Shown one piece after another: positions 1-50,784 of a DNA stretch of 50,784 bases. The notes under the pieces were generated by a model, which saw only the letters and a list, made by a program, of their open reading frames with translations, was not told where the DNA came from and ran no database searches. The DNA comes from a virus. Lineage: Duplodnaviria; Caudoviricetes. Both the position numbers and the translations under genes were made by a program. The stretch covers positions 1-50,784 of IMG/VR virus record IMGVR_UViG_3300037424_001831, one strand, 5' to 3'. Numbering within the stretch: the first letter of the stretch is position 1; each line of letters starts with the position of its first letter.

Positions 1-1299
1 TTTTCCATTGAAGTTCTTTCCGAAAATACCAGTAAGACCAGATATTTTGTCAAAGTCAATTTTAATTGGTTTTTTATCAAACGAGAGAATGTTACTTATT
101 TCAATAGAATTTAAGTCCCAGTCATCAATGTAATTTAAGTGTGACTCATCAATGTCAAGAGCTTCATCTACTTCTCTTGAGAACTCAAGCAATTCCTGCA
201 TCAATGCATCATCAATGTTGAACTCCCCGTCTTTGATGTATTCTTTAAAGACTTCTTCGAAAGTATACTGATGAGTCTCATCATCTTCAGAGACTTCGGC
301 CACTTCTCTACGCATCTCCTTGAACTCGACCCTCACACTCTCGCATCCATATTTATCCTTAACAAGTCTTTTGATTTGATTCTCCTTTTCTACAGAGTAG
401 TTTTCCTCATAATCTTCCCAGATAATATAAATCTTCGTCTTCTTCTTGTTGCTACTGAACTTAACAAACTCAACTCTTTCTTCTATATCTTCACCTCTGG
501 CAATGTCAATTTTGGCAAACCCATAGTCATTGAGAACGAATTTTCTCTCATGCTCACAAGTATCTGTATCCCACATAAGATAACCCTTGTCGATAGATTC
601 TCCAAAATTTTGTTGAATAAGGGAGCCTGCATACGCACAGCTTTCATCATCTCTGAACGTTTGGTACTCATGGATGTCGCCAAGCATAACCATATCAAAA
701 TTATTGAATGTGCTTAGTCTCATCAGATTATCTTGTTTCACCTCATATCCATTGTCCATTCTGGAACCGTACACAGTTCCATGATAAAATGCAACATATT
801 TTTTACCTGGCTCCTTTTTTTCTAAAGTTAGAATTTCATTGTCCTTACAAGAGTAAACACCATACACCAACTCTTCGTTAATATTGTAAAACCCACTATC
901 TGGATAATAGTAAACAGCGTTGTGGCTATAATCAATCTCACCCTTATTTTTGTTTGTAACAACATAAGCTTTCTTGTCAACTCCTTCCTCAATCAAATTT
1001 GCAAGATAGAAAATAGGCGAAATAGCATCCCCCTGTTCCAATTGCTGAAGGTTAAGGTCATGGTTACCAAGGATAACGTCCGTAGGGGCTATCTTAGCAA
1101 GGCTGAGCAAGAATTCTGCAAGCAAATTAAAAGAGCCTGGAGACATGTTGATTTTATGATGCACAAGGTCTCCAGCCAGATAAATTCTATCTGGTTTTTG
1201 TTTTCTAAGGTCTTCATAGAGCCTGTCAAAAACTTGTCTGTATTCATCGTGTCTTGACCCGAATCTAATTTGTATATCCGCTAAGTGAGCTATCTTCAT
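1..1299 (-). CDS. Fused Mre11/SbcD (gp47-like) nuclease - Rad50/SbcC (gp46-like) ATPase, 3' truncated by the window edge
   Basis: Manual translation from ATG at 1299 (ATGA overlap with the upstream stop) stays open to base 1. It shows metallophosphoesterase motifs HLADIQ, GDLVH, GNHD, YHG, GDIH and YAGSLIQQNFGE, then WDLNSIEISNILSF...GLTGIFGKNFNGK, the SMC/Rad50 N-terminus with Walker A. Confidence 0.88.
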   Translation of the reverse strand, partial: MKIAHLADIQIRFGSRHDEYRQVFDRLYEDLRKQKPDRIYLAGDLVHHKINMSPGSFNLLAEFLLSLAKIAPTDVILGNHDLNLQQLEQGDAISPIFYLANLIEEGVDKKAYVVTNKNKGEIDYSHNAVYYYPDSGFYNINEELVYGVYSCKDNEILTLEKKEPGKKYVAFYHGTVYGSRMDNGYEVKQDNLMRLSTFNNFDMVMLGDIHEYQTFRDDESCAYAGSLIQQNFGESIDKGYLMWDTDTCEHERKFVLNDYGFAKIDIARGEDIEERVEFVKFSSNKKKTKIYIIWEDYEENYSVEKENQIKRLVKDKYGCESVRVEFKEMRREVAEVSEDDETHQYTFEEVFKEYIKDGEFNIDDALMQELLEFSREVDEALDIDESHLNYIDDWDLNSIEISNILSFDKKPIKIDFDKISGLTGIFGKNFNGK

Positions 1300-1532
1300 G
1301 CTTTTTCTTCATTTAAAAATTCGTTTACCTCTTCTTTTGTTGGAACGCCAAGGTTTTCATTACAGTGATTACATATTTTAACAACATCCATTGAGCCTGG
1401 TCTCCAACTAAAGTAGCCAACGTGGTATTCACTATGTGGACACTCACTTCTTAATTTATTAAGTTCTTCTTGTAGTGATTTTATGGTATCATAAATTTCA
1501 TCTACTCTCTTACGTGTATCCTCGTTATTCAT
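1296..1532 (-). CDS. Small coiled-coil plus putative Zn-binding protein (CxH...CxxC); paralog of 26881..27111
   Basis: The ORF overlaps both neighbours; motifs ECPHSEY and KICNHC. Confidence 0.7.
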   Translation of the reverse strand: MNNEDTRKRVDEIYDTIKSLQEELNKLRSECPHSEYHVGYFSWRPGSMDVVKICNHCNENLGVPTKEEVNEFLNEEKA

Positions 1533-2526
1533 CCTTTAAGTTTTTACTAATTTGCATTGACAGGTCAAGTCTCTTTATATTCCTAACAGCTTTAACTAAC
1601 TCTTCCTTTCCATGGTCTTCAAAAATCTTAGAAACATCTTTGTTATAGCTTCTTAAATCTACAAAAAAAACATTCAAACCTAAAGAGGAAAGCTTATTAT
1701 ATGTCTCAACAGTTTTCTCTATAGCATCTGGGTCAAAACAAATTATTACTGTAGAATTATGCTTCATCAATTCCTCTATCAATAATTCTGAAATCTCCTT
1801 TCCAAGTACTGGAATTGCATTAGGAAGCCTAAGCATATCAAAAGGTCCTTCAACAAGAAAAATTGGGAGGTCCCAATTTATAAAATATTCGTTAAAGATT
1901 ATGTCATTTTTATGAACCTCTTCTCCAGGAGGTTTGATGTATGGTATTACTTTTGGACCTTTCATATAGGACCTGGCCTCGTAGTAATTGTATCTACCCA
2001 AAGCATTCTTGGATGGAATGATTATTCTGAGTTTTCTCGGACCAGTCTCAGTATATCCAATATCATACTTATCAATGAGATTCGGGCTTACTTTTCTCTC
2101 ATGAACAAGATAATCCCAAGCAAGTTTATACAGGGGCGTGTTTCTATTTCTTCCAAGTGGATAGTAACCCTCTGGGAGATTACATGTCACAAAGTGGTGG
2201 TCAACCTTAGGTCTGTTTACGTTTTTGTTTCTTAGACTCTCAACCTTATCTGGAGGAAGAATTGATTGAATTCTCTGGAAGTCTGTGTCTGAACCATAGT
2301 CTTGAGCCAAATTGTAGACAAAACCTCTGTAGTCACACTTCCAGCACTTAAATAGATGTTTTTCAGAGTTGTATTCAAGATTGAACTTGTCAACGTCATG
2401 TCGGCATTTAGGGGAGGGGCAATTAAACTGCCACTGTTTCTTAGATAAAGCATCATGTTCGCTCTTAGGTTCACCCAAGAATCCTTTGACAGTTTGAACT
2501 ATAATGTAGTCATTGTTACTCTCCAT
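1525..2526 (-). CDS. DNA primase (Zn finger plus TOPRIM)
   Basis: CPSPKC...CWKC zinc finger; VEGPFD and FDPDA TOPRIM acidic motifs. Confidence 0.88.
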   Translation of the reverse strand: MESNNDYIIVQTVKGFLGEPKSEHDALSKKQWQFNCPSPKCRHDVDKFNLEYNSEKHLFKCWKCDYRGFVYNLAQDYGSDTDFQRIQSILPPDKVESLRNKNVNRPKVDHHFVTCNLPEGYYPLGRNRNTPLYKLAWDYLVHERKVSPNLIDKYDIGYTETGPRKLRIIIPSKNALGRYNYYEARSYMKGPKVIPYIKPPGEEVHKNDIIFNEYFINWDLPIFLVEGPFDMLRLPNAIPVLGKEISELLIEELMKHNSTVIICFDPDAIEKTVETYNKLSSLGLNVFFVDLRSYNKDVSKIFEDHGKEELVKAVRNIKRLDLSMQISKNLKDE

Positions 2527-2564
2527 CTTGCAAATGTAGAGAAATGTTATGACTTACACAAGAA

Positions 2565-3104
2565 TTAATCAACTGATTGCTCGTGCATGATGTTGATGTG
2601 GCATAATCCGATTGTGTAAGCATCACACATATCGTAGTTTTCATCAACAAGCTTTGCGCTTCTTGGCCCATACTTCCAAACGATGTGTGGCTCTCTTTCT
2701 CTAACAAGAGTCCAAATTTCATGTTTGTTTGACTTGCTGTCTTTCTTAGGTTTGAATTCAGGGAAAGCCGTCTTCCTGGCTGTGTTCACATTATAGTGAA
2801 TTGGTTGTATTCCAAATTTTTCATAAACACAAGCACTAATCATCCCATTAAAAAAATTAAGAATAGCTATTGTTCCTGCACTTGAATACTTTCCAGCAAA
2901 CTTTTTGAGAGGTTCCTCAATTACAATGTGTTGTATATTGGAGTTTTCAAGGAATTTTATTTGTTTCTTAAATTCGGCAAGTTTCTCAAACAAAGTTAAG
3001 TTGTTACTAAATTTTACATAATTAAGTTCCATGAGCTCATCGCCAGCTTCATTAAAAAGTGCGTAGCCAATACAACTTGTAGATACATCCAGTGCAAGAA
3101 TCAT
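2565..3104 (-). CDS. RuvC-like Holliday junction resolvase
   Basis: MILALDVSTSCIG, VIEEP and DMCDA catalytic motifs; start moved to the ATG at 3104 at the domain boundary. Confidence 0.8.
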   Translation of the reverse strand: MILALDVSTSCIGYALFNEAGDELMELNYVKFSNNLTLFEKLAEFKKQIKFLENSNIQHIVIEEPLKKFAGKYSSAGTIAILNFFNGMISACVYEKFGIQPIHYNVNTARKTAFPEFKPKKDSKSNKHEIWTLVREREPHIVWKYGPRSAKLVDENYDMCDAYTIGLCHINIMHEQSVD

Positions 3105-3125
3105 AATTTGGTTTTTATGAAATAT

Positions 3126-3154
3126 AAAAAAAGCCTTCGACAATATCAAGGGCT
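3126..3154 (-). terminator. Possible intrinsic terminator ending the structural operon
   Basis: Minus-strand AGCC-C-UUGAU/GUCGA-A-GGCU imperfect hairpin followed by a U run. Confidence 0.45.
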
Positions 3155-3180
3155 CTTTCAAATTATAATAAACTGTATTT

Positions 3181-4266
3181 TTATACGTCTATATCCAAGT
3201 TGAATGTTATCAAATTGGTATAGCTTTTCTCAACTGGTCTGTCAAGCTTAGCAACAGCAATTAATTCGCTATTTTTGTTGTAGAGACCAATCTCTGTTAC
3301 TTGAACTGGGTCGAAACCATTTGTTCCGTTGTCAAGTTCCTGAATATTAAATGCGAGATTCCAAGAAGGATTTGTAGAGAATACAAACTCAGTTGGAAGC
3401 GCAAGGCAAACTACAGAAGTTCTGAAGTTAATGTTAATGTCATTGAATGTTACTTGAGAAACAGATGAACCTCCTGAGAAGTAAATATTAGTTGTTCCAG
3501 ATGTAGCAGCATTAGTATGAAGTTCAAGACCTTCATCCCAAGGAATATTATTAACAATATCTGGGTGAGTTAATACCAAAAATCCTTTGTCTAATGAAAC
3601 ATACCCAACAGGAATATCATAGTTATATCCTTGGTTTGTTGTAGTTGGATATTCTTCCTCAACTTGAACCGCAAGATTCACTCCACTCCATGGTCTTTGG
3701 TCAGTATTAATATCAACAGGAAGAAGGTCACTATAAGCGTGTGCTTGCGGTCTGTTAACAAATGGAGTCACATTCCAAGTTGTTCTTGGAAGGAAACTTG
3801 ATACACCACCCGTAGTTGTTCCTGTTCTTGGAAGGTTGATGTCATCCGAAAATAAGAATGCTATATTGTTTCCAAGGAGAGTTGAGTTTTGATACTTAGT
3901 AAGCTCGGTATAAGTAGATGATACAACTGTAATTGTCGTACTACCTGTCTGAGGAACAGTGAAAGTAACGCTTCTACCATCAATCATCTCATTGTAATAT
4001 TCTCTTGGTATAGGAGAGATTACCATTTGGTCAACATTCATTTGTTGAAGTGATGGGTTTTGAAGCGATAAAGTAGAGCCTGTAGCAAGACTACCCTCTG
4101 TGTGAGGTATCTTAAAAGAAATGAAGTAATTAGCCTCTTTACTTGTAAGGTCTGTTCTATCACACAAAGTATAAGTTAATCCACTATCATTTACAGTTTT
4201 AAATGTAGCATCCTCTTGTCTTGTGGAGATTATACTTGTAATATTTTTGTATGGTACGTTTGCCAT
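3181..4266 (-). CDS. Virion structural protein with C-terminal tail-collar/DUF3751-like motif
   Basis: C-terminus VTEIGLYNKNSELIAVAKLDRPVEK; T/S/G-rich; lies in the tail module. Confidence 0.65.
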   Translation of the reverse strand: MANVPYKNITSIISTRQEDATFKTVNDSGLTYTLCDRTDLTSKEANYFISFKIPHTEGSLATGSTLSLQNPSLQQMNVDQMVISPIPREYYNEMIDGRSVTFTVPQTGSTTITVVSSTYTELTKYQNSTLLGNNIAFLFSDDINLPRTGTTTGGVSSFLPRTTWNVTPFVNRPQAHAYSDLLPVDINTDQRPWSGVNLAVQVEEEYPTTTNQGYNYDIPVGYVSLDKGFLVLTHPDIVNNIPWDEGLELHTNAATSGTTNIYFSGGSSVSQVTFNDININFRTSVVCLALPTEFVFSTNPSWNLAFNIQELDNGTNGFDPVQVTEIGLYNKNSELIAVAKLDRPVEKSYTNLITFNLDIDV

Positions 4267-4295
4267 TTTATTCTAAATTTATATTTATTATTTTA

Positions 4296-4826
4296 TTATG
4301 ATGTTCTCGCCACAGGTGTGGTTGTTGCGGAGTTAGAAAAAATAGCTGAAAATCTTGCTTTAAATTGAATAGCTGAGGATACTTGATTTGTGTCCAAACC
4401 ATAAACAGTAAACAATAAATTTTTCTGAAGAGTTACAGTACTTGATATTGGGGTTGAAACGTTATCTTTAATCCATGTTCTAAGTGCGGTTCTAAAGTCA
4501 GCTGGAATACCTGTTTGATAATCGTAGTATCCATCTGCCACACCATTGGTCTTAATAGAGAATGTAATATACATAACACTTGAGCCTGGTTGTGGAAGCC
4601 AGAACTTAAGCCAATAAGAACCAGCTCCAGTAGTTGTCTGAAGGGGTACTACAACTTTACTCCCTGCTAAATTAATACCATTCAAAGGTATATTGAAAGT
4701 TCCAGATGGAATTGGGCCAGCAACGGTATGTGGCTCAACAAAGGTATTTCCATTGCTGAGATTTGTTGTTGTAAAATTAACTGGGTAGTTAATAACGTTT
4801 ATCGGATTTTGATTAGCTATTGCCAT
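4296..4826 (-). CDS. Hypothetical beta-rich protein, probably structural
   Basis: 176-aa ORF co-oriented within the structural operon. Confidence 0.6.
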   Translation of the reverse strand: MAIANQNPINVINYPVNFTTTNLSNGNTFVEPHTVAGPIPSGTFNIPLNGINLAGSKVVVPLQTTTGAGSYWLKFWLPQPGSSVMYITFSIKTNGVADGYYDYQTGIPADFRTALRTWIKDNVSTPISSTVTLQKNLLFTVYGLDTNQVSSAIQFKARFSAIFSNSATTTPVARTS

Positions 4827-4846
4827 TTTTTCTTATTTTATATTGT

Positions 4847-5305
4847 TTAACCTGCAGGAGCAAATTCAGAGAATCCTGTAGAGAAACCAGTTCCAGTAGA
4901 GAATCCTGTATTTGCTGGAGGAGTTTCTCCTGGAGCTATAGCTGGAATACTCGCTTCAGTAATACTCAGTGTAGGAGGTGTTCCATCTGGAAGGTCTGTA
5001 CTATATTCGACATCAGTTGGTGTGTTATCAAACACATAAGCAATAAGGTTTGACTGTACATAATTAGCAGTAGTCTTGAGACACCCTTCACTCTTACCAG
5101 TAACATCTGGAACTTCGCCAGATTCAAGAAGAGGAATTGTTTGGTAATTAGTGTCTATATCAGAAAGTGTAAACTTTGTGATTTCAAACAAGTCGTCACC
5201 AGCAGTATCAAATCTGTTGTTATTTTTGTTAAACAGATAGTTTCTACCTGTCTCCGTTAGGTAGGCTACTGCATAAACTGTTTCCGCTGAAGGTATATAT
5301 CCCAT
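4847..5305 (-). CDS. Structural protein carrying the N-terminal half of a DUF3751-like motif
   Basis: AYLTETGRNYL...ITKFTLSDIDTNY resembles the N-terminus of 5347..7401. Confidence 0.6.
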   Translation of the reverse strand: MGYIPSAETVYAVAYLTETGRNYLFNKNNNRFDTAGDDLFEITKFTLSDIDTNYQTIPLLESGEVPDVTGKSEGCLKTTANYVQSNLIAYVFDNTPTDVEYSTDLPDGTPPTLSITEASIPAIAPGETPPANTGFSTGTGFSTGFSEFAPAG

Positions 5306-5321
5306 TTCTTATTGTTTTTAT

Positions 5322-5329
5322 TATAAATA
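5322..5329 (-). promoter_or_regulatory. TATTTATA putative late-promoter motif
   Basis: Exact octamer on the sense strand, 16 nt before ATG 5305; it recurs before many structural genes. Confidence 0.55.
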
Positions 5330-5346
5330 TCCTTAATTAAAAAAAA

Positions 5347-7401
5347 TTAAAAATCAATTTCTAACTGGAATGCGAGGTATCTTGATTCATTCTTCTTGAT
5401 TGGATAAGTAGGCTTACCTACAGCAACAAGAACGTTGTCATTGTTCAATATTCCGATTTCAGTTATGTATGTGTTTGTATCTAATAGTCCATCAAAACTT
5501 GAGTTCTGAGTGGATGTATTGTAATTTGAGTCTGGAGCTAACACTGTCATAATTGACTTAAATGAAGTTGCCATTATGGCTGTTGTTATATTTCCAAAGA
5601 AGAATGATTCACTACCAAATGTGAGACCTGATAAGTTAATATCATTATTATCATAAAATGTGTTATCAAGAACATAAGTGCTCCCACTGTTCCAGTCTTC
5701 CTGGGAAACTATAAATTGGAAACCTGCAAGATTTGAAGGGTCAATTGTAAGTGAACCAGTAGCTCCTGTATACAATCCGTTTCCTGTTGTTCCAGAAGAA
5801 ATAAGTCTCCACCCATCAGTTGGAATGTTATCAAAATCTGTGTCTGGATAAAGTGTTGTGTTCACCTCATTAACAAGAAGTTGAACTTTATTTGTATTCC
5901 AACCAGTTCCTGAGAAATTATCCATTCCCGCTGAATTTCTAAGATACGGGAAGAAGGATGTGTTAAAAAACGCCCTCAAGTATTGAGGGTTATTAGAAGC
6001 ATCTACAGTTCCATCAATCCTTTGTATGTATTGACAAGGTAATGATTGTGGATAACCGAATGAAGTCCCAGAAGCATAAGTAGGCTCACTCTCTGTAATA
6101 TATGTTACATAATATGTGTAACCGCTCTTCATTAACCCTGTTGTATTAGATGTATCTAAAGTAGTTGTTGAACATGAAGTGTTTGGAACTGCTGAAGAAT
6201 CAAGATTAAGTCGAGGAAGTGTGTAGGACCTATTTGACTTATATGTCAAAGCTGTCAACAACTCTGGGTCCGTTATAACAATCATTTTAAGTTTATGATA
6301 AACCCTACCAACTACATAATCAGAAGTAGTTGAGCCATCTCTAAGCTCCCTGTAAGTTGTTTGTGCGGCATTATCAAATATTGTTGAGCCTGCGTAATCT
6401 TGAAGTTTAATTCCAAAGTTGGTAACTTGACCTGCAGTACCTGGGTATCTATGCCACATTATATTTGGAATGTCTACGACAACGGTTTTTTCAACCAACT
6501 GCTCAGCATAAGTATTACCTGTGTACTCGTTAGTGTAGTGTATGACACCAAATTGCCTTGTCTCGCTACCAAATCCCATATATTGTTTTGTACCATTATA
6601 TTGGATAGAGCCATAAGTTGTATAACCACTTATAGAAGTATTCGTACCTTCAACAGAACTTGTTCTGATGATATTCATATTCCAAACTTTGGTATTAACT
6701 GTTGCAGCAGAGCCATAATAAGTCTCAATTCCATTGAATGGGTAAAAATATGTGTTGATTACTTGAGTTGTAGAAGCTGCTCCAAAATTTGGTACATTTC
6801 TGTCAAGCGTAACTATTGATGTTCCTGTGTCTGCACTTAAAACTCTATACCACAAGCTATTAAAAGGTGTGCCTGAGTTTATGGTTGTAGATGAGTCGTA
6901 TGTCAATCCACTTGCCGAAATTGGCTCCCATGGAATATACATCAATTCTCCAGCAACTGGGAAATGACCAGTACCACCACCAGCAACCGTAACATTATTG
7001 GTTCCATCTGGAACATATGTTGAGTAGTCGATTGTGTTAGAGCCAAGGTATTCATCAAAGTCGATGGCCCAAGTAACTCCTGTGGTTGTTCCCGTGAAGA
7101 AACCCGTAGTCTCAGTCTGTGCTGTAATGATTTGTTTTGCTGAACCAACCGTAATTGGGGTTGCTTCAGAGCCGTCAAAGCTAAGTGGTAGTGCAAATTT
7201 TGGAGCAGCGTCTTTCGGTGCTATAATTCTATTGCAACACCCTATATCATAAGCTCCAGTTCTATCAATTCCGTAGTTTACTTCCCTATCGGATAGAACT
7301 GCCTTGTTAAATGTCAATTGCCCCAAAGATAGGAGTCTTCTCCCGTCATCGGTAAGCTTTATGTTTATAAAAGTTGTTGGCTCGTTTGGTAAGTAACTCA
7401 T
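5347..7401 (-). CDS. Baseplate/tail structural protein with DUF3751-like N- and C-terminal motifs
   Basis: N-terminus IKLTDDGRRLL...VLSDREVNY; C-terminus ITEIGILNNDNVLVAVGKPTYPIKK. Confidence 0.65.
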   Translation of the reverse strand: MSYLPNEPTTFINIKLTDDGRRLLSLGQLTFNKAVLSDREVNYGIDRTGAYDIGCCNRIIAPKDAAPKFALPLSFDGSEATPITVGSAKQIITAQTETTGFFTGTTTGVTWAIDFDEYLGSNTIDYSTYVPDGTNNVTVAGGGTGHFPVAGELMYIPWEPISASGLTYDSSTTINSGTPFNSLWYRVLSADTGTSIVTLDRNVPNFGAASTTQVINTYFYPFNGIETYYGSAATVNTKVWNMNIIRTSSVEGTNTSISGYTTYGSIQYNGTKQYMGFGSETRQFGVIHYTNEYTGNTYAEQLVEKTVVVDIPNIMWHRYPGTAGQVTNFGIKLQDYAGSTIFDNAAQTTYRELRDGSTTSDYVVGRVYHKLKMIVITDPELLTALTYKSNRSYTLPRLNLDSSAVPNTSCSTTTLDTSNTTGLMKSGYTYYVTYITESEPTYASGTSFGYPQSLPCQYIQRIDGTVDASNNPQYLRAFFNTSFFPYLRNSAGMDNFSGTGWNTNKVQLLVNEVNTTLYPDTDFDNIPTDGWRLISSGTTGNGLYTGATGSLTIDPSNLAGFQFIVSQEDWNSGSTYVLDNTFYDNNDINLSGLTFGSESFFFGNITTAIMATSFKSIMTVLAPDSNYNTSTQNSSFDGLLDTNTYITEIGILNNDNVLVAVGKPTYPIKKNESRYLAFQLEIDF

Positions 7402-7415
7402 TTCAGCGTTTTTTC

Positions 7416-7423
7416 TATAAATA
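7416..7423 (-). promoter_or_regulatory. TATTTATA putative late-promoter motif (left arm of a divergent pair)
   Basis: Exact octamer 14 nt before ATG 7401. Confidence 0.55.
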
Positions 7424-7517
7424 GAATGATAAAATTTATTTAATTCTTCTTCGAAAATAAATAGTTAAGGATAAAAAATAATCTTTTATTATTTAGATTC
7501 GAAAACTTTTTCGCTAA

Positions 7518-7525
7518 TATTTATA
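7518..7525 (+). promoter_or_regulatory. TATTTATA putative late-promoter motif (right arm of a divergent pair)
   Basis: Exact octamer 12 nt before ATG 7538. Confidence 0.55.
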
Positions 7526-7537
7526 GAAAAAGATTTA

Positions 7538-9973
7538 ATGGCAACACCAGCAAATACAGCAAACACTTTATCGGTAGCATTCAGCCCTGGAGAGGACCTT
7601 AGGTTCCAAAACGTCTCGTCTGCATCTATATTTACGTTTGGTGATTACAGAATTGAGAGAAACGTTGAGCCTGATTATGTTGGTGACAAACCTGATAACC
7701 TTAGTTTTACACCGTTCTCAACACTTGAGAATATGGGTGTTGATAACTTTAACCCAGTCTTACACACATCAGTTCAAAATAATGAGCTAAGACCAGTAAA
7801 TTCTGACCCCTACAGTTATACATATTTTGGCTCGTTTTATACTGAGGTAGCACGCTCAATTAATAACATAATTGATAATTTTCCGTATGCCGCATTGGCT
7901 TTTGATGAATTCAATGGAGTTACAGTGTATGACTATAGTGAGTCGTTCAACAATACTACTGGACAAAAGACATCTACATTTAAAATACCTGCAAGCGTAA
8001 TAATTAACGAGGGGTATATTTTATTTAGCTCTGGCTCTCCAGTTGGAAATCAAGTTAGCTTGATGACCCAGACAAATCTTTTTGAAATTCAATTAAGTGC
8101 ATCTACAACTGCTCAGACAGAATCTTATGCAATTAACACATATTCATACTTCCCAGGGGTATCTGCTTATCTTCAATTTGAGATAAACGGACACTTATCA
8201 AGTGGAGCTGTTGTTCCGATTACTGGAACCACGAGTGCCCTGCCTGTCTATATCAGACCCTCAAGGAAAAGAGTTACTGAATATAGGATGCAGCAATCAA
8301 GGCTTGAGAGACAACTTCTTAGAGAGGGGGTGTTTGATATTCCTGATGTTGATGATGAGAAAAGGGATTTTACCTACAGAATTCAGTGGCCAAGGACAAT
8401 AGATGGATTTAATCCAGATACAAGGGGAGAGGCTTTTGAGCAATACAAGAGTGCTATGCTCCTTTTGGCTGGGAATACTGATATAGACAAAACTGACATC
8501 ATGATTAAGACCATGATTCCAGACAACTATATTGAATTCGACACAAAGACACAGATATATCAAAAAATTGCAGCATCTTATGCAAAACAGTTTGATGAGA
8601 TTAAGCAGTTTATAGATAACATAGCTTACGCTCACTCCCTTAATTATAACGACCAAGAAAGTGTTCCTGAGAAGTTCTTAGTAAAACTTAGCAACCTGCT
8701 TGGTTGGAAATTGTCAAGTACATTTAGTGAAATAGACCTTTTTGAATATCTTGTTGATGATGAGAATCCTGACCAAAACTCTTTTGCATACTACAATGTA
8801 GAAATGTGGAAGAGGATTTTGATTAATATCAATTGGCTTTACAAGAGAAAGGGGACAAGGGATGCTCTTCAGTTTATTTTTAAATTAATGGGTGCTCCTG
8901 AGTGCCTCGTTGTATTTAACGAGTTTGTCTACGAGATAGAATCTACACTTTCTAACACGGACCAATTAGAAATAACCAACCCAGGAGCTATTAACAAGAC
9001 AAATGCACGGGGTTTTATCGACTATGATGCAAGTCAATTTATTTTTCAAGAAGGGGGCCCAGGAAGAGGAACTGGTCAAAAATACATTAATCAATGGACA
9101 CCAGAGTTTAATCCTCTGAAGAAAATTGATAACATTAAGGTGCAGGTTGGAAATACTGGTTACACTGGGAGCGAAAACATTGTGAACACAAAAGAATTGT
9201 GTGCAACACTTAGTCCTGCCAATGCAATTGAGTGTGACGTATTCCATTGGTATCAAATGAGCGGTACATGTTGGGTTTGGGGAACAAGTGGCTCTCCTTA
9301 TTTTAGCGGGAACACTGTTCCATTTGAATATGCGATTGATAATTGTGATTTTGTTGCTCCAGATATAATTACTGGAATGACATTTCATGAGTACATGCAA
9401 TTTATCTACACATCGAATATAGAGCCAAGAAATAGAAAGACAAACTCTCAAGTTCACACAACCTTTGGATACCCTGAGCTTAAAAAGATATACATGAATT
9501 ACTATCTCATGTCATACCCTCAGTCAAATAGATTGACAATTAAAAAACTTGAAGCTTTTCTTGGGTTGATGGAGGTTAATTTCCAGGATTATTTATTACA
9601 ACTTATTCCAGCAACTACAATTCTTGAGTGCCAAGGAACAACTTATAGAAACACAGTATTCCACAGACAGAGATTCGTCTATAAAGAGGGTATTAATGAT
9701 GGCTCTGAATTTCAGATTCCATTACCACCAGATTTTAGACCAACTCTTAGGCCAGTTCAGATTAGTCCAAAGGTAAATGATTTTTATAGCAGCACAATAA
9801 CCCCTGTTGTAATTAATAGTGGAATTAGCCAAGGTATAACTAAGAGGTTGACAGCTGTCTCCATAAGTGGAACTGTAAACCAAAACCTATTTGTAGCTGG
9901 TGTTGAGGCATTTGAAATTTACGGTGAAATTCAACCAGGAGTATCAAATACAACAATAGTCCCAGGACCATAA
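7538..9973 (+). CDS. Baseplate wedge-like protein with a P2 gpI / T4 gp7-like segment
   Basis: VPEKFLVKLSNLLGWKL...WLYKRKGTRDALQFIFKLMG matches the tail-protein-I pattern; structural context. Confidence 0.6.
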   Translation: MATPANTANTLSVAFSPGEDLRFQNVSSASIFTFGDYRIERNVEPDYVGDKPDNLSFTPFSTLENMGVDNFNPVLHTSVQNNELRPVNSDPYSYTYFGSFYTEVARSINNIIDNFPYAALAFDEFNGVTVYDYSESFNNTTGQKTSTFKIPASVIINEGYILFSSGSPVGNQVSLMTQTNLFEIQLSASTTAQTESYAINTYSYFPGVSAYLQFEINGHLSSGAVVPITGTTSALPVYIRPSRKRVTEYRMQQSRLERQLLREGVFDIPDVDDEKRDFTYRIQWPRTIDGFNPDTRGEAFEQYKSAMLLLAGNTDIDKTDIMIKTMIPDNYIEFDTKTQIYQKIAASYAKQFDEIKQFIDNIAYAHSLNYNDQESVPEKFLVKLSNLLGWKLSSTFSEIDLFEYLVDDENPDQNSFAYYNVEMWKRILININWLYKRKGTRDALQFIFKLMGAPECLVVFNEFVYEIESTLSNTDQLEITNPGAINKTNARGFIDYDASQFIFQEGGPGRGTGQKYINQWTPEFNPLKKIDNIKVQVGNTGYTGSENIVNTKELCATLSPANAIECDVFHWYQMSGTCWVWGTSGSPYFSGNTVPFEYAIDNCDFVAPDIITGMTFHEYMQFIYTSNIEPRNRKTNSQVHTTFGYPELKKIYMNYYLMSYPQSNRLTIKKLEAFLGLMEVNFQDYLLQLIPATTILECQGTTYRNTVFHRQRFVYKEGINDGSEFQIPLPPDFRPTLRPVQISPKVNDFYSSTITPVVINSGISQGITKRLTAVSISGTVNQNLFVAGVEAFEIYGEIQPGVSNTTIVPGP

Positions 9974-9983
9974 AAAATGTGAA

Positions 9984-11687
9984 ATGAGTATTATTAGAAA
10001 ATCCATACAAGAGACTACAGGAAACTCAAACAATATTGCACAGAGTTTTAAGCAAAACATCTTTTCCGATGCTTTCGAGGCTATGACTTTACCATTTGCC
10101 TTTGATGTTCCTATGTACACCACTGCTGGGGGTACAAAAGATTATTATGGTCAAAATCCAAACGCTATATTCACAAGTCTTGTTAAACCTTTTGTTAGGT
10201 TTGATTTCTCAGCTAATACAACAAGTTTTGGTCCAAATGTATATATTAAGCACGATATATATCGTGTAAGCTGGGATATGTTCAGTGCTGCTCAGAAAAA
10301 ATTTAAGAATGATTCCAACGAGTCAATTACAACTGAGAGATTTATTACAGAAACAATTGATGAATTTGATGAGACTACTGGAAAGGTTAATAGAAAAACA
10401 ATCACCAAAAAAAACAGTGAAATAGAAAGCTTAGTTAGGTCATTTAAGGATAAGAATAATTTTGATAAGTCTGGAATTGAAAGTGAAAAACAAATCACTG
10501 GATTAAACCAGGGAAGTGCTCCCGTGTCAAGAGCTGAATTATTGACAATATTGCAAGAACAATTAAGTGAGCCATTATATTCAATCACTGCTGAAACATC
10601 TGGTATTACAACGAATATATATGACCTTCAAATTGAGCAATACATTAAGAATATCGGAGAATATAAGACTGAATTATTTAAAGACAGAGACCAGTTTATA
10701 ATTGATACCAACTTTATATTCGACATAGAATTGACACCTGGATTGACAGGTCTTCAGGTTATTGGAGAAAATGGTTATTTAATTGACCAAGTTTATAAAT
10801 CAACCGTAAGAGGAGAAACTTCTTCAGAAAACATGGTTATTGAAAATGGTGAGTTTAAGGGCCTTATTTTTAAGGGCGGGGCTTATTTCTCATATTTCGA
10901 AGTTCCAGATAAGCCTATTTTTGAATATCCCACCCCAACGGGTCAAATTAGTACTTTCACTCCAGAGATTTTTTGGTCTAATGGAGAGGGTGCAGATAGC
11001 TACCTGGTTCAAGTTAGCTATAATACTGGAGATACTGGTTTCACAGGTACTGTATTTACATATGTAGTTCCTAAAACGGATGAGCAAAAAGAGGTCGCAA
11101 TGAGCAAAACAAAAGATTCTGCTTCTGAATTTTCAACAGACAAGTCAATTAGAAAGTATCAGATGTCCCTCAAAACAAATAAATGTTTAATATATAGAGT
11201 TGGAAATGTAAAAGAATTAGAAAATATGTTTGGAGTCAGACAAAATGTCGTAACCTTCTCTGAAACACTTAGTTTGTGTACTCAAGTTGAACCGACTAAA
11301 ACCTATGTGTACACAGAATCTGATAGTCCATATGCTGCTGATATTACTGGGCTTAGAACCCCTCCTTCTCTTGATTCTGAAAGTCCCCTTTCAGAGTATT
11401 CATTGAGTGGTGTTGTATCTGGTTCAACTGTAAGTGGAGCTACACTTCAACTCATTTATCCTAACCTAAGTTTTGCTAACACTACAACAAATGCTGTTGG
11501 AGAATTTTCTTTTGGAAGTCTCGAAGAGGGAGTGTACACACTTAACACAATGTATAGAGGATATGCCCTTGACAGTAGACCTGTTATTATAAACTCAGAT
11601 ACAAGTTTGTTTATTCAATTAGAAATTAGATGGGATAATACTTATGATATTTGGGCTATCAAAGAAAATGATGTAATTAAATATTAA
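9984..11687 (+). CDS. Putative structural protein with C-terminal Ig/carboxypeptidase-regulatory-like domain
   Basis: LSGVV...GATLQL...TTTNAVGEFSFGSLEEGVYTL beta-sandwich pattern. Confidence 0.55.
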   Translation: MSIIRKSIQETTGNSNNIAQSFKQNIFSDAFEAMTLPFAFDVPMYTTAGGTKDYYGQNPNAIFTSLVKPFVRFDFSANTTSFGPNVYIKHDIYRVSWDMFSAAQKKFKNDSNESITTERFITETIDEFDETTGKVNRKTITKKNSEIESLVRSFKDKNNFDKSGIESEKQITGLNQGSAPVSRAELLTILQEQLSEPLYSITAETSGITTNIYDLQIEQYIKNIGEYKTELFKDRDQFIIDTNFIFDIELTPGLTGLQVIGENGYLIDQVYKSTVRGETSSENMVIENGEFKGLIFKGGAYFSYFEVPDKPIFEYPTPTGQISTFTPEIFWSNGEGADSYLVQVSYNTGDTGFTGTVFTYVVPKTDEQKEVAMSKTKDSASEFSTDKSIRKYQMSLKTNKCLIYRVGNVKELENMFGVRQNVVTFSETLSLCTQVEPTKTYVYTESDSPYAADITGLRTPPSLDSESPLSEYSLSGVVSGSTVSGATLQLIYPNLSFANTTTNAVGEFSFGSLEEGVYTLNTMYRGYALDSRPVIINSDTSLFIQLEIRWDNTYDIWAIKENDVIKY

Positions 11688-11693
11688 ACAAAC

Positions 11694-11701
11694 TATTTAT
11701 A
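11694..11701 (+). promoter_or_regulatory. TATTTATA putative late-promoter motif
   Basis: Exact octamer 15 nt before ATG 11717. Confidence 0.55.
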
Positions 11702-11716
11702 AGAAATTAAAATAAA

Positions 11717-12685
11717 ATGATTGGAGAATTAATACCTACTGGAGTAACGTTTGGAGTTGGAAGAAATTCCATAAATGACCAATTTAGTGGAACTGCTGAG
11801 TTCAACAACATTACATTGGAATCTGGTGCCAACTTTTCAGGTGGTACTGGGGGTGGGATTATTTACTCTGCTGGAACTGATTTGTATAATATTTTTATAA
11901 CCACAGCCGATGGAAATGATATTACAAGAGTTCAACCTGGAACAAATACTACAACTGGTGGTACATATAACTTTCCAGTAGTTAATATTGTAGACTCCCC
12001 TTCTTTTAATTCAATTACAGCATCTGGTTCATCCAGTTTTGCAACATTAAGTGCTTCAACCATATATTCAGGTAACACAAATCTTGGTTCAATAATATTG
12101 GGTTATTCTGGAACATCTGGAAATCTATGGTCAGCATCTACTGGGTCAAATTCTATAATTACCAATAATGATAATAATAATACAGCTTATGGAGAGTGTT
12201 CTTTTGTAAGCGGTAGCGGTAATACAATGCATCCTGGAGCAGTTGGAAACTTTGGTTCTATATTGGGAGGTGTATCAAATTCAATGACTCATATTGGTGG
12301 TTCTTTTACAACAGAAACAAGTAATTCTATAATTGGCGGTAATTTTAATGAAATAAGACAAACATTTACATCCCCCAGACGTAGTGCCATAATTGGCGGT
12401 AGATATAATTTATTATCAGCACAAGATGCTGCAATAATAGGAGGAAGTGGTAATACAGTTCAAATAAACTCTGATTATTCTGTTGTGCTGGGTGGCCAAG
12501 GATTAAATGTTACAAAAAATAATACAGCGATTATGCAAAGAGGTCATATAAATGAGTTTTTCGATTTATTACCTCAAACAACTTTGCCAACCGCAGAAAT
12601 TGGACGAGTATTTTTTAGTGGAACTCCTTTAAATAGAATAATGTATAATACTGGTGGTACTGATTCAGATTGGATAATAATCTAA
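11717..12685 (+). CDS. Gly/Ser/Thr-rich fibre-like protein with (S/A)II/VLGG..N beta-roll repeats
   Basis: Repeats SILGGVSN, SIIGGNFN, AIIGGRYN, AIIGGSGN, VVLGGQG. Confidence 0.6.
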   Translation: MIGELIPTGVTFGVGRNSINDQFSGTAEFNNITLESGANFSGGTGGGIIYSAGTDLYNIFITTADGNDITRVQPGTNTTTGGTYNFPVVNIVDSPSFNSITASGSSSFATLSASTIYSGNTNLGSIILGYSGTSGNLWSASTGSNSIITNNDNNNTAYGECSFVSGSGNTMHPGAVGNFGSILGGVSNSMTHIGGSFTTETSNSIIGGNFNEIRQTFTSPRRSAIIGGRYNLLSAQDAAIIGGSGNTVQINSDYSVVLGGQGLNVTKNNTAIMQRGHINEFFDLLPQTTLPTAEIGRVFFSGTPLNRIMYNTGGTDSDWIII

Positions 12686-12701
12686 ACTTAGAATATAATC
12701 C

Positions 12702-13583
12702 TTAAATTGTACCTCCCTGGGATAGGTTAAAGAATGTTTGAGTTCTGTCAATTTGAGTTCTTTCTTGTTTAATATCAACGTTACCATCGCTAAACTGCTT
12801 CTTCTGAGTAAGAAGAGTGTATTGTTTGTATAGATTTCCGTTTTCATCAAAAATAGAATATACACCAGTTTCAAGGTCTCTTGTAGATTGACCATAAATA
12901 CCATAACTAAGAGTCTTGATACTTTGGTCTACCATTTCAACTTCAATCATAACTGGGTCAAAGAAAGTATTTGAAAGGAGTATTTTTTGACCAGCCTTGC
13001 CAAGGTCACTGCTCACTTCATTTGTTATCAAACTTGCTTCATCAGGAGTAAGTGTGATAAATAGTTGGTTTCCAGTTGGGTCAAGAACATAGGTTGTAGA
13101 GCTTGCGTTTGTTGTATTGTTATTTGGATTCACACTAACAAGGTCACTACTTGTGATAATTCTATGAAAGTTTTTAATCTTATTTTCATTGTCATCAAAA
13201 TATTCTAACTGGTATCCTATCAGTGAGCCTGTGCTTTGAAATTGAAGTTTAGGTATTACGATTCCTTTTTTTGAAATCTGGATTTCCTGGTCATTATTGG
13301 TTATGACAAACGAACAATCAACAATCTGGGTTTGGAATGTTTTTGGTCTAATCAAAATCATGTAAAAACCAAGTTTGTTAAAAATGGAGGCTGGAAGTCT
13401 AAGTTTATATCCACCGTCTCCTCCGAGCATTTTTCTAAACTCGTTATTAGTAACACTATTGAATAGTGGCAAAAATTGAGTATCTCCCACAGACTCTCTA
13501 TTTGGTGAATAAGCATAAAGGACATCGACATCGTTAAAGTCAACATCTGCTAATTTTACTGCTCCATAAATACCTACTGCCAT
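12702..13583 (-). CDS. Hypothetical protein, probably virion structural
   Basis: 293-aa ORF with a TATTTATA motif upstream (13600-13607). Confidence 0.6.
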   Translation of the reverse strand: MAVGIYGAVKLADVDFNDVDVLYAYSPNRESVGDTQFLPLFNSVTNNEFRKMLGGDGGYKLRLPASIFNKLGFYMILIRPKTFQTQIVDCSFVITNNDQEIQISKKGIVIPKLQFQSTGSLIGYQLEYFDDNENKIKNFHRIITSSDLVSVNPNNNTTNASSTTYVLDPTGNQLFITLTPDEASLITNEVSSDLGKAGQKILLSNTFFDPVMIEVEMVDQSIKTLSYGIYGQSTRDLETGVYSIFDENGNLYKQYTLLTQKKQFSDGNVDIKQERTQIDRTQTFFNLSQGGTI

Positions 13584-13599
13584 AATTCTTTTAGTTTAA

Positions 13600-13607
13600 T
13601 ATAAATA
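13600..13607 (-). promoter_or_regulatory. TATTTATA putative late-promoter motif
   Basis: Exact octamer 16 nt before ATG 13583. Confidence 0.55.
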
Positions 13608-13628
13608 TTCATCAAAAAAAATTCAAGG

Positions 13629-15497
13629 CTAAAGCACCAAGAAAGGTATTGATGAGGTTTGCAATTGTGGCGCAAAGTCTCCATATGGATATTGTATGTC
13701 CACAGAAGTACATCCGCTACTGGAGGCGGTTTGTCCGCTTGGTAAGAATGAAAATCTATTATACTGAGTTTTTGTTGTTGCATCTAAGTTATTTTGGTTA
13801 TACAAACTTTGGTGCAAGAACATGATTCCATCTACCATAATATTTTGAAGGCTTCTGCTATCTGTTGGATATTTTGGGTCTGGTATTGATAGTGTTCCAG
13901 CTGCCATGCAATATGGAGATGTTTCAGGCCAAACAAAATTACTTTCCCAATACGGCCAAACATTTGATAGTTCCGTAGTCAAGTTATAATAATTAACTTT
14001 AAGGTCTGCGTTCGCAGAATTATAAGAATTACTAAATCTATGTGCCCCAAGACTAAACTCTTTATTTGTAGAAATTGTATTGTCAGAATTTCTAAGTTGG
14101 AAGTTTAGGCCATCGTAATCAACCTCAAATGTAAATTCATAATTACACTCCGTAAGGGTGTTTACAGTAAGTGGATTTCCATTATAAAATTCACCAGCAG
14201 ATACTAAAACATCATTAGTTGGAAGCTTTAGCTTATACTCAAGAGCATTAACATTAAGTGTTATAGAATCTCCGACAGCAATTGTTTTTCCTTTTATTTG
14301 ACAAGGGTATGAGCCTATGTTTTTAATTCTAAGCCTAAGGTCTCCATACTCTTTTGTGTCAGGATTTTTTCCAAAGAAAATCTTACTATTATTCTGAAAA
14401 TTGTCTTTTCCCCCAATTACATATCCCGTGATACAACCTTCTTTGCACTCTGGGGAGATTCTATCTGTATTTGGTGGATTGAATGTTCTCCAGTTTTGTT
14501 CTATATAATCACCAAATCTAATAAACATTCTCCAAGTATTATCTTCAACCGATTCTATCGTGTTTCTTCTGATATATCTTGCTTCAACATTAGGTAGACC
14601 ACTTCCTTTTTGGATATAAAATCCCTGAAAATTAGCTGTCACATACCTTCTCTCTATTGTGTTACTTGGCTCTGTTTGGATTTCCCTTTTTTCAGAATTA
14701 TCCTCACTAATATGTCTGCCAAGCTCCAATTTCATTTGTTCTCTTAAAGCCCCAAAATTTTCCTCAAAAAATTCAAAGTCCACTCTCTTAGAATTGACTA
14801 TTGGGTCACGCAACACATTTGCAGCCGAAAGTTTTTCTATACTTCCAAACTTCAATATTTGTTCGGCAAAAATTAAAAACCTAATGGAGTGCCATATTGT
14901 TTTTAGAGCTTGGTAATCATCTTTTTTAATCTTCAAATTATTCTTAGCCCTAAACCAAAGTTCATCAGATTCTTCTCTAACTTTGTTTATAAGTTGAGTT
15001 CTATTATTTTCTGTTTGAAAGTCGAGTGTTTTAATCAAAAACGCCTCTTCTGGATATGATAGTATTTCGAGTTCTTTCATGTACTTTCTATCAATACGAT
15101 TTTGAAATTCTTCTGGACTATAAATATTCACATCATAGTCAATACCTTCAAAAGAAAACTCAGAAAAACGATAGCCAATTAAATCTGTTGAGACAACTGT
15201 TATGTCCCAATCTGAATTCTGACTCTCTACCCCATATACATTTGAACCTTGTACAGACGCAAATTGAATGCTTGAGCCGTTTATGCCGATTTCTTCAGCA
15301 ATCTTACTCAAAGAGACTGGTGGTTGTAAATCTATTGCAATAGTTCTCTCTATAAATCCAGATTTAAGATTGGAGATTTCTATATTAGACTTAAGAATTT
15401 CATTATCTTTTTCCTTGCTAATTTTTGAAAATTTATTCTCATCGGTTTCCAGATTTATATTTACAAAACCATTTAATATTGTTGTTATCTTTGTCAT
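13629..15497 (-). CDS. Pol-beta-superfamily nucleotidyltransferase domain fused to a beta-rich C-terminal region
   Basis: GSNVYG...SDWDITVV (GS, DxD), YDVNIY (third Asp), then a helical segment; last gene of a run of tightly coupled structural genes. Confidence 0.65.
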   Translation of the reverse strand: MTKITTILNGFVNINLETDENKFSKISKEKDNEILKSNIEISNLKSGFIERTIAIDLQPPVSLSKIAEEIGINGSSIQFASVQGSNVYGVESQNSDWDITVVSTDLIGYRFSEFSFEGIDYDVNIYSPEEFQNRIDRKYMKELEILSYPEEAFLIKTLDFQTENNRTQLINKVREESDELWFRAKNNLKIKKDDYQALKTIWHSIRFLIFAEQILKFGSIEKLSAANVLRDPIVNSKRVDFEFFEENFGALREQMKLELGRHISEDNSEKREIQTEPSNTIERRYVTANFQGFYIQKGSGLPNVEARYIRRNTIESVEDNTWRMFIRFGDYIEQNWRTFNPPNTDRISPECKEGCITGYVIGGKDNFQNNSKIFFGKNPDTKEYGDLRLRIKNIGSYPCQIKGKTIAVGDSITLNVNALEYKLKLPTNDVLVSAGEFYNGNPLTVNTLTECNYEFTFEVDYDGLNFQLRNSDNTISTNKEFSLGAHRFSNSYNSANADLKVNYYNLTTELSNVWPYWESNFVWPETSPYCMAAGTLSIPDPKYPTDSRSLQNIMVDGIMFLHQSLYNQNNLDATTKTQYNRFSFLPSGQTASSSGCTSVDIQYPYGDFAPQLQTSSIPFLVL

Positions 15498-15500
15498 GAT

Positions 15501-16289
15501 TTATAAAAATTGGTCAAAAATAGATTCTCCCAAGTCCGATGGAGCCTCGCCTAAGTCAAGTGCTATTTTTCCTTGCGAGCCAGAGCCGCCATACCCATAA
15601 GAATTTGTTCCATATTCAGAAGAGCCACCCCCATAGTATCCACCTCCATCAGTGTTCCCAGTACCCCCACTATTCACTGCATCTCCTGGATTTATAAATG
15701 CATCAATTACTCTTTGAAATTCGTCAAAATAAATCTTATCTCCATTTATTTGACCTGACTTCCTTCTTATGAAAACTGGTATGTAATAACTTTGCTCGTT
15801 AGTATATGTTGTGAGAGCTGAGTAGATGTTTAAGTTCCTTGTTGAATTATTTATACTCAAAGGAATTGCATCTAAGCCTTTAGAGGGAGCATATCCACCA
15901 TAATTGTAGATAGCATTCTCGATAACAGTAGTTCCAGTTGTTCCTGTTAAGCTATTGTCAATAACAGATGTTGCTGGGAATTGATTATTTAGAACACTTG
16001 ATACATAGTAGTTATTAAATACATCCGCAAGCTTCTGGTCACTGTGGTATATTTCAGCAAATTCAACTGTTGTTGTACTTCCTGTTAAGTACGAGAAAAA
16101 ATCATTGATGATAGATTCATTTACATCATTATTTAAAAACACTCGAACATTTGAGGAATTGACAATACCACCACCTAATCCTTGAATATTATTCACCTGG
16201 TATCCACCAAGTGTTATCAATGATGAATTTACAACTGCTGTTTGTGCAGAGAAGTTTTGATTAAGTAATATTGTATGTCTTTGTATCAT
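15501..16289 (-). CDS. Putative structural protein with Gly-rich C-terminus
   Basis: TAATG overlap with the upstream gene; T/S/G-rich. Confidence 0.6.
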   Translation of the reverse strand: MIQRHTILLNQNFSAQTAVVNSSLITLGGYQVNNIQGLGGGIVNSSNVRVFLNNDVNESIINDFFSYLTGSTTTVEFAEIYHSDQKLADVFNNYYVSSVLNNQFPATSVIDNSLTGTTGTTVIENAIYNYGGYAPSKGLDAIPLSINNSTRNLNIYSALTTYTNEQSYYIPVFIRRKSGQINGDKIYFDEFQRVIDAFINPGDAVNSGGTGNTDGGGYYGGGSSEYGTNSYGYGGSGSQGKIALDLGEAPSDLGESIFDQFL

Positions 16290-16801
16290 TATTTATTCAC
16301 ATCTATGTTGAAGTATTTCGCTTTAGACACTATGTTTGTATTAACGAATGTAGATTCATCAATATCATCAATAGTTGTTTCAAGAGCGGTTCCTTTATTC
16401 CAAGGGAACTCGTTAATACCTATATCATCAAACCATTTTCTCAAATCAACATCACTATACAAAGAGACATCTCCTCTTCTGAGTCGAATAAAATTAAGCA
16501 TATCAACTGTAAGCTGACTACCTTTGTTTACCCTATTTCTTTCTATCGTATCAAAAAAACCAAATTCGATAAAAAATGGATTAAATTCCTGTCTCTCTAT
16601 TGGTATTATTTCTTCTTCTGCATCAATTTGAACATACTCATAAATATCATAAGTTCTGGTCAAGAATATGGGAAGGTAAAAGTCATATTCTGGAAATCTC
16701 TTTCTACTTCCATTATCGTGAACAAAATCCCAACACCCTGGAACTACCAATTCAGCATCCACATATATTTGGTATTTCAATATGTTATCTATTTTTTCCA
16801 T
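16289..16801 (-). CDS. Hypothetical protein in the structural operon
   Basis: ATG at 16801; contains YLPIFLTRTY, similar to a segment in neighbouring proteins. Confidence 0.6.
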   Translation of the reverse strand: MEKIDNILKYQIYVDAELVVPGCWDFVHDNGSRKRFPEYDFYLPIFLTRTYDIYEYVQIDAEEEIIPIERQEFNPFFIEFGFFDTIERNRVNKGSQLTVDMLNFIRLRRGDVSLYSDVDLRKWFDDIGINEFPWNKGTALETTIDDIDESTFVNTNIVSKAKYFNIDVNK

Positions 16802-16824
16802 CAATTATAAATAATTCAAATTAA

Positions 16825-19545
16825 TTATAAGGCAAGTCCAGCTGGAGGTAAAGTTTCAGAAGGTAGAGTTCCACCACCAGTTCCACCACCAGTTCCACCG
16901 CCAGAGCTACCTGTTTCAATCTGAAGGTCTGTATTATATCCGCCCATCCAGTTTCTTGCCTTATTTAAGTCAACTCCGCCTACTCCATTTTCTATTAATG
17001 TTTCAACTTGAATAGGTCCAAGTGTGGTTCCAGCTAAAAGTGTAGGACCAAAAAAACCACCAGAAGCACCCGTATGAACATAAGCATTAACTATATTGGT
17101 TATCTGAAATGGAATCCCAGCAGTCTTAGCTTCAAGGTATATTGTTGTAGCTGGGTATGTTTCAGCAATATGTGAGCCACCAGCATCAAGCCCAATAACT
17201 GGTCCAACAGGGATTGATGATGTTGTAAGACCATAATCCAACCTCTGTGATAAAGTTCCAATCGACCCAGTTGTAGCTCCACTGACATTTATCTGATTAC
17301 CCCACTTAATATCATTTGTCGTGTAAAAACCAACGTTATCTTTGTAAAAAGTCGTAAATGGACCTGAGGTTCCACTTCTAAAGTCAAATGAGCGGAATCC
17401 ATTAGAATTGGCATCATACAACAATCTATTTACCTCATTCCCTTGTCCTATTTGAGGTATTGTTATCTTAGTAACTTGACTTATAGAATGAGGTAATAAT
17501 GCATCCTTAGTACAAGGCTCAACAATCAACGGGTACGGTTTGAACTCGGCCTTTTCAACCGTAGTATAATTTAGCTTGGTATCAGGCAGACTATTAGACG
17601 ACAATAATACAGAGCCATTTATGTAAGCTCCAGCTACTGGATGAAGATAGTTCGTCTGATTTGGTATATTACCAGGGAGTGTTGTGATAACATTTCCAAC
17701 CGTTGGTGTTGCTGCGGTTGAATAAATACAATCATCCTCAACACTATCCCAGTTTCTACAGATATACTTAAATTGAGTTATCAAATATCTATCAATTCCA
17801 GTAGTTGTTGCCGCTTGAGTTTGTGGGGATATGTGCATACCAATGTATCCTTGCTTTATAAACTGGAAATCATAGAAAGTGGCTGAATTGTAAGCATTAT
17901 TTGCATACAATGTTAATTTTTTAGTAACCTGACTTCTTTCTACAAATGGGTCAATTTGATATACGTTTGGGGTTGCTCCTGGATTTGGTGCCCCAGGAGA
18001 AGGAAATCCAAAAGATGAAGCAGTTGCTCGTATATCAATCTTTACAGGAAGCCCTGTTGTCTTAGATGTTATAGTTATTGCGCTAACTCCATCACCAACA
18101 GCACTCCAATCTTTCTCAAGACCATATGAAGGAAGGTAGTCAGAAGATGAACCATCAATTATTTTTGGAGCAATAGAACCATAACTAAGTAGTCCAGAGC
18201 CAAGAGGTATTTTAACTCCATTGATTCTAAACTCACCAACATTAGGGGGACTTCCTTGTGGAAATACTAATCTAACCTTGTGTTTCTCATTTCCTGAGTA
18301 AGTTGTGTCTAAGTTGAAGAACTTTGTTTCTCCAGCAGGCCACAATTGCTCTGTGTTAACACCAAAAGCTGTATTGATTGGTAATATAGTATCTACACCA
18401 GCATTTGTAACCGCAAGAGTATAAGTATCTCCTGGGTAGAATTCTTCATTTGAATTGGTGAAGTGAAGTCCGTTTCTCAATATAGCATAAGCAGAAGATG
18501 TGGTAACTGGTGCTGATGGGTTTGATTGAGATGTTCTACCTGTAAACTGAACTCTATTTTTATAAATTTCACCAAGATTATAGATAGTTTTCTTTCTCGG
18601 AGTAGCGTCTGTTATTGTTGTATAGTGACTTGTTGTTAAACCAGAGTTTGTGAACTGAAAATTATACAGGTCAAATCTCATACTCTCGGAGAACTCATTT
18701 ACAGTATCTGTAATAGCATCAAATATAAGGGATTTGTTTTGTTCTCCTGGAGACCAATTAAGTGTAATAGGAAAAGTCACGGGAGAACCGCCTACAGATA
18801 GATTAAAATCAGCTGGCAAGATTGTTCCAAGAACTGCATCAAGCACAACTGATTCGTTTCCAAACGGACTTGGCTTATCCATCGCAATATCAATTGCAAT
18901 AGATTCTCCTTCTGAGACAGTAGAAAATTCCGTATCAAACTGCATTACAGTAGGTTTCTCTTCAATTATTTCCAAGTTTTTCTTAATCCAATGTTTGTTG
19001 TAGAAAAATGGGAAATCATTATCTATATCAAGAAATCCTGGGTTGTTAAGACCTATGTCAACCGTCTGAGTCCCATATTCTACAAATTCACCATCAAGAG
19101 TATAAAATACAAGTCTTTGTTCAAAAACTTGATTGCCATAGGTAACATTATCTCCAAGTATTTTAAAATAAACGACATCTGCATCATAGTTGTTTAGTTC
19201 AAGTAAATACTTACCCCTTCTCTTCCCAAAAACATTCTCCTCACTATAAACAAGTGGTGTAGTGTTTATTGAGCCAATATTTTGTGTTAGACCTGAATCC
19301 TTAAAAATATATATAGTTCGATTGTCTGTATTGACAATTGTGGATTCTACAATTCCATAAATCCTAAAATCTCTTGAAGCGTTTCTTTCTTTTCTAAACT
19401 GCTCAGCAAGGTCAAAGTTATTATCATACTTGTCCTCCTTTATTTGATTAAAGGTTTGCTGTAAATTAACATTCAAGAAAATATCACTCACACCCTTTAC
19501 CAGAATATCTTCACTACCAAGTACTATTTTTTTCTTATCATCCAT
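16825..19545 (-). CDS. Large structural protein with a Calx-beta/Ig-like domain
   Basis: FDTEFSTVSEGES...LNWSPGEQNKSL...DTVNEFSE Calx-beta pattern; GGGT repeats at the C-terminus. Confidence 0.6.
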   Translation of the reverse strand: MDDKKKIVLGSEDILVKGVSDIFLNVNLQQTFNQIKEDKYDNNFDLAEQFRKERNASRDFRIYGIVESTIVNTDNRTIYIFKDSGLTQNIGSINTTPLVYSEENVFGKRRGKYLLELNNYDADVVYFKILGDNVTYGNQVFEQRLVFYTLDGEFVEYGTQTVDIGLNNPGFLDIDNDFPFFYNKHWIKKNLEIIEEKPTVMQFDTEFSTVSEGESIAIDIAMDKPSPFGNESVVLDAVLGTILPADFNLSVGGSPVTFPITLNWSPGEQNKSLIFDAITDTVNEFSESMRFDLYNFQFTNSGLTTSHYTTITDATPRKKTIYNLGEIYKNRVQFTGRTSQSNPSAPVTTSSAYAILRNGLHFTNSNEEFYPGDTYTLAVTNAGVDTILPINTAFGVNTEQLWPAGETKFFNLDTTYSGNEKHKVRLVFPQGSPPNVGEFRINGVKIPLGSGLLSYGSIAPKIIDGSSSDYLPSYGLEKDWSAVGDGVSAITITSKTTGLPVKIDIRATASSFGFPSPGAPNPGATPNVYQIDPFVERSQVTKKLTLYANNAYNSATFYDFQFIKQGYIGMHISPQTQAATTTGIDRYLITQFKYICRNWDSVEDDCIYSTAATPTVGNVITTLPGNIPNQTNYLHPVAGAYINGSVLLSSNSLPDTKLNYTTVEKAEFKPYPLIVEPCTKDALLPHSISQVTKITIPQIGQGNEVNRLLYDANSNGFRSFDFRSGTSGPFTTFYKDNVGFYTTNDIKWGNQINVSGATTGSIGTLSQRLDYGLTTSSIPVGPVIGLDAGGSHIAETYPATTIYLEAKTAGIPFQITNIVNAYVHTGASGGFFGPTLLAGTTLGPIQVETLIENGVGGVDLNKARNWMGGYNTDLQIETGSSGGGTGGGTGGGTLPSETLPPAGLAL

Positions 19546-22445
19546 TATAAATCGTAGCTTGAGTTATTATTTTGAATTTCTATATGCCATATCTCAGCGC
19601 TTGGGTCTCCTCCATTAAGAGTGTTAATCCCGTTACTTATTTTACCATTTGAGCCACCACTATGATTTGTCTTCATATACCATTGGTCTGGAGTTGTCTT
19701 AGCAGTTTTATCAAATTGAACATAGTATGTATCACCATAGTGATTTGGCCCATCAATTGCAAATCTAAGTTGATAACTTGCGGTATCATATCTGTTTGTT
19801 GCAACATTAAAGTTTTTATTTCCTGGCAATATCTGATTGGTATAAGCCAGAGCAAACTCAGGTGGAAATAGACCTCCATCTACAGGGTTTGAAAGGGTGT
19901 AAGATTGTCCAGGAGCCAATGTTATAGTTCCACCTGGGCCAACAAGACCAGAAGGAGTGCTAACTCCACCATAGAGAAGCATGGGGAATGATACGGTCAC
20001 TTCCCCTGTATTTTTAAGAACAAAACTATACAATCTTTCTGCAGATGCATCACAAGCCAGTCTCACATATGTGGGTAATACAAATATTTGTGGCTCATTA
20101 AGGTTGTCTGGATTTGAATTTACAATCCTATAAGCTTCGAGGGTCCCTTTTTTAATAGAAGCGTTATTGTCCATCACAAGAGCGAGGTCAATGTTGTTTA
20201 GATTATAAACATCATTAGCATGTGTCTCAGAGCCCCAAATTCCACCAGATACAATAGAGGTTGTTGTTCCTGGGCCTGGACTTTCAGTGTTTCCGCCAAG
20301 TCCAACGCCATAGGTAATATCGGGACCAAAATACGTATCAGCTCCCCAAAGAGTTCTCATAATTCTTGGCCATCCACTCGGCTTAAGGAAATACCCATAC
20401 CCAGCTTCAAATCTTTGATACTTCTCACCATTAACTACTTTTGATACTCCTGCAAACCTTAGGTATCCTGGATTAGATGGTTGGTATCCATTTGCATACT
20501 CTTCATTCCAAGCAACTCCCGCTTCATACTTGTACATAAAGTTTCTTGTAGCTACTTGTGATATTCTATTTCCAAACCAAATGCCAAAACCAGACTGCGA
20601 ACCAAACCCGCCAGTTGGAGAATTGTTTGGGTCAAAAACTTCATAACCCACAAGGTCTCCATCATTGTAGGCTGGCTCATCAAGATAATAAATACCAGGA
20701 GATGAGGATGGTGTTCTATCGGGTTCATATTGATACCTTTGGTCTGTTGGTTTTTGAGGTATTTTATATTGGTCTGGATAATCTATGGTCCATGGCTTCT
20801 CATAAGGAAAACTACCAAGTCCCTCCCCAAAGCTTGGTGTTGGAGATGAATCTGGAACCGCTGGTGAATAATTAAGGTCAAAATGACTCTTAGTAAACAT
20901 ATCAGAGCCGTTCCAAGCATAAATGGAACCAGTCTTTCTGTTAACCTTATTATTAGAAAAAACATTTAACTGATAAGCTGATAGCCAAACTCCTTTGTGA
21001 CTTGTTGGAACTCCATTTGGGTCAGTTTTAAAACCATTGGGGTCATATATGTTTGCTGGCAATTTTATTACTGGACAACCAAACTTATAAAACTCAGCCT
21101 TATTTTTAATTTGAGCAAACTCAAGATGCCAATTATATTGCTGACCAAACACTCTATCAAGGTCGGTTTGAATTTCTGCAAATTTAATCTCTGTCTTTGG
21201 AAAATCTTGCTTGGCCATATTTCGCATCTCAATCTTAATACTATTTGCAGCATTCTGAGCTACAGCGGACTCAAGTCTTTGGGCACCAATTGCCATTGGA
21301 GGAAATATATAGGTTGTCCATTTTCTAAGGTCCATATTAACCGTAACATTCAATTCGGTGAAACCAGTTTGTATTGTTCCCCAGGCTGGTACTACATCAA
21401 TAGGAAATTGCTTAAATGCAAAGTTTGGTATTTGGTCTAATATCGCATCATCATCTGGAGGGAAAGGGAAGAAATTAAGAGCAATTTCATCTCTTGTCAA
21501 GCCCTGCTTAAGAAGGTCAACTTCAAACATTACTATCTGAGTTCCAATTGGAGCGTCATATATTACAAATTCTCCTTCATCATTTGTTGTGGTTACATAC
21601 TTATATTGGTCTGGCACTGTTGTAAACTGAGAAGCAGACCTTAATAGTTTATTTTTATCAAAATCAAATGACTCAACATTAAAATATTCTGATTGTGAGA
21701 TAGATTCTTTAATATTAAGGAAAATTCTATCTCCATTATCTGAAACAGATGATGAATTTGGGTAATCTTGTGATGAATTAAATATTCCAACTGGAACGTT
21801 TCTAAGTGGAATTCTTATGTTATTTCCTTCCGAATCCTTAATGTTTTGAAGAGCTACAAGCCTACCAAATACAACGCCTGTATTAGCCTCTTGAGTAGGT
21901 ATACTATTCACAAGATTGTTGTAAATATTCAGCGTATCAAGAGTTCCATAAGTTCGATTCAATTTTATATTAACAAAAAAATCATCAATCTCATGAAAGT
22001 CCCTGAACACATAATCTGTATGACCAGGAACAACTGGTGCATTTGGGTTTGGTGCTACCCCCTCTGCGGTGAGTATAGTTGCGCCAGTAGTTAGTGATTC
22101 AGACACTTGATTATTAAATCTTTCTTTAATCAGCGCTAACCTATTATCATCAACAATGTAGGCAAAATCTTTTACATAAGAATATCCAGTTATATGATTA
22201 CTCGATAAATCTTCAAGCGGAACATAAATGTTGTCTGTATTTAGTGTCCATAGATTTTTCCCATCAAATGTAGATACTTTAACTGGATTGTTAAAATTAT
22301 CAAGCCATACAACGGTTGGAACATAATTAATATTAGGATTTCTTGACAAAACATCTGTTATAGCATTTAAGTGTGTGCTGAAATATGTTAGTGTTGTTCC
22401 AGATGTAAATTCCTTTAATAATATTTCCTCTTGTTGAATGCTCAT
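19545..22445 (-). CDS. Large putative baseplate/tail structural protein
   Basis: 966 aa; GVVFGRL...VTTTNDEGEFVIYDAPIG beta-sandwich; directly downstream of the gp6-like gene. Confidence 0.6.
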   Translation of the reverse strand: MSIQQEEILLKEFTSGTTLTYFSTHLNAITDVLSRNPNINYVPTVVWLDNFNNPVKVSTFDGKNLWTLNTDNIYVPLEDLSSNHITGYSYVKDFAYIVDDNRLALIKERFNNQVSESLTTGATILTAEGVAPNPNAPVVPGHTDYVFRDFHEIDDFFVNIKLNRTYGTLDTLNIYNNLVNSIPTQEANTGVVFGRLVALQNIKDSEGNNIRIPLRNVPVGIFNSSQDYPNSSSVSDNGDRIFLNIKESISQSEYFNVESFDFDKNKLLRSASQFTTVPDQYKYVTTTNDEGEFVIYDAPIGTQIVMFEVDLLKQGLTRDEIALNFFPFPPDDDAILDQIPNFAFKQFPIDVVPAWGTIQTGFTELNVTVNMDLRKWTTYIFPPMAIGAQRLESAVAQNAANSIKIEMRNMAKQDFPKTEIKFAEIQTDLDRVFGQQYNWHLEFAQIKNKAEFYKFGCPVIKLPANIYDPNGFKTDPNGVPTSHKGVWLSAYQLNVFSNNKVNRKTGSIYAWNGSDMFTKSHFDLNYSPAVPDSSPTPSFGEGLGSFPYEKPWTIDYPDQYKIPQKPTDQRYQYEPDRTPSSSPGIYYLDEPAYNDGDLVGYEVFDPNNSPTGGFGSQSGFGIWFGNRISQVATRNFMYKYEAGVAWNEEYANGYQPSNPGYLRFAGVSKVVNGEKYQRFEAGYGYFLKPSGWPRIMRTLWGADTYFGPDITYGVGLGGNTESPGPGTTTSIVSGGIWGSETHANDVYNLNNIDLALVMDNNASIKKGTLEAYRIVNSNPDNLNEPQIFVLPTYVRLACDASAERLYSFVLKNTGEVTVSFPMLLYGGVSTPSGLVGPGGTITLAPGQSYTLSNPVDGGLFPPEFALAYTNQILPGNKNFNVATNRYDTASYQLRFAIDGPNHYGDTYYVQFDKTAKTTPDQWYMKTNHSGGSNGKISNGINTLNGGDPSAEIWHIEIQNNNSSYDL

Positions 22446-22522
22446 GAGTGTTTTATTCTAAATATAGGCAAAGAAAAAACTGAGATAAATAGTTAATGCT
22501 ATTTTTCTAAATTTATAAAACC

Positions 22523-22553
22523 AAAAAAGCCAGATTTTTAAATTTCTGGCTTT
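22523..22553 (-). terminator. Intrinsic terminator after the gp6-like gene
   Basis: AAAGCCAGA/TCTGGCTTT inverted repeat with a minus-strand U tract. Confidence 0.65.
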
Positions 22554-22560
22554 ATTTCAA

Positions 22561-24456
22561 TTAGGTTATAGATGTATTTATTTCGGTGCCAGATGCTGTC
22601 CTCACCAATATATCTTTTTCTGGTATCTTAATCTCAAACATAGAAATTGGGTTTCCAAATATAGCGTTGTCAATATACTCAAATTGAGTTCTATATGCAC
22701 CAGTAGATGGGTCCTGAGTTCTATTAAAATTTGCTTGAGAATGTCTTGAACTTGAGTATCCTCCACCTTCCATATTAAACACTCTAATGTCAACAACATT
22801 GATTACACCTGGGATGTCTCTAAGAAAGTCTGTAAGTTGAGCCATATAGATGTTTTGGTTCATTTGCCACCTCTCAACATCAAAGTAGTTTTTTATAGAG
22901 TTTATCGCCTGAGCCTTTACCTCCCCAGCATTAAACGTCTTATCAATGAATAAATCAATTTCAATTTGAAGGTTAATAATTTTTCCATCATTAATCTCAA
23001 CAAAATCATTAACCATTCTGTATGGAACTAAGTATCTTTGTAAATTTTCCTTTACAACACTTGTCGAAATATCAAAAAGTTTTCCTGCCCCATCCCTTGT
23101 AAGGATGTATAATTTTACTTTATTGTCCTCAATCTTTCCAAATATTCTAAATGGGGCACCGAATTTACCAGGAATTTGAAATGCTCTCGCAACATAGTCA
23201 TCCAGTGTAACAGCTCTATTTTGAGAGTTGTAATTAGCTGCAATGTAACTCTTAATTTCTTCAACGGAAGGGAGTCCAACTCCACCAATTGCTGGAATTG
23301 GATTGTTTGCTCTTGTTGATGATAACACTCCTTGTACTAATGTCAAATTTGCTCCCAGAGATTGACTCTGAATATTTGATACCTCGTTAAGAACGTTAGA
23401 ACCTACGTTACTTAAAGGGCCACCACCAGCTCTGTACTTAACAAAAATAGTAGAGTTAGGTGGAATCTGTACCCCAAGAGCTGTGTTGTTAAGAATCACA
23501 GATACATCAAGGTTATTTGAGTCTGGACACTTAACTGTATTGGTAAGACTTGTCAAATAAGCTGCGTAAGCATCATAATCTTCAACTCCACCACCAAATG
23601 TAAGCACACATGAACCATCTGACAAAAATTCTTTTTCAAATCTTTTTTCAATCTCAACATACCTACCAGTCTTAACTCCATTGATGTCATCAGCGCTATC
23701 ATCCTCTAAAAATATTTTATCAGTAGGAAGGGAGTCAACTTCAAAATATTGAAGCTGAAAATCATTGAATTCACTGTAACTTGGGGTTCTATTAATTCCA
23801 AGTCCATTAAGAACTATAACTCCAACTATTTCAAGAACATTTTTATCTGGGAGTTCTACTTGATAGAATGGTCCTGCTTGTCCAGCTGGAACTTCTACTT
23901 TAAATATCTTAGTAACACCCGCTTTAATAAGCTCTCTCTTGATTATTCTATATCTGATTAAATCTTGGTTTCCATTAAATATAGGTTCAATAATTCTGTT
24001 GGCAACACCCTCTTCACTAAAGTCGCTTGAAAAGTCAATTTCATTCACTGTTTCGAAGGTTTGCCCAGCCCCCTTAACTCTCATTCCAGACCTATAAACA
24101 GGAAGATAGCTTGCATCTGGACCATCTGCTGTAGGCGGAACCTCTATGATAATATCTGCAATACTTATCGCTGGCCTAACTCCTGGTGGTTTGTATCCAA
24201 ATGTTTTGGCAAGTCTGTACACAGACCTTCTCTCCTGGACACCATCAATAAAAAGTTCATTGTATTTCTTATCAGTTGCGTAAGACAATAAATCACCAAC
24301 ATAAGCGTTAAGCTCCAATAGGGCCATACCTGGTGAGGTGACATTAAAATCTTGCCATTGCTCTGGGAAAAATGTTTTAAGATAGTTGATTAGGTCACCT
24401 CTAATTGAGGAGAAATCTCTGCTTAAATAATTTACTGTTACAGTCTTTTGTGCCAT
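22561..24456 (-). CDS. Baseplate wedge subunit (T4 gp6 / BaseplateJ-like)
   Basis: YLSRDFSSIRGDL, LAKTFGYKP, YRAGGG and QNRAVTLDDY motifs; adjacent to the gp25-like gene. Confidence 0.85.
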   Translation of the reverse strand: MAQKTVTVNYLSRDFSSIRGDLINYLKTFFPEQWQDFNVTSPGMALLELNAYVGDLLSYATDKKYNELFIDGVQERRSVYRLAKTFGYKPPGVRPAISIADIIIEVPPTADGPDASYLPVYRSGMRVKGAGQTFETVNEIDFSSDFSEEGVANRIIEPIFNGNQDLIRYRIIKRELIKAGVTKIFKVEVPAGQAGPFYQVELPDKNVLEIVGVIVLNGLGINRTPSYSEFNDFQLQYFEVDSLPTDKIFLEDDSADDINGVKTGRYVEIEKRFEKEFLSDGSCVLTFGGGVEDYDAYAAYLTSLTNTVKCPDSNNLDVSVILNNTALGVQIPPNSTIFVKYRAGGGPLSNVGSNVLNEVSNIQSQSLGANLTLVQGVLSSTRANNPIPAIGGVGLPSVEEIKSYIAANYNSQNRAVTLDDYVARAFQIPGKFGAPFRIFGKIEDNKVKLYILTRDGAGKLFDISTSVVKENLQRYLVPYRMVNDFVEINDGKIINLQIEIDLFIDKTFNAGEVKAQAINSIKNYFDVERWQMNQNIYMAQLTDFLRDIPGVINVVDIRVFNMEGGGYSSSRHSQANFNRTQDPSTGAYRTQFEYIDNAIFGNPISMFEIKIPEKDILVRTASGTEINTSIT

Positions 24457-24465
24457 GTTTTATTT

Positions 24466-24876
24466 TTAAAAATGTGGGCTATTTTCTGCATCTTCACCAG
24501 CTTCTACTGGAACTACAACGCTAACGCTATCATTAACCCCACCAAGGTCAATAATTTTATAGGTTATCTTAACCTCAAGCAAATTTTCTTGTTCATTAAA
24601 AGTGAACTTGATTTGTGTAACCTCTATTTCAGATAAATACTCAGATATTTTCTCGATGAGTTCGCCCCTAAGTTTTGTTGCAGAAATATCATCCCATGGC
24701 TCAAATATATAATCCCACAAAGGAGAGTAAAGACCATTATTCATAACTCTATTCCTTCTCTTTGTTGTTAGAAGAGAAATTAAATCAGTCTGAATTGCCT
24801 CGGCTGTGGTTTTTGTCGATAAAAATACACCACCCTCTTGAGTCTCTTGAAATGGGAATCTTATACTTATTGGCAT
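24466..24876 (-). CDS. Baseplate wedge / sheath initiator (gp25-like)
   Basis: IRFPF...AIQTDLISLLTTKRRNRVMN...YIFEP pattern. Confidence 0.8.
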   Translation of the reverse strand: MPISIRFPFQETQEGGVFLSTKTTAEAIQTDLISLLTTKRRNRVMNNGLYSPLWDYIFEPWDDISATKLRGELIEKISEYLSEIEVTQIKFTFNEQENLLEVKITYKIIDLGGVNDSVSVVVPVEAGEDAENSPHF

Positions 24877-24894
24877 AGCTATACTTTGTTTTAA

Positions 24895-24902
24895 TATAAA
24901 TA
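24895..24902 (-). promoter_or_regulatory. TATTTATA putative late-promoter motif (left arm of a divergent pair)
   Basis: Exact octamer 18 nt before ATG 24876. Confidence 0.55.
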
Positions 24903-24953
24903 TGCCTACAAAAAAAATAAAGGGTTAGGTAGGTTATAAAAAGAATTAATGAA

Positions 24954-24961
24954 TATTTATA
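24954..24961 (+). promoter_or_regulatory. TATTTATA putative late-promoter motif (right arm of a divergent pair)
   Basis: Exact octamer 12 nt before ATG 24974. Confidence 0.55.
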
Positions 24962-24973
24962 AGAAAACAGTTT

Positions 24974-26407
24974 ATGGGAGTTTTTAGAATATATCCTTCA
25001 AAATCAAATTCAATAGCCAGTGGTGCTTACCAAAATTATAACTCAGGTCAAAATGCAGTTACTGACCTTTGGTATGGAGGTGGAGGTACAGATACCGCTC
25101 CAGAGAAAAGAAATTCTATAAGTAGATTTATTGTAAAATTTGAACTTGATGAACTTGCTAATAAGCTTGCTCTGAAAGAAATTAACCCAAATCTAATTAC
25201 CTCATACAAACTTAAGATGACAAACGCCATTCCAGGAGATAGAATTCTGGACCCTGAGTATGAATTTGATATTCTTGACAAAAGAATATCGGCATCTTAT
25301 GACCTCATAGCATTTCCTGTAAATAAAGATTGGGATGAAGGAAGAGGTTATGACCTTTATAAAGAAAATTACCTTGTAAAACAACGTGGAAATCCACTAT
25401 TAACTGGATATTCTAATTGGAACTCCGCTACGCTTGCTACTACTTGGGATGAACCAGGTATATTCACCAACCCAACAGCTTCAACGGCTGTAACTCAATA
25501 TTCAACTCAACATTTTGATATAGGTAATGAGGATATTGACATGGACATTACTGATATTGTAAGGGATTGGCTAAGCGGTGGTTCTCAGAATAATGGAATT
25601 GCGGTTGCATATAGAAGAGATTATGAGCTTTTAAGTACAGATACCAGATATATTGCTTCTTTCTTTACAGAAAAAACAAACACAGCATTTAAACCATACA
25701 TAGAGGTTAACTATACTCAGTCATTCCAGGATGATAGACTTCAAGTAACTAATAATAGAACTTCAAGACTATTCTTGTACACATATAGCGGAAATAATGC
25801 TGTTAACTATTTTTCTGCTGGAACCGTTGAAATTAGAACTCTTGCTGATGTTCCCGTATACACTGGTCTTACTCCAACTCAAATGGAGAATGGTGTTTAT
25901 TACATAGATGTACTTATGAACTTAGCGACTCGTGGCGAGCAGTATAAAGATGTTTGGCAGGGAGTTACATTTGTTCCAGGTATTGACCAACAAGATATTA
26001 CTCAGGTATTTACTATACGTGATAACTATTATCTGAACAACGTTCCGCAGGTTAATGATTATTCTGTTTCTGTTTACGGGATTGGAAATAACTCTATACT
26101 TTCAATCGGAGAAACTCACAAAGTTTTTGTAGACCTTAGGGTTAACTACAGTAGTAGAAATCAACCAAATACAGCTTACGACCTTAAATATAGAATGGTA
26201 ATGAACAACCAGGTAGAAGTAATTCCGTGGACTTCTGTGAACCAAGCTGTCATAAACAAATGTAAACAAAACTATTTTGTACTTGAGACAGGTTGGCTAC
26301 TTCACAATCAAACTTATAGTATCCAGTTTAGAATTGATGAGTTTGGCACCAAAAGAGTAATGCCTAATGCAACTGTATTTAAGGTAATACGACCCGATGG
26401 TTTCTAA
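24974..26407 (+). CDS. Putative virion protein with a DNRLRE/CBM96-like domain
   Basis: SRFIVKFEL...WDEG...W..PG...DITDIVRDWLSG..NNGI...KPYIEVNY pattern. Confidence 0.6.
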   Translation: MGVFRIYPSKSNSIASGAYQNYNSGQNAVTDLWYGGGGTDTAPEKRNSISRFIVKFELDELANKLALKEINPNLITSYKLKMTNAIPGDRILDPEYEFDILDKRISASYDLIAFPVNKDWDEGRGYDLYKENYLVKQRGNPLLTGYSNWNSATLATTWDEPGIFTNPTASTAVTQYSTQHFDIGNEDIDMDITDIVRDWLSGGSQNNGIAVAYRRDYELLSTDTRYIASFFTEKTNTAFKPYIEVNYTQSFQDDRLQVTNNRTSRLFLYTYSGNNAVNYFSAGTVEIRTLADVPVYTGLTPTQMENGVYYIDVLMNLATRGEQYKDVWQGVTFVPGIDQQDITQVFTIRDNYYLNNVPQVNDYSVSVYGIGNNSILSIGETHKVFVDLRVNYSSRNQPNTAYDLKYRMVMNNQVEVIPWTSVNQAVINKCKQNYFVLETGWLLHNQTYSIQFRIDEFGTKRVMPNATVFKVIRPDGF

Positions 26408-26870
26408 TAGAAGTATTTAGCATATCTATCGCCTCCATTGCAATGAGATAAGTATTTCTACTTCTACTATCTTTCAATTCAAGTCTCTTAACAATTGTCT
26501 CATTTGGAGTCGATATTGCTACATAAATTGTTCCAGCTGGGTTTGCCTCAGTTCCAAAACCATTCACATCAGCATATCCAGTGGTTGCGATTGAATACTG
26601 TGTACCCATCACTTCCTTAACTCTTTCAGCCATTCTACAAGCAACTTCGGGACTAACCTCAGTATGCATGTCTATCAACTCTTTTTCTACGCCCAGAACG
26701 TTTATCTTAGCTTTATTGCTATATACCACCAGAGAACCTTCAAAATAACTTGAGCTTCCAGGAAACGATGTGAGGAGGTTACTTATGTATCCAGATGTGC
26801 AGCTTTCTGCGGTTGAGATTTTACAATTTTGGCTTTTTATAAATTCGCCAAGCTTTTCGATTAAGTTCAT
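26379..26870 (-). CDS. pncC: CinA C-terminal domain / NMN amidohydrolase (PncC-like)
   Basis: STAESCTSG, GSSSYFEG, YSNKAK, VSPEVA..MA, ATTGYA and GTIYVAI motifs. Confidence 0.85.
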   Translation of the reverse strand: MNLIEKLGEFIKSQNCKISTAESCTSGYISNLLTSFPGSSSYFEGSLVVYSNKAKINVLGVEKELIDMHTEVSPEVACRMAERVKEVMGTQYSIATTGYADVNGFGTEANPAGTIYVAISTPNETIVKRLELKDSRSRNTYLIAMEAIDMLNTSIRNHRVVLP

Positions 26871-26880
26871 GTTTATGCAA

Positions 26881-27111
26881 TTATATGTAACCGTTGTCCC
26901 CTAAATCCTTTTGTGTTGGAAATCCTATGATTTTATCACAAAATTTACACATCTTTCTCAATTTAGAAGCTCCGACTCCAAAGTTAATATCTTTAATTTT
27001 ATAATCCGAATGTTTACAGGTTTTTCTTAATTCTACCAACTCTTCCTCAACCACCTTAATCATATTAATCAATTCCTCTGCCTTTTGTTTGATTTCATCG
27101 TTTTTTTCCAT
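26881..27111 (-). CDS. Small coiled-coil plus putative Zn-binding protein; paralog of 1296..1532
   Basis: TCKHSDY...KMCKFC...GFPT. Confidence 0.7.
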   Translation of the reverse strand: MEKNDEIKQKAEELINMIKVVEEELVELRKTCKHSDYKIKDINFGVGASKLRKMCKFCDKIIGFPTQKDLGDNGYI

Positions 27112-27174
27112 TAAAATCCTTTTGGTTAGACTTTCATTAGAAAATAGAACGCTTTTTTACATTAGGTTTAGGTT

Positions 27175-28143
27175 TTAGTTAATTCTTATGTGATTTGATA
27201 TAATTCTTTGTAGATTACCATCAACTGTGTATGAAGACATTTCATCTGACTCTGGAGTTGCCAATAAAGGTAGTTGCGGAGTATGAATATGTGTCAACAG
27301 AACTTTTATTATGAGGTCGAGTATTTTTATTAGCTCATCTCCAAATACCGCTGGGTGAAGGGAGTTGGCTAAATCTCCGAACGACTTAAGGTCTTCATTT
27401 ATTTCAAAATCAGCCAAAGCAGCATCTCTAAACTTACCTCTTATAGAGTAAAAGTTCATATTTGTTGAAGTTAAATTTGCTTGTGAATACTTGGGTATTA
27501 GCTCATCATCTTTTTCGATGTCATTTTCTTGTTGAATCATCTGGAAGATAGATGGGGTTGTCTCATTTATATTTAGAGTTCCTTTGTCGAATTTACCAGC
27601 TACCATAAAAACTTCTCTCGGCCTAAGTATCAAATCTGCATCTGTACGACCTTGAAGTGCGATGTCACCTACTTTTGGAATTACAGTTAATGCTTGTAAG
27701 TTATTATCTTTGTTAGGATTGAGATTAAAGTCAGTGTACTTAAATACCCTTTGGGCTTCAGCGTAAGCTTGGAACTTTAGTTTAAACGGGCTATTAATCT
27801 GAGAACCCATATAATATCTCGGAGCTGAGTTATCGCTTGGATTTTCCAAGAAAACATAAATCATCTCATCCACAAGTGGTATTATGTGGAAGTTGTTTGG
27901 CATAATTGGAACGCAGAATGGTAGTTGGTCGGTTGGAGTATCTCTATCCCTACCTCCATTAATTTGGTCATTCTCATCAAGTGATATGATTCGAGCTATA
28001 ACCCTCTTCATTCCAAGCGGGTCCTCATTGTTAACTACAATCGCTGGGTATATGTTTCTGGAGTTTTGGTTTCCCTCAGAAACCATACCACCAACAATAC
28101 CTTGATTTTGCAAAGTTGCTCTCGCTAATTTGTCTATCCCCAT
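27175..28143 (-). CDS. Baseplate central spike (gp5/gpV-like)
   Basis: N-terminal OB-fold pattern IVVNNEDPLGMKRVIARI...P.VDEMIYV; HxH (THIHT) near the C-terminus. Confidence 0.65.
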   Translation of the reverse strand: MGIDKLARATLQNQGIVGGMVSEGNQNSRNIYPAIVVNNEDPLGMKRVIARIISLDENDQINGGRDRDTPTDQLPFCVPIMPNNFHIIPLVDEMIYVFLENPSDNSAPRYYMGSQINSPFKLKFQAYAEAQRVFKYTDFNLNPNKDNNLQALTVIPKVGDIALQGRTDADLILRPREVFMVAGKFDKGTLNINETTPSIFQMIQQENDIEKDDELIPKYSQANLTSTNMNFYSIRGKFRDAALADFEINEDLKSFGDLANSLHPAVFGDELIKILDLIIKVLLTHIHTPQLPLLATPESDEMSSYTVDGNLQRIISNHIRIN

Positions 28144-28144
28144 T

Positions 28145-28378
28145 TTATGATGCTTTTATTTGTTCAAATATTTTCGCCTGTTCAAGCTCTATCTGGTCAA
28201 GTTCATTAAACATATCTTCAATAATAGCCATACCACTGATGTGTTCTGGGCCAATTTTCTCTTTAGAATCCAAATCTTCAAGAGCTGTCTCTATTATTGC
28301 TTTTTTTTCATCAAATTTATCAGCAAGAACCTGAGCCTCCGCAATCAATTCTTTCTTAGTTTTTCTTACCTCTTCCAT
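28145..28378 (-). CDS. Small coiled-coil hypothetical protein
   Basis: TAATG overlap with the upstream gene. Confidence 0.6.
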   Translation of the reverse strand: MEEVRKTKKELIAEAQVLADKFDEKKAIIETALEDLDSKEKIGPEHISGMAIIEDMFNELDQIELEQAKIFEQIKAS

Positions 28379-28794
28379 TAGCTTGCTATTCCAGTTGCTG
28401 AGTGAGGTGCTGTAGTAGCTCCTACCACGGCCACAGGACCACCAGCATTCGCTCCAGATGCACTTACAATTGCTCCAGCATCAGTTGCGATGTCAACTCG
28501 CATATCTGTTTGAATCGCTGTCACAATTTCCTCCATCATAATTTTAACAAAATTTTCCATAACGTTAGGGGTACCGCCAACAAGTGGTCCCGTAGGTATT
28601 CCAGCTTCTTCAAACCTTGCGGTAATTGAGGATGTAAGGATTTGGGCGTTAAGCCCTGGTCTTGTCTTAGCGAGAAGAATTTGTGGAATACTCGGTTTTG
28701 GGACGGGTACTCTATCTTCCTTAAGGAGGAATAGCAGGAAATCTGCTATCTCCTCTGACTTTTGAAGGTCTTCATTTATTGGTATAACTGCCAT
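28378..28794 (-). CDS. Hypothetical protein, possibly spike-associated
   Basis: C-terminus SASGANAGGPVAVVG; two genes upstream of the spike gene. Confidence 0.55.
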   Translation of the reverse strand: MAVIPINEDLQKSEEIADFLLFLLKEDRVPVPKPSIPQILLAKTRPGLNAQILTSSITARFEEAGIPTGPLVGGTPNVMENFVKIMMEEIVTAIQTDMRVDIATDAGAIVSASGANAGGPVAVVGATTAPHSATGIAS

Positions 28795-28806
28795 GTCTAT
28801 TATTTA

Positions 28807-30099
28807 TTAGGCGGAGGCTGCTGCGCCAAGTATAGAAGAAAGTGTAGCAGCTGCTGCTGCATACTTTTGCACCTTACTGGCAAGTTCTGCGGCTTCTCCA
28901 ATTTTATCAAATATTGCGAACTTTTGTTTTATCTTTTCAGCTCTTCTCTTTTGTTTCTCAATAGCTGTCCTTGTGAAATAATTTGCTACAAGTCTCTTAA
29001 ACTCCTTGATGACAAAAACAAGAAGCATTCTCAATAACTCCTTCAATAAAGCATTTACAAGACTTTTGAAGAACTCTTGTTTTTCTTCTGGATTTTGAGA
29101 GGGGTCGTCTGCAGAGTTCATTATGTCGCAATTGCTATAAGCAATGTTTGATGCTGCGAGACCTGTTGCTGCAGAGTCTGATGATATTGCCGTAAAAATA
29201 GGTCCAAGAAATGGAAATACAAGCGAAGAAATATAGTTTAGAAGTTTTCCAATCAATATTTCAAAAAAGCTATGTCCTATTGAGTTAGCGTTTTGCTCAT
29301 TATTAATTCTCTGTCCCTGATTTTTTACATGCTGTACTAAAATAGAAAGACTTTGTGCTGGAGTAGGGGGTAGTGTTGAACTTGCTGTAAATTGTCCACC
29401 TCCCTCAAATATGTAAGAGGGGTCTTCTGGAAGGAGTACTTTCACATCCTGACAGCTAACCTCAAATATCACCTCACCTTTCTCAAGTTGTTTTCTAAGA
29501 GCAATTCTATTGTATTCGACATCTTGCTGAAGTACAATTGGGTCACTTGACACACTAAATAGATTAACTCCACAAATAGCTTCATTGAACAATCTATCTC
29601 TTTCTGAAGCATTTGGATTTAAGACATCTGCGGCTCCTCCATCTTTCGGACCAAAAATCATCATAGTAAGATTTTTAGCAAGCTGCTGTTTAACTGCTTG
29701 CAAGAAGGTTGGAGGTATTAAGCCAGCAAGATAAGCTCTGTTGTTAATCTTATACTGGTCTTTCTCTGCTTGCGTAGCTGTTGGATTATTAATGCTGGGT
29801 AGTTGCCTACCCTTTTGTCCGATTGAGTCAGCTACAGCGGCAATAACTTTTTCTTCTAAAAAGGTTCCTGTTTCATCGAAAACTTTATCCAAAAATAAAT
29901 TGAATATTAACTCTGGGTCAATACCCATAGCCTTCATAACCTTGATGAGATAGTCAAATGTAGAAATCTGTTGAGACTTAGGGATGTTTAAGTGTACATC
30001 AATAGGTAAGGACAATAGACTCTTCATTGAACCTATTTTCGAGGTCAATTCAGACTGAGCGTCAGTAAGTGGTGATGATACGGGAATTTTTAGTGCCAT
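28807..30099 (-). CDS. Helical hypothetical protein
   Basis: 430-aa ORF within the operon. Confidence 0.6.
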   Translation of the reverse strand: MALKIPVSSPLTDAQSELTSKIGSMKSLLSLPIDVHLNIPKSQQISTFDYLIKVMKAMGIDPELIFNLFLDKVFDETGTFLEEKVIAAVADSIGQKGRQLPSINNPTATQAEKDQYKINNRAYLAGLIPPTFLQAVKQQLAKNLTMMIFGPKDGGAADVLNPNASERDRLFNEAICGVNLFSVSSDPIVLQQDVEYNRIALRKQLEKGEVIFEVSCQDVKVLLPEDPSYIFEGGGQFTASSTLPPTPAQSLSILVQHVKNQGQRINNEQNANSIGHSFFEILIGKLLNYISSLVFPFLGPIFTAISSDSAATGLAASNIAYSNCDIMNSADDPSQNPEEKQEFFKSLVNALLKELLRMLLVFVIKEFKRLVANYFTRTAIEKQKRRAEKIKQKFAIFDKIGEAAELASKVQKYAAAAATLSSILGAAASA

Positions 30100-30104
30100 T
30101 GCTA

Positions 30105-30509
30105 TTAATCTTCTAAATCTTCATCTGGAAGGGTATCATCTTTATCTTCCTCTTCCTTAACTGCGTCAATAAGCGCACGCTTAGTAGCGTCATTAAAGTT
30201 TACCTCAACATTTGATGTCGAGTCTTCCTTGTATACAATACTCTTAATTTCTTTTGCGAGCTTCTCAATACCATCAGAGGCATTTGCTGCTTGCTTAAGA
30301 AAGTCAATTGCATTCTTTCCCATTAAAATAAAGCTTTCTGCTGTATCCATTTGGGCATCAGCTCTCCTATATCTATCGAGAGCCATCTCTCTCTCCTCAA
30401 GTTTATATCTATAAACCTCTGAGATTAACTTTTCATACAACTCCCTTGTTGGGTCCATACTCTTTCCAGAGGGGTTGGTTCCAGGTGTTTGATTTGTATT
30501 ATCTTCCAT
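30105..30509 (-). CDS. Hypothetical helical protein
   Basis: 134-aa ORF with TATTTATA at 30531-30538 upstream. Confidence 0.6.
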   Translation of the reverse strand: MEDNTNQTPGTNPSGKSMDPTRELYEKLISEVYRYKLEEREMALDRYRRADAQMDTAESFILMGKNAIDFLKQAANASDGIEKLAKEIKSIVYKEDSTSNVEVNFNDATKRALIDAVKEEEDKDDTLPDEDLED

Positions 30510-30530
30510 TTTTAACAGTTTTATTGTTCT

Positions 30531-30538
30531 TATAAATA
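30531..30538 (-). promoter_or_regulatory. TATTTATA putative late-promoter motif
   Basis: Exact octamer 21 nt before ATG 30509. Confidence 0.5.
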
Positions 30539-30553
30539 GATTTCAGAAAAAAA

Positions 30554-30922
30554 CTATGTCAAACCAAGGATAAAATCATCTTTTATGAGTATGTAAATTT
30601 TTCTGAATTTATAAATTGAGCGCTCAAAACCTGAGTCATCGAGCCCAGAGAAATCTTTTAAGAAGTCGATTGTGAGTCTTGGTTCCCAATCTTCCAGGCA
30701 ACTTCCCATTATGTCAAAGTTACATAGTAGCTCTATTATTGAATCGCATAAAAGTATGTCTTCATCTTCATCCTTGGGAATAGCTTTTATTTCATCCATA
30801 AGAGTGTTGACCAAGAAGTGATAAAAGGAAATGCAATTAGAAGTGTCAATCTCCATGTTATTGTCACCAAAGATAGTGTTAAGTATCAATAAGAATATGT
30901 CTTTTTTCAACTTTGTATCCAT
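30554..30922 (-). CDS. Acidic hypothetical protein
   Basis: 122-aa ORF directly downstream of the sigma-like gene. Confidence 0.55.
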   Translation of the reverse strand: MDTKLKKDIFLLILNTIFGDNNMEIDTSNCISFYHFLVNTLMDEIKAIPKDEDEDILLCDSIIELLCNFDIMGSCLEDWEPRLTIDFLKDFSGLDDSGFERSIYKFRKIYILIKDDFILGLT

Positions 30923-30929
30923 GGCTTAA

Positions 30930-31838
30930 CTAATAAGGAAAAATATCATCATCATATCCATAGTACTTATCCCTATGTTTTTCAACAAATTCTTGCTTCT
31001 TTAGTTTGTAAAGAATTTTAAATCTGTGGAGGGAATAAGTAATATCTTTTGTCTCAAGATTTGTGTGCTCCTTGATTAATTTGTACACTGAACTCTTAGA
31101 GTAAACTCCTATTAATTCGTGGTTCCTAAAAATATCCACAATTGCCTCAGCAACTTTTGCGTCATTTTTAGAAATATCTGGCCTTTCCACTTCTCCTTCA
31201 AATAAATCAGTTATGTGATTAAATAAAGCAAGAGAGCTATCAAGGTCAGATTCATCATCGAGCTCAAACTGAGAAAGCTCATCGGCCTCTTCACTATGAT
31301 TTTCATAGCTCAAAGTTACCTTTGTACTTTTATCAACTTCCTTCTTCTTGTTTTGAAGGTAGTGTTTCGCTACTGTTCCATAAAAAGAGAAAGACTTAGT
31401 ATTTTGGTCTGGGTCAAAGTTGCAAAATTTTTCAATAACATGAGACATGCAATCATTATGAAGCGTCTTAACGTCCACTCCAGACCTAAATAACTTGAAG
31501 CTAAATATTATGTTCTCAACCAATCTGGTGAGCGGCTTGTGAATATGCTTTCTAAAGATTTCCTCTTTTTTTCTAATAACCGATTCTCTGCTGGTATGGT
31601 CTACCATAGATTGGTTTATTAAAATAAAGTCTTCATCTAAAGCTATGACTTTAAGTCTTGGATTGACCCTGTTCTTTTCAACGCTTTTTGAAACGTCTTC
31701 GATATGCTTGTCAATCTTATACTGGTAATAATTAAAGTCGTTTTTTAAATACTCCTTAACCGCTTCTTCGGTTTCTGCTGTCCAATATTCTTTCTTCTTA
31801 GCTACCTTCTTTTTATTGTTCTTGTGGTTGCTGTTCAT
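30930..31838 (-). CDS. Phage RNA polymerase sigma-like factor (gp55 / sigma70 region 2-like)
   Basis: DCMSHVIEKFCNFDPDQNTKSFSFYGTVAKHYL resembles sigma region 2.2-2.4; start set at ATG 31838. Confidence 0.6.
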   Translation of the reverse strand: MNSNHKNNKKKVAKKKEYWTAETEEAVKEYLKNDFNYYQYKIDKHIEDVSKSVEKNRVNPRLKVIALDEDFILINQSMVDHTSRESVIRKKEEIFRKHIHKPLTRLVENIIFSFKLFRSGVDVKTLHNDCMSHVIEKFCNFDPDQNTKSFSFYGTVAKHYLQNKKKEVDKSTKVTLSYENHSEEADELSQFELDDESDLDSSLALFNHITDLFEGEVERPDISKNDAKVAEAIVDIFRNHELIGVYSKSSVYKLIKEHTNLETKDITYSLHRFKILYKLKKQEFVEKHRDKYYGYDDDIFPY

Positions 31839-32775
31839 ATACTTTATTTCTATCTTCGTCAAAAAAGTATTCTTTCTTAGCAAGTTCCACCCAAAAAGAA
31901 GTTTCCTGAGCGCTAACTCCCCCTTTTTCTTCTGGGATAGCTGCGATGTTATTAGGAACTTTTGAAGATGAATGACTAAATTCTTGTACACTGTTTACTC
32001 TGAAGTCATATCCAACTCTTGGAACTGTCATCATTTTAACATCATTGTAAATCATCCTAAGGAAAAATTCATAATAATGACTAATCTTGATACTCTCCTT
32101 CATGGGGCATAATCTACCATCTTTGTCTTCGCTGTATTCTTCTAAGCTACTAACTCTGAATACACCTCCAAGTGGATTTGCGCAGTTAAATCTTAAAAGA
32201 AGATTCATATCGAATCTTCCAGCTTCTTCAGAAATTCCTTCAGCCCAACAAGCTTCATTCATTAAGCCAGTTAAGGCTCCATTTTGGAAATTTCTAATCA
32301 TAGGTAAGAAGAATCCTACTTCTTCATTCTCCTTCATGTATACATTAGCGATGTTGTACCACTTGGCCCCAACTGCATCATCAATTTCGATGACAGAAAA
32401 AGCTTCATAGCCACCATTAAGCGCTAAGTTAAATAATGTATTGAATACTTTTGAGAAATTGCTAACTTCAGTTTTGATGATATTCACATCAACACTACCA
32501 TTAGCATCAATTATTTCTTCATTAACCGTTCCATCTTCAGCTGTCTTAACAGTTTTGATGGTTGGTTTTTTAGCTATACCCATCAAAGACTCTATTTCTT
32601 TGTTGGACAAGCCAGCATCCAATATAACAACGTCAACTGGATGGGTTTGATTAGCAAGGCCAAAAAGGCATTCTGCCAATTGACCTTCATGCTTAATCTT
32701 ATCAAGGTATAATCCTACAAGGATATTATTGCTTGAAGCTTTCAAGTTCTTTAATTCTTTCATCTTTATATTCAT
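31813..32775 (-). CDS. Divergent GT2-fold glycosyltransferase-like protein
   Basis: ECLFGLANQT..VDVVILD, SVIEIDD, YEFFLRM...VPRVGY. Confidence 0.55.
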   Translation of the reverse strand: MNIKMKELKNLKASSNNILVGLYLDKIKHEGQLAECLFGLANQTHPVDVVILDAGLSNKEIESLMGIAKKPTIKTVKTAEDGTVNEEIIDANGSVDVNIIKTEVSNFSKVFNTLFNLALNGGYEAFSVIEIDDAVGAKWYNIANVYMKENEEVGFFLPMIRNFQNGALTGLMNEACWAEGISEEAGRFDMNLLLRFNCANPLGGVFRVSSLEEYSEDKDGRLCPMKESIKISHYYEFFLRMIYNDVKMMTVPRVGYDFRVNSVQEFSHSSSKVPNNIAAIPEEKGGVSAQETSFWVELAKKEYFFDEDRNKVYEQQPQEQ

Positions 32776-33919
32776 TTAAAAGTTTGATTATATTATCTTT
32801 TTCTCCCTCAATGGTGTACTTGCTAAGAGTTTCTTCGTATTTAGACTGGATGTCTTCTGAATCCATATCACCATTAAGCCATTTGTCAATAGCAAGACCT
32901 AAGATTTCTGCAGTCTGGAAAATGTCTCCATTATTACACCAGAAACCATTTTCATTGGTCATATATTCTTTGCCACCAAATGAAGCCCATCCAATAGTGT
33001 GAGTTCCAGAAGCCATAGCCTCAAGTGGAGCCGTACCAAATCCTGCAATGTCATCGGTGTATAAATAGAATGCACAAGATGCAAGTCTCTCAGCAAATTG
33101 TTCTCTATCCATCCCTTCAAGCTCCTGGAATCTAATCCACTTAAGATGTGGGTAGAATGCATAGAAAGTCTTGATGATATTGTAAGTCTTCAACTTATTT
33201 TCTGGACCTCTTGATGCAGAGAAAGCTACCATAGGTAGTTTATCAGATACTTTTTCGGGAACCTTGAAGATTTCTCTATTGATTCCTTGTTTAAAATCTT
33301 TTACGTGAAGACCTGGCATAACTGACACTAAGTATTCAGTGATTGCATCAGACGCAGAGATTACATCTCTGATTCCAAAGTGCTGCCACTTCTCTCCTGG
33401 CTGCATCGCATTTAATACGTAGAACCAGCTTTGTGCAAACACAATTCTCTTACAAGAAACTTGCATTGTCTTTTTCATTACATCAGGAAAACCTTCTGGA
33501 ATGATTAAAAAATCTTCTGGATTTACGCTAAGCGGAATACATGCTTGAGTGGTTCCGTCATTGAACGTAATATCCTTATCGCCAAGAGGCATGATTTTGA
33601 TATTTGAAATATCAAAGTCAACCCACTTAGGATTGAATTTGTCAAAAATATCAACTTGCTTCTTAGCTTTTGTTGAAGCTTCGTATGAAGCTCTTTGGTC
33701 GTGTCTTGGCTCGTAAACAAGCGTTACATCAAAACCATTGTCGCTAAGATTTTTAGCTGCTCTTAGTAAAACCCCAACTCCCCCACTTGGGCCGTTCATT
33801 GGCGGACAATAGAAATAAGTCTTAAAAGTGTTATCTCTGAGCTTACCGATAGCGTTGTCGATAATTTCATTTTGATTAGGTGCTTTAACCTCATCTTGTA
33901 CTTCAGTATTCTTTTCCAT
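32726..33919 (-). CDS. GT-B (GT4-like) glycosyltransferase
   Basis: PSGGVG N-terminal loop, IIPEG, and AGFGTAPLEAMASG motif. Confidence 0.75.
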   Translation of the reverse strand: MEKNTEVQDEVKAPNQNEIIDNAIGKLRDNTFKTYFYCPPMNGPSGGVGVLLRAAKNLSDNGFDVTLVYEPRHDQRASYEASTKAKKQVDIFDKFNPKWVDFDISNIKIMPLGDKDITFNDGTTQACIPLSVNPEDFLIIPEGFPDVMKKTMQVSCKRIVFAQSWFYVLNAMQPGEKWQHFGIRDVISASDAITEYLVSVMPGLHVKDFKQGINREIFKVPEKVSDKLPMVAFSASRGPENKLKTYNIIKTFYAFYPHLKWIRFQELEGMDREQFAERLASCAFYLYTDDIAGFGTAPLEAMASGTHTIGWASFGGKEYMTNENGFWCNNGDIFQTAEILGLAIDKWLNGDMDSEDIQSKYEETLSKYTIEGEKDNIIKLLNEYKDERIKELESFKQ

Positions 33920-34006
33920 GAAATTTATTTATTTCGATTAATTTTAAAGTGTTATAGCGTATCGAAATAAATATATAAAGCCCCAGAAGTAAAATAAATA
34001 GTTTTT

Positions 34007-34042
34007 AAAAAAAAAGACCAAGAAATTAAATTCTTGGTCTTT
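34007..34042 (-). terminator. Strong intrinsic terminator
   Basis: 12-bp perfect inverted repeat AAAGACCAAGAA/TTCTTGGTCTTT followed by a long U tract on the minus strand. Confidence 0.75.
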
Positions 34043-34054
34043 CTAAATTTATAA

Positions 34055-34245
34055 TTGTAGCAACTAAAGAGAGTCTAACAGCAAGCCAGACAATAGAGGC
34101 TCGTCCAGAGTTGGGTCCTGTCTTTCGACTTTCCAGACCCTCGTCCTGCCTCAGAAGACTATGAGTCTGCTGGGTCTTGTGTATAGTTCACGCAGGGTTA
34201 CTGGTCTACTCTCACTAATATTAACCCTTTTTCGTGTCGCTACAA
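34055..34245 (-). ncRNA. Candidate ~190-nt structured RNA of unknown family
   Basis: GC-richer intergenic island with a 10-bp closing stem UUGUAGCGAC/GUUGCUACAA (the G-U pair works only on the minus strand), several internal helices, a GAAA tetraloop and a possible pseudoknot, immediately before a terminator. Confidence 0.55.
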
Positions 34246-34252
34246 AAATAAA

Positions 34253-35110
34253 TTATGCGTTATCCTCTGTTGAGTCAACGTCTTTTACATTCGAAAGGTC
34301 TTCACCAACGGTATCACCATCAACTACAGTAGAGAAGAATGCGTCATTCGTCATGCTATTCATTGTCATTGATTCAAGAGTCACATCTCCAAGTGAAGCT
34401 GATGCCATGTAGGCAGTGTTGCTCATCTTAGCTCTTGACATAATACCTCTTGAAAGGGTTGTTGAAGCTGCGCTTGCTCCACCAGCTGTAGAAGCATAGT
34501 TGATTGAGTTACCAGCAGAGATTCCAAATCTACTTGCAGTAAGAACCGCATCTTGATTAGCCCCCATGTAACTAAATGTCCATGCACCACCTTTTTCAAG
34601 TTCGTTGATAACTTTCTTGATTGATTCTGCATTATGTTCTCTTGATGAGTTTTCTTCACCATCAGTCATAATAACAACAAGAGCTGTTGAGATGCTGTCG
34701 CTTTCCTTATCTTTCTTGCTCAAGTGAGTTTTAAGATTTGAAATACCTACTCCAATAGCATCATGAAGTGCGGTTCCGCCTCTTGGCCCAAATTCAGAAC
34801 CATCAAAATCTTTAACATCAGAGATAGGTGTGTTTTCCATAATTGTATCAATCTCTGTATCAAATACCACAAGAGAGACAAAATATCTTTGTTCTGGATA
34901 TTTTTCTTCAAGGTGTCTAATTGTTCCAAGTTGTTCGTTAAGCCCGCTGATTGTTGAATTCCAGCATGAGCTCATTGACCCACTTCTATCTAAGATAAGT
35001 AAATAGTGTGTATCAAGGTTTTTGTCTACCGTAGTAGTTGTCACAACGGTTGTAGTCGTTGTTGTTGTAGTAGTCTTCTTTGTAGAAGATTTCTTTTTGC
35101 TTTTAGCCAT
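34253..35110 (-). CDS. von Willebrand factor A domain protein with Lys/Thr-rich N-terminus
   Basis: MIDAS motifs LDRSGSM, GGTALHDAIG and IMTDGEENSS. Confidence 0.85.
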   Translation of the reverse strand: MAKSKKKSSTKKTTTTTTTTTVVTTTTVDKNLDTHYLLILDRSGSMSSCWNSTISGLNEQLGTIRHLEEKYPEQRYFVSLVVFDTEIDTIMENTPISDVKDFDGSEFGPRGGTALHDAIGVGISNLKTHLSKKDKESDSISTALVVIMTDGEENSSREHNAESIKKVINELEKGGAWTFSYMGANQDAVLTASRFGISAGNSINYASTAGGASAASTTLSRGIMSRAKMSNTAYMASASLGDVTLESMTMNSMTNDAFFSTVVDGDTVGEDLSNVKDVDSTEDNA

Positions 35111-35175
35111 TTTAATTGTTTTAAAGTGTTAATGTAAATATGAGGGTAAAAAAATTTTAGAACAAAACAAAATTT

Positions 35176-35892
35176 TTATGATTTTTTTTCTCCAATCAAT
35201 AAATCTTCTAAGAAAGATGGGTTAATTTCTGATAAAAACTTGAAACTATGCTCAGTGTTATCCCATTGATTAAAGGCGTGTTCAATCTTTACTGCTGTCT
35301 TTCCACCTGGAACATCTTGTAGTATTTCAGGTACACAATCTATGAGTACATCACAATGAGACCATTTTTCGTGCTCATGCTCCACACATTCGAAACTTCT
35401 CATCCTACAGTTATGTGTAGCAAGGAAATGCCAAGTCGCTGGAAGCGCTGCTCCACCAATACTCGTTAACAACACGGTTTTATAAAGTTTGTTTTGAATT
35501 CCATAAGCCTGGATTCTATTAAAGGCTTCGCAAGCTCCTCTATATTCCTCTGCCTTACCAAATATCTGGAAAGGGAACTTTTGATACATAAATTCATCAA
35601 GAGCTTCTTGTGGTGACAAAATTGTTTCTCCGTCCATTCCAACTGTGTCCTCAAATTTGTAATGGTTGAAAAGTTCATAAGAGTTCATTGGGAGGGTGAT
35701 TAACTCTTTTTCTTTGAGTTCTATTTTTTTCTCAAGAAGTTCAAGTTCATCTTCTGTCTGTTCTTTCACAGTCATGTCTCTATTCATCTCAACCAAACTT
35801 GGGTTGTGAATAAAAGCTTTTCTGTATTGCTTGTCAAATTCTGCGTAAAAATCTCTGATTACACCATCAAGGCTAATTCCTATTGTCTTCAT
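35176..35892 (-). CDS. 5'(3')-deoxyribonucleotidase-like HAD protein with degenerate motif I
   Basis: IGISLDGVIRDF, DVLIDC and AFNQW; the first Asp of DxD is replaced by Ser. Confidence 0.55.
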   Translation of the reverse strand: MKTIGISLDGVIRDFYAEFDKQYRKAFIHNPSLVEMNRDMTVKEQTEDELELLEKKIELKEKELITLPMNSYELFNHYKFEDTVGMDGETILSPQEALDEFMYQKFPFQIFGKAEEYRGACEAFNRIQAYGIQNKLYKTVLLTSIGGAALPATWHFLATHNCRMRSFECVEHEHEKWSHCDVLIDCVPEILQDVPGGKTAVKIEHAFNQWDNTEHSFKFLSEINPSFLEDLLIGEKKS

Positions 35893-35959
35893 CTATTAGG
35901 TTTATAATTTTATAAAATGTAAACAAAAAAAAGAGGAATATCAATTTCTCTTTATAATA

Positions 35960-36178
35960 TTAAGCTTTTTTGAACCTTTGAACGTCATCGTCCCCATCTT
36001 TCACCCTCTCGAACCACATTGAGAGAGGTCTAACGTAGACGCTTCCAAATAACTCCGACTTGTATACAACCATTGGCTCACCTGTTTCTGTATGATTGGC
36101 AAGGGTGATTATAGTGTATAAACCACCTTTGTAATGTCTATATACTGGACCTATTTCTGGATATAATACAACACTCAT
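35960..36178 (-). CDS. DUF1653-family protein
   Basis: YRHYKGGLY...HTETGEPMVVY...VRPLSMW. Confidence 0.8.
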   Translation of the reverse strand: MSVVLYPEIGPVYRHYKGGLYTIITLANHTETGEPMVVYKSELFGSVYVRPLSMWFERVKDGDDDVQRFKKA

Positions 36179-37803
36179 TACTCAAACGTTGTGAACTCTC
36201 CCTTGTTGAAGTAAATCAACTGACCCTTTCCATTTGGGTGAATGATTGCATGAGCATGACCCCACTTACTTGCTCCAGAATTATATCCAAGTCTAAGCTT
36301 GGTTGACGTTCCCACTTGAATTACTCCGTCTTTTCTACTTGGAGCATGAGAATGTCCCACAATCATCTTTGTGTTAAGCTGTCGATATTGATTGATTGAG
36401 CCTCTACTGCCACCAGAACCAATGTGTCCGTGTTGACCAACTTCCCAATCATGAATTCTATAGCTATCATTCAGCCCAAGTGTAGTCATATTTGGATACT
36501 CTTGGTTAATTATATAAGGGATAACTCCATTCACAGCCTTTCTTTCATAGACTAATGTTGAGAATTCTGAGTATGCAGGATAATTGAGCGGGTTTCTCTC
36601 TTTTCTGATGTCAACATCACGAAGCCATCTATCAAGAAAATCATCATGATTACTTCGAACAATAATTGTATCGTACTTAGCAAAAGGCTTAAGGCCCGCA
36701 ATCATATTGTCAATTTCTTGCTTAAGATTATTTGTTCCTTCAAGTGCTTTGAAATATTGAGCAAAATGGTCTTTTCTATCATGGTGACTAATTGACTTAC
36801 CGTCAAATACATCATGAAGAACTACCTTCTTTGGCTTAAGTTTCTTCATCAACACATTCAAAGTAACGTCAACTACTTGTTCATCATGTTCTCCAAAGTG
36901 CATATCACCAAGAACAATACCATCAATTTCTTTTATTTTTTCAACTTCAGATTTACCCTCAAAATCTCTACTTACAAAATCAAGTCCATCAATCATATTG
37001 ATTTTCTTATGGCCCCCTTTAAACTCAACCTTATAGTAAAGGTCATAAAAGTTTCCGTTGTCAGTAGCGGTAACGCATCTGGTAAATACTTTTTTCTTAT
37101 CTTTGATTTCAACTATAACAAAGCCGAGTGTGTGATGAAACTCCCCTTTCTTTCCAGCTTTTGAGTCTGTATAATTAGGAATTGTACACGCCCCTGTTGT
37201 CATCATCTTCTTTTCAGGTCTTCCCTCAAGAACATCTAATGTTTCTTCTTGAGCTTTTGGATGACCAAATATACATGACTCAGAACCACTAAAACCTTTC
37301 ATTCCTGTCATCGGTGTAACTGCCGTTGGAGATACTTTCACATCTCCAATTACAACAAGTCGCTTGTGAATAGACTCTCTATTTGCATACAAATAAGGAA
37401 TAGTTCTTGAGTGCCAAGTATCATAATCCTTATCAGAAAATACTGATGTTGGATTCTTATATCTACCAGCTATGATACAAATCTCTGCATCTATGAATTT
37501 AGCGTAGGCTTCAATGTTTTTTAGGAATGGCTCATGAACAGGCGTGTTGTTCTGTGCCCAAGTAATGATAAACCGCTTAGCTTTCTTGTTTATCTTATTT
37601 TTCTTAGCCTCCTCATATTGAGGGGATGAAGGTTCTATGGGGTTTGTGTAACCTAATTTTGCTGCCCAACTTCGAGCTGTTCTACTGGCAACTCCAGTAT
37701 ATTCAGATAATAATCTCTCTTTTGTGTCCCAGGATATTTCTCGGTTAGTATAGATTTCCTCTATTTTGAGTTTGTCGTCCTCAGTTAGTTCTTCGAATCT
37801 CAT
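36178..37803 (-). CDS. Calcineurin-like metallophosphoesterase, T5 A1-like
   Basis: LGDMH, LHDVFD, SNHDD, QHGH and GHSH motifs; ITWAQNNT, GHPK and KAGKKGEFHH recalled from A1-like phage proteins. Confidence 0.65.
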   Translation of the reverse strand: MRFEELTEDDKLKIEEIYTNREISWDTKERLLSEYTGVASRTARSWAAKLGYTNPIEPSSPQYEEAKKNKINKKAKRFIITWAQNNTPVHEPFLKNIEAYAKFIDAEICIIAGRYKNPTSVFSDKDYDTWHSRTIPYLYANRESIHKRLVVIGDVKVSPTAVTPMTGMKGFSGSESCIFGHPKAQEETLDVLEGRPEKKMMTTGACTIPNYTDSKAGKKGEFHHTLGFVIVEIKDKKKVFTRCVTATDNGNFYDLYYKVEFKGGHKKINMIDGLDFVSRDFEGKSEVEKIKEIDGIVLGDMHFGEHDEQVVDVTLNVLMKKLKPKKVVLHDVFDGKSISHHDRKDHFAQYFKALEGTNNLKQEIDNMIAGLKPFAKYDTIIVRSNHDDFLDRWLRDVDIRKERNPLNYPAYSEFSTLVYERKAVNGVIPYIINQEYPNMTTLGLNDSYRIHDWEVGQHGHIGSGGSRGSINQYRQLNTKMIVGHSHAPSRKDGVIQVGTSTKLRLGYNSGASKWGHAHAIIHPNGKGQLIYFNKGEFTTFE

Positions 37804-37874
37804 AGTTAAATTTATCTCTTAAATTTTGTCTCTCTTGTGCAAATTAAGATAAAAAAAACCAAATACCCAAATTT

Positions 37875-38744
37875 TTATCTATTTTTTACCTCAAAAACCC
37901 AGTCTATTAGGTTTTTCTCAGCTTTCCAACCTAATATCTCTTCGGTATCAGAATAGAACTCTTCAGAAGTAAATCGTTCTCCACGTCTTTCAGGAATTAA
38001 TTCCCAATTATCTCCAGAAAACATCTTGGCAACATCAATTATAGATTCATTTTTCCCTGAGCGAAGATGCCATTCTTTATTCAAATTCAAATGAGTTGTC
38101 ATCTCAACTCCACGAACAATGTCATCTACATGAGTAAAATCTCTTGATTGAGTCCCTGGGCTGACAACTGTAAGCTTTTTTCCCTCATGTAATTGTCTCT
38201 CAAAAATACCAATAACAGTAGCATAGTCTCCGCTCATAATTTGGCCAGGTCCATACACATTAAAAAAGTAGCAAATCTCATACTGAAGTCTGAACCAATC
38301 GTGATAGTTTTTTATAAGCTCTACCATTTTAGCTTTAGCCCAAGAATATGGACTTAGGTTTTCATCGGCCCCATTATTTCCAAATTTAGAACTACTTGCT
38401 GAATAGATTAACTTTGCATCCTTTTCAAGGCAATATTGGAGGACTTCGCTGGTTCCATACAAATTTGCTTTCATCACATATTTCCTGTCATCAAAAGATT
38501 TAACAATCCTTGAGTATTCTCCAAAATGAAATACGATGTCTGGGTTAAATTCTGTTGTAAAAATTATGCCATTTATATCCCAAGTATTAACATGATAATA
38601 CTCGACTCCCTCAATGTGATTATTTTTACTCCCAGTAAAGTAATTGTCAATTCCTCTTATTTCCCAACTTGGATGGGTTTTTCTAAGGTGTTTGATTAAA
38701 TTGGTCCCAACAAAACCTGCAGCTCCAGTTACGAGTACTCTCAT
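37875..38744 (-). CDS. NAD-dependent sugar epimerase/dehydratase (extended SDR)
   Basis: [27 protein letters not shown]. Confidence 0.85.
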
Positions 38745-39802
38745 TCGTGCTCTAAGTCATATTTTACCATTCTCTCAACAAGTTCATCAAGGTCAATCTT
38801 TGCCTCCCAACCAAGAACAGCCTTAGCTTTTGATGGGTCTCCAATTAATCTATCAACCTCTGCAGGTCTAAAATACTTAGGGTCAACATCAACAAGTAGT
38901 TTCCCTGTTTTTTTATCGTAACCCTTTTCATTAACTCCCTCGCCTCTCCATTCAATTTCCCAACCAAGGTGTTTGGCGGTCATTTCAATGAATGTTCGAA
39001 CCTTATAAGTTCTACCAGTAGCAAGAACAAAATCTTCAGGCTTATCCTGCTGAAGCATTCTCCACATACCTTCAACATACTCTTTAGCATGCCCCCAATC
39101 TCTCTCAGCATCCATATTACCTATCTTCAACACATCACGCTTACCCTTTTTTATTTGAACCATGTTGGTTGTAATCTTCCTTGTGACAAAAGTCTTTCCT
39201 CTTCTCTCACTCTCATGATTAAAAAGAATACCATTACATGCAAACAAATTATATGATTCACGATAGTTCTTGATAATCCAAAAACCATAAAGCTTAGCAA
39301 CTCCGTAAGGACTTCTTGGATGGAATGGTGTATTCTCATCGTAGAAACCTTCGTTGTTCTTGTTGTATTCAAGGCCTCCATAGAGTTCGGATGTAGAGGC
39401 TTGATAGAATTTTGCCTTAGGACAATGAGCTCTCATTGCCTCTAATATCGTAAGAGTCCCAGTTGCATCAACTTGTGCTGTGTAGTGAGGGACTTCAAAT
39501 GATACCTTAACGTGAGATTGTGCTGCAAGGTTATAAATTTCATCTGGTTGTACCTCAGAAATTATTCTCATTATATTTGTTGGGTCAGTGATGTCACCGT
39601 GGTGCAAATACAAATTTGGATGGTCCATGATGTGGTCAATTCTCTCCGTATTGAATGTACTGGCTCTTCTAATAATTGCATGCACAACATAACCCTTGTC
39701 AAGCAAAAGCTCTGCAAGATAGCTTCCATCCTGCCCTGTAATTCCTGTTAGGAAAGCTGTTTTTAAGGAACCACTTCCATCGCTATATAATAATCTGCTC
39801 AT
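38741..39802 (-). CDS. gmd: GDP-mannose 4,6-dehydratase
   Basis: [60 protein letters not shown]; start set at ATG 39802. Confidence 0.95.
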
Positions 39803-39803
39803 C

Positions 39804-39962
39804 TTAAAATTTTTTTCCAAATATGTCAATACCTTTTGCGTGACTTAGCAATCCAATATGTATTGTTATAAAGGGTAGGTTGATGTCTATCGAGTAACTA
39901 TCAACCTTAATCATTAAGCCTATCTGCCAATGTGCGTACATTGAAAATCTGTATTGTCCCAT
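39804..39962 (-). CDS. 52-aa hypothetical protein (not in the ORF track)
   Basis: [52 protein letters not shown]; TAATG-coupled to the upstream gene and exactly fills the gap to gmd. Confidence 0.55.
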
Positions 39963-41149
39963 TACTTAATTGCGTCAATTACTGTTTTACAAATGAATTC
40001 TATTTCATCTTTACCAAGCTTAGGGTGATTAGGAACATAAATCCCACACTCATCAACTGTAGATGCATTAAGAGTTTCGTGTCTGCCATATCTACTTACG
40101 AAAAAAGGTTGAGTTCCCATAGAGCCGCAAATAAGCGGCCTTGTCTCAACATCGTTTTCTATCAAAGCTTTAACTGCCTTATCCTTATCTTTTTTGTTTT
40201 GAAAAATCATTGGATAGCAAAAGGATGCTGTAAAAGAATCTTTGTGTTCAGTTGGTGTCCAAACTCTCTTTTTTTTGTCGTAAGATTTCATGGTATCCTG
40301 GAAGTGGTAGAAGTTTTCGTTTCTTGTATCAATCATCCCATCAACCTTTCCAAGTTGACCAATCCCAATTACCGCTTGAAGGTCTGTTGAGCGAACATTA
40401 AATCCTGGTTCATAGAAAGTATAAAGAGCGGAAAAATCGTCAATTCCCCACTTAGCTCTCAATTTTTTTTGCGTTTCTTCGTCAAGGTCTCTATCCCACC
40501 CATGACTTCTAAGCATTTTCAATAGATTGTAAACATCTGTATCATTTGTACAAATCATTCCACCCTCAATTGTACTCATTGTATGTCCGAAGTAAGTTGA
40601 GAAAGCTGACATGAGCCCGAAGTTTCCAAGTTTCTTTCCTTTAAATTCTGTACCCTGTGACTCACAGTTATCTTCAAGAAGGATAACCCCGTGTTTCTGA
40701 CAAAGCTCAACAATCTTATCCATATCTGGAGAAAGACCAAGAACGGATACCAAAATCATTGCTGCTGGTTTATGGTATTTGAATATTGACTCAAGCTGCC
40801 CTGTGTCAACAGCGAGATTTTGTAAGTTACAATCACAGATAAGTGGGTCGAATCCAAACTGAATGACAGGAGCCATGTCAGTTGCCCAAGCAAGAGCTGG
40901 AACCACTATTTTTTCATTTCTGAGATTTCCCATCACCTTAAGAGCATAAAGCATAAGAAGGTTGGCTGAGGAACCAGAATTTACAAACACACTATGTTTA
41001 CAGCCAATCCAATCAGACCACATTCTCTCAAACTCAATAGTCTTAGGCCCTTTGGTAAGTCTTGGGTAGGTTTTAAGCCACTCAATTAAGTTGTCCACAT
41101 CGTCTTTGTCGATGGTATCTTTAACAAGGGTGATTTTCTCTTTTATCAT
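39962..41149 (-). CDS. colD: PLP-dependent GDP-4-keto-6-deoxy-D-mannose 3-dehydratase (ColD-like, DegT family)
   Basis: VNSGSSANL, LEDNCES, and FSTYFGHTMSTIEGG with His at the usual Schiff-base Lys position; RSHGW; flanked by gmd and fcl-like genes. Confidence 0.75.
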   Translation of the reverse strand: MIKEKITLVKDTIDKDDVDNLIEWLKTYPRLTKGPKTIEFERMWSDWIGCKHSVFVNSGSSANLLMLYALKVMGNLRNEKIVVPALAWATDMAPVIQFGFDPLICDCNLQNLAVDTGQLESIFKYHKPAAMILVSVLGLSPDMDKIVELCQKHGVILLEDNCESQGTEFKGKKLGNFGLMSAFSTYFGHTMSTIEGGMICTNDTDVYNLLKMLRSHGWDRDLDEETQKKLRAKWGIDDFSALYTFYEPGFNVRSTDLQAVIGIGQLGKVDGMIDTRNENFYHFQDTMKSYDKKKRVWTPTEHKDSFTASFCYPMIFQNKKDKDKAVKALIENDVETRPLICGSMGTQPFFVSRYGRHETLNASTVDECGIYVPNHPKLGKDEIEFICKTVIDAIK

Positions 41150-41193
41150 CTTTCATATCATTTTACTAATAATATGAAAATGAAACATAATAA

Positions 41194-42117
41194 TCAAGTT
41201 GTTTGTTTCCAGGTTTGTTGTAAAATAGAATAAGTTGAACCTATTCCATGATAAAGTCTTGTGGCTTTAAATTCTGGGAGCAAACTATTCATCTTATCAA
41301 TAGAGACATCCTTTCTAAATTGTCCATCTGGCTTCGATGTATCATACTCAATTTTAAGATGAGTTGCATCACACACTCTAAGAGCTGTTCTTGCAATGTC
41401 ATCAATAGAAACATTTTGTTCGGTAGCAACATTAAAGCTATCATATATTTCTTCGTCAAGACATCTCTTTATAACTTTTGCAAGGTCACTTGAGTGCATA
41501 AACTGTCTAAGTGGAGTACCCGTTCCAAAGAGAGTTATTTTCTCATCACCATTAACTTTTGCTACATGAATCTTTTTTATTAGAGCTGCAACAAAGTGAC
41601 TGTTTTCTCCAAATTTATCATACTCACCATAAAGATTGCATGGAGTTAGGTATTGATACTTTGTTCCATACTGTTTGTTGTAAGCATCAATCTGAACTGC
41701 AAGACTACGCTTAGCGTATCCATATGAAAAATTAGTTGGAGTTGGCGGTCCCTGGTGCAACATATCTTCGGTCATTGGATAGTTGCCAACTTGGTCTGGG
41801 TAAATGCATGTACTCAATATTCCAATAAACCTCTCAACACCAGTGTGTCTTGCGTACTCAACAAGAAGGGTGTTCATCAAAACGTTGTCTGTAAAGTATT
41901 CTCCAGGCTTATTAATGTTGTCTATAATTCCACCCACTTTTGCTGCAAGGTGTATTACTGTGTGTGGCTTGTGGTCGTGATACATTTGAGCTACACCTCT
42001 TTCTGAAGTGAGGTCATAATCTGAAGAAGATAGGTAGATAGCGTTTGGCATGATTCTCTTTAGAGACTTGCCGACCATCCCACTTCCTCCTGTAACTACA
42101 ATTTTATTTTTCTCCAT
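41194..42117 (-). CDS. fcl: GDP-L-fucose/colitose synthase (epimerase-reductase)
   Basis: TGGSGMVG, HLAAKVGGI, STCIYP, YGYAKR, PCNLYG, HFVAALI, GTGTPLRQF, KPDGQ; start set at ATG 42117. Confidence 0.88.
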   Translation of the reverse strand: MEKNKIVVTGGSGMVGKSLKRIMPNAIYLSSSDYDLTSERGVAQMYHDHKPHTVIHLAAKVGGIIDNINKPGEYFTDNVLMNTLLVEYARHTGVERFIGILSTCIYPDQVGNYPMTEDMLHQGPPTPTNFSYGYAKRSLAVQIDAYNKQYGTKYQYLTPCNLYGEYDKFGENSHFVAALIKKIHVAKVNGDEKITLFGTGTPLRQFMHSSDLAKVIKRCLDEEIYDSFNVATEQNVSIDDIARTALRVCDATHLKIEYDTSKPDGQFRKDVSIDKMNSLLPEFKATRLYHGIGSTYSILQQTWKQTT

Positions 42118-42742
42118 TTCTAATTCTATTATAAAGTTCAAAGTCTTCTTTGTACAAATTCTTAATCCTGTTCATTAAGTTCTCATCTTTCTTGATTAAC
42201 TCCAAGGCTTTAGCAGACCTTGAATGGTTTCCTTTTTGCTTGTGCTCCAACTTAGAGTTTATATCATATTCTTCGCACATTTTTGCAAAATCAGTACTCA
42301 GCCTCTCAAATACAAGCACTTTGTCAAACTTAAAATCTTTACCATTTTTATCACAAAAATAGGCTACTTGTGGTGCTGTATGAACTTCGGTAAAGCCATC
42401 CTTCTCAATAATATCAATAAATGATGTTATTAACTTAGGAATATCACTCACAGATTTTAAATCTCTTATATTTTTAGGTGATTCTCCTCTTTTTATACCT
42501 TCAAAAACACCAGACACAAATCTGTTAAGTGGGTCCCGAACAATTGTAAAAGTTCGATAATCTCTTTTTTCTTCAGGTAAATTTCCCATATAAATAATGG
42601 AACTTTGACCATGCTTTGCTATGTTCATAAAATGGCGCATACTTGTTGATGCTGTCTTTGGAATTCCGACATAAATTAATTTGTAATCAGGGGATGCCCA
42701 TCCGAGACCATTATGACCTATCACTTTTTCTCCGTAATTCAT
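42104..42742 (-). CDS. Sulfotransferase (Sulfotransfer_2 family)
   Basis: PAPS-binding motifs IPKTASTS and FTIVRDPLNRFVS. Confidence 0.8.
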   Translation of the reverse strand: MNYGEKVIGHNGLGWASPDYKLIYVGIPKTASTSMRHFMNIAKHGQSSIIYMGNLPEEKRDYRTFTIVRDPLNRFVSGVFEGIKRGESPKNIRDLKSVSDIPKLITSFIDIIEKDGFTEVHTAPQVAYFCDKNGKDFKFDKVLVFERLSTDFAKMCEEYDINSKLEHKQKGNHSRSAKALELIKKDENLMNRIKNLYKEDFELYNRIRNGEK

Positions 42743-42744
42743 CT

Positions 42745-43527
42745 TTAAATCTTAATCCAACCTTCGCAATAAAGGTCATTTGTATTATAACCTGCATATG
42801 CAGGTCCAAACCACTCATTTGGAGCAACAACAATCTTATCCAAATTATTGTTAAGCCAAGCTCCCCACCACGAAAATGTTGAGTTGCAAATAATGTTGTT
42901 CTTACAATGACTCATAATATATAAATCTTCATAATCCTTGTTACCTTCTATGAATCTGAATTTCTCTGGAAGGTCTGGAAAATTATGCTTACACCATTTA
43001 ATGTCATCGGAAAATATAAGAAAAACTGAATCCTTTGGCATTTTCTTTATTGCCTTCATGAAGTAATTCATATCCTGAACTGGGTGATTATTTGGATACT
43101 TCAAGAAATCGCCTCTTCTAATATGAATTGAGCATGTATTTTCATTATTGAGTAATTCTTTGAGTTCATCGCTTAAATCAACATCATACGACATGAACAT
43201 ATTTCTTATGTCATCTTCACAATCCTTAAAGTATTTCTCTGACTGAAAATATCCAGTCAGAAGGAGGTTTCCAGGATACTCTGGAAGCTCTTGGTAGTGA
43301 AATACCTGCTCCTGGTATTGTGCTCTTGGGCCAGATGGTGTCTTATATAAATCAATATCCTTAAAAATATTGTTGTTGTATGTTGTTACATGCTGATGTG
43401 GCCCTGATGATTCCTGGCAATTAAACCCAGCTGTCCTGCCATACCTCTTGGCATAAGCGTATGCAGCCGCAACTTGGAACATATAGTTTCCAAGACCTCC
43501 CATTAATATTGCTGAAACTTCTTTCAT
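42745..43527 (-). CDS. GT11 alpha-1,2-fucosyl/colitosyltransferase
   Basis: GGLGNYMFQ, GYFQSEKYF, HIRRGDF, NSTFSWWGAWL. Confidence 0.9.
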   Translation of the reverse strand: MKEVSAILMGGLGNYMFQVAAAYAYAKRYGRTAGFNCQESSGPHQHVTTYNNNIFKDIDLYKTPSGPRAQYQEQVFHYQELPEYPGNLLLTGYFQSEKYFKDCEDDIRNMFMSYDVDLSDELKELLNNENTCSIHIRRGDFLKYPNNHPVQDMNYFMKAIKKMPKDSVFLIFSDDIKWCKHNFPDLPEKFRFIEGNKDYEDLYIMSHCKNNIICNSTFSWWGAWLNNNLDKIVVAPNEWFGPAYAGYNTNDLYCEGWIKI

Positions 43528-44621
43528 TTTAATAACCCTTTCTTTCTAAATTCATCCAAAGAATTCTCGTAGTCATTATAAGAAATTTCCCCCTTAGAAT
43601 CAACCCAATCAACAAATTTTTGAATTCCTTCATCAAAAGAAACCTTAGGTTCAAACCCAATTTTTCTAATCTTAGAAATATCTGCAAAATTATGTCTGAT
43701 GTCGCCCTTCATACTTTCTCCAGTAATATTGATGTTAGAGCTTGAATCATATTTCTCCTTGAGAGTCTGGGCCACCTTAAGGACTGTTGTTGGAACTCCA
43801 GAACCAACATTAAACACTTCTCCGTTTGCAAAATCACTTTCAATGGCCAACACAATACTATCAACTACATCATCAATGTAAACGAAATCCCTCGACATCA
43901 TTCCATCCCCGAAAACCTGAATGTCTTTTCCATTTTTAAGTGCCGTTGAGAATATTGATAGTATCCCCGTATATGGGTTTTTAAGAGATTGACCAGGACC
44001 ATAAACATTTTGAAACCTTAAGGCGCAAACTGGAGTATCTGGAAAGCCTGTAAATAAAATTTGTTCCTGTGCTAACTTTGTGATAGCATAGATGGAGCGT
44101 GGGTCTTTATCATCTGTCTCTTTGGTTGCAATTGGATTTCCGTCTTCATCCAAATTCGCCTCACCATAGACAGCTCTTGATGATGCGAGAATAACTTTCT
44201 TGGTCTTAATCGGCCCATCCATAAACATTAAAACTTCGCTACCATCTCTATCTTTGTGAATACATGTAATCAACTCTTTGTTTTTTCCTTTAATCAAAAG
44301 GTCGTTTAAAGCGGCTATAGTTCCAATATTGGTGTTACAATATCTTTGAGCCTCAAACATTGATTGCCCAGTTCCAGTCTCTGCAGCAAGGCAAATAATT
44401 GCATCAAATTCACCTTGTCTTAAAATACCCTGTGTTCCCCATGTAGTAGCAGCATCTCCATTAACAAAATGATATACGAGGTCAGAAATTTCGCTTCTCT
44501 CTCTACCATGTACTTGTGGAGACATGTTATCAAGTACAAAAACCTTGTGACCATCTTTCACAAGGCGTTTGCATAAGTGGGAGCCAATGAATCCTGCTCC
44601 ACCTGTTATCATTATATTCAT
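43524..44621 (-). CDS. NAD-dependent epimerase/dehydratase
   Basis: TGGAGFIGSHL, LAAETGTGQSM, YAITK, NVYGPGQSLKNPYTG. Confidence 0.85.
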   Translation of the reverse strand: MNIMITGGAGFIGSHLCKRLVKDGHKVFVLDNMSPQVHGRERSEISDLVYHFVNGDAATTWGTQGILRQGEFDAIICLAAETGTGQSMFEAQRYCNTNIGTIAALNDLLIKGKNKELITCIHKDRDGSEVLMFMDGPIKTKKVILASSRAVYGEANLDEDGNPIATKETDDKDPRSIYAITKLAQEQILFTGFPDTPVCALRFQNVYGPGQSLKNPYTGILSIFSTALKNGKDIQVFGDGMMSRDFVYIDDVVDSIVLAIESDFANGEVFNVGSGVPTTVLKVAQTLKEKYDSSSNINITGESMKGDIRHNFADISKIRKIGFEPKVSFDEGIQKFVDWVDSKGEISYNDYENSLDEFRKKGLLK

Positions 44622-45319
44622 TATTTTTTAATAAAAAGTGCAAGTTTGTTTGGACCATACATAGTTTCTGGCAAGTCGTACATTATGCAATCCTTAATAT
44701 TTTCATTCAAGTAAGCCATCTCATCTGATGTCATAAACTCACTCTTCACATCTTTTGTCTTAATGTAGTTCTCAATAACATTAACCGTAGTGTTGCTTCT
44801 GTCAGCATTTATGTCGAGAGGTTGTCCGTATAAATCTTTAAACCCATTGTGTGGCCAAAAGGATGTGTGAAGGTCTTCTATGAAATATAACCCACCGCTC
44901 TTTAGGTGTTTAAACATGTATCCAAGGCTTATTTGTTGTTGCCCCATCATATGGCCACCATCATCAATTATAATGTCAAATTCCCCAGCTGCATCAACAA
45001 CTCTCTGAAGGTCTTCACGCTTTGTTTGATTTGCGATGTAAGTGGTAACCCTATTTGTGTCGTGTTGTTTACTATTAACAATATCAATTGCATGAATTTT
45101 TGCCTTAGAAAAATACTCTGGCCACATCTTAAGAGAAGGGCCAGAACCGATACCTATTTCCAAAAAATTAATATCCATATCTCTAATTGGTTCCATATAT
45201 TTATTATACACAGTAGTGAAGTGTAATCTTGGTCCATGGTGACCTATGGCTGGAGCAATAGTCCCTTTATCTGATGCGTACTTATTTGCAAGTGCGCTTA
45301 GTGCGTCAGTTTCTTTCAT
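44621..45319 (-). CDS. Class I SAM-dependent (sugar O-)methyltransferase-like protein
   Basis: SDK, LEIGIGSG, DIIIDDGGH and GGLYFIEDL (MycE/TylE-like pattern). Confidence 0.75.
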   Translation of the reverse strand: MKETDALSALANKYASDKGTIAPAIGHHGPRLHFTTVYNKYMEPIRDMDINFLEIGIGSGPSLKMWPEYFSKAKIHAIDIVNSKQHDTNRVTTYIANQTKREDLQRVVDAAGEFDIIIDDGGHMMGQQQISLGYMFKHLKSGGLYFIEDLHTSFWPHNGFKDLYGQPLDINADRSNTTVNVIENYIKTKDVKSEFMTSDEMAYLNENIKDCIMYDLPETMYGPNKLALFIKK

Positions 45320-46002
45320 TGTATTTTTAATTTAAGATATTCTCTCTCTTGTTTTTCTTTATTCTTGTCAATCCAGCCACTCACCTGCTCATCATGCATT
45401 CTAATGGTAATATAAACATTTTTTTCATCACCAACAATAATTGGAGAACCATATTTTCTATTAAGTCTCTGGTGCATGTCATGGTCATTGATGATAATAA
45501 GATTTTCATCAAATAATTCTGGATTCTCTTTATCTAACTTAAAAAAGGATACACTTGGGCATCCTATCACTGTTTCCATACTTGGAACAATTATTCTTCT
45601 AACCCCAGGATTTTTACCTGTCTCATAGTTGTGATTAAATACTACAGCTCCCCACTTGGCATTAGGATTTCCTTCCAGACTATTTGCGATATGCTCAAGC
45701 GTTAGTGGATTAGTCATAACATCATCCATGTGCATCACTTTAATTACGTCACCAGTCGCTCTCTTGATTCCTTCATTCATGTTAATGGAACTATTTCCTT
45801 TGCCTCTGTTATTATAAAAATGATTAATGTTTAAGCTATATTTTTTGCACAAATTTTCTACTTCCTTATTTGATGAGTGGTCTGCAACAATAATCTCATA
45901 ATCTTTATGAGTTTGATTGGAGATACTATCAAACAACTCAGTCATAAGAACAACTGCACGACCTTTTGCTTCATAAGCTGGTATAACTATTGAGAATTTC
46001 AT
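45316..46002 (-). CDS. GT2 glycosyltransferase
   Basis: FSIVIPAY, YEIIVAD, NEGIKRATGD, MHMDD. Confidence 0.82.
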   Translation of the reverse strand: MKFSIVIPAYEAKGRAVVLMTELFDSISNQTHKDYEIIVADHSSNKEVENLCKKYSLNINHFYNNRGKGNSSINMNEGIKRATGDVIKVMHMDDVMTNPLTLEHIANSLEGNPNAKWGAVVFNHNYETGKNPGVRRIIVPSMETVIGCPSVSFFKLDKENPELFDENLIIINDHDMHQRLNRKYGSPIIVGDEKNVYITIRMHDEQVSGWIDKNKEKQEREYLKLKIQ

Positions 46003-46796
46003 ATGATTTCTGAAATTTTATTCTTAAGAACAATTGAAATATCAGAAAGCTCAAGGCCTCTCTTATAATTTTCTTCGATATAAGGAAGCATATTCTCGTA
46101 TGTATTCTCACTTAAGTTATTACAAGCATCAATAATTTCATCTACATTATCGACAATTATAAATCCTCTTGTATCAAACCAGTCACCAACATTAGGGCAA
46201 CCACAATAAATCGGAACTGTTTTTGTCACCATGCAATCAACTAACTTCTCTGTAAACCAATTTAATCTCTTAACATTTTCTATACAGATGTGAAATTGAC
46301 TATCAAATAAAGGTTTTTTATCAGCGCCAAGAACTGGATTATTGTTGTAGTTCTCTATTCCACCAAAATTACCACTCAAGAAAAAATTTTTTGGAGCTTT
46401 AATCTTATTTTCTCTAAACCAAAGTTTTTGTCTAAGGTGATGACCTGGGGCCATAAGTTTTCCGCCAACAAGAGTTGATACGGAGAATGATTTCTCAGGA
46501 AACTCATAGTTCTTAATCCAGGTAGATGCAAGTGGCATTACAAATGACTTTCCAGGTATAGCATCAAGTAATTCTTGGTTGTGTGTGAACAAGTAATCAA
46601 ATGTACCAGAATTAAATGCATTCAATGCGTGTTGAGTAAGGTTTAAAATTTCGGGTGGTTCTAACAAATACACAAATCTAATTGTTCCACTTGGAACCTG
46701 GTCTCTTGGAATTTGGTCAACATATAATTCAATCTGCTTATCATGCTCAAGGTCAATTTCCAAATCCCAGCCGCAATATATTTTTATTTTCTTCAT
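45999..46796 (-). CDS. GT10-like (alpha-1,3/4-fucosyltransferase fold) glycosyltransferase
   Basis: FHICIEN...FTEKLVDC...TVPIYCG matches the alpha-1,3-FucT motif. Confidence 0.72.
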   Translation of the reverse strand: MKKIKIYCGWDLEIDLEHDKQIELYVDQIPRDQVPSGTIRFVYLLEPPEILNLTQHALNAFNSGTFDYLFTHNQELLDAIPGKSFVMPLASTWIKNYEFPEKSFSVSTLVGGKLMAPGHHLRQKLWFRENKIKAPKNFFLSGNFGGIENYNNNPVLGADKKPLFDSQFHICIENVKRLNWFTEKLVDCMVTKTVPIYCGCPNVGDWFDTRGFIIVDNVDEIIDACNNLSENTYENMLPYIEENYKRGLELSDISIVLKNKISEII

Positions 46797-46952
46797 TTAG
46801 AAATATTGTTTAATCAGTTCGTAGTCTTCTTGTTCGTACTCAAAATCAAGGTCTTCATCATAAAATACCTTCATATATAGCGAGAATCTTTTTTTTGCCC
46901 ATTCAGTATAAGTCTCAGGGACACTTCCGTTTCCGTTGTAGTAAAAATTCAT
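46797..46952 (-). pseudogene. Orphan glycosyltransferase C-terminus (51-aa ORF), paralogous to the end of 48310..49200
   Basis: MNFYYNGNGSVPETYTEWAKKRFSLYMKVFYDEDLDFEYEQEDYELIKQYF aligns without gaps, 25/51 identical by hand count; ATGA-coupled upstream and abuts the next ATG. Confidence 0.75.
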
Positions 46953-47164
46953 TCTTCATTCAACTTAACTGCAATTCTTGCCTTAGTTCTATTTGCCATC
47001 GTAAGCAACGCTGCTGAATATCCAGCATAAACATCGTTTATCATTTCAGAATCGCTCTTTTCTTTTTTCTTGTCTTCGCCTATTTGTTCCATTTCATTAA
47101 CCAAATTAACTAATAATTCTATCACCTCTTTTTTGCCAAGCGTTTCCAGGTCTTTATAATTCAT
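46949..47164 (-). CDS. 71-aa helical hypothetical protein within the endonuclease cassette
   Basis: ATGA overlaps on both sides. Confidence 0.6.
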   Translation of the reverse strand: MNYKDLETLGKKEVIELLVNLVNEMEQIGEDKKKEKSDSEMINDVYAGYSAALLTMANRTKARIAVKLNEE

Positions 47165-48135
47165 ATCTTTAATTTTTTGATGTATTCATTTTCACTACTC
47201 TGAAATCCGAGTTTTACCGAAGCTTTGACTAATCCTCCATGATGATTTTGGATTCCCCTAAGAAGTGCTCCCATATTATTTTCCTTAAGATACTTGTAAG
47301 TTGGAAATGCGCCCAGACTTTCACAGATAGTAATTAATTCCATCTCCACATTGTTCCAATCTTTCCAATAATTATATGGTTTAACATCTATTTCAAAACC
47401 AAGCTCTTTAGAAATGTCAGACATACTCAATTTATTGTTCCATATAAAAATCACATGTCTTTTAAAGCTATTTTCAATCCACCACCTTTGCGCAGGAAGC
47501 TTATCGAATCCACGATTTATACACTCGTCACGCATTTCTGATAAAATCATATTTTTATCGTAAGAATCGAACTCTAAAAGTTTATTGACATTCGCATCAT
47601 ATGAATTATTAACCATGATACCATGACTTCTAAAAATAGAAACTAACTCATTGTTTATTTCTTGCAAAGACTTTTTGAATAATTTTCTATCTAATCCAAT
47701 AAGACTTAAATTCTCAGATTCATACACAGCTTCCTTAAGTAATTTTGTCTTGTTATATTCTTTGTTTCTCAATCCCCAAATTTCTATATAAAAACCTTCA
47801 ACTTTAAAATCAAATAAGTAATTATAGTTATCTGAAATTTTCCCTTCATACTCATAGTCCAGGTCATTCAAATAAAGGAAGTTATCTAATATAACTTCGT
47901 ATGTTGACTTTACTATATTTCCAGATGGAGTCTTAAGTTGACTTGATGTATTAAATCCAAGTTTTTTAGAAACTTCAACCAAACCTCCATGAAGTTTTAG
48001 AGCGTGATTAAGACCTTTTATCTCTAAAACCTCACGAGTAGTTAACATTCTCCCAAGTTCATTACACTTCGGCAGTAAAAACTCTTTTAAAGTTTCAAAA
48101 TCATTCCAATGTCCATTAGCTCTTTTTTTCATCAT
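47161..48135 (-). CDS. PD-(D/E)XK-type putative homing endonuclease with repeated helical DNA-binding modules
   Basis: STYE..LDNFL...YEYE...LFDFKVEGFYIEIWG nuclease core; repeated units HWNDFETL...HGGLVEVSKKLGF and YWKDWNNV...HGGLVKASVKLGF; start set at ATG 48135. Confidence 0.7.
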   Translation of the reverse strand: MMKKRANGHWNDFETLKEFLLPKCNELGRMLTTREVLEIKGLNHALKLHGGLVEVSKKLGFNTSSQLKTPSGNIVKSTYEVILDNFLYLNDLDYEYEGKISDNYNYLFDFKVEGFYIEIWGLRNKEYNKTKLLKEAVYESENLSLIGLDRKLFKKSLQEINNELVSIFRSHGIMVNNSYDANVNKLLEFDSYDKNMILSEMRDECINRGFDKLPAQRWWIENSFKRHVIFIWNNKLSMSDISKELGFEIDVKPYNYWKDWNNVEMELITICESLGAFPTYKYLKENNMGALLRGIQNHHGGLVKASVKLGFQSSENEYIKKLKI

Positions 48136-48274
48136 TTTTCTTTTGACCTTCAATCCACTTGGAAATGAGCAATTCAACAAGACGAGATTTATTTATTGCA
48201 ACCTTAGATGCAAACTCTTCAAACTCTTCAAGAACAGAGTTAGATATATTATATGTTGCTCTCTTTTTATTCAC
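48116..48274 (-). CDS. Ribbon-helix-helix (CopG/Arc-like) DNA-binding protein, 52 aa (not in the ORF track)
   Basis: GTG start; MNKKRATYNISNSVLEEFEEFASKVAINKSRLVELLISKWIEGQKKNDEKKS shows the beta-strand, helix, NKS-helix RHH pattern; overlaps the endonuclease start. Confidence 0.7.
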   Translation of the reverse strand: MNKKRATYNISNSVLEEFEEFASKVAINKSRLVELLISKWIEGQKKNDEKKS

Positions 48275-48289
48275 TTTTATTCCCTTTTA

Positions 48290-48297
48290 AATAAATA
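48290..48297 (-). promoter_or_regulatory. TATTTATT variant of the late-promoter motif before the RHH-endonuclease pair
   Basis: One mismatch to TATTTATA, 15 nt upstream of the GTG. Confidence 0.4.
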
Positions 48298-48309
48298 GTA
48301 ATTAAAATT

Positions 48310-49200
48310 TTAAATTAAGTCACCTAATGCTTTTTTTGTTGTTTCATAAATTTCTTCGTCAAAACTAACGCCCACATCTTCATTGTAAAACAACTTCATA
48401 TATAAAGCATACCTTTCTTTTGCCCAATCAACGTATGTAGTCGGAACATTACCTGGACCATTATTTACAAAATTTTGGCCCGACCCAATTCCAGCAAAGT
48501 GAATTATCTTATTTCCGAAGTCATAAAGCTCATTCATCTTTGGAAAACCGTTGTCTGAATTTCCTTGTTCATCTGCACACCCATAATCTTTGAAGTTGAG
48601 GTAAAACATTTTTCCTCCATTTTTGATAATGTCAAATGACACTGGGTCAAAAAAATCAATTATAGGGTATCCAAACGGATTGTAATACCCAACTACCATC
48701 CTATGTAGAGTGTTAAATTCATAGTTACTTATTTTCTCCAGATTTATACCAAGAAAATATGTACTCACTGCATCTGGGAGTCCAAGGCCTCTAACATCAT
48801 CTCTCCCACACTTATTGTTCTCATAAGGCCTTCTCGGACCAACAAGGTCATATCCTTCATCAAATTTGTTTAAAATATCAGACAAGCACTCATCCCTAAA
48901 TATTACATCACTGTCAATTTGGATTACTTTCTTATAATTTCCATATTCACCCTTAAGAACTTTTGTCCATATGTATGATGTGCCGAGATGCCCCTGTTTA
49001 AAATACTCTCTTACTTGTTCATCAGTAGATAGTTCGATGTATTCATTATTATTATGCTTCAGCGCTGCTTTAAAATCTTTATGAGTTCCAAAGATATGAA
49101 TCTTGGCATCATGATGCTCGTGGAATGATTCCAGCATTTTATTTAGAACCTTTCCACAATTATAAGCAATGGTAAATATGAAAACATCTTTATTCTTCAT
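48310..49200 (-). CDS. GT-A fold glycosyltransferase
   Basis: FTIAYNCG, QIDSDVIF (DxD) and IIHFAG; start set at ATG 49200. Confidence 0.72.
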   Translation of the reverse strand: MKNKDVFIFTIAYNCGKVLNKMLESFHEHHDAKIHIFGTHKDFKAALKHNNNEYIELSTDEQVREYFKQGHLGTSYIWTKVLKGEYGNYKKVIQIDSDVIFRDECLSDILNKFDEGYDLVGPRRPYENNKCGRDDVRGLGLPDAVSTYFLGINLEKISNYEFNTLHRMVVGYYNPFGYPIIDFFDPVSFDIIKNGGKMFYLNFKDYGCADEQGNSDNGFPKMNELYDFGNKIIHFAGIGSGQNFVNNGPGNVPTTYVDWAKERYALYMKLFYNEDVGVSFDEEIYETTKKALGDLI

Positions 49201-49954
49201 CGTATAATTTATCAAGTGTGCTATAAGTCGGCCTCCCCCTGAGAATACCTTCAATTCTATTAATTTCCGACTGACTAATTTTAGATTCATTCATTGGATT
49301 CTCTCTATTGTAAACATAAAGAATATCTGGAATATATCTGCTCTTATCAACCCCGCACATCTCAAGCATTGGGAATTGAAATGATAAATCTGGAGCCATA
49401 GAAACATAGTCCCCAGTAGATGGGTCCTTCATGTCATCTGGATTTATCTTCAAGAAAAGCTCTCTCCTAAACGTTCTTAGGTGACTCGCAAGCCATCTAT
49501 GCTGTCTGAATGTTTTGTTCTGACGAACCTCAAGCGGGTATTCATGATAATGTTGTGATACATCTCGATAAGGAAATTCTTCATAAGTTCCATAGGTCAT
49601 CCAACAATCGTACTTATTGTATTCTTGGTTTATTCTCGACAACACATCTCCATGAGGAAACCAATCATCTCCATCAAGTGTAATCACAATAGATTTTGGT
49701 TTTGACATCTCTGTCCCAATTCTAATATTTTCACCCTGATACTTTCTTTGCTCATTCTGAAGTACCCGAATATTATCGAACTTATCGACATATTCAAGAG
49801 CTTTCTCATAGGTTCCGTCATTTGATTGTGCATCCAGGAATACAATTTCGTAATCAGGGTAGTTCTGGCTAATAGCGCTATCAAGACATCGTTCTACATA
49901 TTGAGCTGCATTTCTTGTGCTGATTACAATTGATATGTGGTTAATATTTGCCAT
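49190..49954 (-). CDS. GT2 glycosyltransferase
   Basis: SIVISTRN..YVERCLDS, DAQSNDGT, LDGDDW, SHLRTF. Confidence 0.85.
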   Translation of the reverse strand: MANINHISIVISTRNAAQYVERCLDSAISQNYPDYEIVFLDAQSNDGTYEKALEYVDKFDNIRVLQNEQRKYQGENIRIGTEMSKPKSIVITLDGDDWFPHGDVLSRINQEYNKYDCWMTYGTYEEFPYRDVSQHYHEYPLEVRQNKTFRQHRWLASHLRTFRRELFLKINPDDMKDPSTGDYVSMAPDLSFQFPMLEMCGVDKSRYIPDILYVYNRENPMNESKISQSEINRIEGILRGRPTYSTLDKLYDEE

Positions 49955-50772
49955 TACTTAAATTTTTTGATAGCCTCAGCCTTTAACATAATCATTTCCT
50001 TTTTTTGCTCAAGATTCATTGACTTAAATTCGTTTTGAATTTTTAACATTCCTGAAATGTATGGATTATCGTTCCATGTTGGCGGGTGGAACATGTGGTA
50101 AAGCTCAATGTCAGGAGCATCTGAAGTATACATCTTGTCAATAGCATTCACTTTCTCCCAAAAGAAAGCATCCTCTGGGGAGTTGGCCAAGAAAAACTCT
50201 GGGTCATAACCGCCAATCTCAAAAAACAAATCTCTCTCAATTGTTATGGAACCACCTGGGGCTCCAATTATATGTGGAGGATTTACTTCATTAAGTTCAA
50301 CACTCAAGTCATCAACTTCAAATTCTCCAGCTATGACTTTTTGGGTCAACTCTGGATTAATATACAAAACTCGCCTTCCTGTAAAATTTTGAATTGCTCT
50401 TGCCTTTTTGTCTCTTATATTTTTAAATAATCTCACGAAAAAATCTGATTGCATTAAACAGTCAATGTCATGGAATAAGATGTATTTTGACTTAGATGAG
50501 AATAAGGCTCCCATATTTTGAGCCAAGCACTTATTAAAGAGCTCGCCTGGCTCGGATTTAATCCAGATATAGTTTAGCCTATTCTTCTTGCAAAATTTTG
50601 AGTGTTCTGGATTTTCGCTATGCTCAACCATTGTATAAGAAATCTTTAATCCAGATTTTGCGGCAGCCACAGAAAAACTCTTATACATAGGTTCTGCAAA
50701 ATCATTTCTACCCCTTACAGGAATTATCGCACTAACGTCAAATAAATCCATAGTATCATGTACTACAGACAC
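49954..50772 (-). CDS. GT2/GT7-like (galactosyltransferase C-terminal domain) glycosyltransferase
   Basis: IIPVRGR, FNKCLAQNMG, FHDID, GGYDPEF...PED, HMFH. Confidence 0.78.
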   Translation of the reverse strand: MSVVHDTMDLFDVSAIIPVRGRNDFAEPMYKSFSVAAAKSGLKISYTMVEHSENPEHSKFCKKNRLNYIWIKSEPGELFNKCLAQNMGALFSSKSKYILFHDIDCLMQSDFFVRLFKNIRDKKARAIQNFTGRRVLYINPELTQKVIAGEFEVDDLSVELNEVNPPHIIGAPGGSITIERDLFFEIGGYDPEFFLANSPEDAFFWEKVNAIDKMYTSDAPDIELYHMFHPPTWNDNPYISGMLKIQNEFKSMNLEQKKEMIMLKAEAIKKFK

Positions 50773-50784
50773 ATTATTCTCAAG

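Follow-up and report, generated by a model that had tools for sequence, protein, structure and literature searches.

The locus and its structured RNA element

The window, that is, the whole stretch of 50,784 nucleotides analysed here, is a virus record of 50.8 kb that carries a baseplate-J-like gene as well as a long glycosylation cluster, in which a run of nucleotide-sugar and glycosyltransferase genes (GDP-mannose dehydratase, epimerases, GT2/GT10/GT11 and sulfotransferase) extends along the minus strand from 37875 to 50772. The element studied lies on the minus strand at 34055-34245, starting 7 nt past the stop codon of a vWA-domain gene, and a terminator-like hairpin begins 12 nt downstream of it. 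Its spacer of 333 nt is the longest among the 12 spacers of more than 60 nt in the window and, as the preliminary description had claimed, the GC-richest (0.47 versus 0.16-0.36 in the 11 others). Every motif quoted in that description was found in the element, which has a minimum free energy of -60 kcal/mol (z -2.4 relative to shuffled sequences, 2 of 200 of which were equally stable). The features, all on the minus strand, are as follows.

34055..34245, minus strand: whole RNA element in permutation type A, with optional closing stem (homolog alignment, covariance models)
34236..34245, minus strand: closing stem, 5' arm, optional and missing from 3 of 11 clade copies (clade alignment)
34055..34064, minus strand: closing stem, 3' arm (clade alignment)
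34214..34235, minus strand: core hairpin of 2 bp plus a GAA/AUUA loop-E-like motif (both base pairs covary)
Within 34214..34235, minus strand: core hairpin loop, AAA plus pseudoknot strand GGGUUA (34222-34227)
34195..34213, minus strand: long irregular helix, 5' strand GAGAGU-AGAC-CAG, followed by the pseudoknot partner UAACCC (34195-34200)
34172..34194, minus strand: YG(C/A) linker and AANACC segment (34172-34178), both conserved, with an optional small hairpin (34179-34191) between them
34087..34169, minus strand: stem CAGAC/GUCUG bearing a clade-specific peripheral domain of about 70 nt (the other permutation opens at this stem)
34069..34082, minus strand: long helix, 3' strand G-CUG-UUAG-ACUCUC (clade alignment and 32-copy parse)
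34007..34042, minus strand: terminator-like hairpin and U run (sequence and clade comparison)
34253..35110, minus strand: vWA-domain gene upstream of the element, given as context (PF00092 match at E 1.2e-4, narrowly short of the curated threshold)
32726..33919, minus strand: downstream glycosyltransferase gene, context and marker for finding relatives (PF00534)

The terminator-like hairpin is not counted as part of the RNA because it is found in the clade both with and without the element. An AT-rich motif, ACUAUUUA ... UAUAUUUA (33960-34000, minus strand), lies 5' of the glycosyltransferase gene, is kept in all clade members and is probably a phage promoter.

Gain, loss and covariation in the clade of the window

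We collected relatives of the locus through its two flanking genes. Among the eight closest vWA loci in IMG/VR, three carry the RNA (L002 and L003, which are identical, and the short L004), L001 retains a remnant of about 50 nt and four run directly from the stop codon to the terminator, whereas the other 72 vWA loci searched gave no significant match to the element. With the downstream glycosyltransferase as marker, the element was found in 11 of 30 metagenome loci, representing nine distinct sequences, two of them without an upstream vWA match; remnants are present at L001/L230 and L242. These collapsed remnants (L001 3772-3825 and L242 upstream of 282) retain the ends of the closing stem and short pieces of the core, so that L001 and L242 indicate loss by internal deletion. 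At L236 (about 2250-2275), the vWA gene has apparently been deleted, its acidic C-terminal tail being fused to the upstream gene, and a minimal RNA is kept.

These distributions bear on the earlier suggestion that the element could be a partner RNA of the vWA protein, which they do not support. The close vWA relatives L005-L008 lack the element and L001 has only the remnant, the clade copies L236 and L243 have no vWA match upstream, and the 21 copies outside the clade neighbour tRNAs, a cold-shock-type gene, nrdF, hypothetical genes or an intron, where the context is readable. A partner RNA of the vWA/Ro60 type was dropped accordingly, as the presence of the RNA does not track that of the protein gene.

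Across the 11 clade copies, 90.2% of the cells of the structure are paired and 23 of 47 pairs vary on both sides; none of 500 shuffles did as well, a test that kinship among the copies inflates, and slid controls reached 36-42%. The closing stem and the middle domain of about 70 nt are both optional, leaving a shortest core of 81 nt; the minimal copy (L236) measures about 80 nt, and insertions are tolerated at four peripheral points.

Most helices proposed in the preliminary description were borne out by this 11-sequence alignment. Two-sided changes occur in nine of the ten pairs of the closing stem, but L233, L243 and L246 lack it, and in two of the seven pairs of AGGGUUA/UAACCCU; the long-range helix GAGAGU/ACUCUC and the GUC-GAAA-GAC hairpin are likewise upheld by the homologs. 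The alternative folds proposed for GGGUC were settled in favour of the downstream GACCC partner (four of five pairs with two-sided changes). The upstream AGACCC fold is not upheld because AGACCC stays constant while GGGUC varies together with its downstream partner. In both the GUC-GAAA-GAC and the GGGUC/GACCC stem, compensatory changes from U-A to C-G come from at least two independent sequencing runs. On the other hand, the homologs pair AGAC with a distal GUCU rather than within the proposed AGACU-CAU-AGUCU hairpin, and they lend no support to CGAGCC/GGCUUG. The repeated GGACGAG is indeed present in the window, although it lies inside the optional domain and is lost in L239. A role as a CsrA sponge was rejected, since the GGA repeats are lost in L239 and the domain is optional. 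The earlier description had included neither the 2-bp helix of the loop-E-like hairpin nor the CAG/CUG helix, and had not confined the conserved core to some 80-100 nt.

The peripheral domain consists of GAGGC/GCCUC, GGGUC/GACCC and a GAAA tetraloop and is missing from L004, L236, L243 and L246. Within it (34096-34152, minus strand), two similar YUGRANRAG/CAG internal loops are embedded in a structure held by compensatory changes; the domain with these loops and the tetraloop also occurs in L002, L232, L233 and L237-L239.

A family of phage RNAs in two circular permutations

We then used the short forms as blastn queries against GenBank phage records, where the matches fell mostly at unannotated intergenic sites. 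A query with the RaK2 copy returned 68 records at E ≤ 10, 24 of them matching over 80% of the query. The element was present in 21 of 24 fetched GenBank regions, or 19 distinct ones without two near-identical Cellulophaga copies; the fetched regions L460 and L466 do not contain it, and L461 is the group I intron case described below. Two distant viral copies, L279 and L331, came from looser pattern searches. In total, 32 distinct copies were parsed: the clade of the window supplied 11, other uncultured viruses two and GenBank phage records 19. The recorded hosts of these phages are Klebsiella, Escherichia, Proteus, Pectobacterium, Erwinia, Pseudomonas, Vibrio, Rhizobium, Cellulophaga, Prevotella, Bacillus and Microbacterium, which belong to four bacterial phyla. 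The family is carried by Mosigvirus and Demerecviridae relatives of T4 and T5 and by cultured, tractable phages, including mogra, grown on E. coli K-12, with one copy per genome in the whole records searched. The copy in a Lak phage is divergent (model R1, E 0.9, one pseudoknot mismatch) and could be decaying.

Two parts make up the conserved core of about 80-100 nt: the loop-E-like hairpin, the loop of which engages in a 6-bp pseudoknot, and a long helix that covaries throughout. In the 21 copies of type A, that of the window among them, the order runs from the core hairpin through the 5' strand of the long helix, the pseudoknot partner and YG(C/A) to the optional hairpin, AANACC, the variable stem and the 3' strand of the long helix. 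Type B (11 copies) begins with the 3' strand of the long helix, and the variable stem is both the point at which it is opened and the stem that closes it. Covariance model R2 matches the window at 34066-34235 (E 3e-18), and model R1, built from type B only, matches it at 34176-34274 (E 2.5e-6, a rough value).

For type B alone, the helices were recovered by RNAalifold, whose covariation term was -5.36 kcal/mol; with the pseudoknot included, 96.5% of cells are paired, 13 of 21 pairs show two-sided changes and the covariation score is 0.648, compared with 0.178 for shuffled and at most 0.086 for slid alignments. The pseudoknot itself is paired in 97% of cells in type B and covaries in type A; several of its pairs provide no covariation evidence because they are invariant, while the outer pairs covary. 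The long helix has 5-8 bp in all 32 copies, and a strand forms on average 6.3 bp with its own partner versus 3.4 with the partners of others (19 distinct partners, 29 copies). L453, L459 and L462 lie outside the 29-copy counts because in them a second ACCC segment out-paired the first. The bulge-side pair is C-G in 20 copies, G-C in 11 and A-U in one, and each of the two pairs flanking the GAA/AGUA motif, which is loop-E-like, occurs in at least four forms; AGUA replaces the AUUA of the window in 20 of the 32 copies. The covariation includes G-U pairs and the loop-E-like motif, which points to a fold formed at the level of RNA. The residues after the pseudoknot strand are UGC (14), CGA (13) or UGA (5), and an AG immediately 5' of the pseudoknot 3' strand together with a G at +2 is present in 32 of 32 copies when the parsing pattern requires both, and likewise in all of the 29 (of 32) copies that could be parsed when it does not. 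Minor segments of L239, L279 and L452 were misassigned in the 32-copy parse.

Sequence sets without the element

No Rfam 15 family accounts for the element. At gathering level, Rfam 15 returned zero matches in the window, as did ARAGORN, and in sets of 15 and 18 homolog loci nothing but tRNAs and the host intron; at E ≤ 10, the window and its homologs yielded only terminator-driven or unrelated weak matches, with no ribozyme model scoring. The earlier proposal of a novel structured RNA with a pseudoknot, for which an Rfam search and a covariation analysis of homologs had been suggested, is thus strongly supported both by covarying helices in the homologs collected and by the absence of an Rfam family. 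We found no description of the motif in the open-access literature searched, and the family is a real, naturally circularly permuted and apparently undescribed phage RNA.

Within the sets searched, the family is restricted to phages. A GTDB pattern scan produced 12 loci, none genuine, plasmids gave three weak matches, of which the one fetched (L466) lacks the motif, and E. coli genomes gave no match. The covariance models found no copy in two samplings of bacterial genomes (0/151 and 0/151), with 24-27 candidates scored per genome and no positive control. Exact-pattern scans of IMG/VR returned mostly chance matches, with one new copy among 43 and one among 119 loci in two scans and none in four others, one of which covered 29 of 64 parts; a descriptor run across all loci collected by then recovered only known copies. 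The element was not found in phages T4 and T5. The single model match in T5 (E 0.005) lacks the motif on inspection, and weak matches in T5, at a second Lak site and in L297, L008 and L460 were rejected on inspection or for want of a model match. L460 (1464-1551), a tRNA-Ser of a 595-kb phage whose record has no model match, has a run of 19 nt in common with the core of the RNA, which is probably a coincidence.

Several other identities were set aside. Resemblances to RNase P, retron, SRP, 6S, HEARO, hairpin ribozyme and sarcin-ricin mimic RNAs were discarded, since the order of segments does not fit and Rfam gave no match. An antiterminator was dropped because the terminator is independent of the RNA, and a riboswitch because the element occupies spacers between tRNAs, 3' UTRs and the loop of an intron rather than 5' UTRs, and because the clade terminator is unchanged whether or not the RNA is present. 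The window has no RF00028 match, which disposes of a group I intron.

Genomic contexts of the two permutations

Type B copies lie mostly inside tRNA clusters. In 5 of 11, no more than about 10 nt separate a tRNA 3' end from the start of the element, and the spacing to the upstream tRNA ranges from about 4 to over 100 nt. The mogra copy occupies the spacer between tRNA-Met and tRNA-Arg, closed by its own stem and flanked at either end by 4-5 nt. Copies of type A come after stop codons, often ahead of a terminator-like hairpin, and by eye the copies of the window, Cellulophaga and Eldridge lie between the two; the Eldridge copy follows nrdF, the L331 copy follows a cold-shock-type gene and the Pumpernickel copy precedes a tRNA. 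Judged by eye from translations, the L331 copy (1100-1300, minus strand) is immediately preceded by the cold-shock-type gene and immediately followed by an HNH gene, and at L279 (9-557, minus strand) a GIY-YIG-like ORF is divergent from the copy.

In Klebsiella phage VLCpiM5b, the element sits within a group I intron (RF00028, 69.8 bits, E 1e-15) that splits the DNA polymerase gene, as cargo between the core elements of the intron (L461). The intron is unannotated (L461 1390-1694; ON602729.1). The loop holding the element, which we take to be the P6 loop, contains a 5-bp hairpin with a tetraloop in one sister intron and an HNH ORF in another. The rV5-like relatives differ at this site: the same intron carries an HNH gene or a LAGLIDADG gene, has nothing in its loop, or is missing.

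These positions suggest two explanations in which the RNA would not act in trans. A cis-acting stability or processing element, in which the pseudoknot would be an exonuclease roadblock protecting the upstream mRNA or would space tRNAs for host RNases, fits a compact pseudoknot found often just past stop codons or between tRNAs. We consider it improbable, however: the 3' end in the clade is already guarded by the terminator hairpin with or without the element, a directional nuclease block should be lost on permutation, and such an element would have no clear role within the intron loop. A selfish or DNA-level element spreading with homing endonucleases, from which the phage would not benefit, could account for the patchy distribution, for the HNH or GIY-YIG-like genes adjoining the L331, L279 and phi19:3 copies and for the occupation of the intron's endonuclease loop, but is likewise improbable given that most copies have no neighbouring endonuclease, that whole genomes hold a single copy and that the covarying G-U pairs and loop-E-like motif point to an RNA-level fold.

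Possible functions and relation to known RNAs

The RNA keeps its fold across two permutations and a variable periphery, occupies a range of contexts and moves between sites. Because the core is indifferent to position, occurring between tRNAs, in 3' UTRs and in the loop of an intron, action in trans is to be preferred over position-dependent action in cis; and since its gains and losses, at varied sites, resemble those of an accessory gene, the simplest account is an RNA that needs only transcription and release. With hosts in four phyla, a partner would have to be near-universal, which favours a trans-acting decoy. Our leading reading, held tentatively and with rather less than even confidence, is therefore that the element is a compact phage RNA, likely released intact and likely to act in trans as a decoy for a host molecule conserved across phyla. 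It would be expressed within abundant phage transcripts, freed by tRNA processing, 3'-UTR turnover or intron splicing, and protected at its ends by whichever stem closes the given permutation; once released, it would bind a conserved host molecule, which would most plausibly belong to an anti-phage response. It is unlikely, although conceivable, that the element is an RNA-only anti-defence factor, a pseudoknotted RNA with which lytic phages of four phyla would soak up a universal host immune component such as a signalling nucleotide or a tRNA/rRNA-targeting nuclease.

By analogy, the layout of the mogra spacer would support the decoy, being the same as that annotated for the stable RNAs of T4 (rnaC/rnaD) and T5 (RNA I, III, IV, 2H and others), small non-tRNA RNAs wedged among phage tRNA genes. 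These show no sequence or motif match to the family, which in contrast to them is not confined to tRNA clusters and comes in two permutations. GOLLD and ROOL are likewise phage RNAs of unassigned function often found near tRNA islands, but are described in PMC12286853 as far larger (many GOLLD exceed 800 nt) and differ in fold, the family having no Rfam match.

A close rival to the decoy, and in our view nearly as probable, is a new class of self-cleaving ribozyme with a pistol-like topology. Such an RNA would require no partner and would account for both the permutation and the association with tRNAs. Natural circular permutation of small RNAs is, according to PMC10085705, best known from self-cleaving ribozymes, and by that analogy counts against the decoy; hammerhead and twister share with the family two natural permutations and variable peripheral stems, yet have no conserved core in common with it. 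The minimal size of about 80 nt, the tolerance of insertions, the AG and +2 G in all copies parsed and the proximity of copies to tRNAs and homing endonucleases would also suit a ribozyme. As described in PMC6154101, pistol resembles the family in having a hairpin whose loop pairs with a junction strand in a 6-bp pseudoknot, in a purine-G just before the pseudoknot strand and in its association with phages. However, the G40-C41-G42 that follows the pseudoknot strand in pistol is replaced by Y-G-M in the family, the fixed-length G-U cleavage junction between P3 and P2 corresponds to a junction varying in length and sequence, and the family, unlike pistol, has the additional AANACC segment, loop-E-like motifs and no Rfam match.

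The theta (HDV-like) ribozymes provide a second comparison (PMC10879173). They demonstrate that tRNA-adjacent ribozymes occur in phages, which by analogy also weighs against the decoy, and they resemble the family as compact pseudoknotted RNAs adjoining phage tRNA genes. Their nested double pseudoknot is nevertheless missing from the family and the set of helices differs; moreover, theta ribozymes keep a fixed register to tRNA 3' ends, the rule given in the review placing the cleavage site within 5 nt, whereas the distance from core to tRNA end varies in the family, members of which also lie far from tRNAs. The failure of any Rfam ribozyme model to score at E ≤ 10 argues against a ribozyme as well, as does the intact copy inside the intron of the DNA polymerase gene. 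The passages of PMC3088659 examined contain no example of a ribozyme within a group I intron. Cleavage between a stop codon and a terminator-like hairpin, as in type A, would separate nothing obvious, which again supports the decoy. The conserved unpaired residues (several A's, the invariant G after the pseudoknot and ACC) suit a catalytic core as well as a binding pocket.

If the ribozyme reading were correct, the family would be a new self-cleaving class, and if the decoy reading were correct, it would be the first cross-phylum RNA decoy against host defence. In either case, circularly permuted forms are known for few small natural RNAs, among which ribozymes are the best known (PMC10085705), and the family offers a defined, mutable handle on the old question of the role of extra RNAs in phage tRNA clusters, with minimal forms of 80-100 nt that suit cleavage assays, probing and structure determination.

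The AANACC(C) segment (34172-34178 on the minus strand of the window, and present in all homologs) is almost a second copy of the pseudoknot partner, and in L453, L459 and L462 the GGGUUU strand finds better pairing with it than with the first partner; the segment may act as a switch, contribute a base-triple strand or make a dimer contact.

Follow-up and report, generated by a model that had tools for sequence, protein, structure and literature searches.

A probable splicing-free homing element carrying a replacement 3' end for a glycosyltransferase gene in a large uncultured phage

Organization of the locus

The analysed window (the whole stretch of 50,784 nucleotides of IMG/VR record IMGVR_UViG_3300037424_001831) comes from a large uncultured phage and contains, among others, baseplate and primase genes. 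Within it, a glycosyltransferase (GT) gene carries an insert of 1,525 bp. All genes of this cassette, as well as the GT gene and the downstream GT10-family gene, are encoded on the minus strand. The features of the locus are as follows:

49200-48310, minus strand: whole GT gene (296 aa), with the tail starting at Q242 (codon at 48477)
48478..49200, minus strand: GT body, residues 1-241, of GT-A fold and of the recipient lineage, ending with the conserved HFAGIGSG block
48310..48477, minus strand: foreign replacement GT 3' end of 55 codons and a stop, beginning with QNFVNN
48275..48309, minus strand: spacer of 35 nt with TATTTAT at 48297-48291, a candidate operator region for the RHH protein
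48116..48274, minus strand: RHH gene (52 aa), Arc/CopG-like ribbon-helix-helix
47161..48135, minus strand: nuclease gene (324 aa), predicted endonuclease
46949..47164, minus strand: 71-aa ORF, helical, likely passenger
46797..46952, minus strand: mini-ORF (stub) of 51 codons from the native Met242, the displaced original GT 3' end
45999..46796, minus strand: GT10-family gene, fucosyltransferase-like (Pfam Glyco_transf_10, E 2.7e-4)

The RHH gene starts 35 nt past the GT stop codon and overlaps the nuclease gene by 20 nt. The nuclease gene and the 71-aa ORF, as well as the 71-aa ORF and the mini-ORF, are joined by ATGA overlaps (the stop codon of the 71-aa ORF being made by the ATGA of the mini-ORF), and the TAA of the mini-ORF abuts the ATG of the GT10 gene. 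Judging from the alignments, the insert enters the GT gene at the codon after HFAGIGSG. This site follows the invariant H234 by 8 codons and belongs to the best-conserved block of the gene. The tails of the nearest homologues and an empty allele (locus L037, described below) delimit the insert as a foreign 3' end, a promoter-like motif, the RHH and nuclease genes and the 71-aa passenger.

As the insert is almost wholly coding and carries a second copy of the gene end, splicing is not needed. In agreement with the earlier note, which had proposed an intron-less element, an Rfam search over positions 45500-50784 gave no match to an intron or other structured RNA up to an E-value of 1. No convincing terminal or target-site repeats were found, the chief repeats being the coding repeats of the nuclease itself, and codon-usage indices did not separate the insert from the neighbouring genes.

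Origin of the two gene ends

The GT body matches Pfam GT2 (E 7.8e-5), and the AlphaFold model of the GT (pLDDT 94.5) has GT-A enzymes as its best structural matches (Z 12.5, rmsd 4.3, 229 residues). The resemblance between the GT tail and the 51-aa ORF that had been pointed out previously was confirmed: the two align without gaps, with 25/51 amino acids and 90/156 nucleotides identical, and the local alignment score of the mini-ORF against the GT was 151, compared with 65 for the best among 5,000 shuffles. Upstream of the mini-ORF ATG no similarity to the GT was found.

All tails in the nearest 25 GT homologue rows (24 distinct proteins) were nearer to the mini-ORF than to the working tail of the window GT, with mean identities of 39.7/51 and 27.6/51, respectively, and the tails of the 9 top-scoring homologues were 38-43/51 identical to the mini-ORF. 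The body of the window GT is placed in a (starred) clade of 24 rows, the other members of which have mini-ORF-type tails. When compared with the nearest homologue, P0015, the working tail differs at 23/51 residues and the body at 40/239 (Fisher p 3e-5), while the mini-ORF shows 8/51 differences, which is the rate of the body. The working tail is most similar to the tails of distant GTs, namely P0044 (38/51) and P0098 (35/51), and shares with such tails diagnostic residues and extra length; a close donor was not found, 38/51 being the best match. Both breakpoints coincide, as codon 242 is exactly where the stub starts and the switch in the GT is best placed at 232-256. The proposal that the mini-ORF is the original 3' end of the lineage and that the present end of the GT is foreign is thus supported by the homologue tails and by L037. 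On these comparisons, we regard the working tail as foreign and the stub as native, and the working tail would constitute the cleavage-resistant part of the element.

Empty allele and mosaic tails among relatives

An empty allele, predicted as a GT gene that reads straight into the GT10 gene, was found in the phage locus L037. Its GT reads GSG-MNFFYNG and is followed by GT10 with the same flush stop/start junction. L037 is colinear with the window on both sides of the insert (74% DNA identity), and on the mini-ORF side this colinearity runs from 2 nt before the mini-ORF ATG on through GT10. GT10 is the gene after the GT in 18/45 related loci and is fused to the GT in one further locus. The RHH gene, the nuclease gene and the 71-aa ORF were found in none of the 45 GT loci, the filled allele being seen once only.

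Cassette-free relatives that keep a QNFVNN-type end, which the earlier note had named as evidence against its reading, form a minority: QNF-type ends are present in L042 and L076 (2/18 loci with GT10 next). These two ends may be either scars or donors. In the wider family, the tail begins with MNF in 78/125 rows, and Q-type starts were found in 10 among 91 rows, on 10 separate branches. The tail of L036 is of the working-tail type in its first 18 codons and of the stub type in the remainder.

Of the 122 GT rows, 10 exceeded the 99th percentile of a column-shuffle null for mosaicism. The switch falls at residues 225-260 in 4 of them, the two strongest among these, and elsewhere in the gene in the other 6. 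The mosaic gain of the window GT (10) equals the 99th-percentile threshold. For P0098 the best right-hand match was the window GT, with a switch point at 233-237 and a gain of 14. The excess of QNFVNN patches over sister sequences was significant in 2/4 proteins, the pairs having been picked after the tree was seen. A degenerate stub-start pattern matched 4 viral contigs, all with intact GT genes, and a second stand-alone 51-aa ORF (P0282; 69% identical, genomic context unseen) with the same start Met is present in another lineage.

The nuclease and its relatives

In the predicted structure, the nuclease comprises a Vsr-like PD-(D/E)XK-fold domain, spanning roughly residues 64-172, with three helical repeats on its flanks. 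The model could be superposed on the catalytic domain of the phage homing endonuclease I-Bth0305I (3r3p_B; Z 9.5, rmsd 2.8, 94 residues aligned), its closest match among nucleases, and on Vsr (1cw0; Z 8.7). The Vsr-like fold match in Foldseek had a probability of 1.00 but an E-value of 0.09, and no PDB match was obtained there at E <=0.001. No significant Pfam or PHROGs family was assigned to the window nuclease (the I-HmuI NUMOD-like Pfam match was weak, E 0.13, and a LAGLIDADG match was absent), and its relatives carry Pfam PF18780 homing-endonuclease-associated repeats. Residues S76, E79, D108, E117 and G120 are kept in 69/69 homologues having the domain and K133 in 68/69, with no histidine in the invariant or near-invariant columns. 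The assignment to PD-(D/E)XK endonucleases in the earlier note holds with respect to the predicted fold and fails with respect to the canonical E-x-K motif, in place of which E117-I-W-G is found. On the basis of this model, the protein looks like an intact homing-type enzyme. A prediction of the RHH-nuclease complex gave no answer (score 0.07 against a mark of 0.32).

When the nuclease alone was used as a query, no relative was found in viral contigs, phages or plasmids. The nuclease alignment as a query recovered 6 distant viral loci and at least 28 metagenome loci, and the closest homologue, P0002, is 79% identical. Both copies of a duplicated host-gene end were found in none of the 34 nuclease loci listed, many of which are short or distant. 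In L010 a stranded gene start (21 codons of an epimerase gene) lies just before a related nuclease, and RHH-nuclease pairs are present at three further places in other glycan clusters (one in L008, two in L011), located between or before glycan genes.

RHH gene, promoter motif and 71-aa ORF

The RHH protein showed a weak Arc-like PHROG match (E 0.005) and 53-60% identity to the products of RHH genes located directly upstream of related nucleases (L008; L011 twice), two of which match Pfam RHH_3 (E 2e-4 and 7e-4). The TATTTAT motif precedes 8 gene starts of the window by 18-30 nt, compared with at most 3 for the 20 other permutations, and is present before the RHH or nuclease gene in 4/4 related cassettes examined. 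Four RHH genes each lie 22-25 nt past TATTTAT and directly before a nuclease gene. From its placement, TATTTAT is likely to be a promoter motif of this phage, and the RHH protein is predicted to be an autorepressor of the cassette's own promoter. Comparison of the four upstream regions by eye revealed no evident common operator beyond TATTTAT. For the 71-aa ORF, there was no tblastn match in 84 loci, no relative in viral contigs and no Atlas match at >=0.9, and it is likely a passenger.

Proposed mechanism and alternative explanations

The insert is probably a homing element that works without splicing and gives its host gene a new 3' end, a phage counterpart of the WHO elements and fungal mORFs, and the overall interpretation given in the earlier note is partly supported. 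During a mixed infection, the nuclease would cut the uninterrupted allele at or near the GSG-MNF(Y/F)YNG codons, and repair would copy the donor, the GT body providing homology on the left and either the stub or GT10 on the right. The recipient would gain a full-length hybrid GT and a stub without the left half of the site, and the hybrid junction CAA AAT TTT GTA AAT, replacing ATG AAT TTT TAC TAC, would resist cutting. The RHH protein would repress the promoter of the cassette. QNFVNN patches on native tails could remain after conversion over short tracts, or after the two ends had recombined and the cassette had been lost.

It is possible, though rather unlikely, that a free-standing RHH-nuclease cassette lying downstream of the GT gene of a donor phage was brought in only once, by a crossover between homologous sequences in HFAGIGSG at its left side and, at its right side, an illegitimate join guided by microhomology. 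The tail of foreign origin would then be a hitch-hiking flank and the stub a by-product, and the target of the nuclease may be another gene of the cluster. Such an event would fit the single filled allele known and the related cassettes of L008, L009 and L011, which have intact glycan genes on both sides and no visible duplication; the 71-aa ORF and the stub both start with ATGAATT (possible microhomology), and diverged GTs would cross over by chance most readily in HFAGIGSG, which by itself could bring the breakpoints together there. However, the illegitimate join on the right must fall by chance on the very codon of the left switch, and a single capture by itself leaves the short QNFVNN patches at the same codon on unrelated branches unexplained. 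The start of P0282 at the same Met, in another lineage, also speaks against it.

A domesticated module is very unlikely. In such a module the nuclease would be retained to cut rival co-infecting phages or host DNA, checked by the RHH or 71-aa protein, and the mini-ORF would be selected either for coupling the translation of GT10 or as a C-terminal peptide that the GT can exchange. Host genes split by endonuclease insertion can function, as described for Aeh1 nrdA in the available text of PMC2988022, and the mini-ORF is intact and without excess divergence (of its 51 codons, 18 differ from L037 synonymously and 11 non-synonymously, compared with 17 and 17 in the last 60 codons of the GT body). 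It also overlaps the upstream stop and abuts GT10 as the native junction does. The same intact frame would, however, result from recent displacement or from renewal of the stub from each recipient; moreover, the native Met serves as the mini-ORF start, the GT upstream is complete without the mini-ORF and the 71-aa ORF is missing from all related cassettes. The idea that the mini-ORF is kept for coupled translation found no support in any test, its start codon being the native Met of the family. One in three junctions, whatever the frame, would by chance place the upstream stop on the mini-ORF ATGA. In the homing model, translation of the mini-ORF is not necessary.

Doubling of the GT end in place at insertion, with fast divergence of the upstream copy and no foreign end, is highly improbable. 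The two tails were not rejected as sisters in an AU test limited to few columns (53 tail columns only, p 0.30), and a near-identical donor tail was not found. Nevertheless, the diagnostic residues and length shared by the working tail with P0044 and P0098 argue against such a duplication, as do the clade-level identity at which the untranslated-looking stub has stayed and the agreement of the two copies at just 15/34 third codon positions. The chance that the locus is an assembly chimera of two related phages is negligible in spite of the metagenomic origin of the window and the contig depth of about 9-fold, as the genes overlap in register over all junctions and a single Logan contig spans 46361-50784 with even depth, one difference and no joint at the cassette (its run may be the window's own source, so that it counts against a mis-join without being independent). 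The empty allele was not seen in the contigs of the one DNA run found with the locus, and no RNA run carrying the locus was listed.

Comparison with known systems

Homing by replacement of a gene end has been described as a third class of homing elements, besides introns and inteins, and comes from yeast and fungal mitochondria. For the WHO elements of Torulaspora and Lachancea yeasts, residing at FBA1, the mechanism has been shown experimentally (Coughlan et al. 2020, PMC7282813). According to the available text of that paper and of Osborne et al. (10.64898/2026.08.13.744650), they resemble the proposed homing element in several ways: the endonuclease gene is placed between a complete host gene, the 3' end of which has been replaced, and the stranded previous end; splicing is not involved; and the 5' and 3' portions of the host gene differ in ancestry, as is probable for the GT. 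The WHO elements, as described there, belong to the yeast nucleus, combine LAGLIDADG with a zinc finger and target FBA1, whereas here a phage, a Vsr-like fold and a non-core GT gene are concerned. Furthermore, the phage element has its own promoter-like motif, an RHH gene and a passenger ORF, forms a single unit instead of a tandem cluster and has a stub that is an intact coupled ORF; its cleavage is predicted only.

The mitochondrial mORFs (Beaudet et al. 2013, PMC3630166), with gene hybrids in Allomyces macrogynus atp6 and in Glomus atp6, atp9, cox2 and nad3, likewise consist of a foreign in-frame C-terminus, an endonuclease ORF and a native C-terminus matching close relatives. They differ in being mitochondrial and in their LAGLIDADG or GIY-YIG nucleases, and the available text of that report describes no RHH regulator.

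With respect to the nuclease itself, the EDxHD enzymes (prototype I-Bth0305I; Taylor et al. 2011, PMC3239194) are, in the available description, also phage-encoded, of Vsr-like fold and equipped with repeated putative DNA-binding units. The window nuclease differs in lacking the conserved histidine (E79, D108 and E117 being invariant and K133 near-invariant), in its central domain with repeats on both sides and in its location, apparently outside an intron or intein. Free-standing phage homing endonucleases, such as T4 seg and mob and Aeh1 mobE (Edgell et al. 2010, PMC2988022), are likewise intron-less members of phage operons, commonly under a promoter of their own, and move together with flanking DNA, as the present element would. 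As far as the available text of that review goes, they either occupy positions between genes and cut at a distance, or interrupt the host gene so that it becomes two functional halves, while here the host gene is whole and its end is present twice; the stem 'duplicat' is absent from the review text.

The IS605-family Arc repressors (Moon et al. 10.64898/2026.09.24.754181) provide a parallel for a small RHH gene beside a mobile-element nuclease, and Arc genes are described in the available part of that report as adjoining homing endonuclease genes too. In contrast to that system, TnpA, TnpB and an RNA guide were not seen here, and promoter binding is predicted only. A published phage case of 3'-end replacement was not found in the literature searched, which lacked most subscription papers, nor does the available text of Barth et al. 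2023 (PMC10448857) contain one.

Significance

The mechanism belongs to a type already known from WHO elements and fungal mORFs. If true, a phage case with another nuclease fold and its own repressor would mean that the strategy arose independently in phages. The proposed element predicts that the nuclease cuts close to a single codon and that sensitive and resistant alleles occur naturally, and it offers a candidate operator of 35 nt. A bolder reading, which we consider unlikely, is that, in large phages, genes for glycan synthesis have their ends replaced time and again by one family of Vsr-fold homing cassettes under RHH control. The codons after HFAGIGSG would in that case be an arms-race site like that of the WHO elements, the swapped C-terminal helices would change the action of the enzyme, and a selfish nuclease would thereby drive the diversification of the phage's glycan. 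The homing element proposed here would, in any event, provide one route to mosaic phage glycosyltransferases.

Anatomy of the interrupted glycosyltransferase locus

The 50,784-bp contig of this large phage carries genes for a baseplate wedge, a primase and a resolvase, and a long glycan cluster on the minus strand (GT2, GT10, GT11, methyltransferase, sulfotransferase, GDP-mannose dehydratase, epimerases and DegT). A pair of paralogous short ORFs bearing C/H metal-ligand-like pairs (about 26884-27156 and 1299-1535, both minus strand) shares 29% identity over 69 residues (E 3e-8). The interrupted glycosyltransferase (GT) locus consists, in order, of:

49200-48310, minus strand: GT gene, 296 residues, the final 55 starting at Q242
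35-nt spacer with the word TATTTAT
52-aa RHH gene
324-aa nuclease gene
71-aa ORF
46952-46797, minus strand: 51-aa mini-ORF, its stop abutting the GT10 start

The RHH, nuclease and 71-aa ORF genes each overlap the gene that follows. The mini-ORF aligns to the GT tail without gaps at 25/51 identical residues, as the earlier note had reported, and at 90/156 identical bases, with a score far above chance (151; highest among 5,000 shuffles, 65), and the likeness begins precisely at its ATG. The insert comprises 1,525 bp (48477-46953) and sits at the GSG|M codon boundary, with the invariant H234 lying 8 codons upstream. Three confident helices make up the tail in the AlphaFold model of this GT-A-fold enzyme, so losing the tail would probably matter. 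Read depth across the region was even along a single contig of a public sediment metagenome, the sole run listed with this region and possibly the window's own source. The word ATGAATT opens both the 71-aa ORF (47164) and the mini-ORF (46952) on the minus strand; this 7-nt direct repeat flanking the 71-aa ORF may be the trace of a microhomology join, or chance.

The native 3' end and the empty allele

The best 120 of 231 GT homologue matches were taken, and the alignment (125 rows besides the query) was obtained after removal of two fragments without the HFAG block and addition of eight loci, half of them duplicates or near-duplicates of proteins already listed. All nine top-scoring homologues read HFAG(I/V)GSG-MNFYYNG; of 51 residues they share 38-43 with the mini-ORF and 26-29 with the working tail (the present GT end, from Q242). 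The 25 rows nearest by body identity (24 distinct proteins) are without exception closer to the mini-ORF (mean 39.7 versus 27.6). The nearest homologue, P0015, differs at an equal rate in the body (40/239) and the mini-ORF (8/51), and at 23/51 residues from the working tail (p 3e-5), whose closest matches sit on distant GT bodies (P0044, 38/51; P0098, 35/51). Because the nearest homologues resemble the mini-ORF and the working tail resembles distant GTs, the mini-ORF is, on sequence comparison, the native GT end and the working end a foreign replacement, as had been claimed. An AU test restricted to the 53 tail columns did not reject the two tails as sisters (p 0.30), and tree-based support for a foreign working tail is therefore limited.

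Among 45 fetched GT loci (duplicates included), a GT10-like gene comes next in 18 and is fused to the GT in one more; the RHH, nuclease and 71-aa ORF were found in none. In L040 (4989-6659, plus strand) a single reading frame joins GT and GT10-like gene. The predicted empty allele, with GSG-MNF running into GT10, was found most clearly in the related contig L037, which has a GT2 (86% identical), a GT with GSG-MNFFYNG and then GT10, stop-start flush as in the window. The DNA aligns in two colinear blocks (74% identity), one spanning the GT body and extending into the foreign tail, the other running from 2 nt upstream of the mini-ORF ATG through GT10. The window thus reads as an allele of the L037 kind with 1,525 bp added at GSG|M. 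Against a simple story, two cassette-free loci (L042 and L076) have QNF-type ends leading into GT10, an arrangement that the earlier note had named as contrary evidence; L037 instead has the MNF type.

Traces of tail exchange in the GT family

In a GT body tree of 91 rows, Q-starting tails occur 10 times on 10 separate branches, and shuffled labels are equally scattered (mean 9.7); six of the 10 carry an identical QNFVNN. Among sister pairs picked after the tree was inspected, L036 and P0032 differ at 18/242 body positions versus 7/18 in the first tail residues (p 5e-4), P0045 and P0067 likewise show a tail-start excess (p 1.5e-4), and that of P0024 and P0025 over their sisters is not significant. 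At DNA level the first 18 tail codons of L036 resemble the working tail and the remainder the mini-ORF, the pattern that cassette loss through recombination of one end with the other, or conversion of a short tract, would leave. Directly 3' of the L036 GT stop, at the contig end (the same contig as L001), lies a GC-rich non-coding stretch (5877-6059) without an Rfam match, which by eye we take to resemble an insertion sequence end.

A position-blind mosaic scan of 122 GT rows (column-shuffle null) revealed 10 rows above the 99th percentile. Of these, four (among them P0071 and P0041, the two strongest) switch within residues 225-260 and six outside that stretch; the window GT scores at the threshold itself. 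Another stand-alone 51-aa protein from the same Met (P0282, on a 1,009-bp contig) may be a second such stub or a contig-edge gene call.

The nuclease

The earlier note's PD-(D/E)XK endonuclease with repeats holds for the predicted fold and the repeats, but W119 replaces the canonical lysine. No significant Pfam or PHROG family was found. The best nuclease match of the central domain (model pLDDT 83.7) is the catalytic domain of the phage homing endonuclease I-Bth0305I (Z 9.5, rmsd 2.8, 94 residues), with Vsr next (Z 8.7). A score of 10.2 puts a Toxoplasma mitoribosomal chain level with I-Bth0305I. Among 160 homologues examined, S76, E79, D108, E117 and G120 are conserved in all 69 with the domain aligned, and K133 in 68. 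The conserved histidine is missing, which rules out EDxHD membership. Three helical repeats flank the domain, and relatives have the homing-endonuclease-associated repeat PF18780. The nuclease belongs to a large family, with 376 representatives at E 1e-30 or better, many seemingly matched via the repeats. A distant relative (L002:4818-6692, plus strand) is free-standing in an unrelated large phage; the 228-aa ORF 3' of it, without Pfam match, is missing at the corresponding place in L005.

Related cassettes and their promoter motif

The four closest nuclease loci with context all adjoin glycan genes, and TATTTAT is present 5' of the cassettes in each:

L008: RHH and nuclease, 5' of a GDP-fucose-synthase-like gene
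L009: nuclease 5' of GDP-mannose dehydratase, on a contig without the nuclease's 5' side
L010, 223-354, plus strand: stranded first 21 codons of an NDP-sugar epimerase gene, then TATTTAT and nuclease (351-1541), no RHH
L011, 1413-3576 and 5485-7640, plus strand: two RHH and nuclease pairs, 5' of GT11 and of DegT

L010 is possibly a mirror case with a displaced 5' end, its contig stopping before any replacement would be visible. The L011 nucleases have about 667 aa each, both cassettes lying within 4 kb of one glycan cluster. ORFs near the cassettes share the motif R-x-V-L-(F/V)-E-K (L008:6350-7240, twice in this protein; L011:4337-4585, 4588-5199 and 5199-5405).

In the window, TATTTAT at these positions lies 20-29 nt 5' of a gene start:

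7518, 11694, 24954, plus strand
5329, 7423, 13607, 24902, 30538, 48297, minus strand

Since it precedes the cassettes and 8 window gene starts (versus at most 3 for permuted words), TATTTAT is likely a promoter motif of this phage group. IS605 elements offer a direct precedent for an RHH repressing the promoter of a mobile nuclease (preprint 10.64898/2026.09.24.754181); the RHH here is a putative repressor of the cassette promoter.

Mechanism and its setting

The nuclease would cut at or near the GSG|M junction and home through end replacement, which we consider probable. The insert matches the anatomy of the yeast WHO elements, for which the model has a mobile unit of resistant 3' end plus nuclease, and a downstream fragment acting as homology with dispensable translation (PMC7282813; preprint 10.64898/2026.08.13.744650), and likewise that of fungal mORF gene hybrids (PMC3630166). 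Coupling of downstream translation by the mini-ORF, proposed earlier, is not needed, because its ATG is the native Met (tails start MNF in 78/125 rows) and the 71-aa ORF stop is the TGA within its ATGA. The mini-ORF has no sign of decay, which fits recent displacement as much as selection. One-off capture of a free-standing cassette is a rather unlikely alternative, and could also be the birth route of an end-replacing element.

No published phage example of 3'-end replacement was found in a literature search (mostly non-subscription papers, main text). The history of the locus is real and well supported, and end-replacement homing is what we infer from it; this mechanism is already known, and what differs here is its setting and parts, namely a phage GT, a Vsr-like fold and an RHH.
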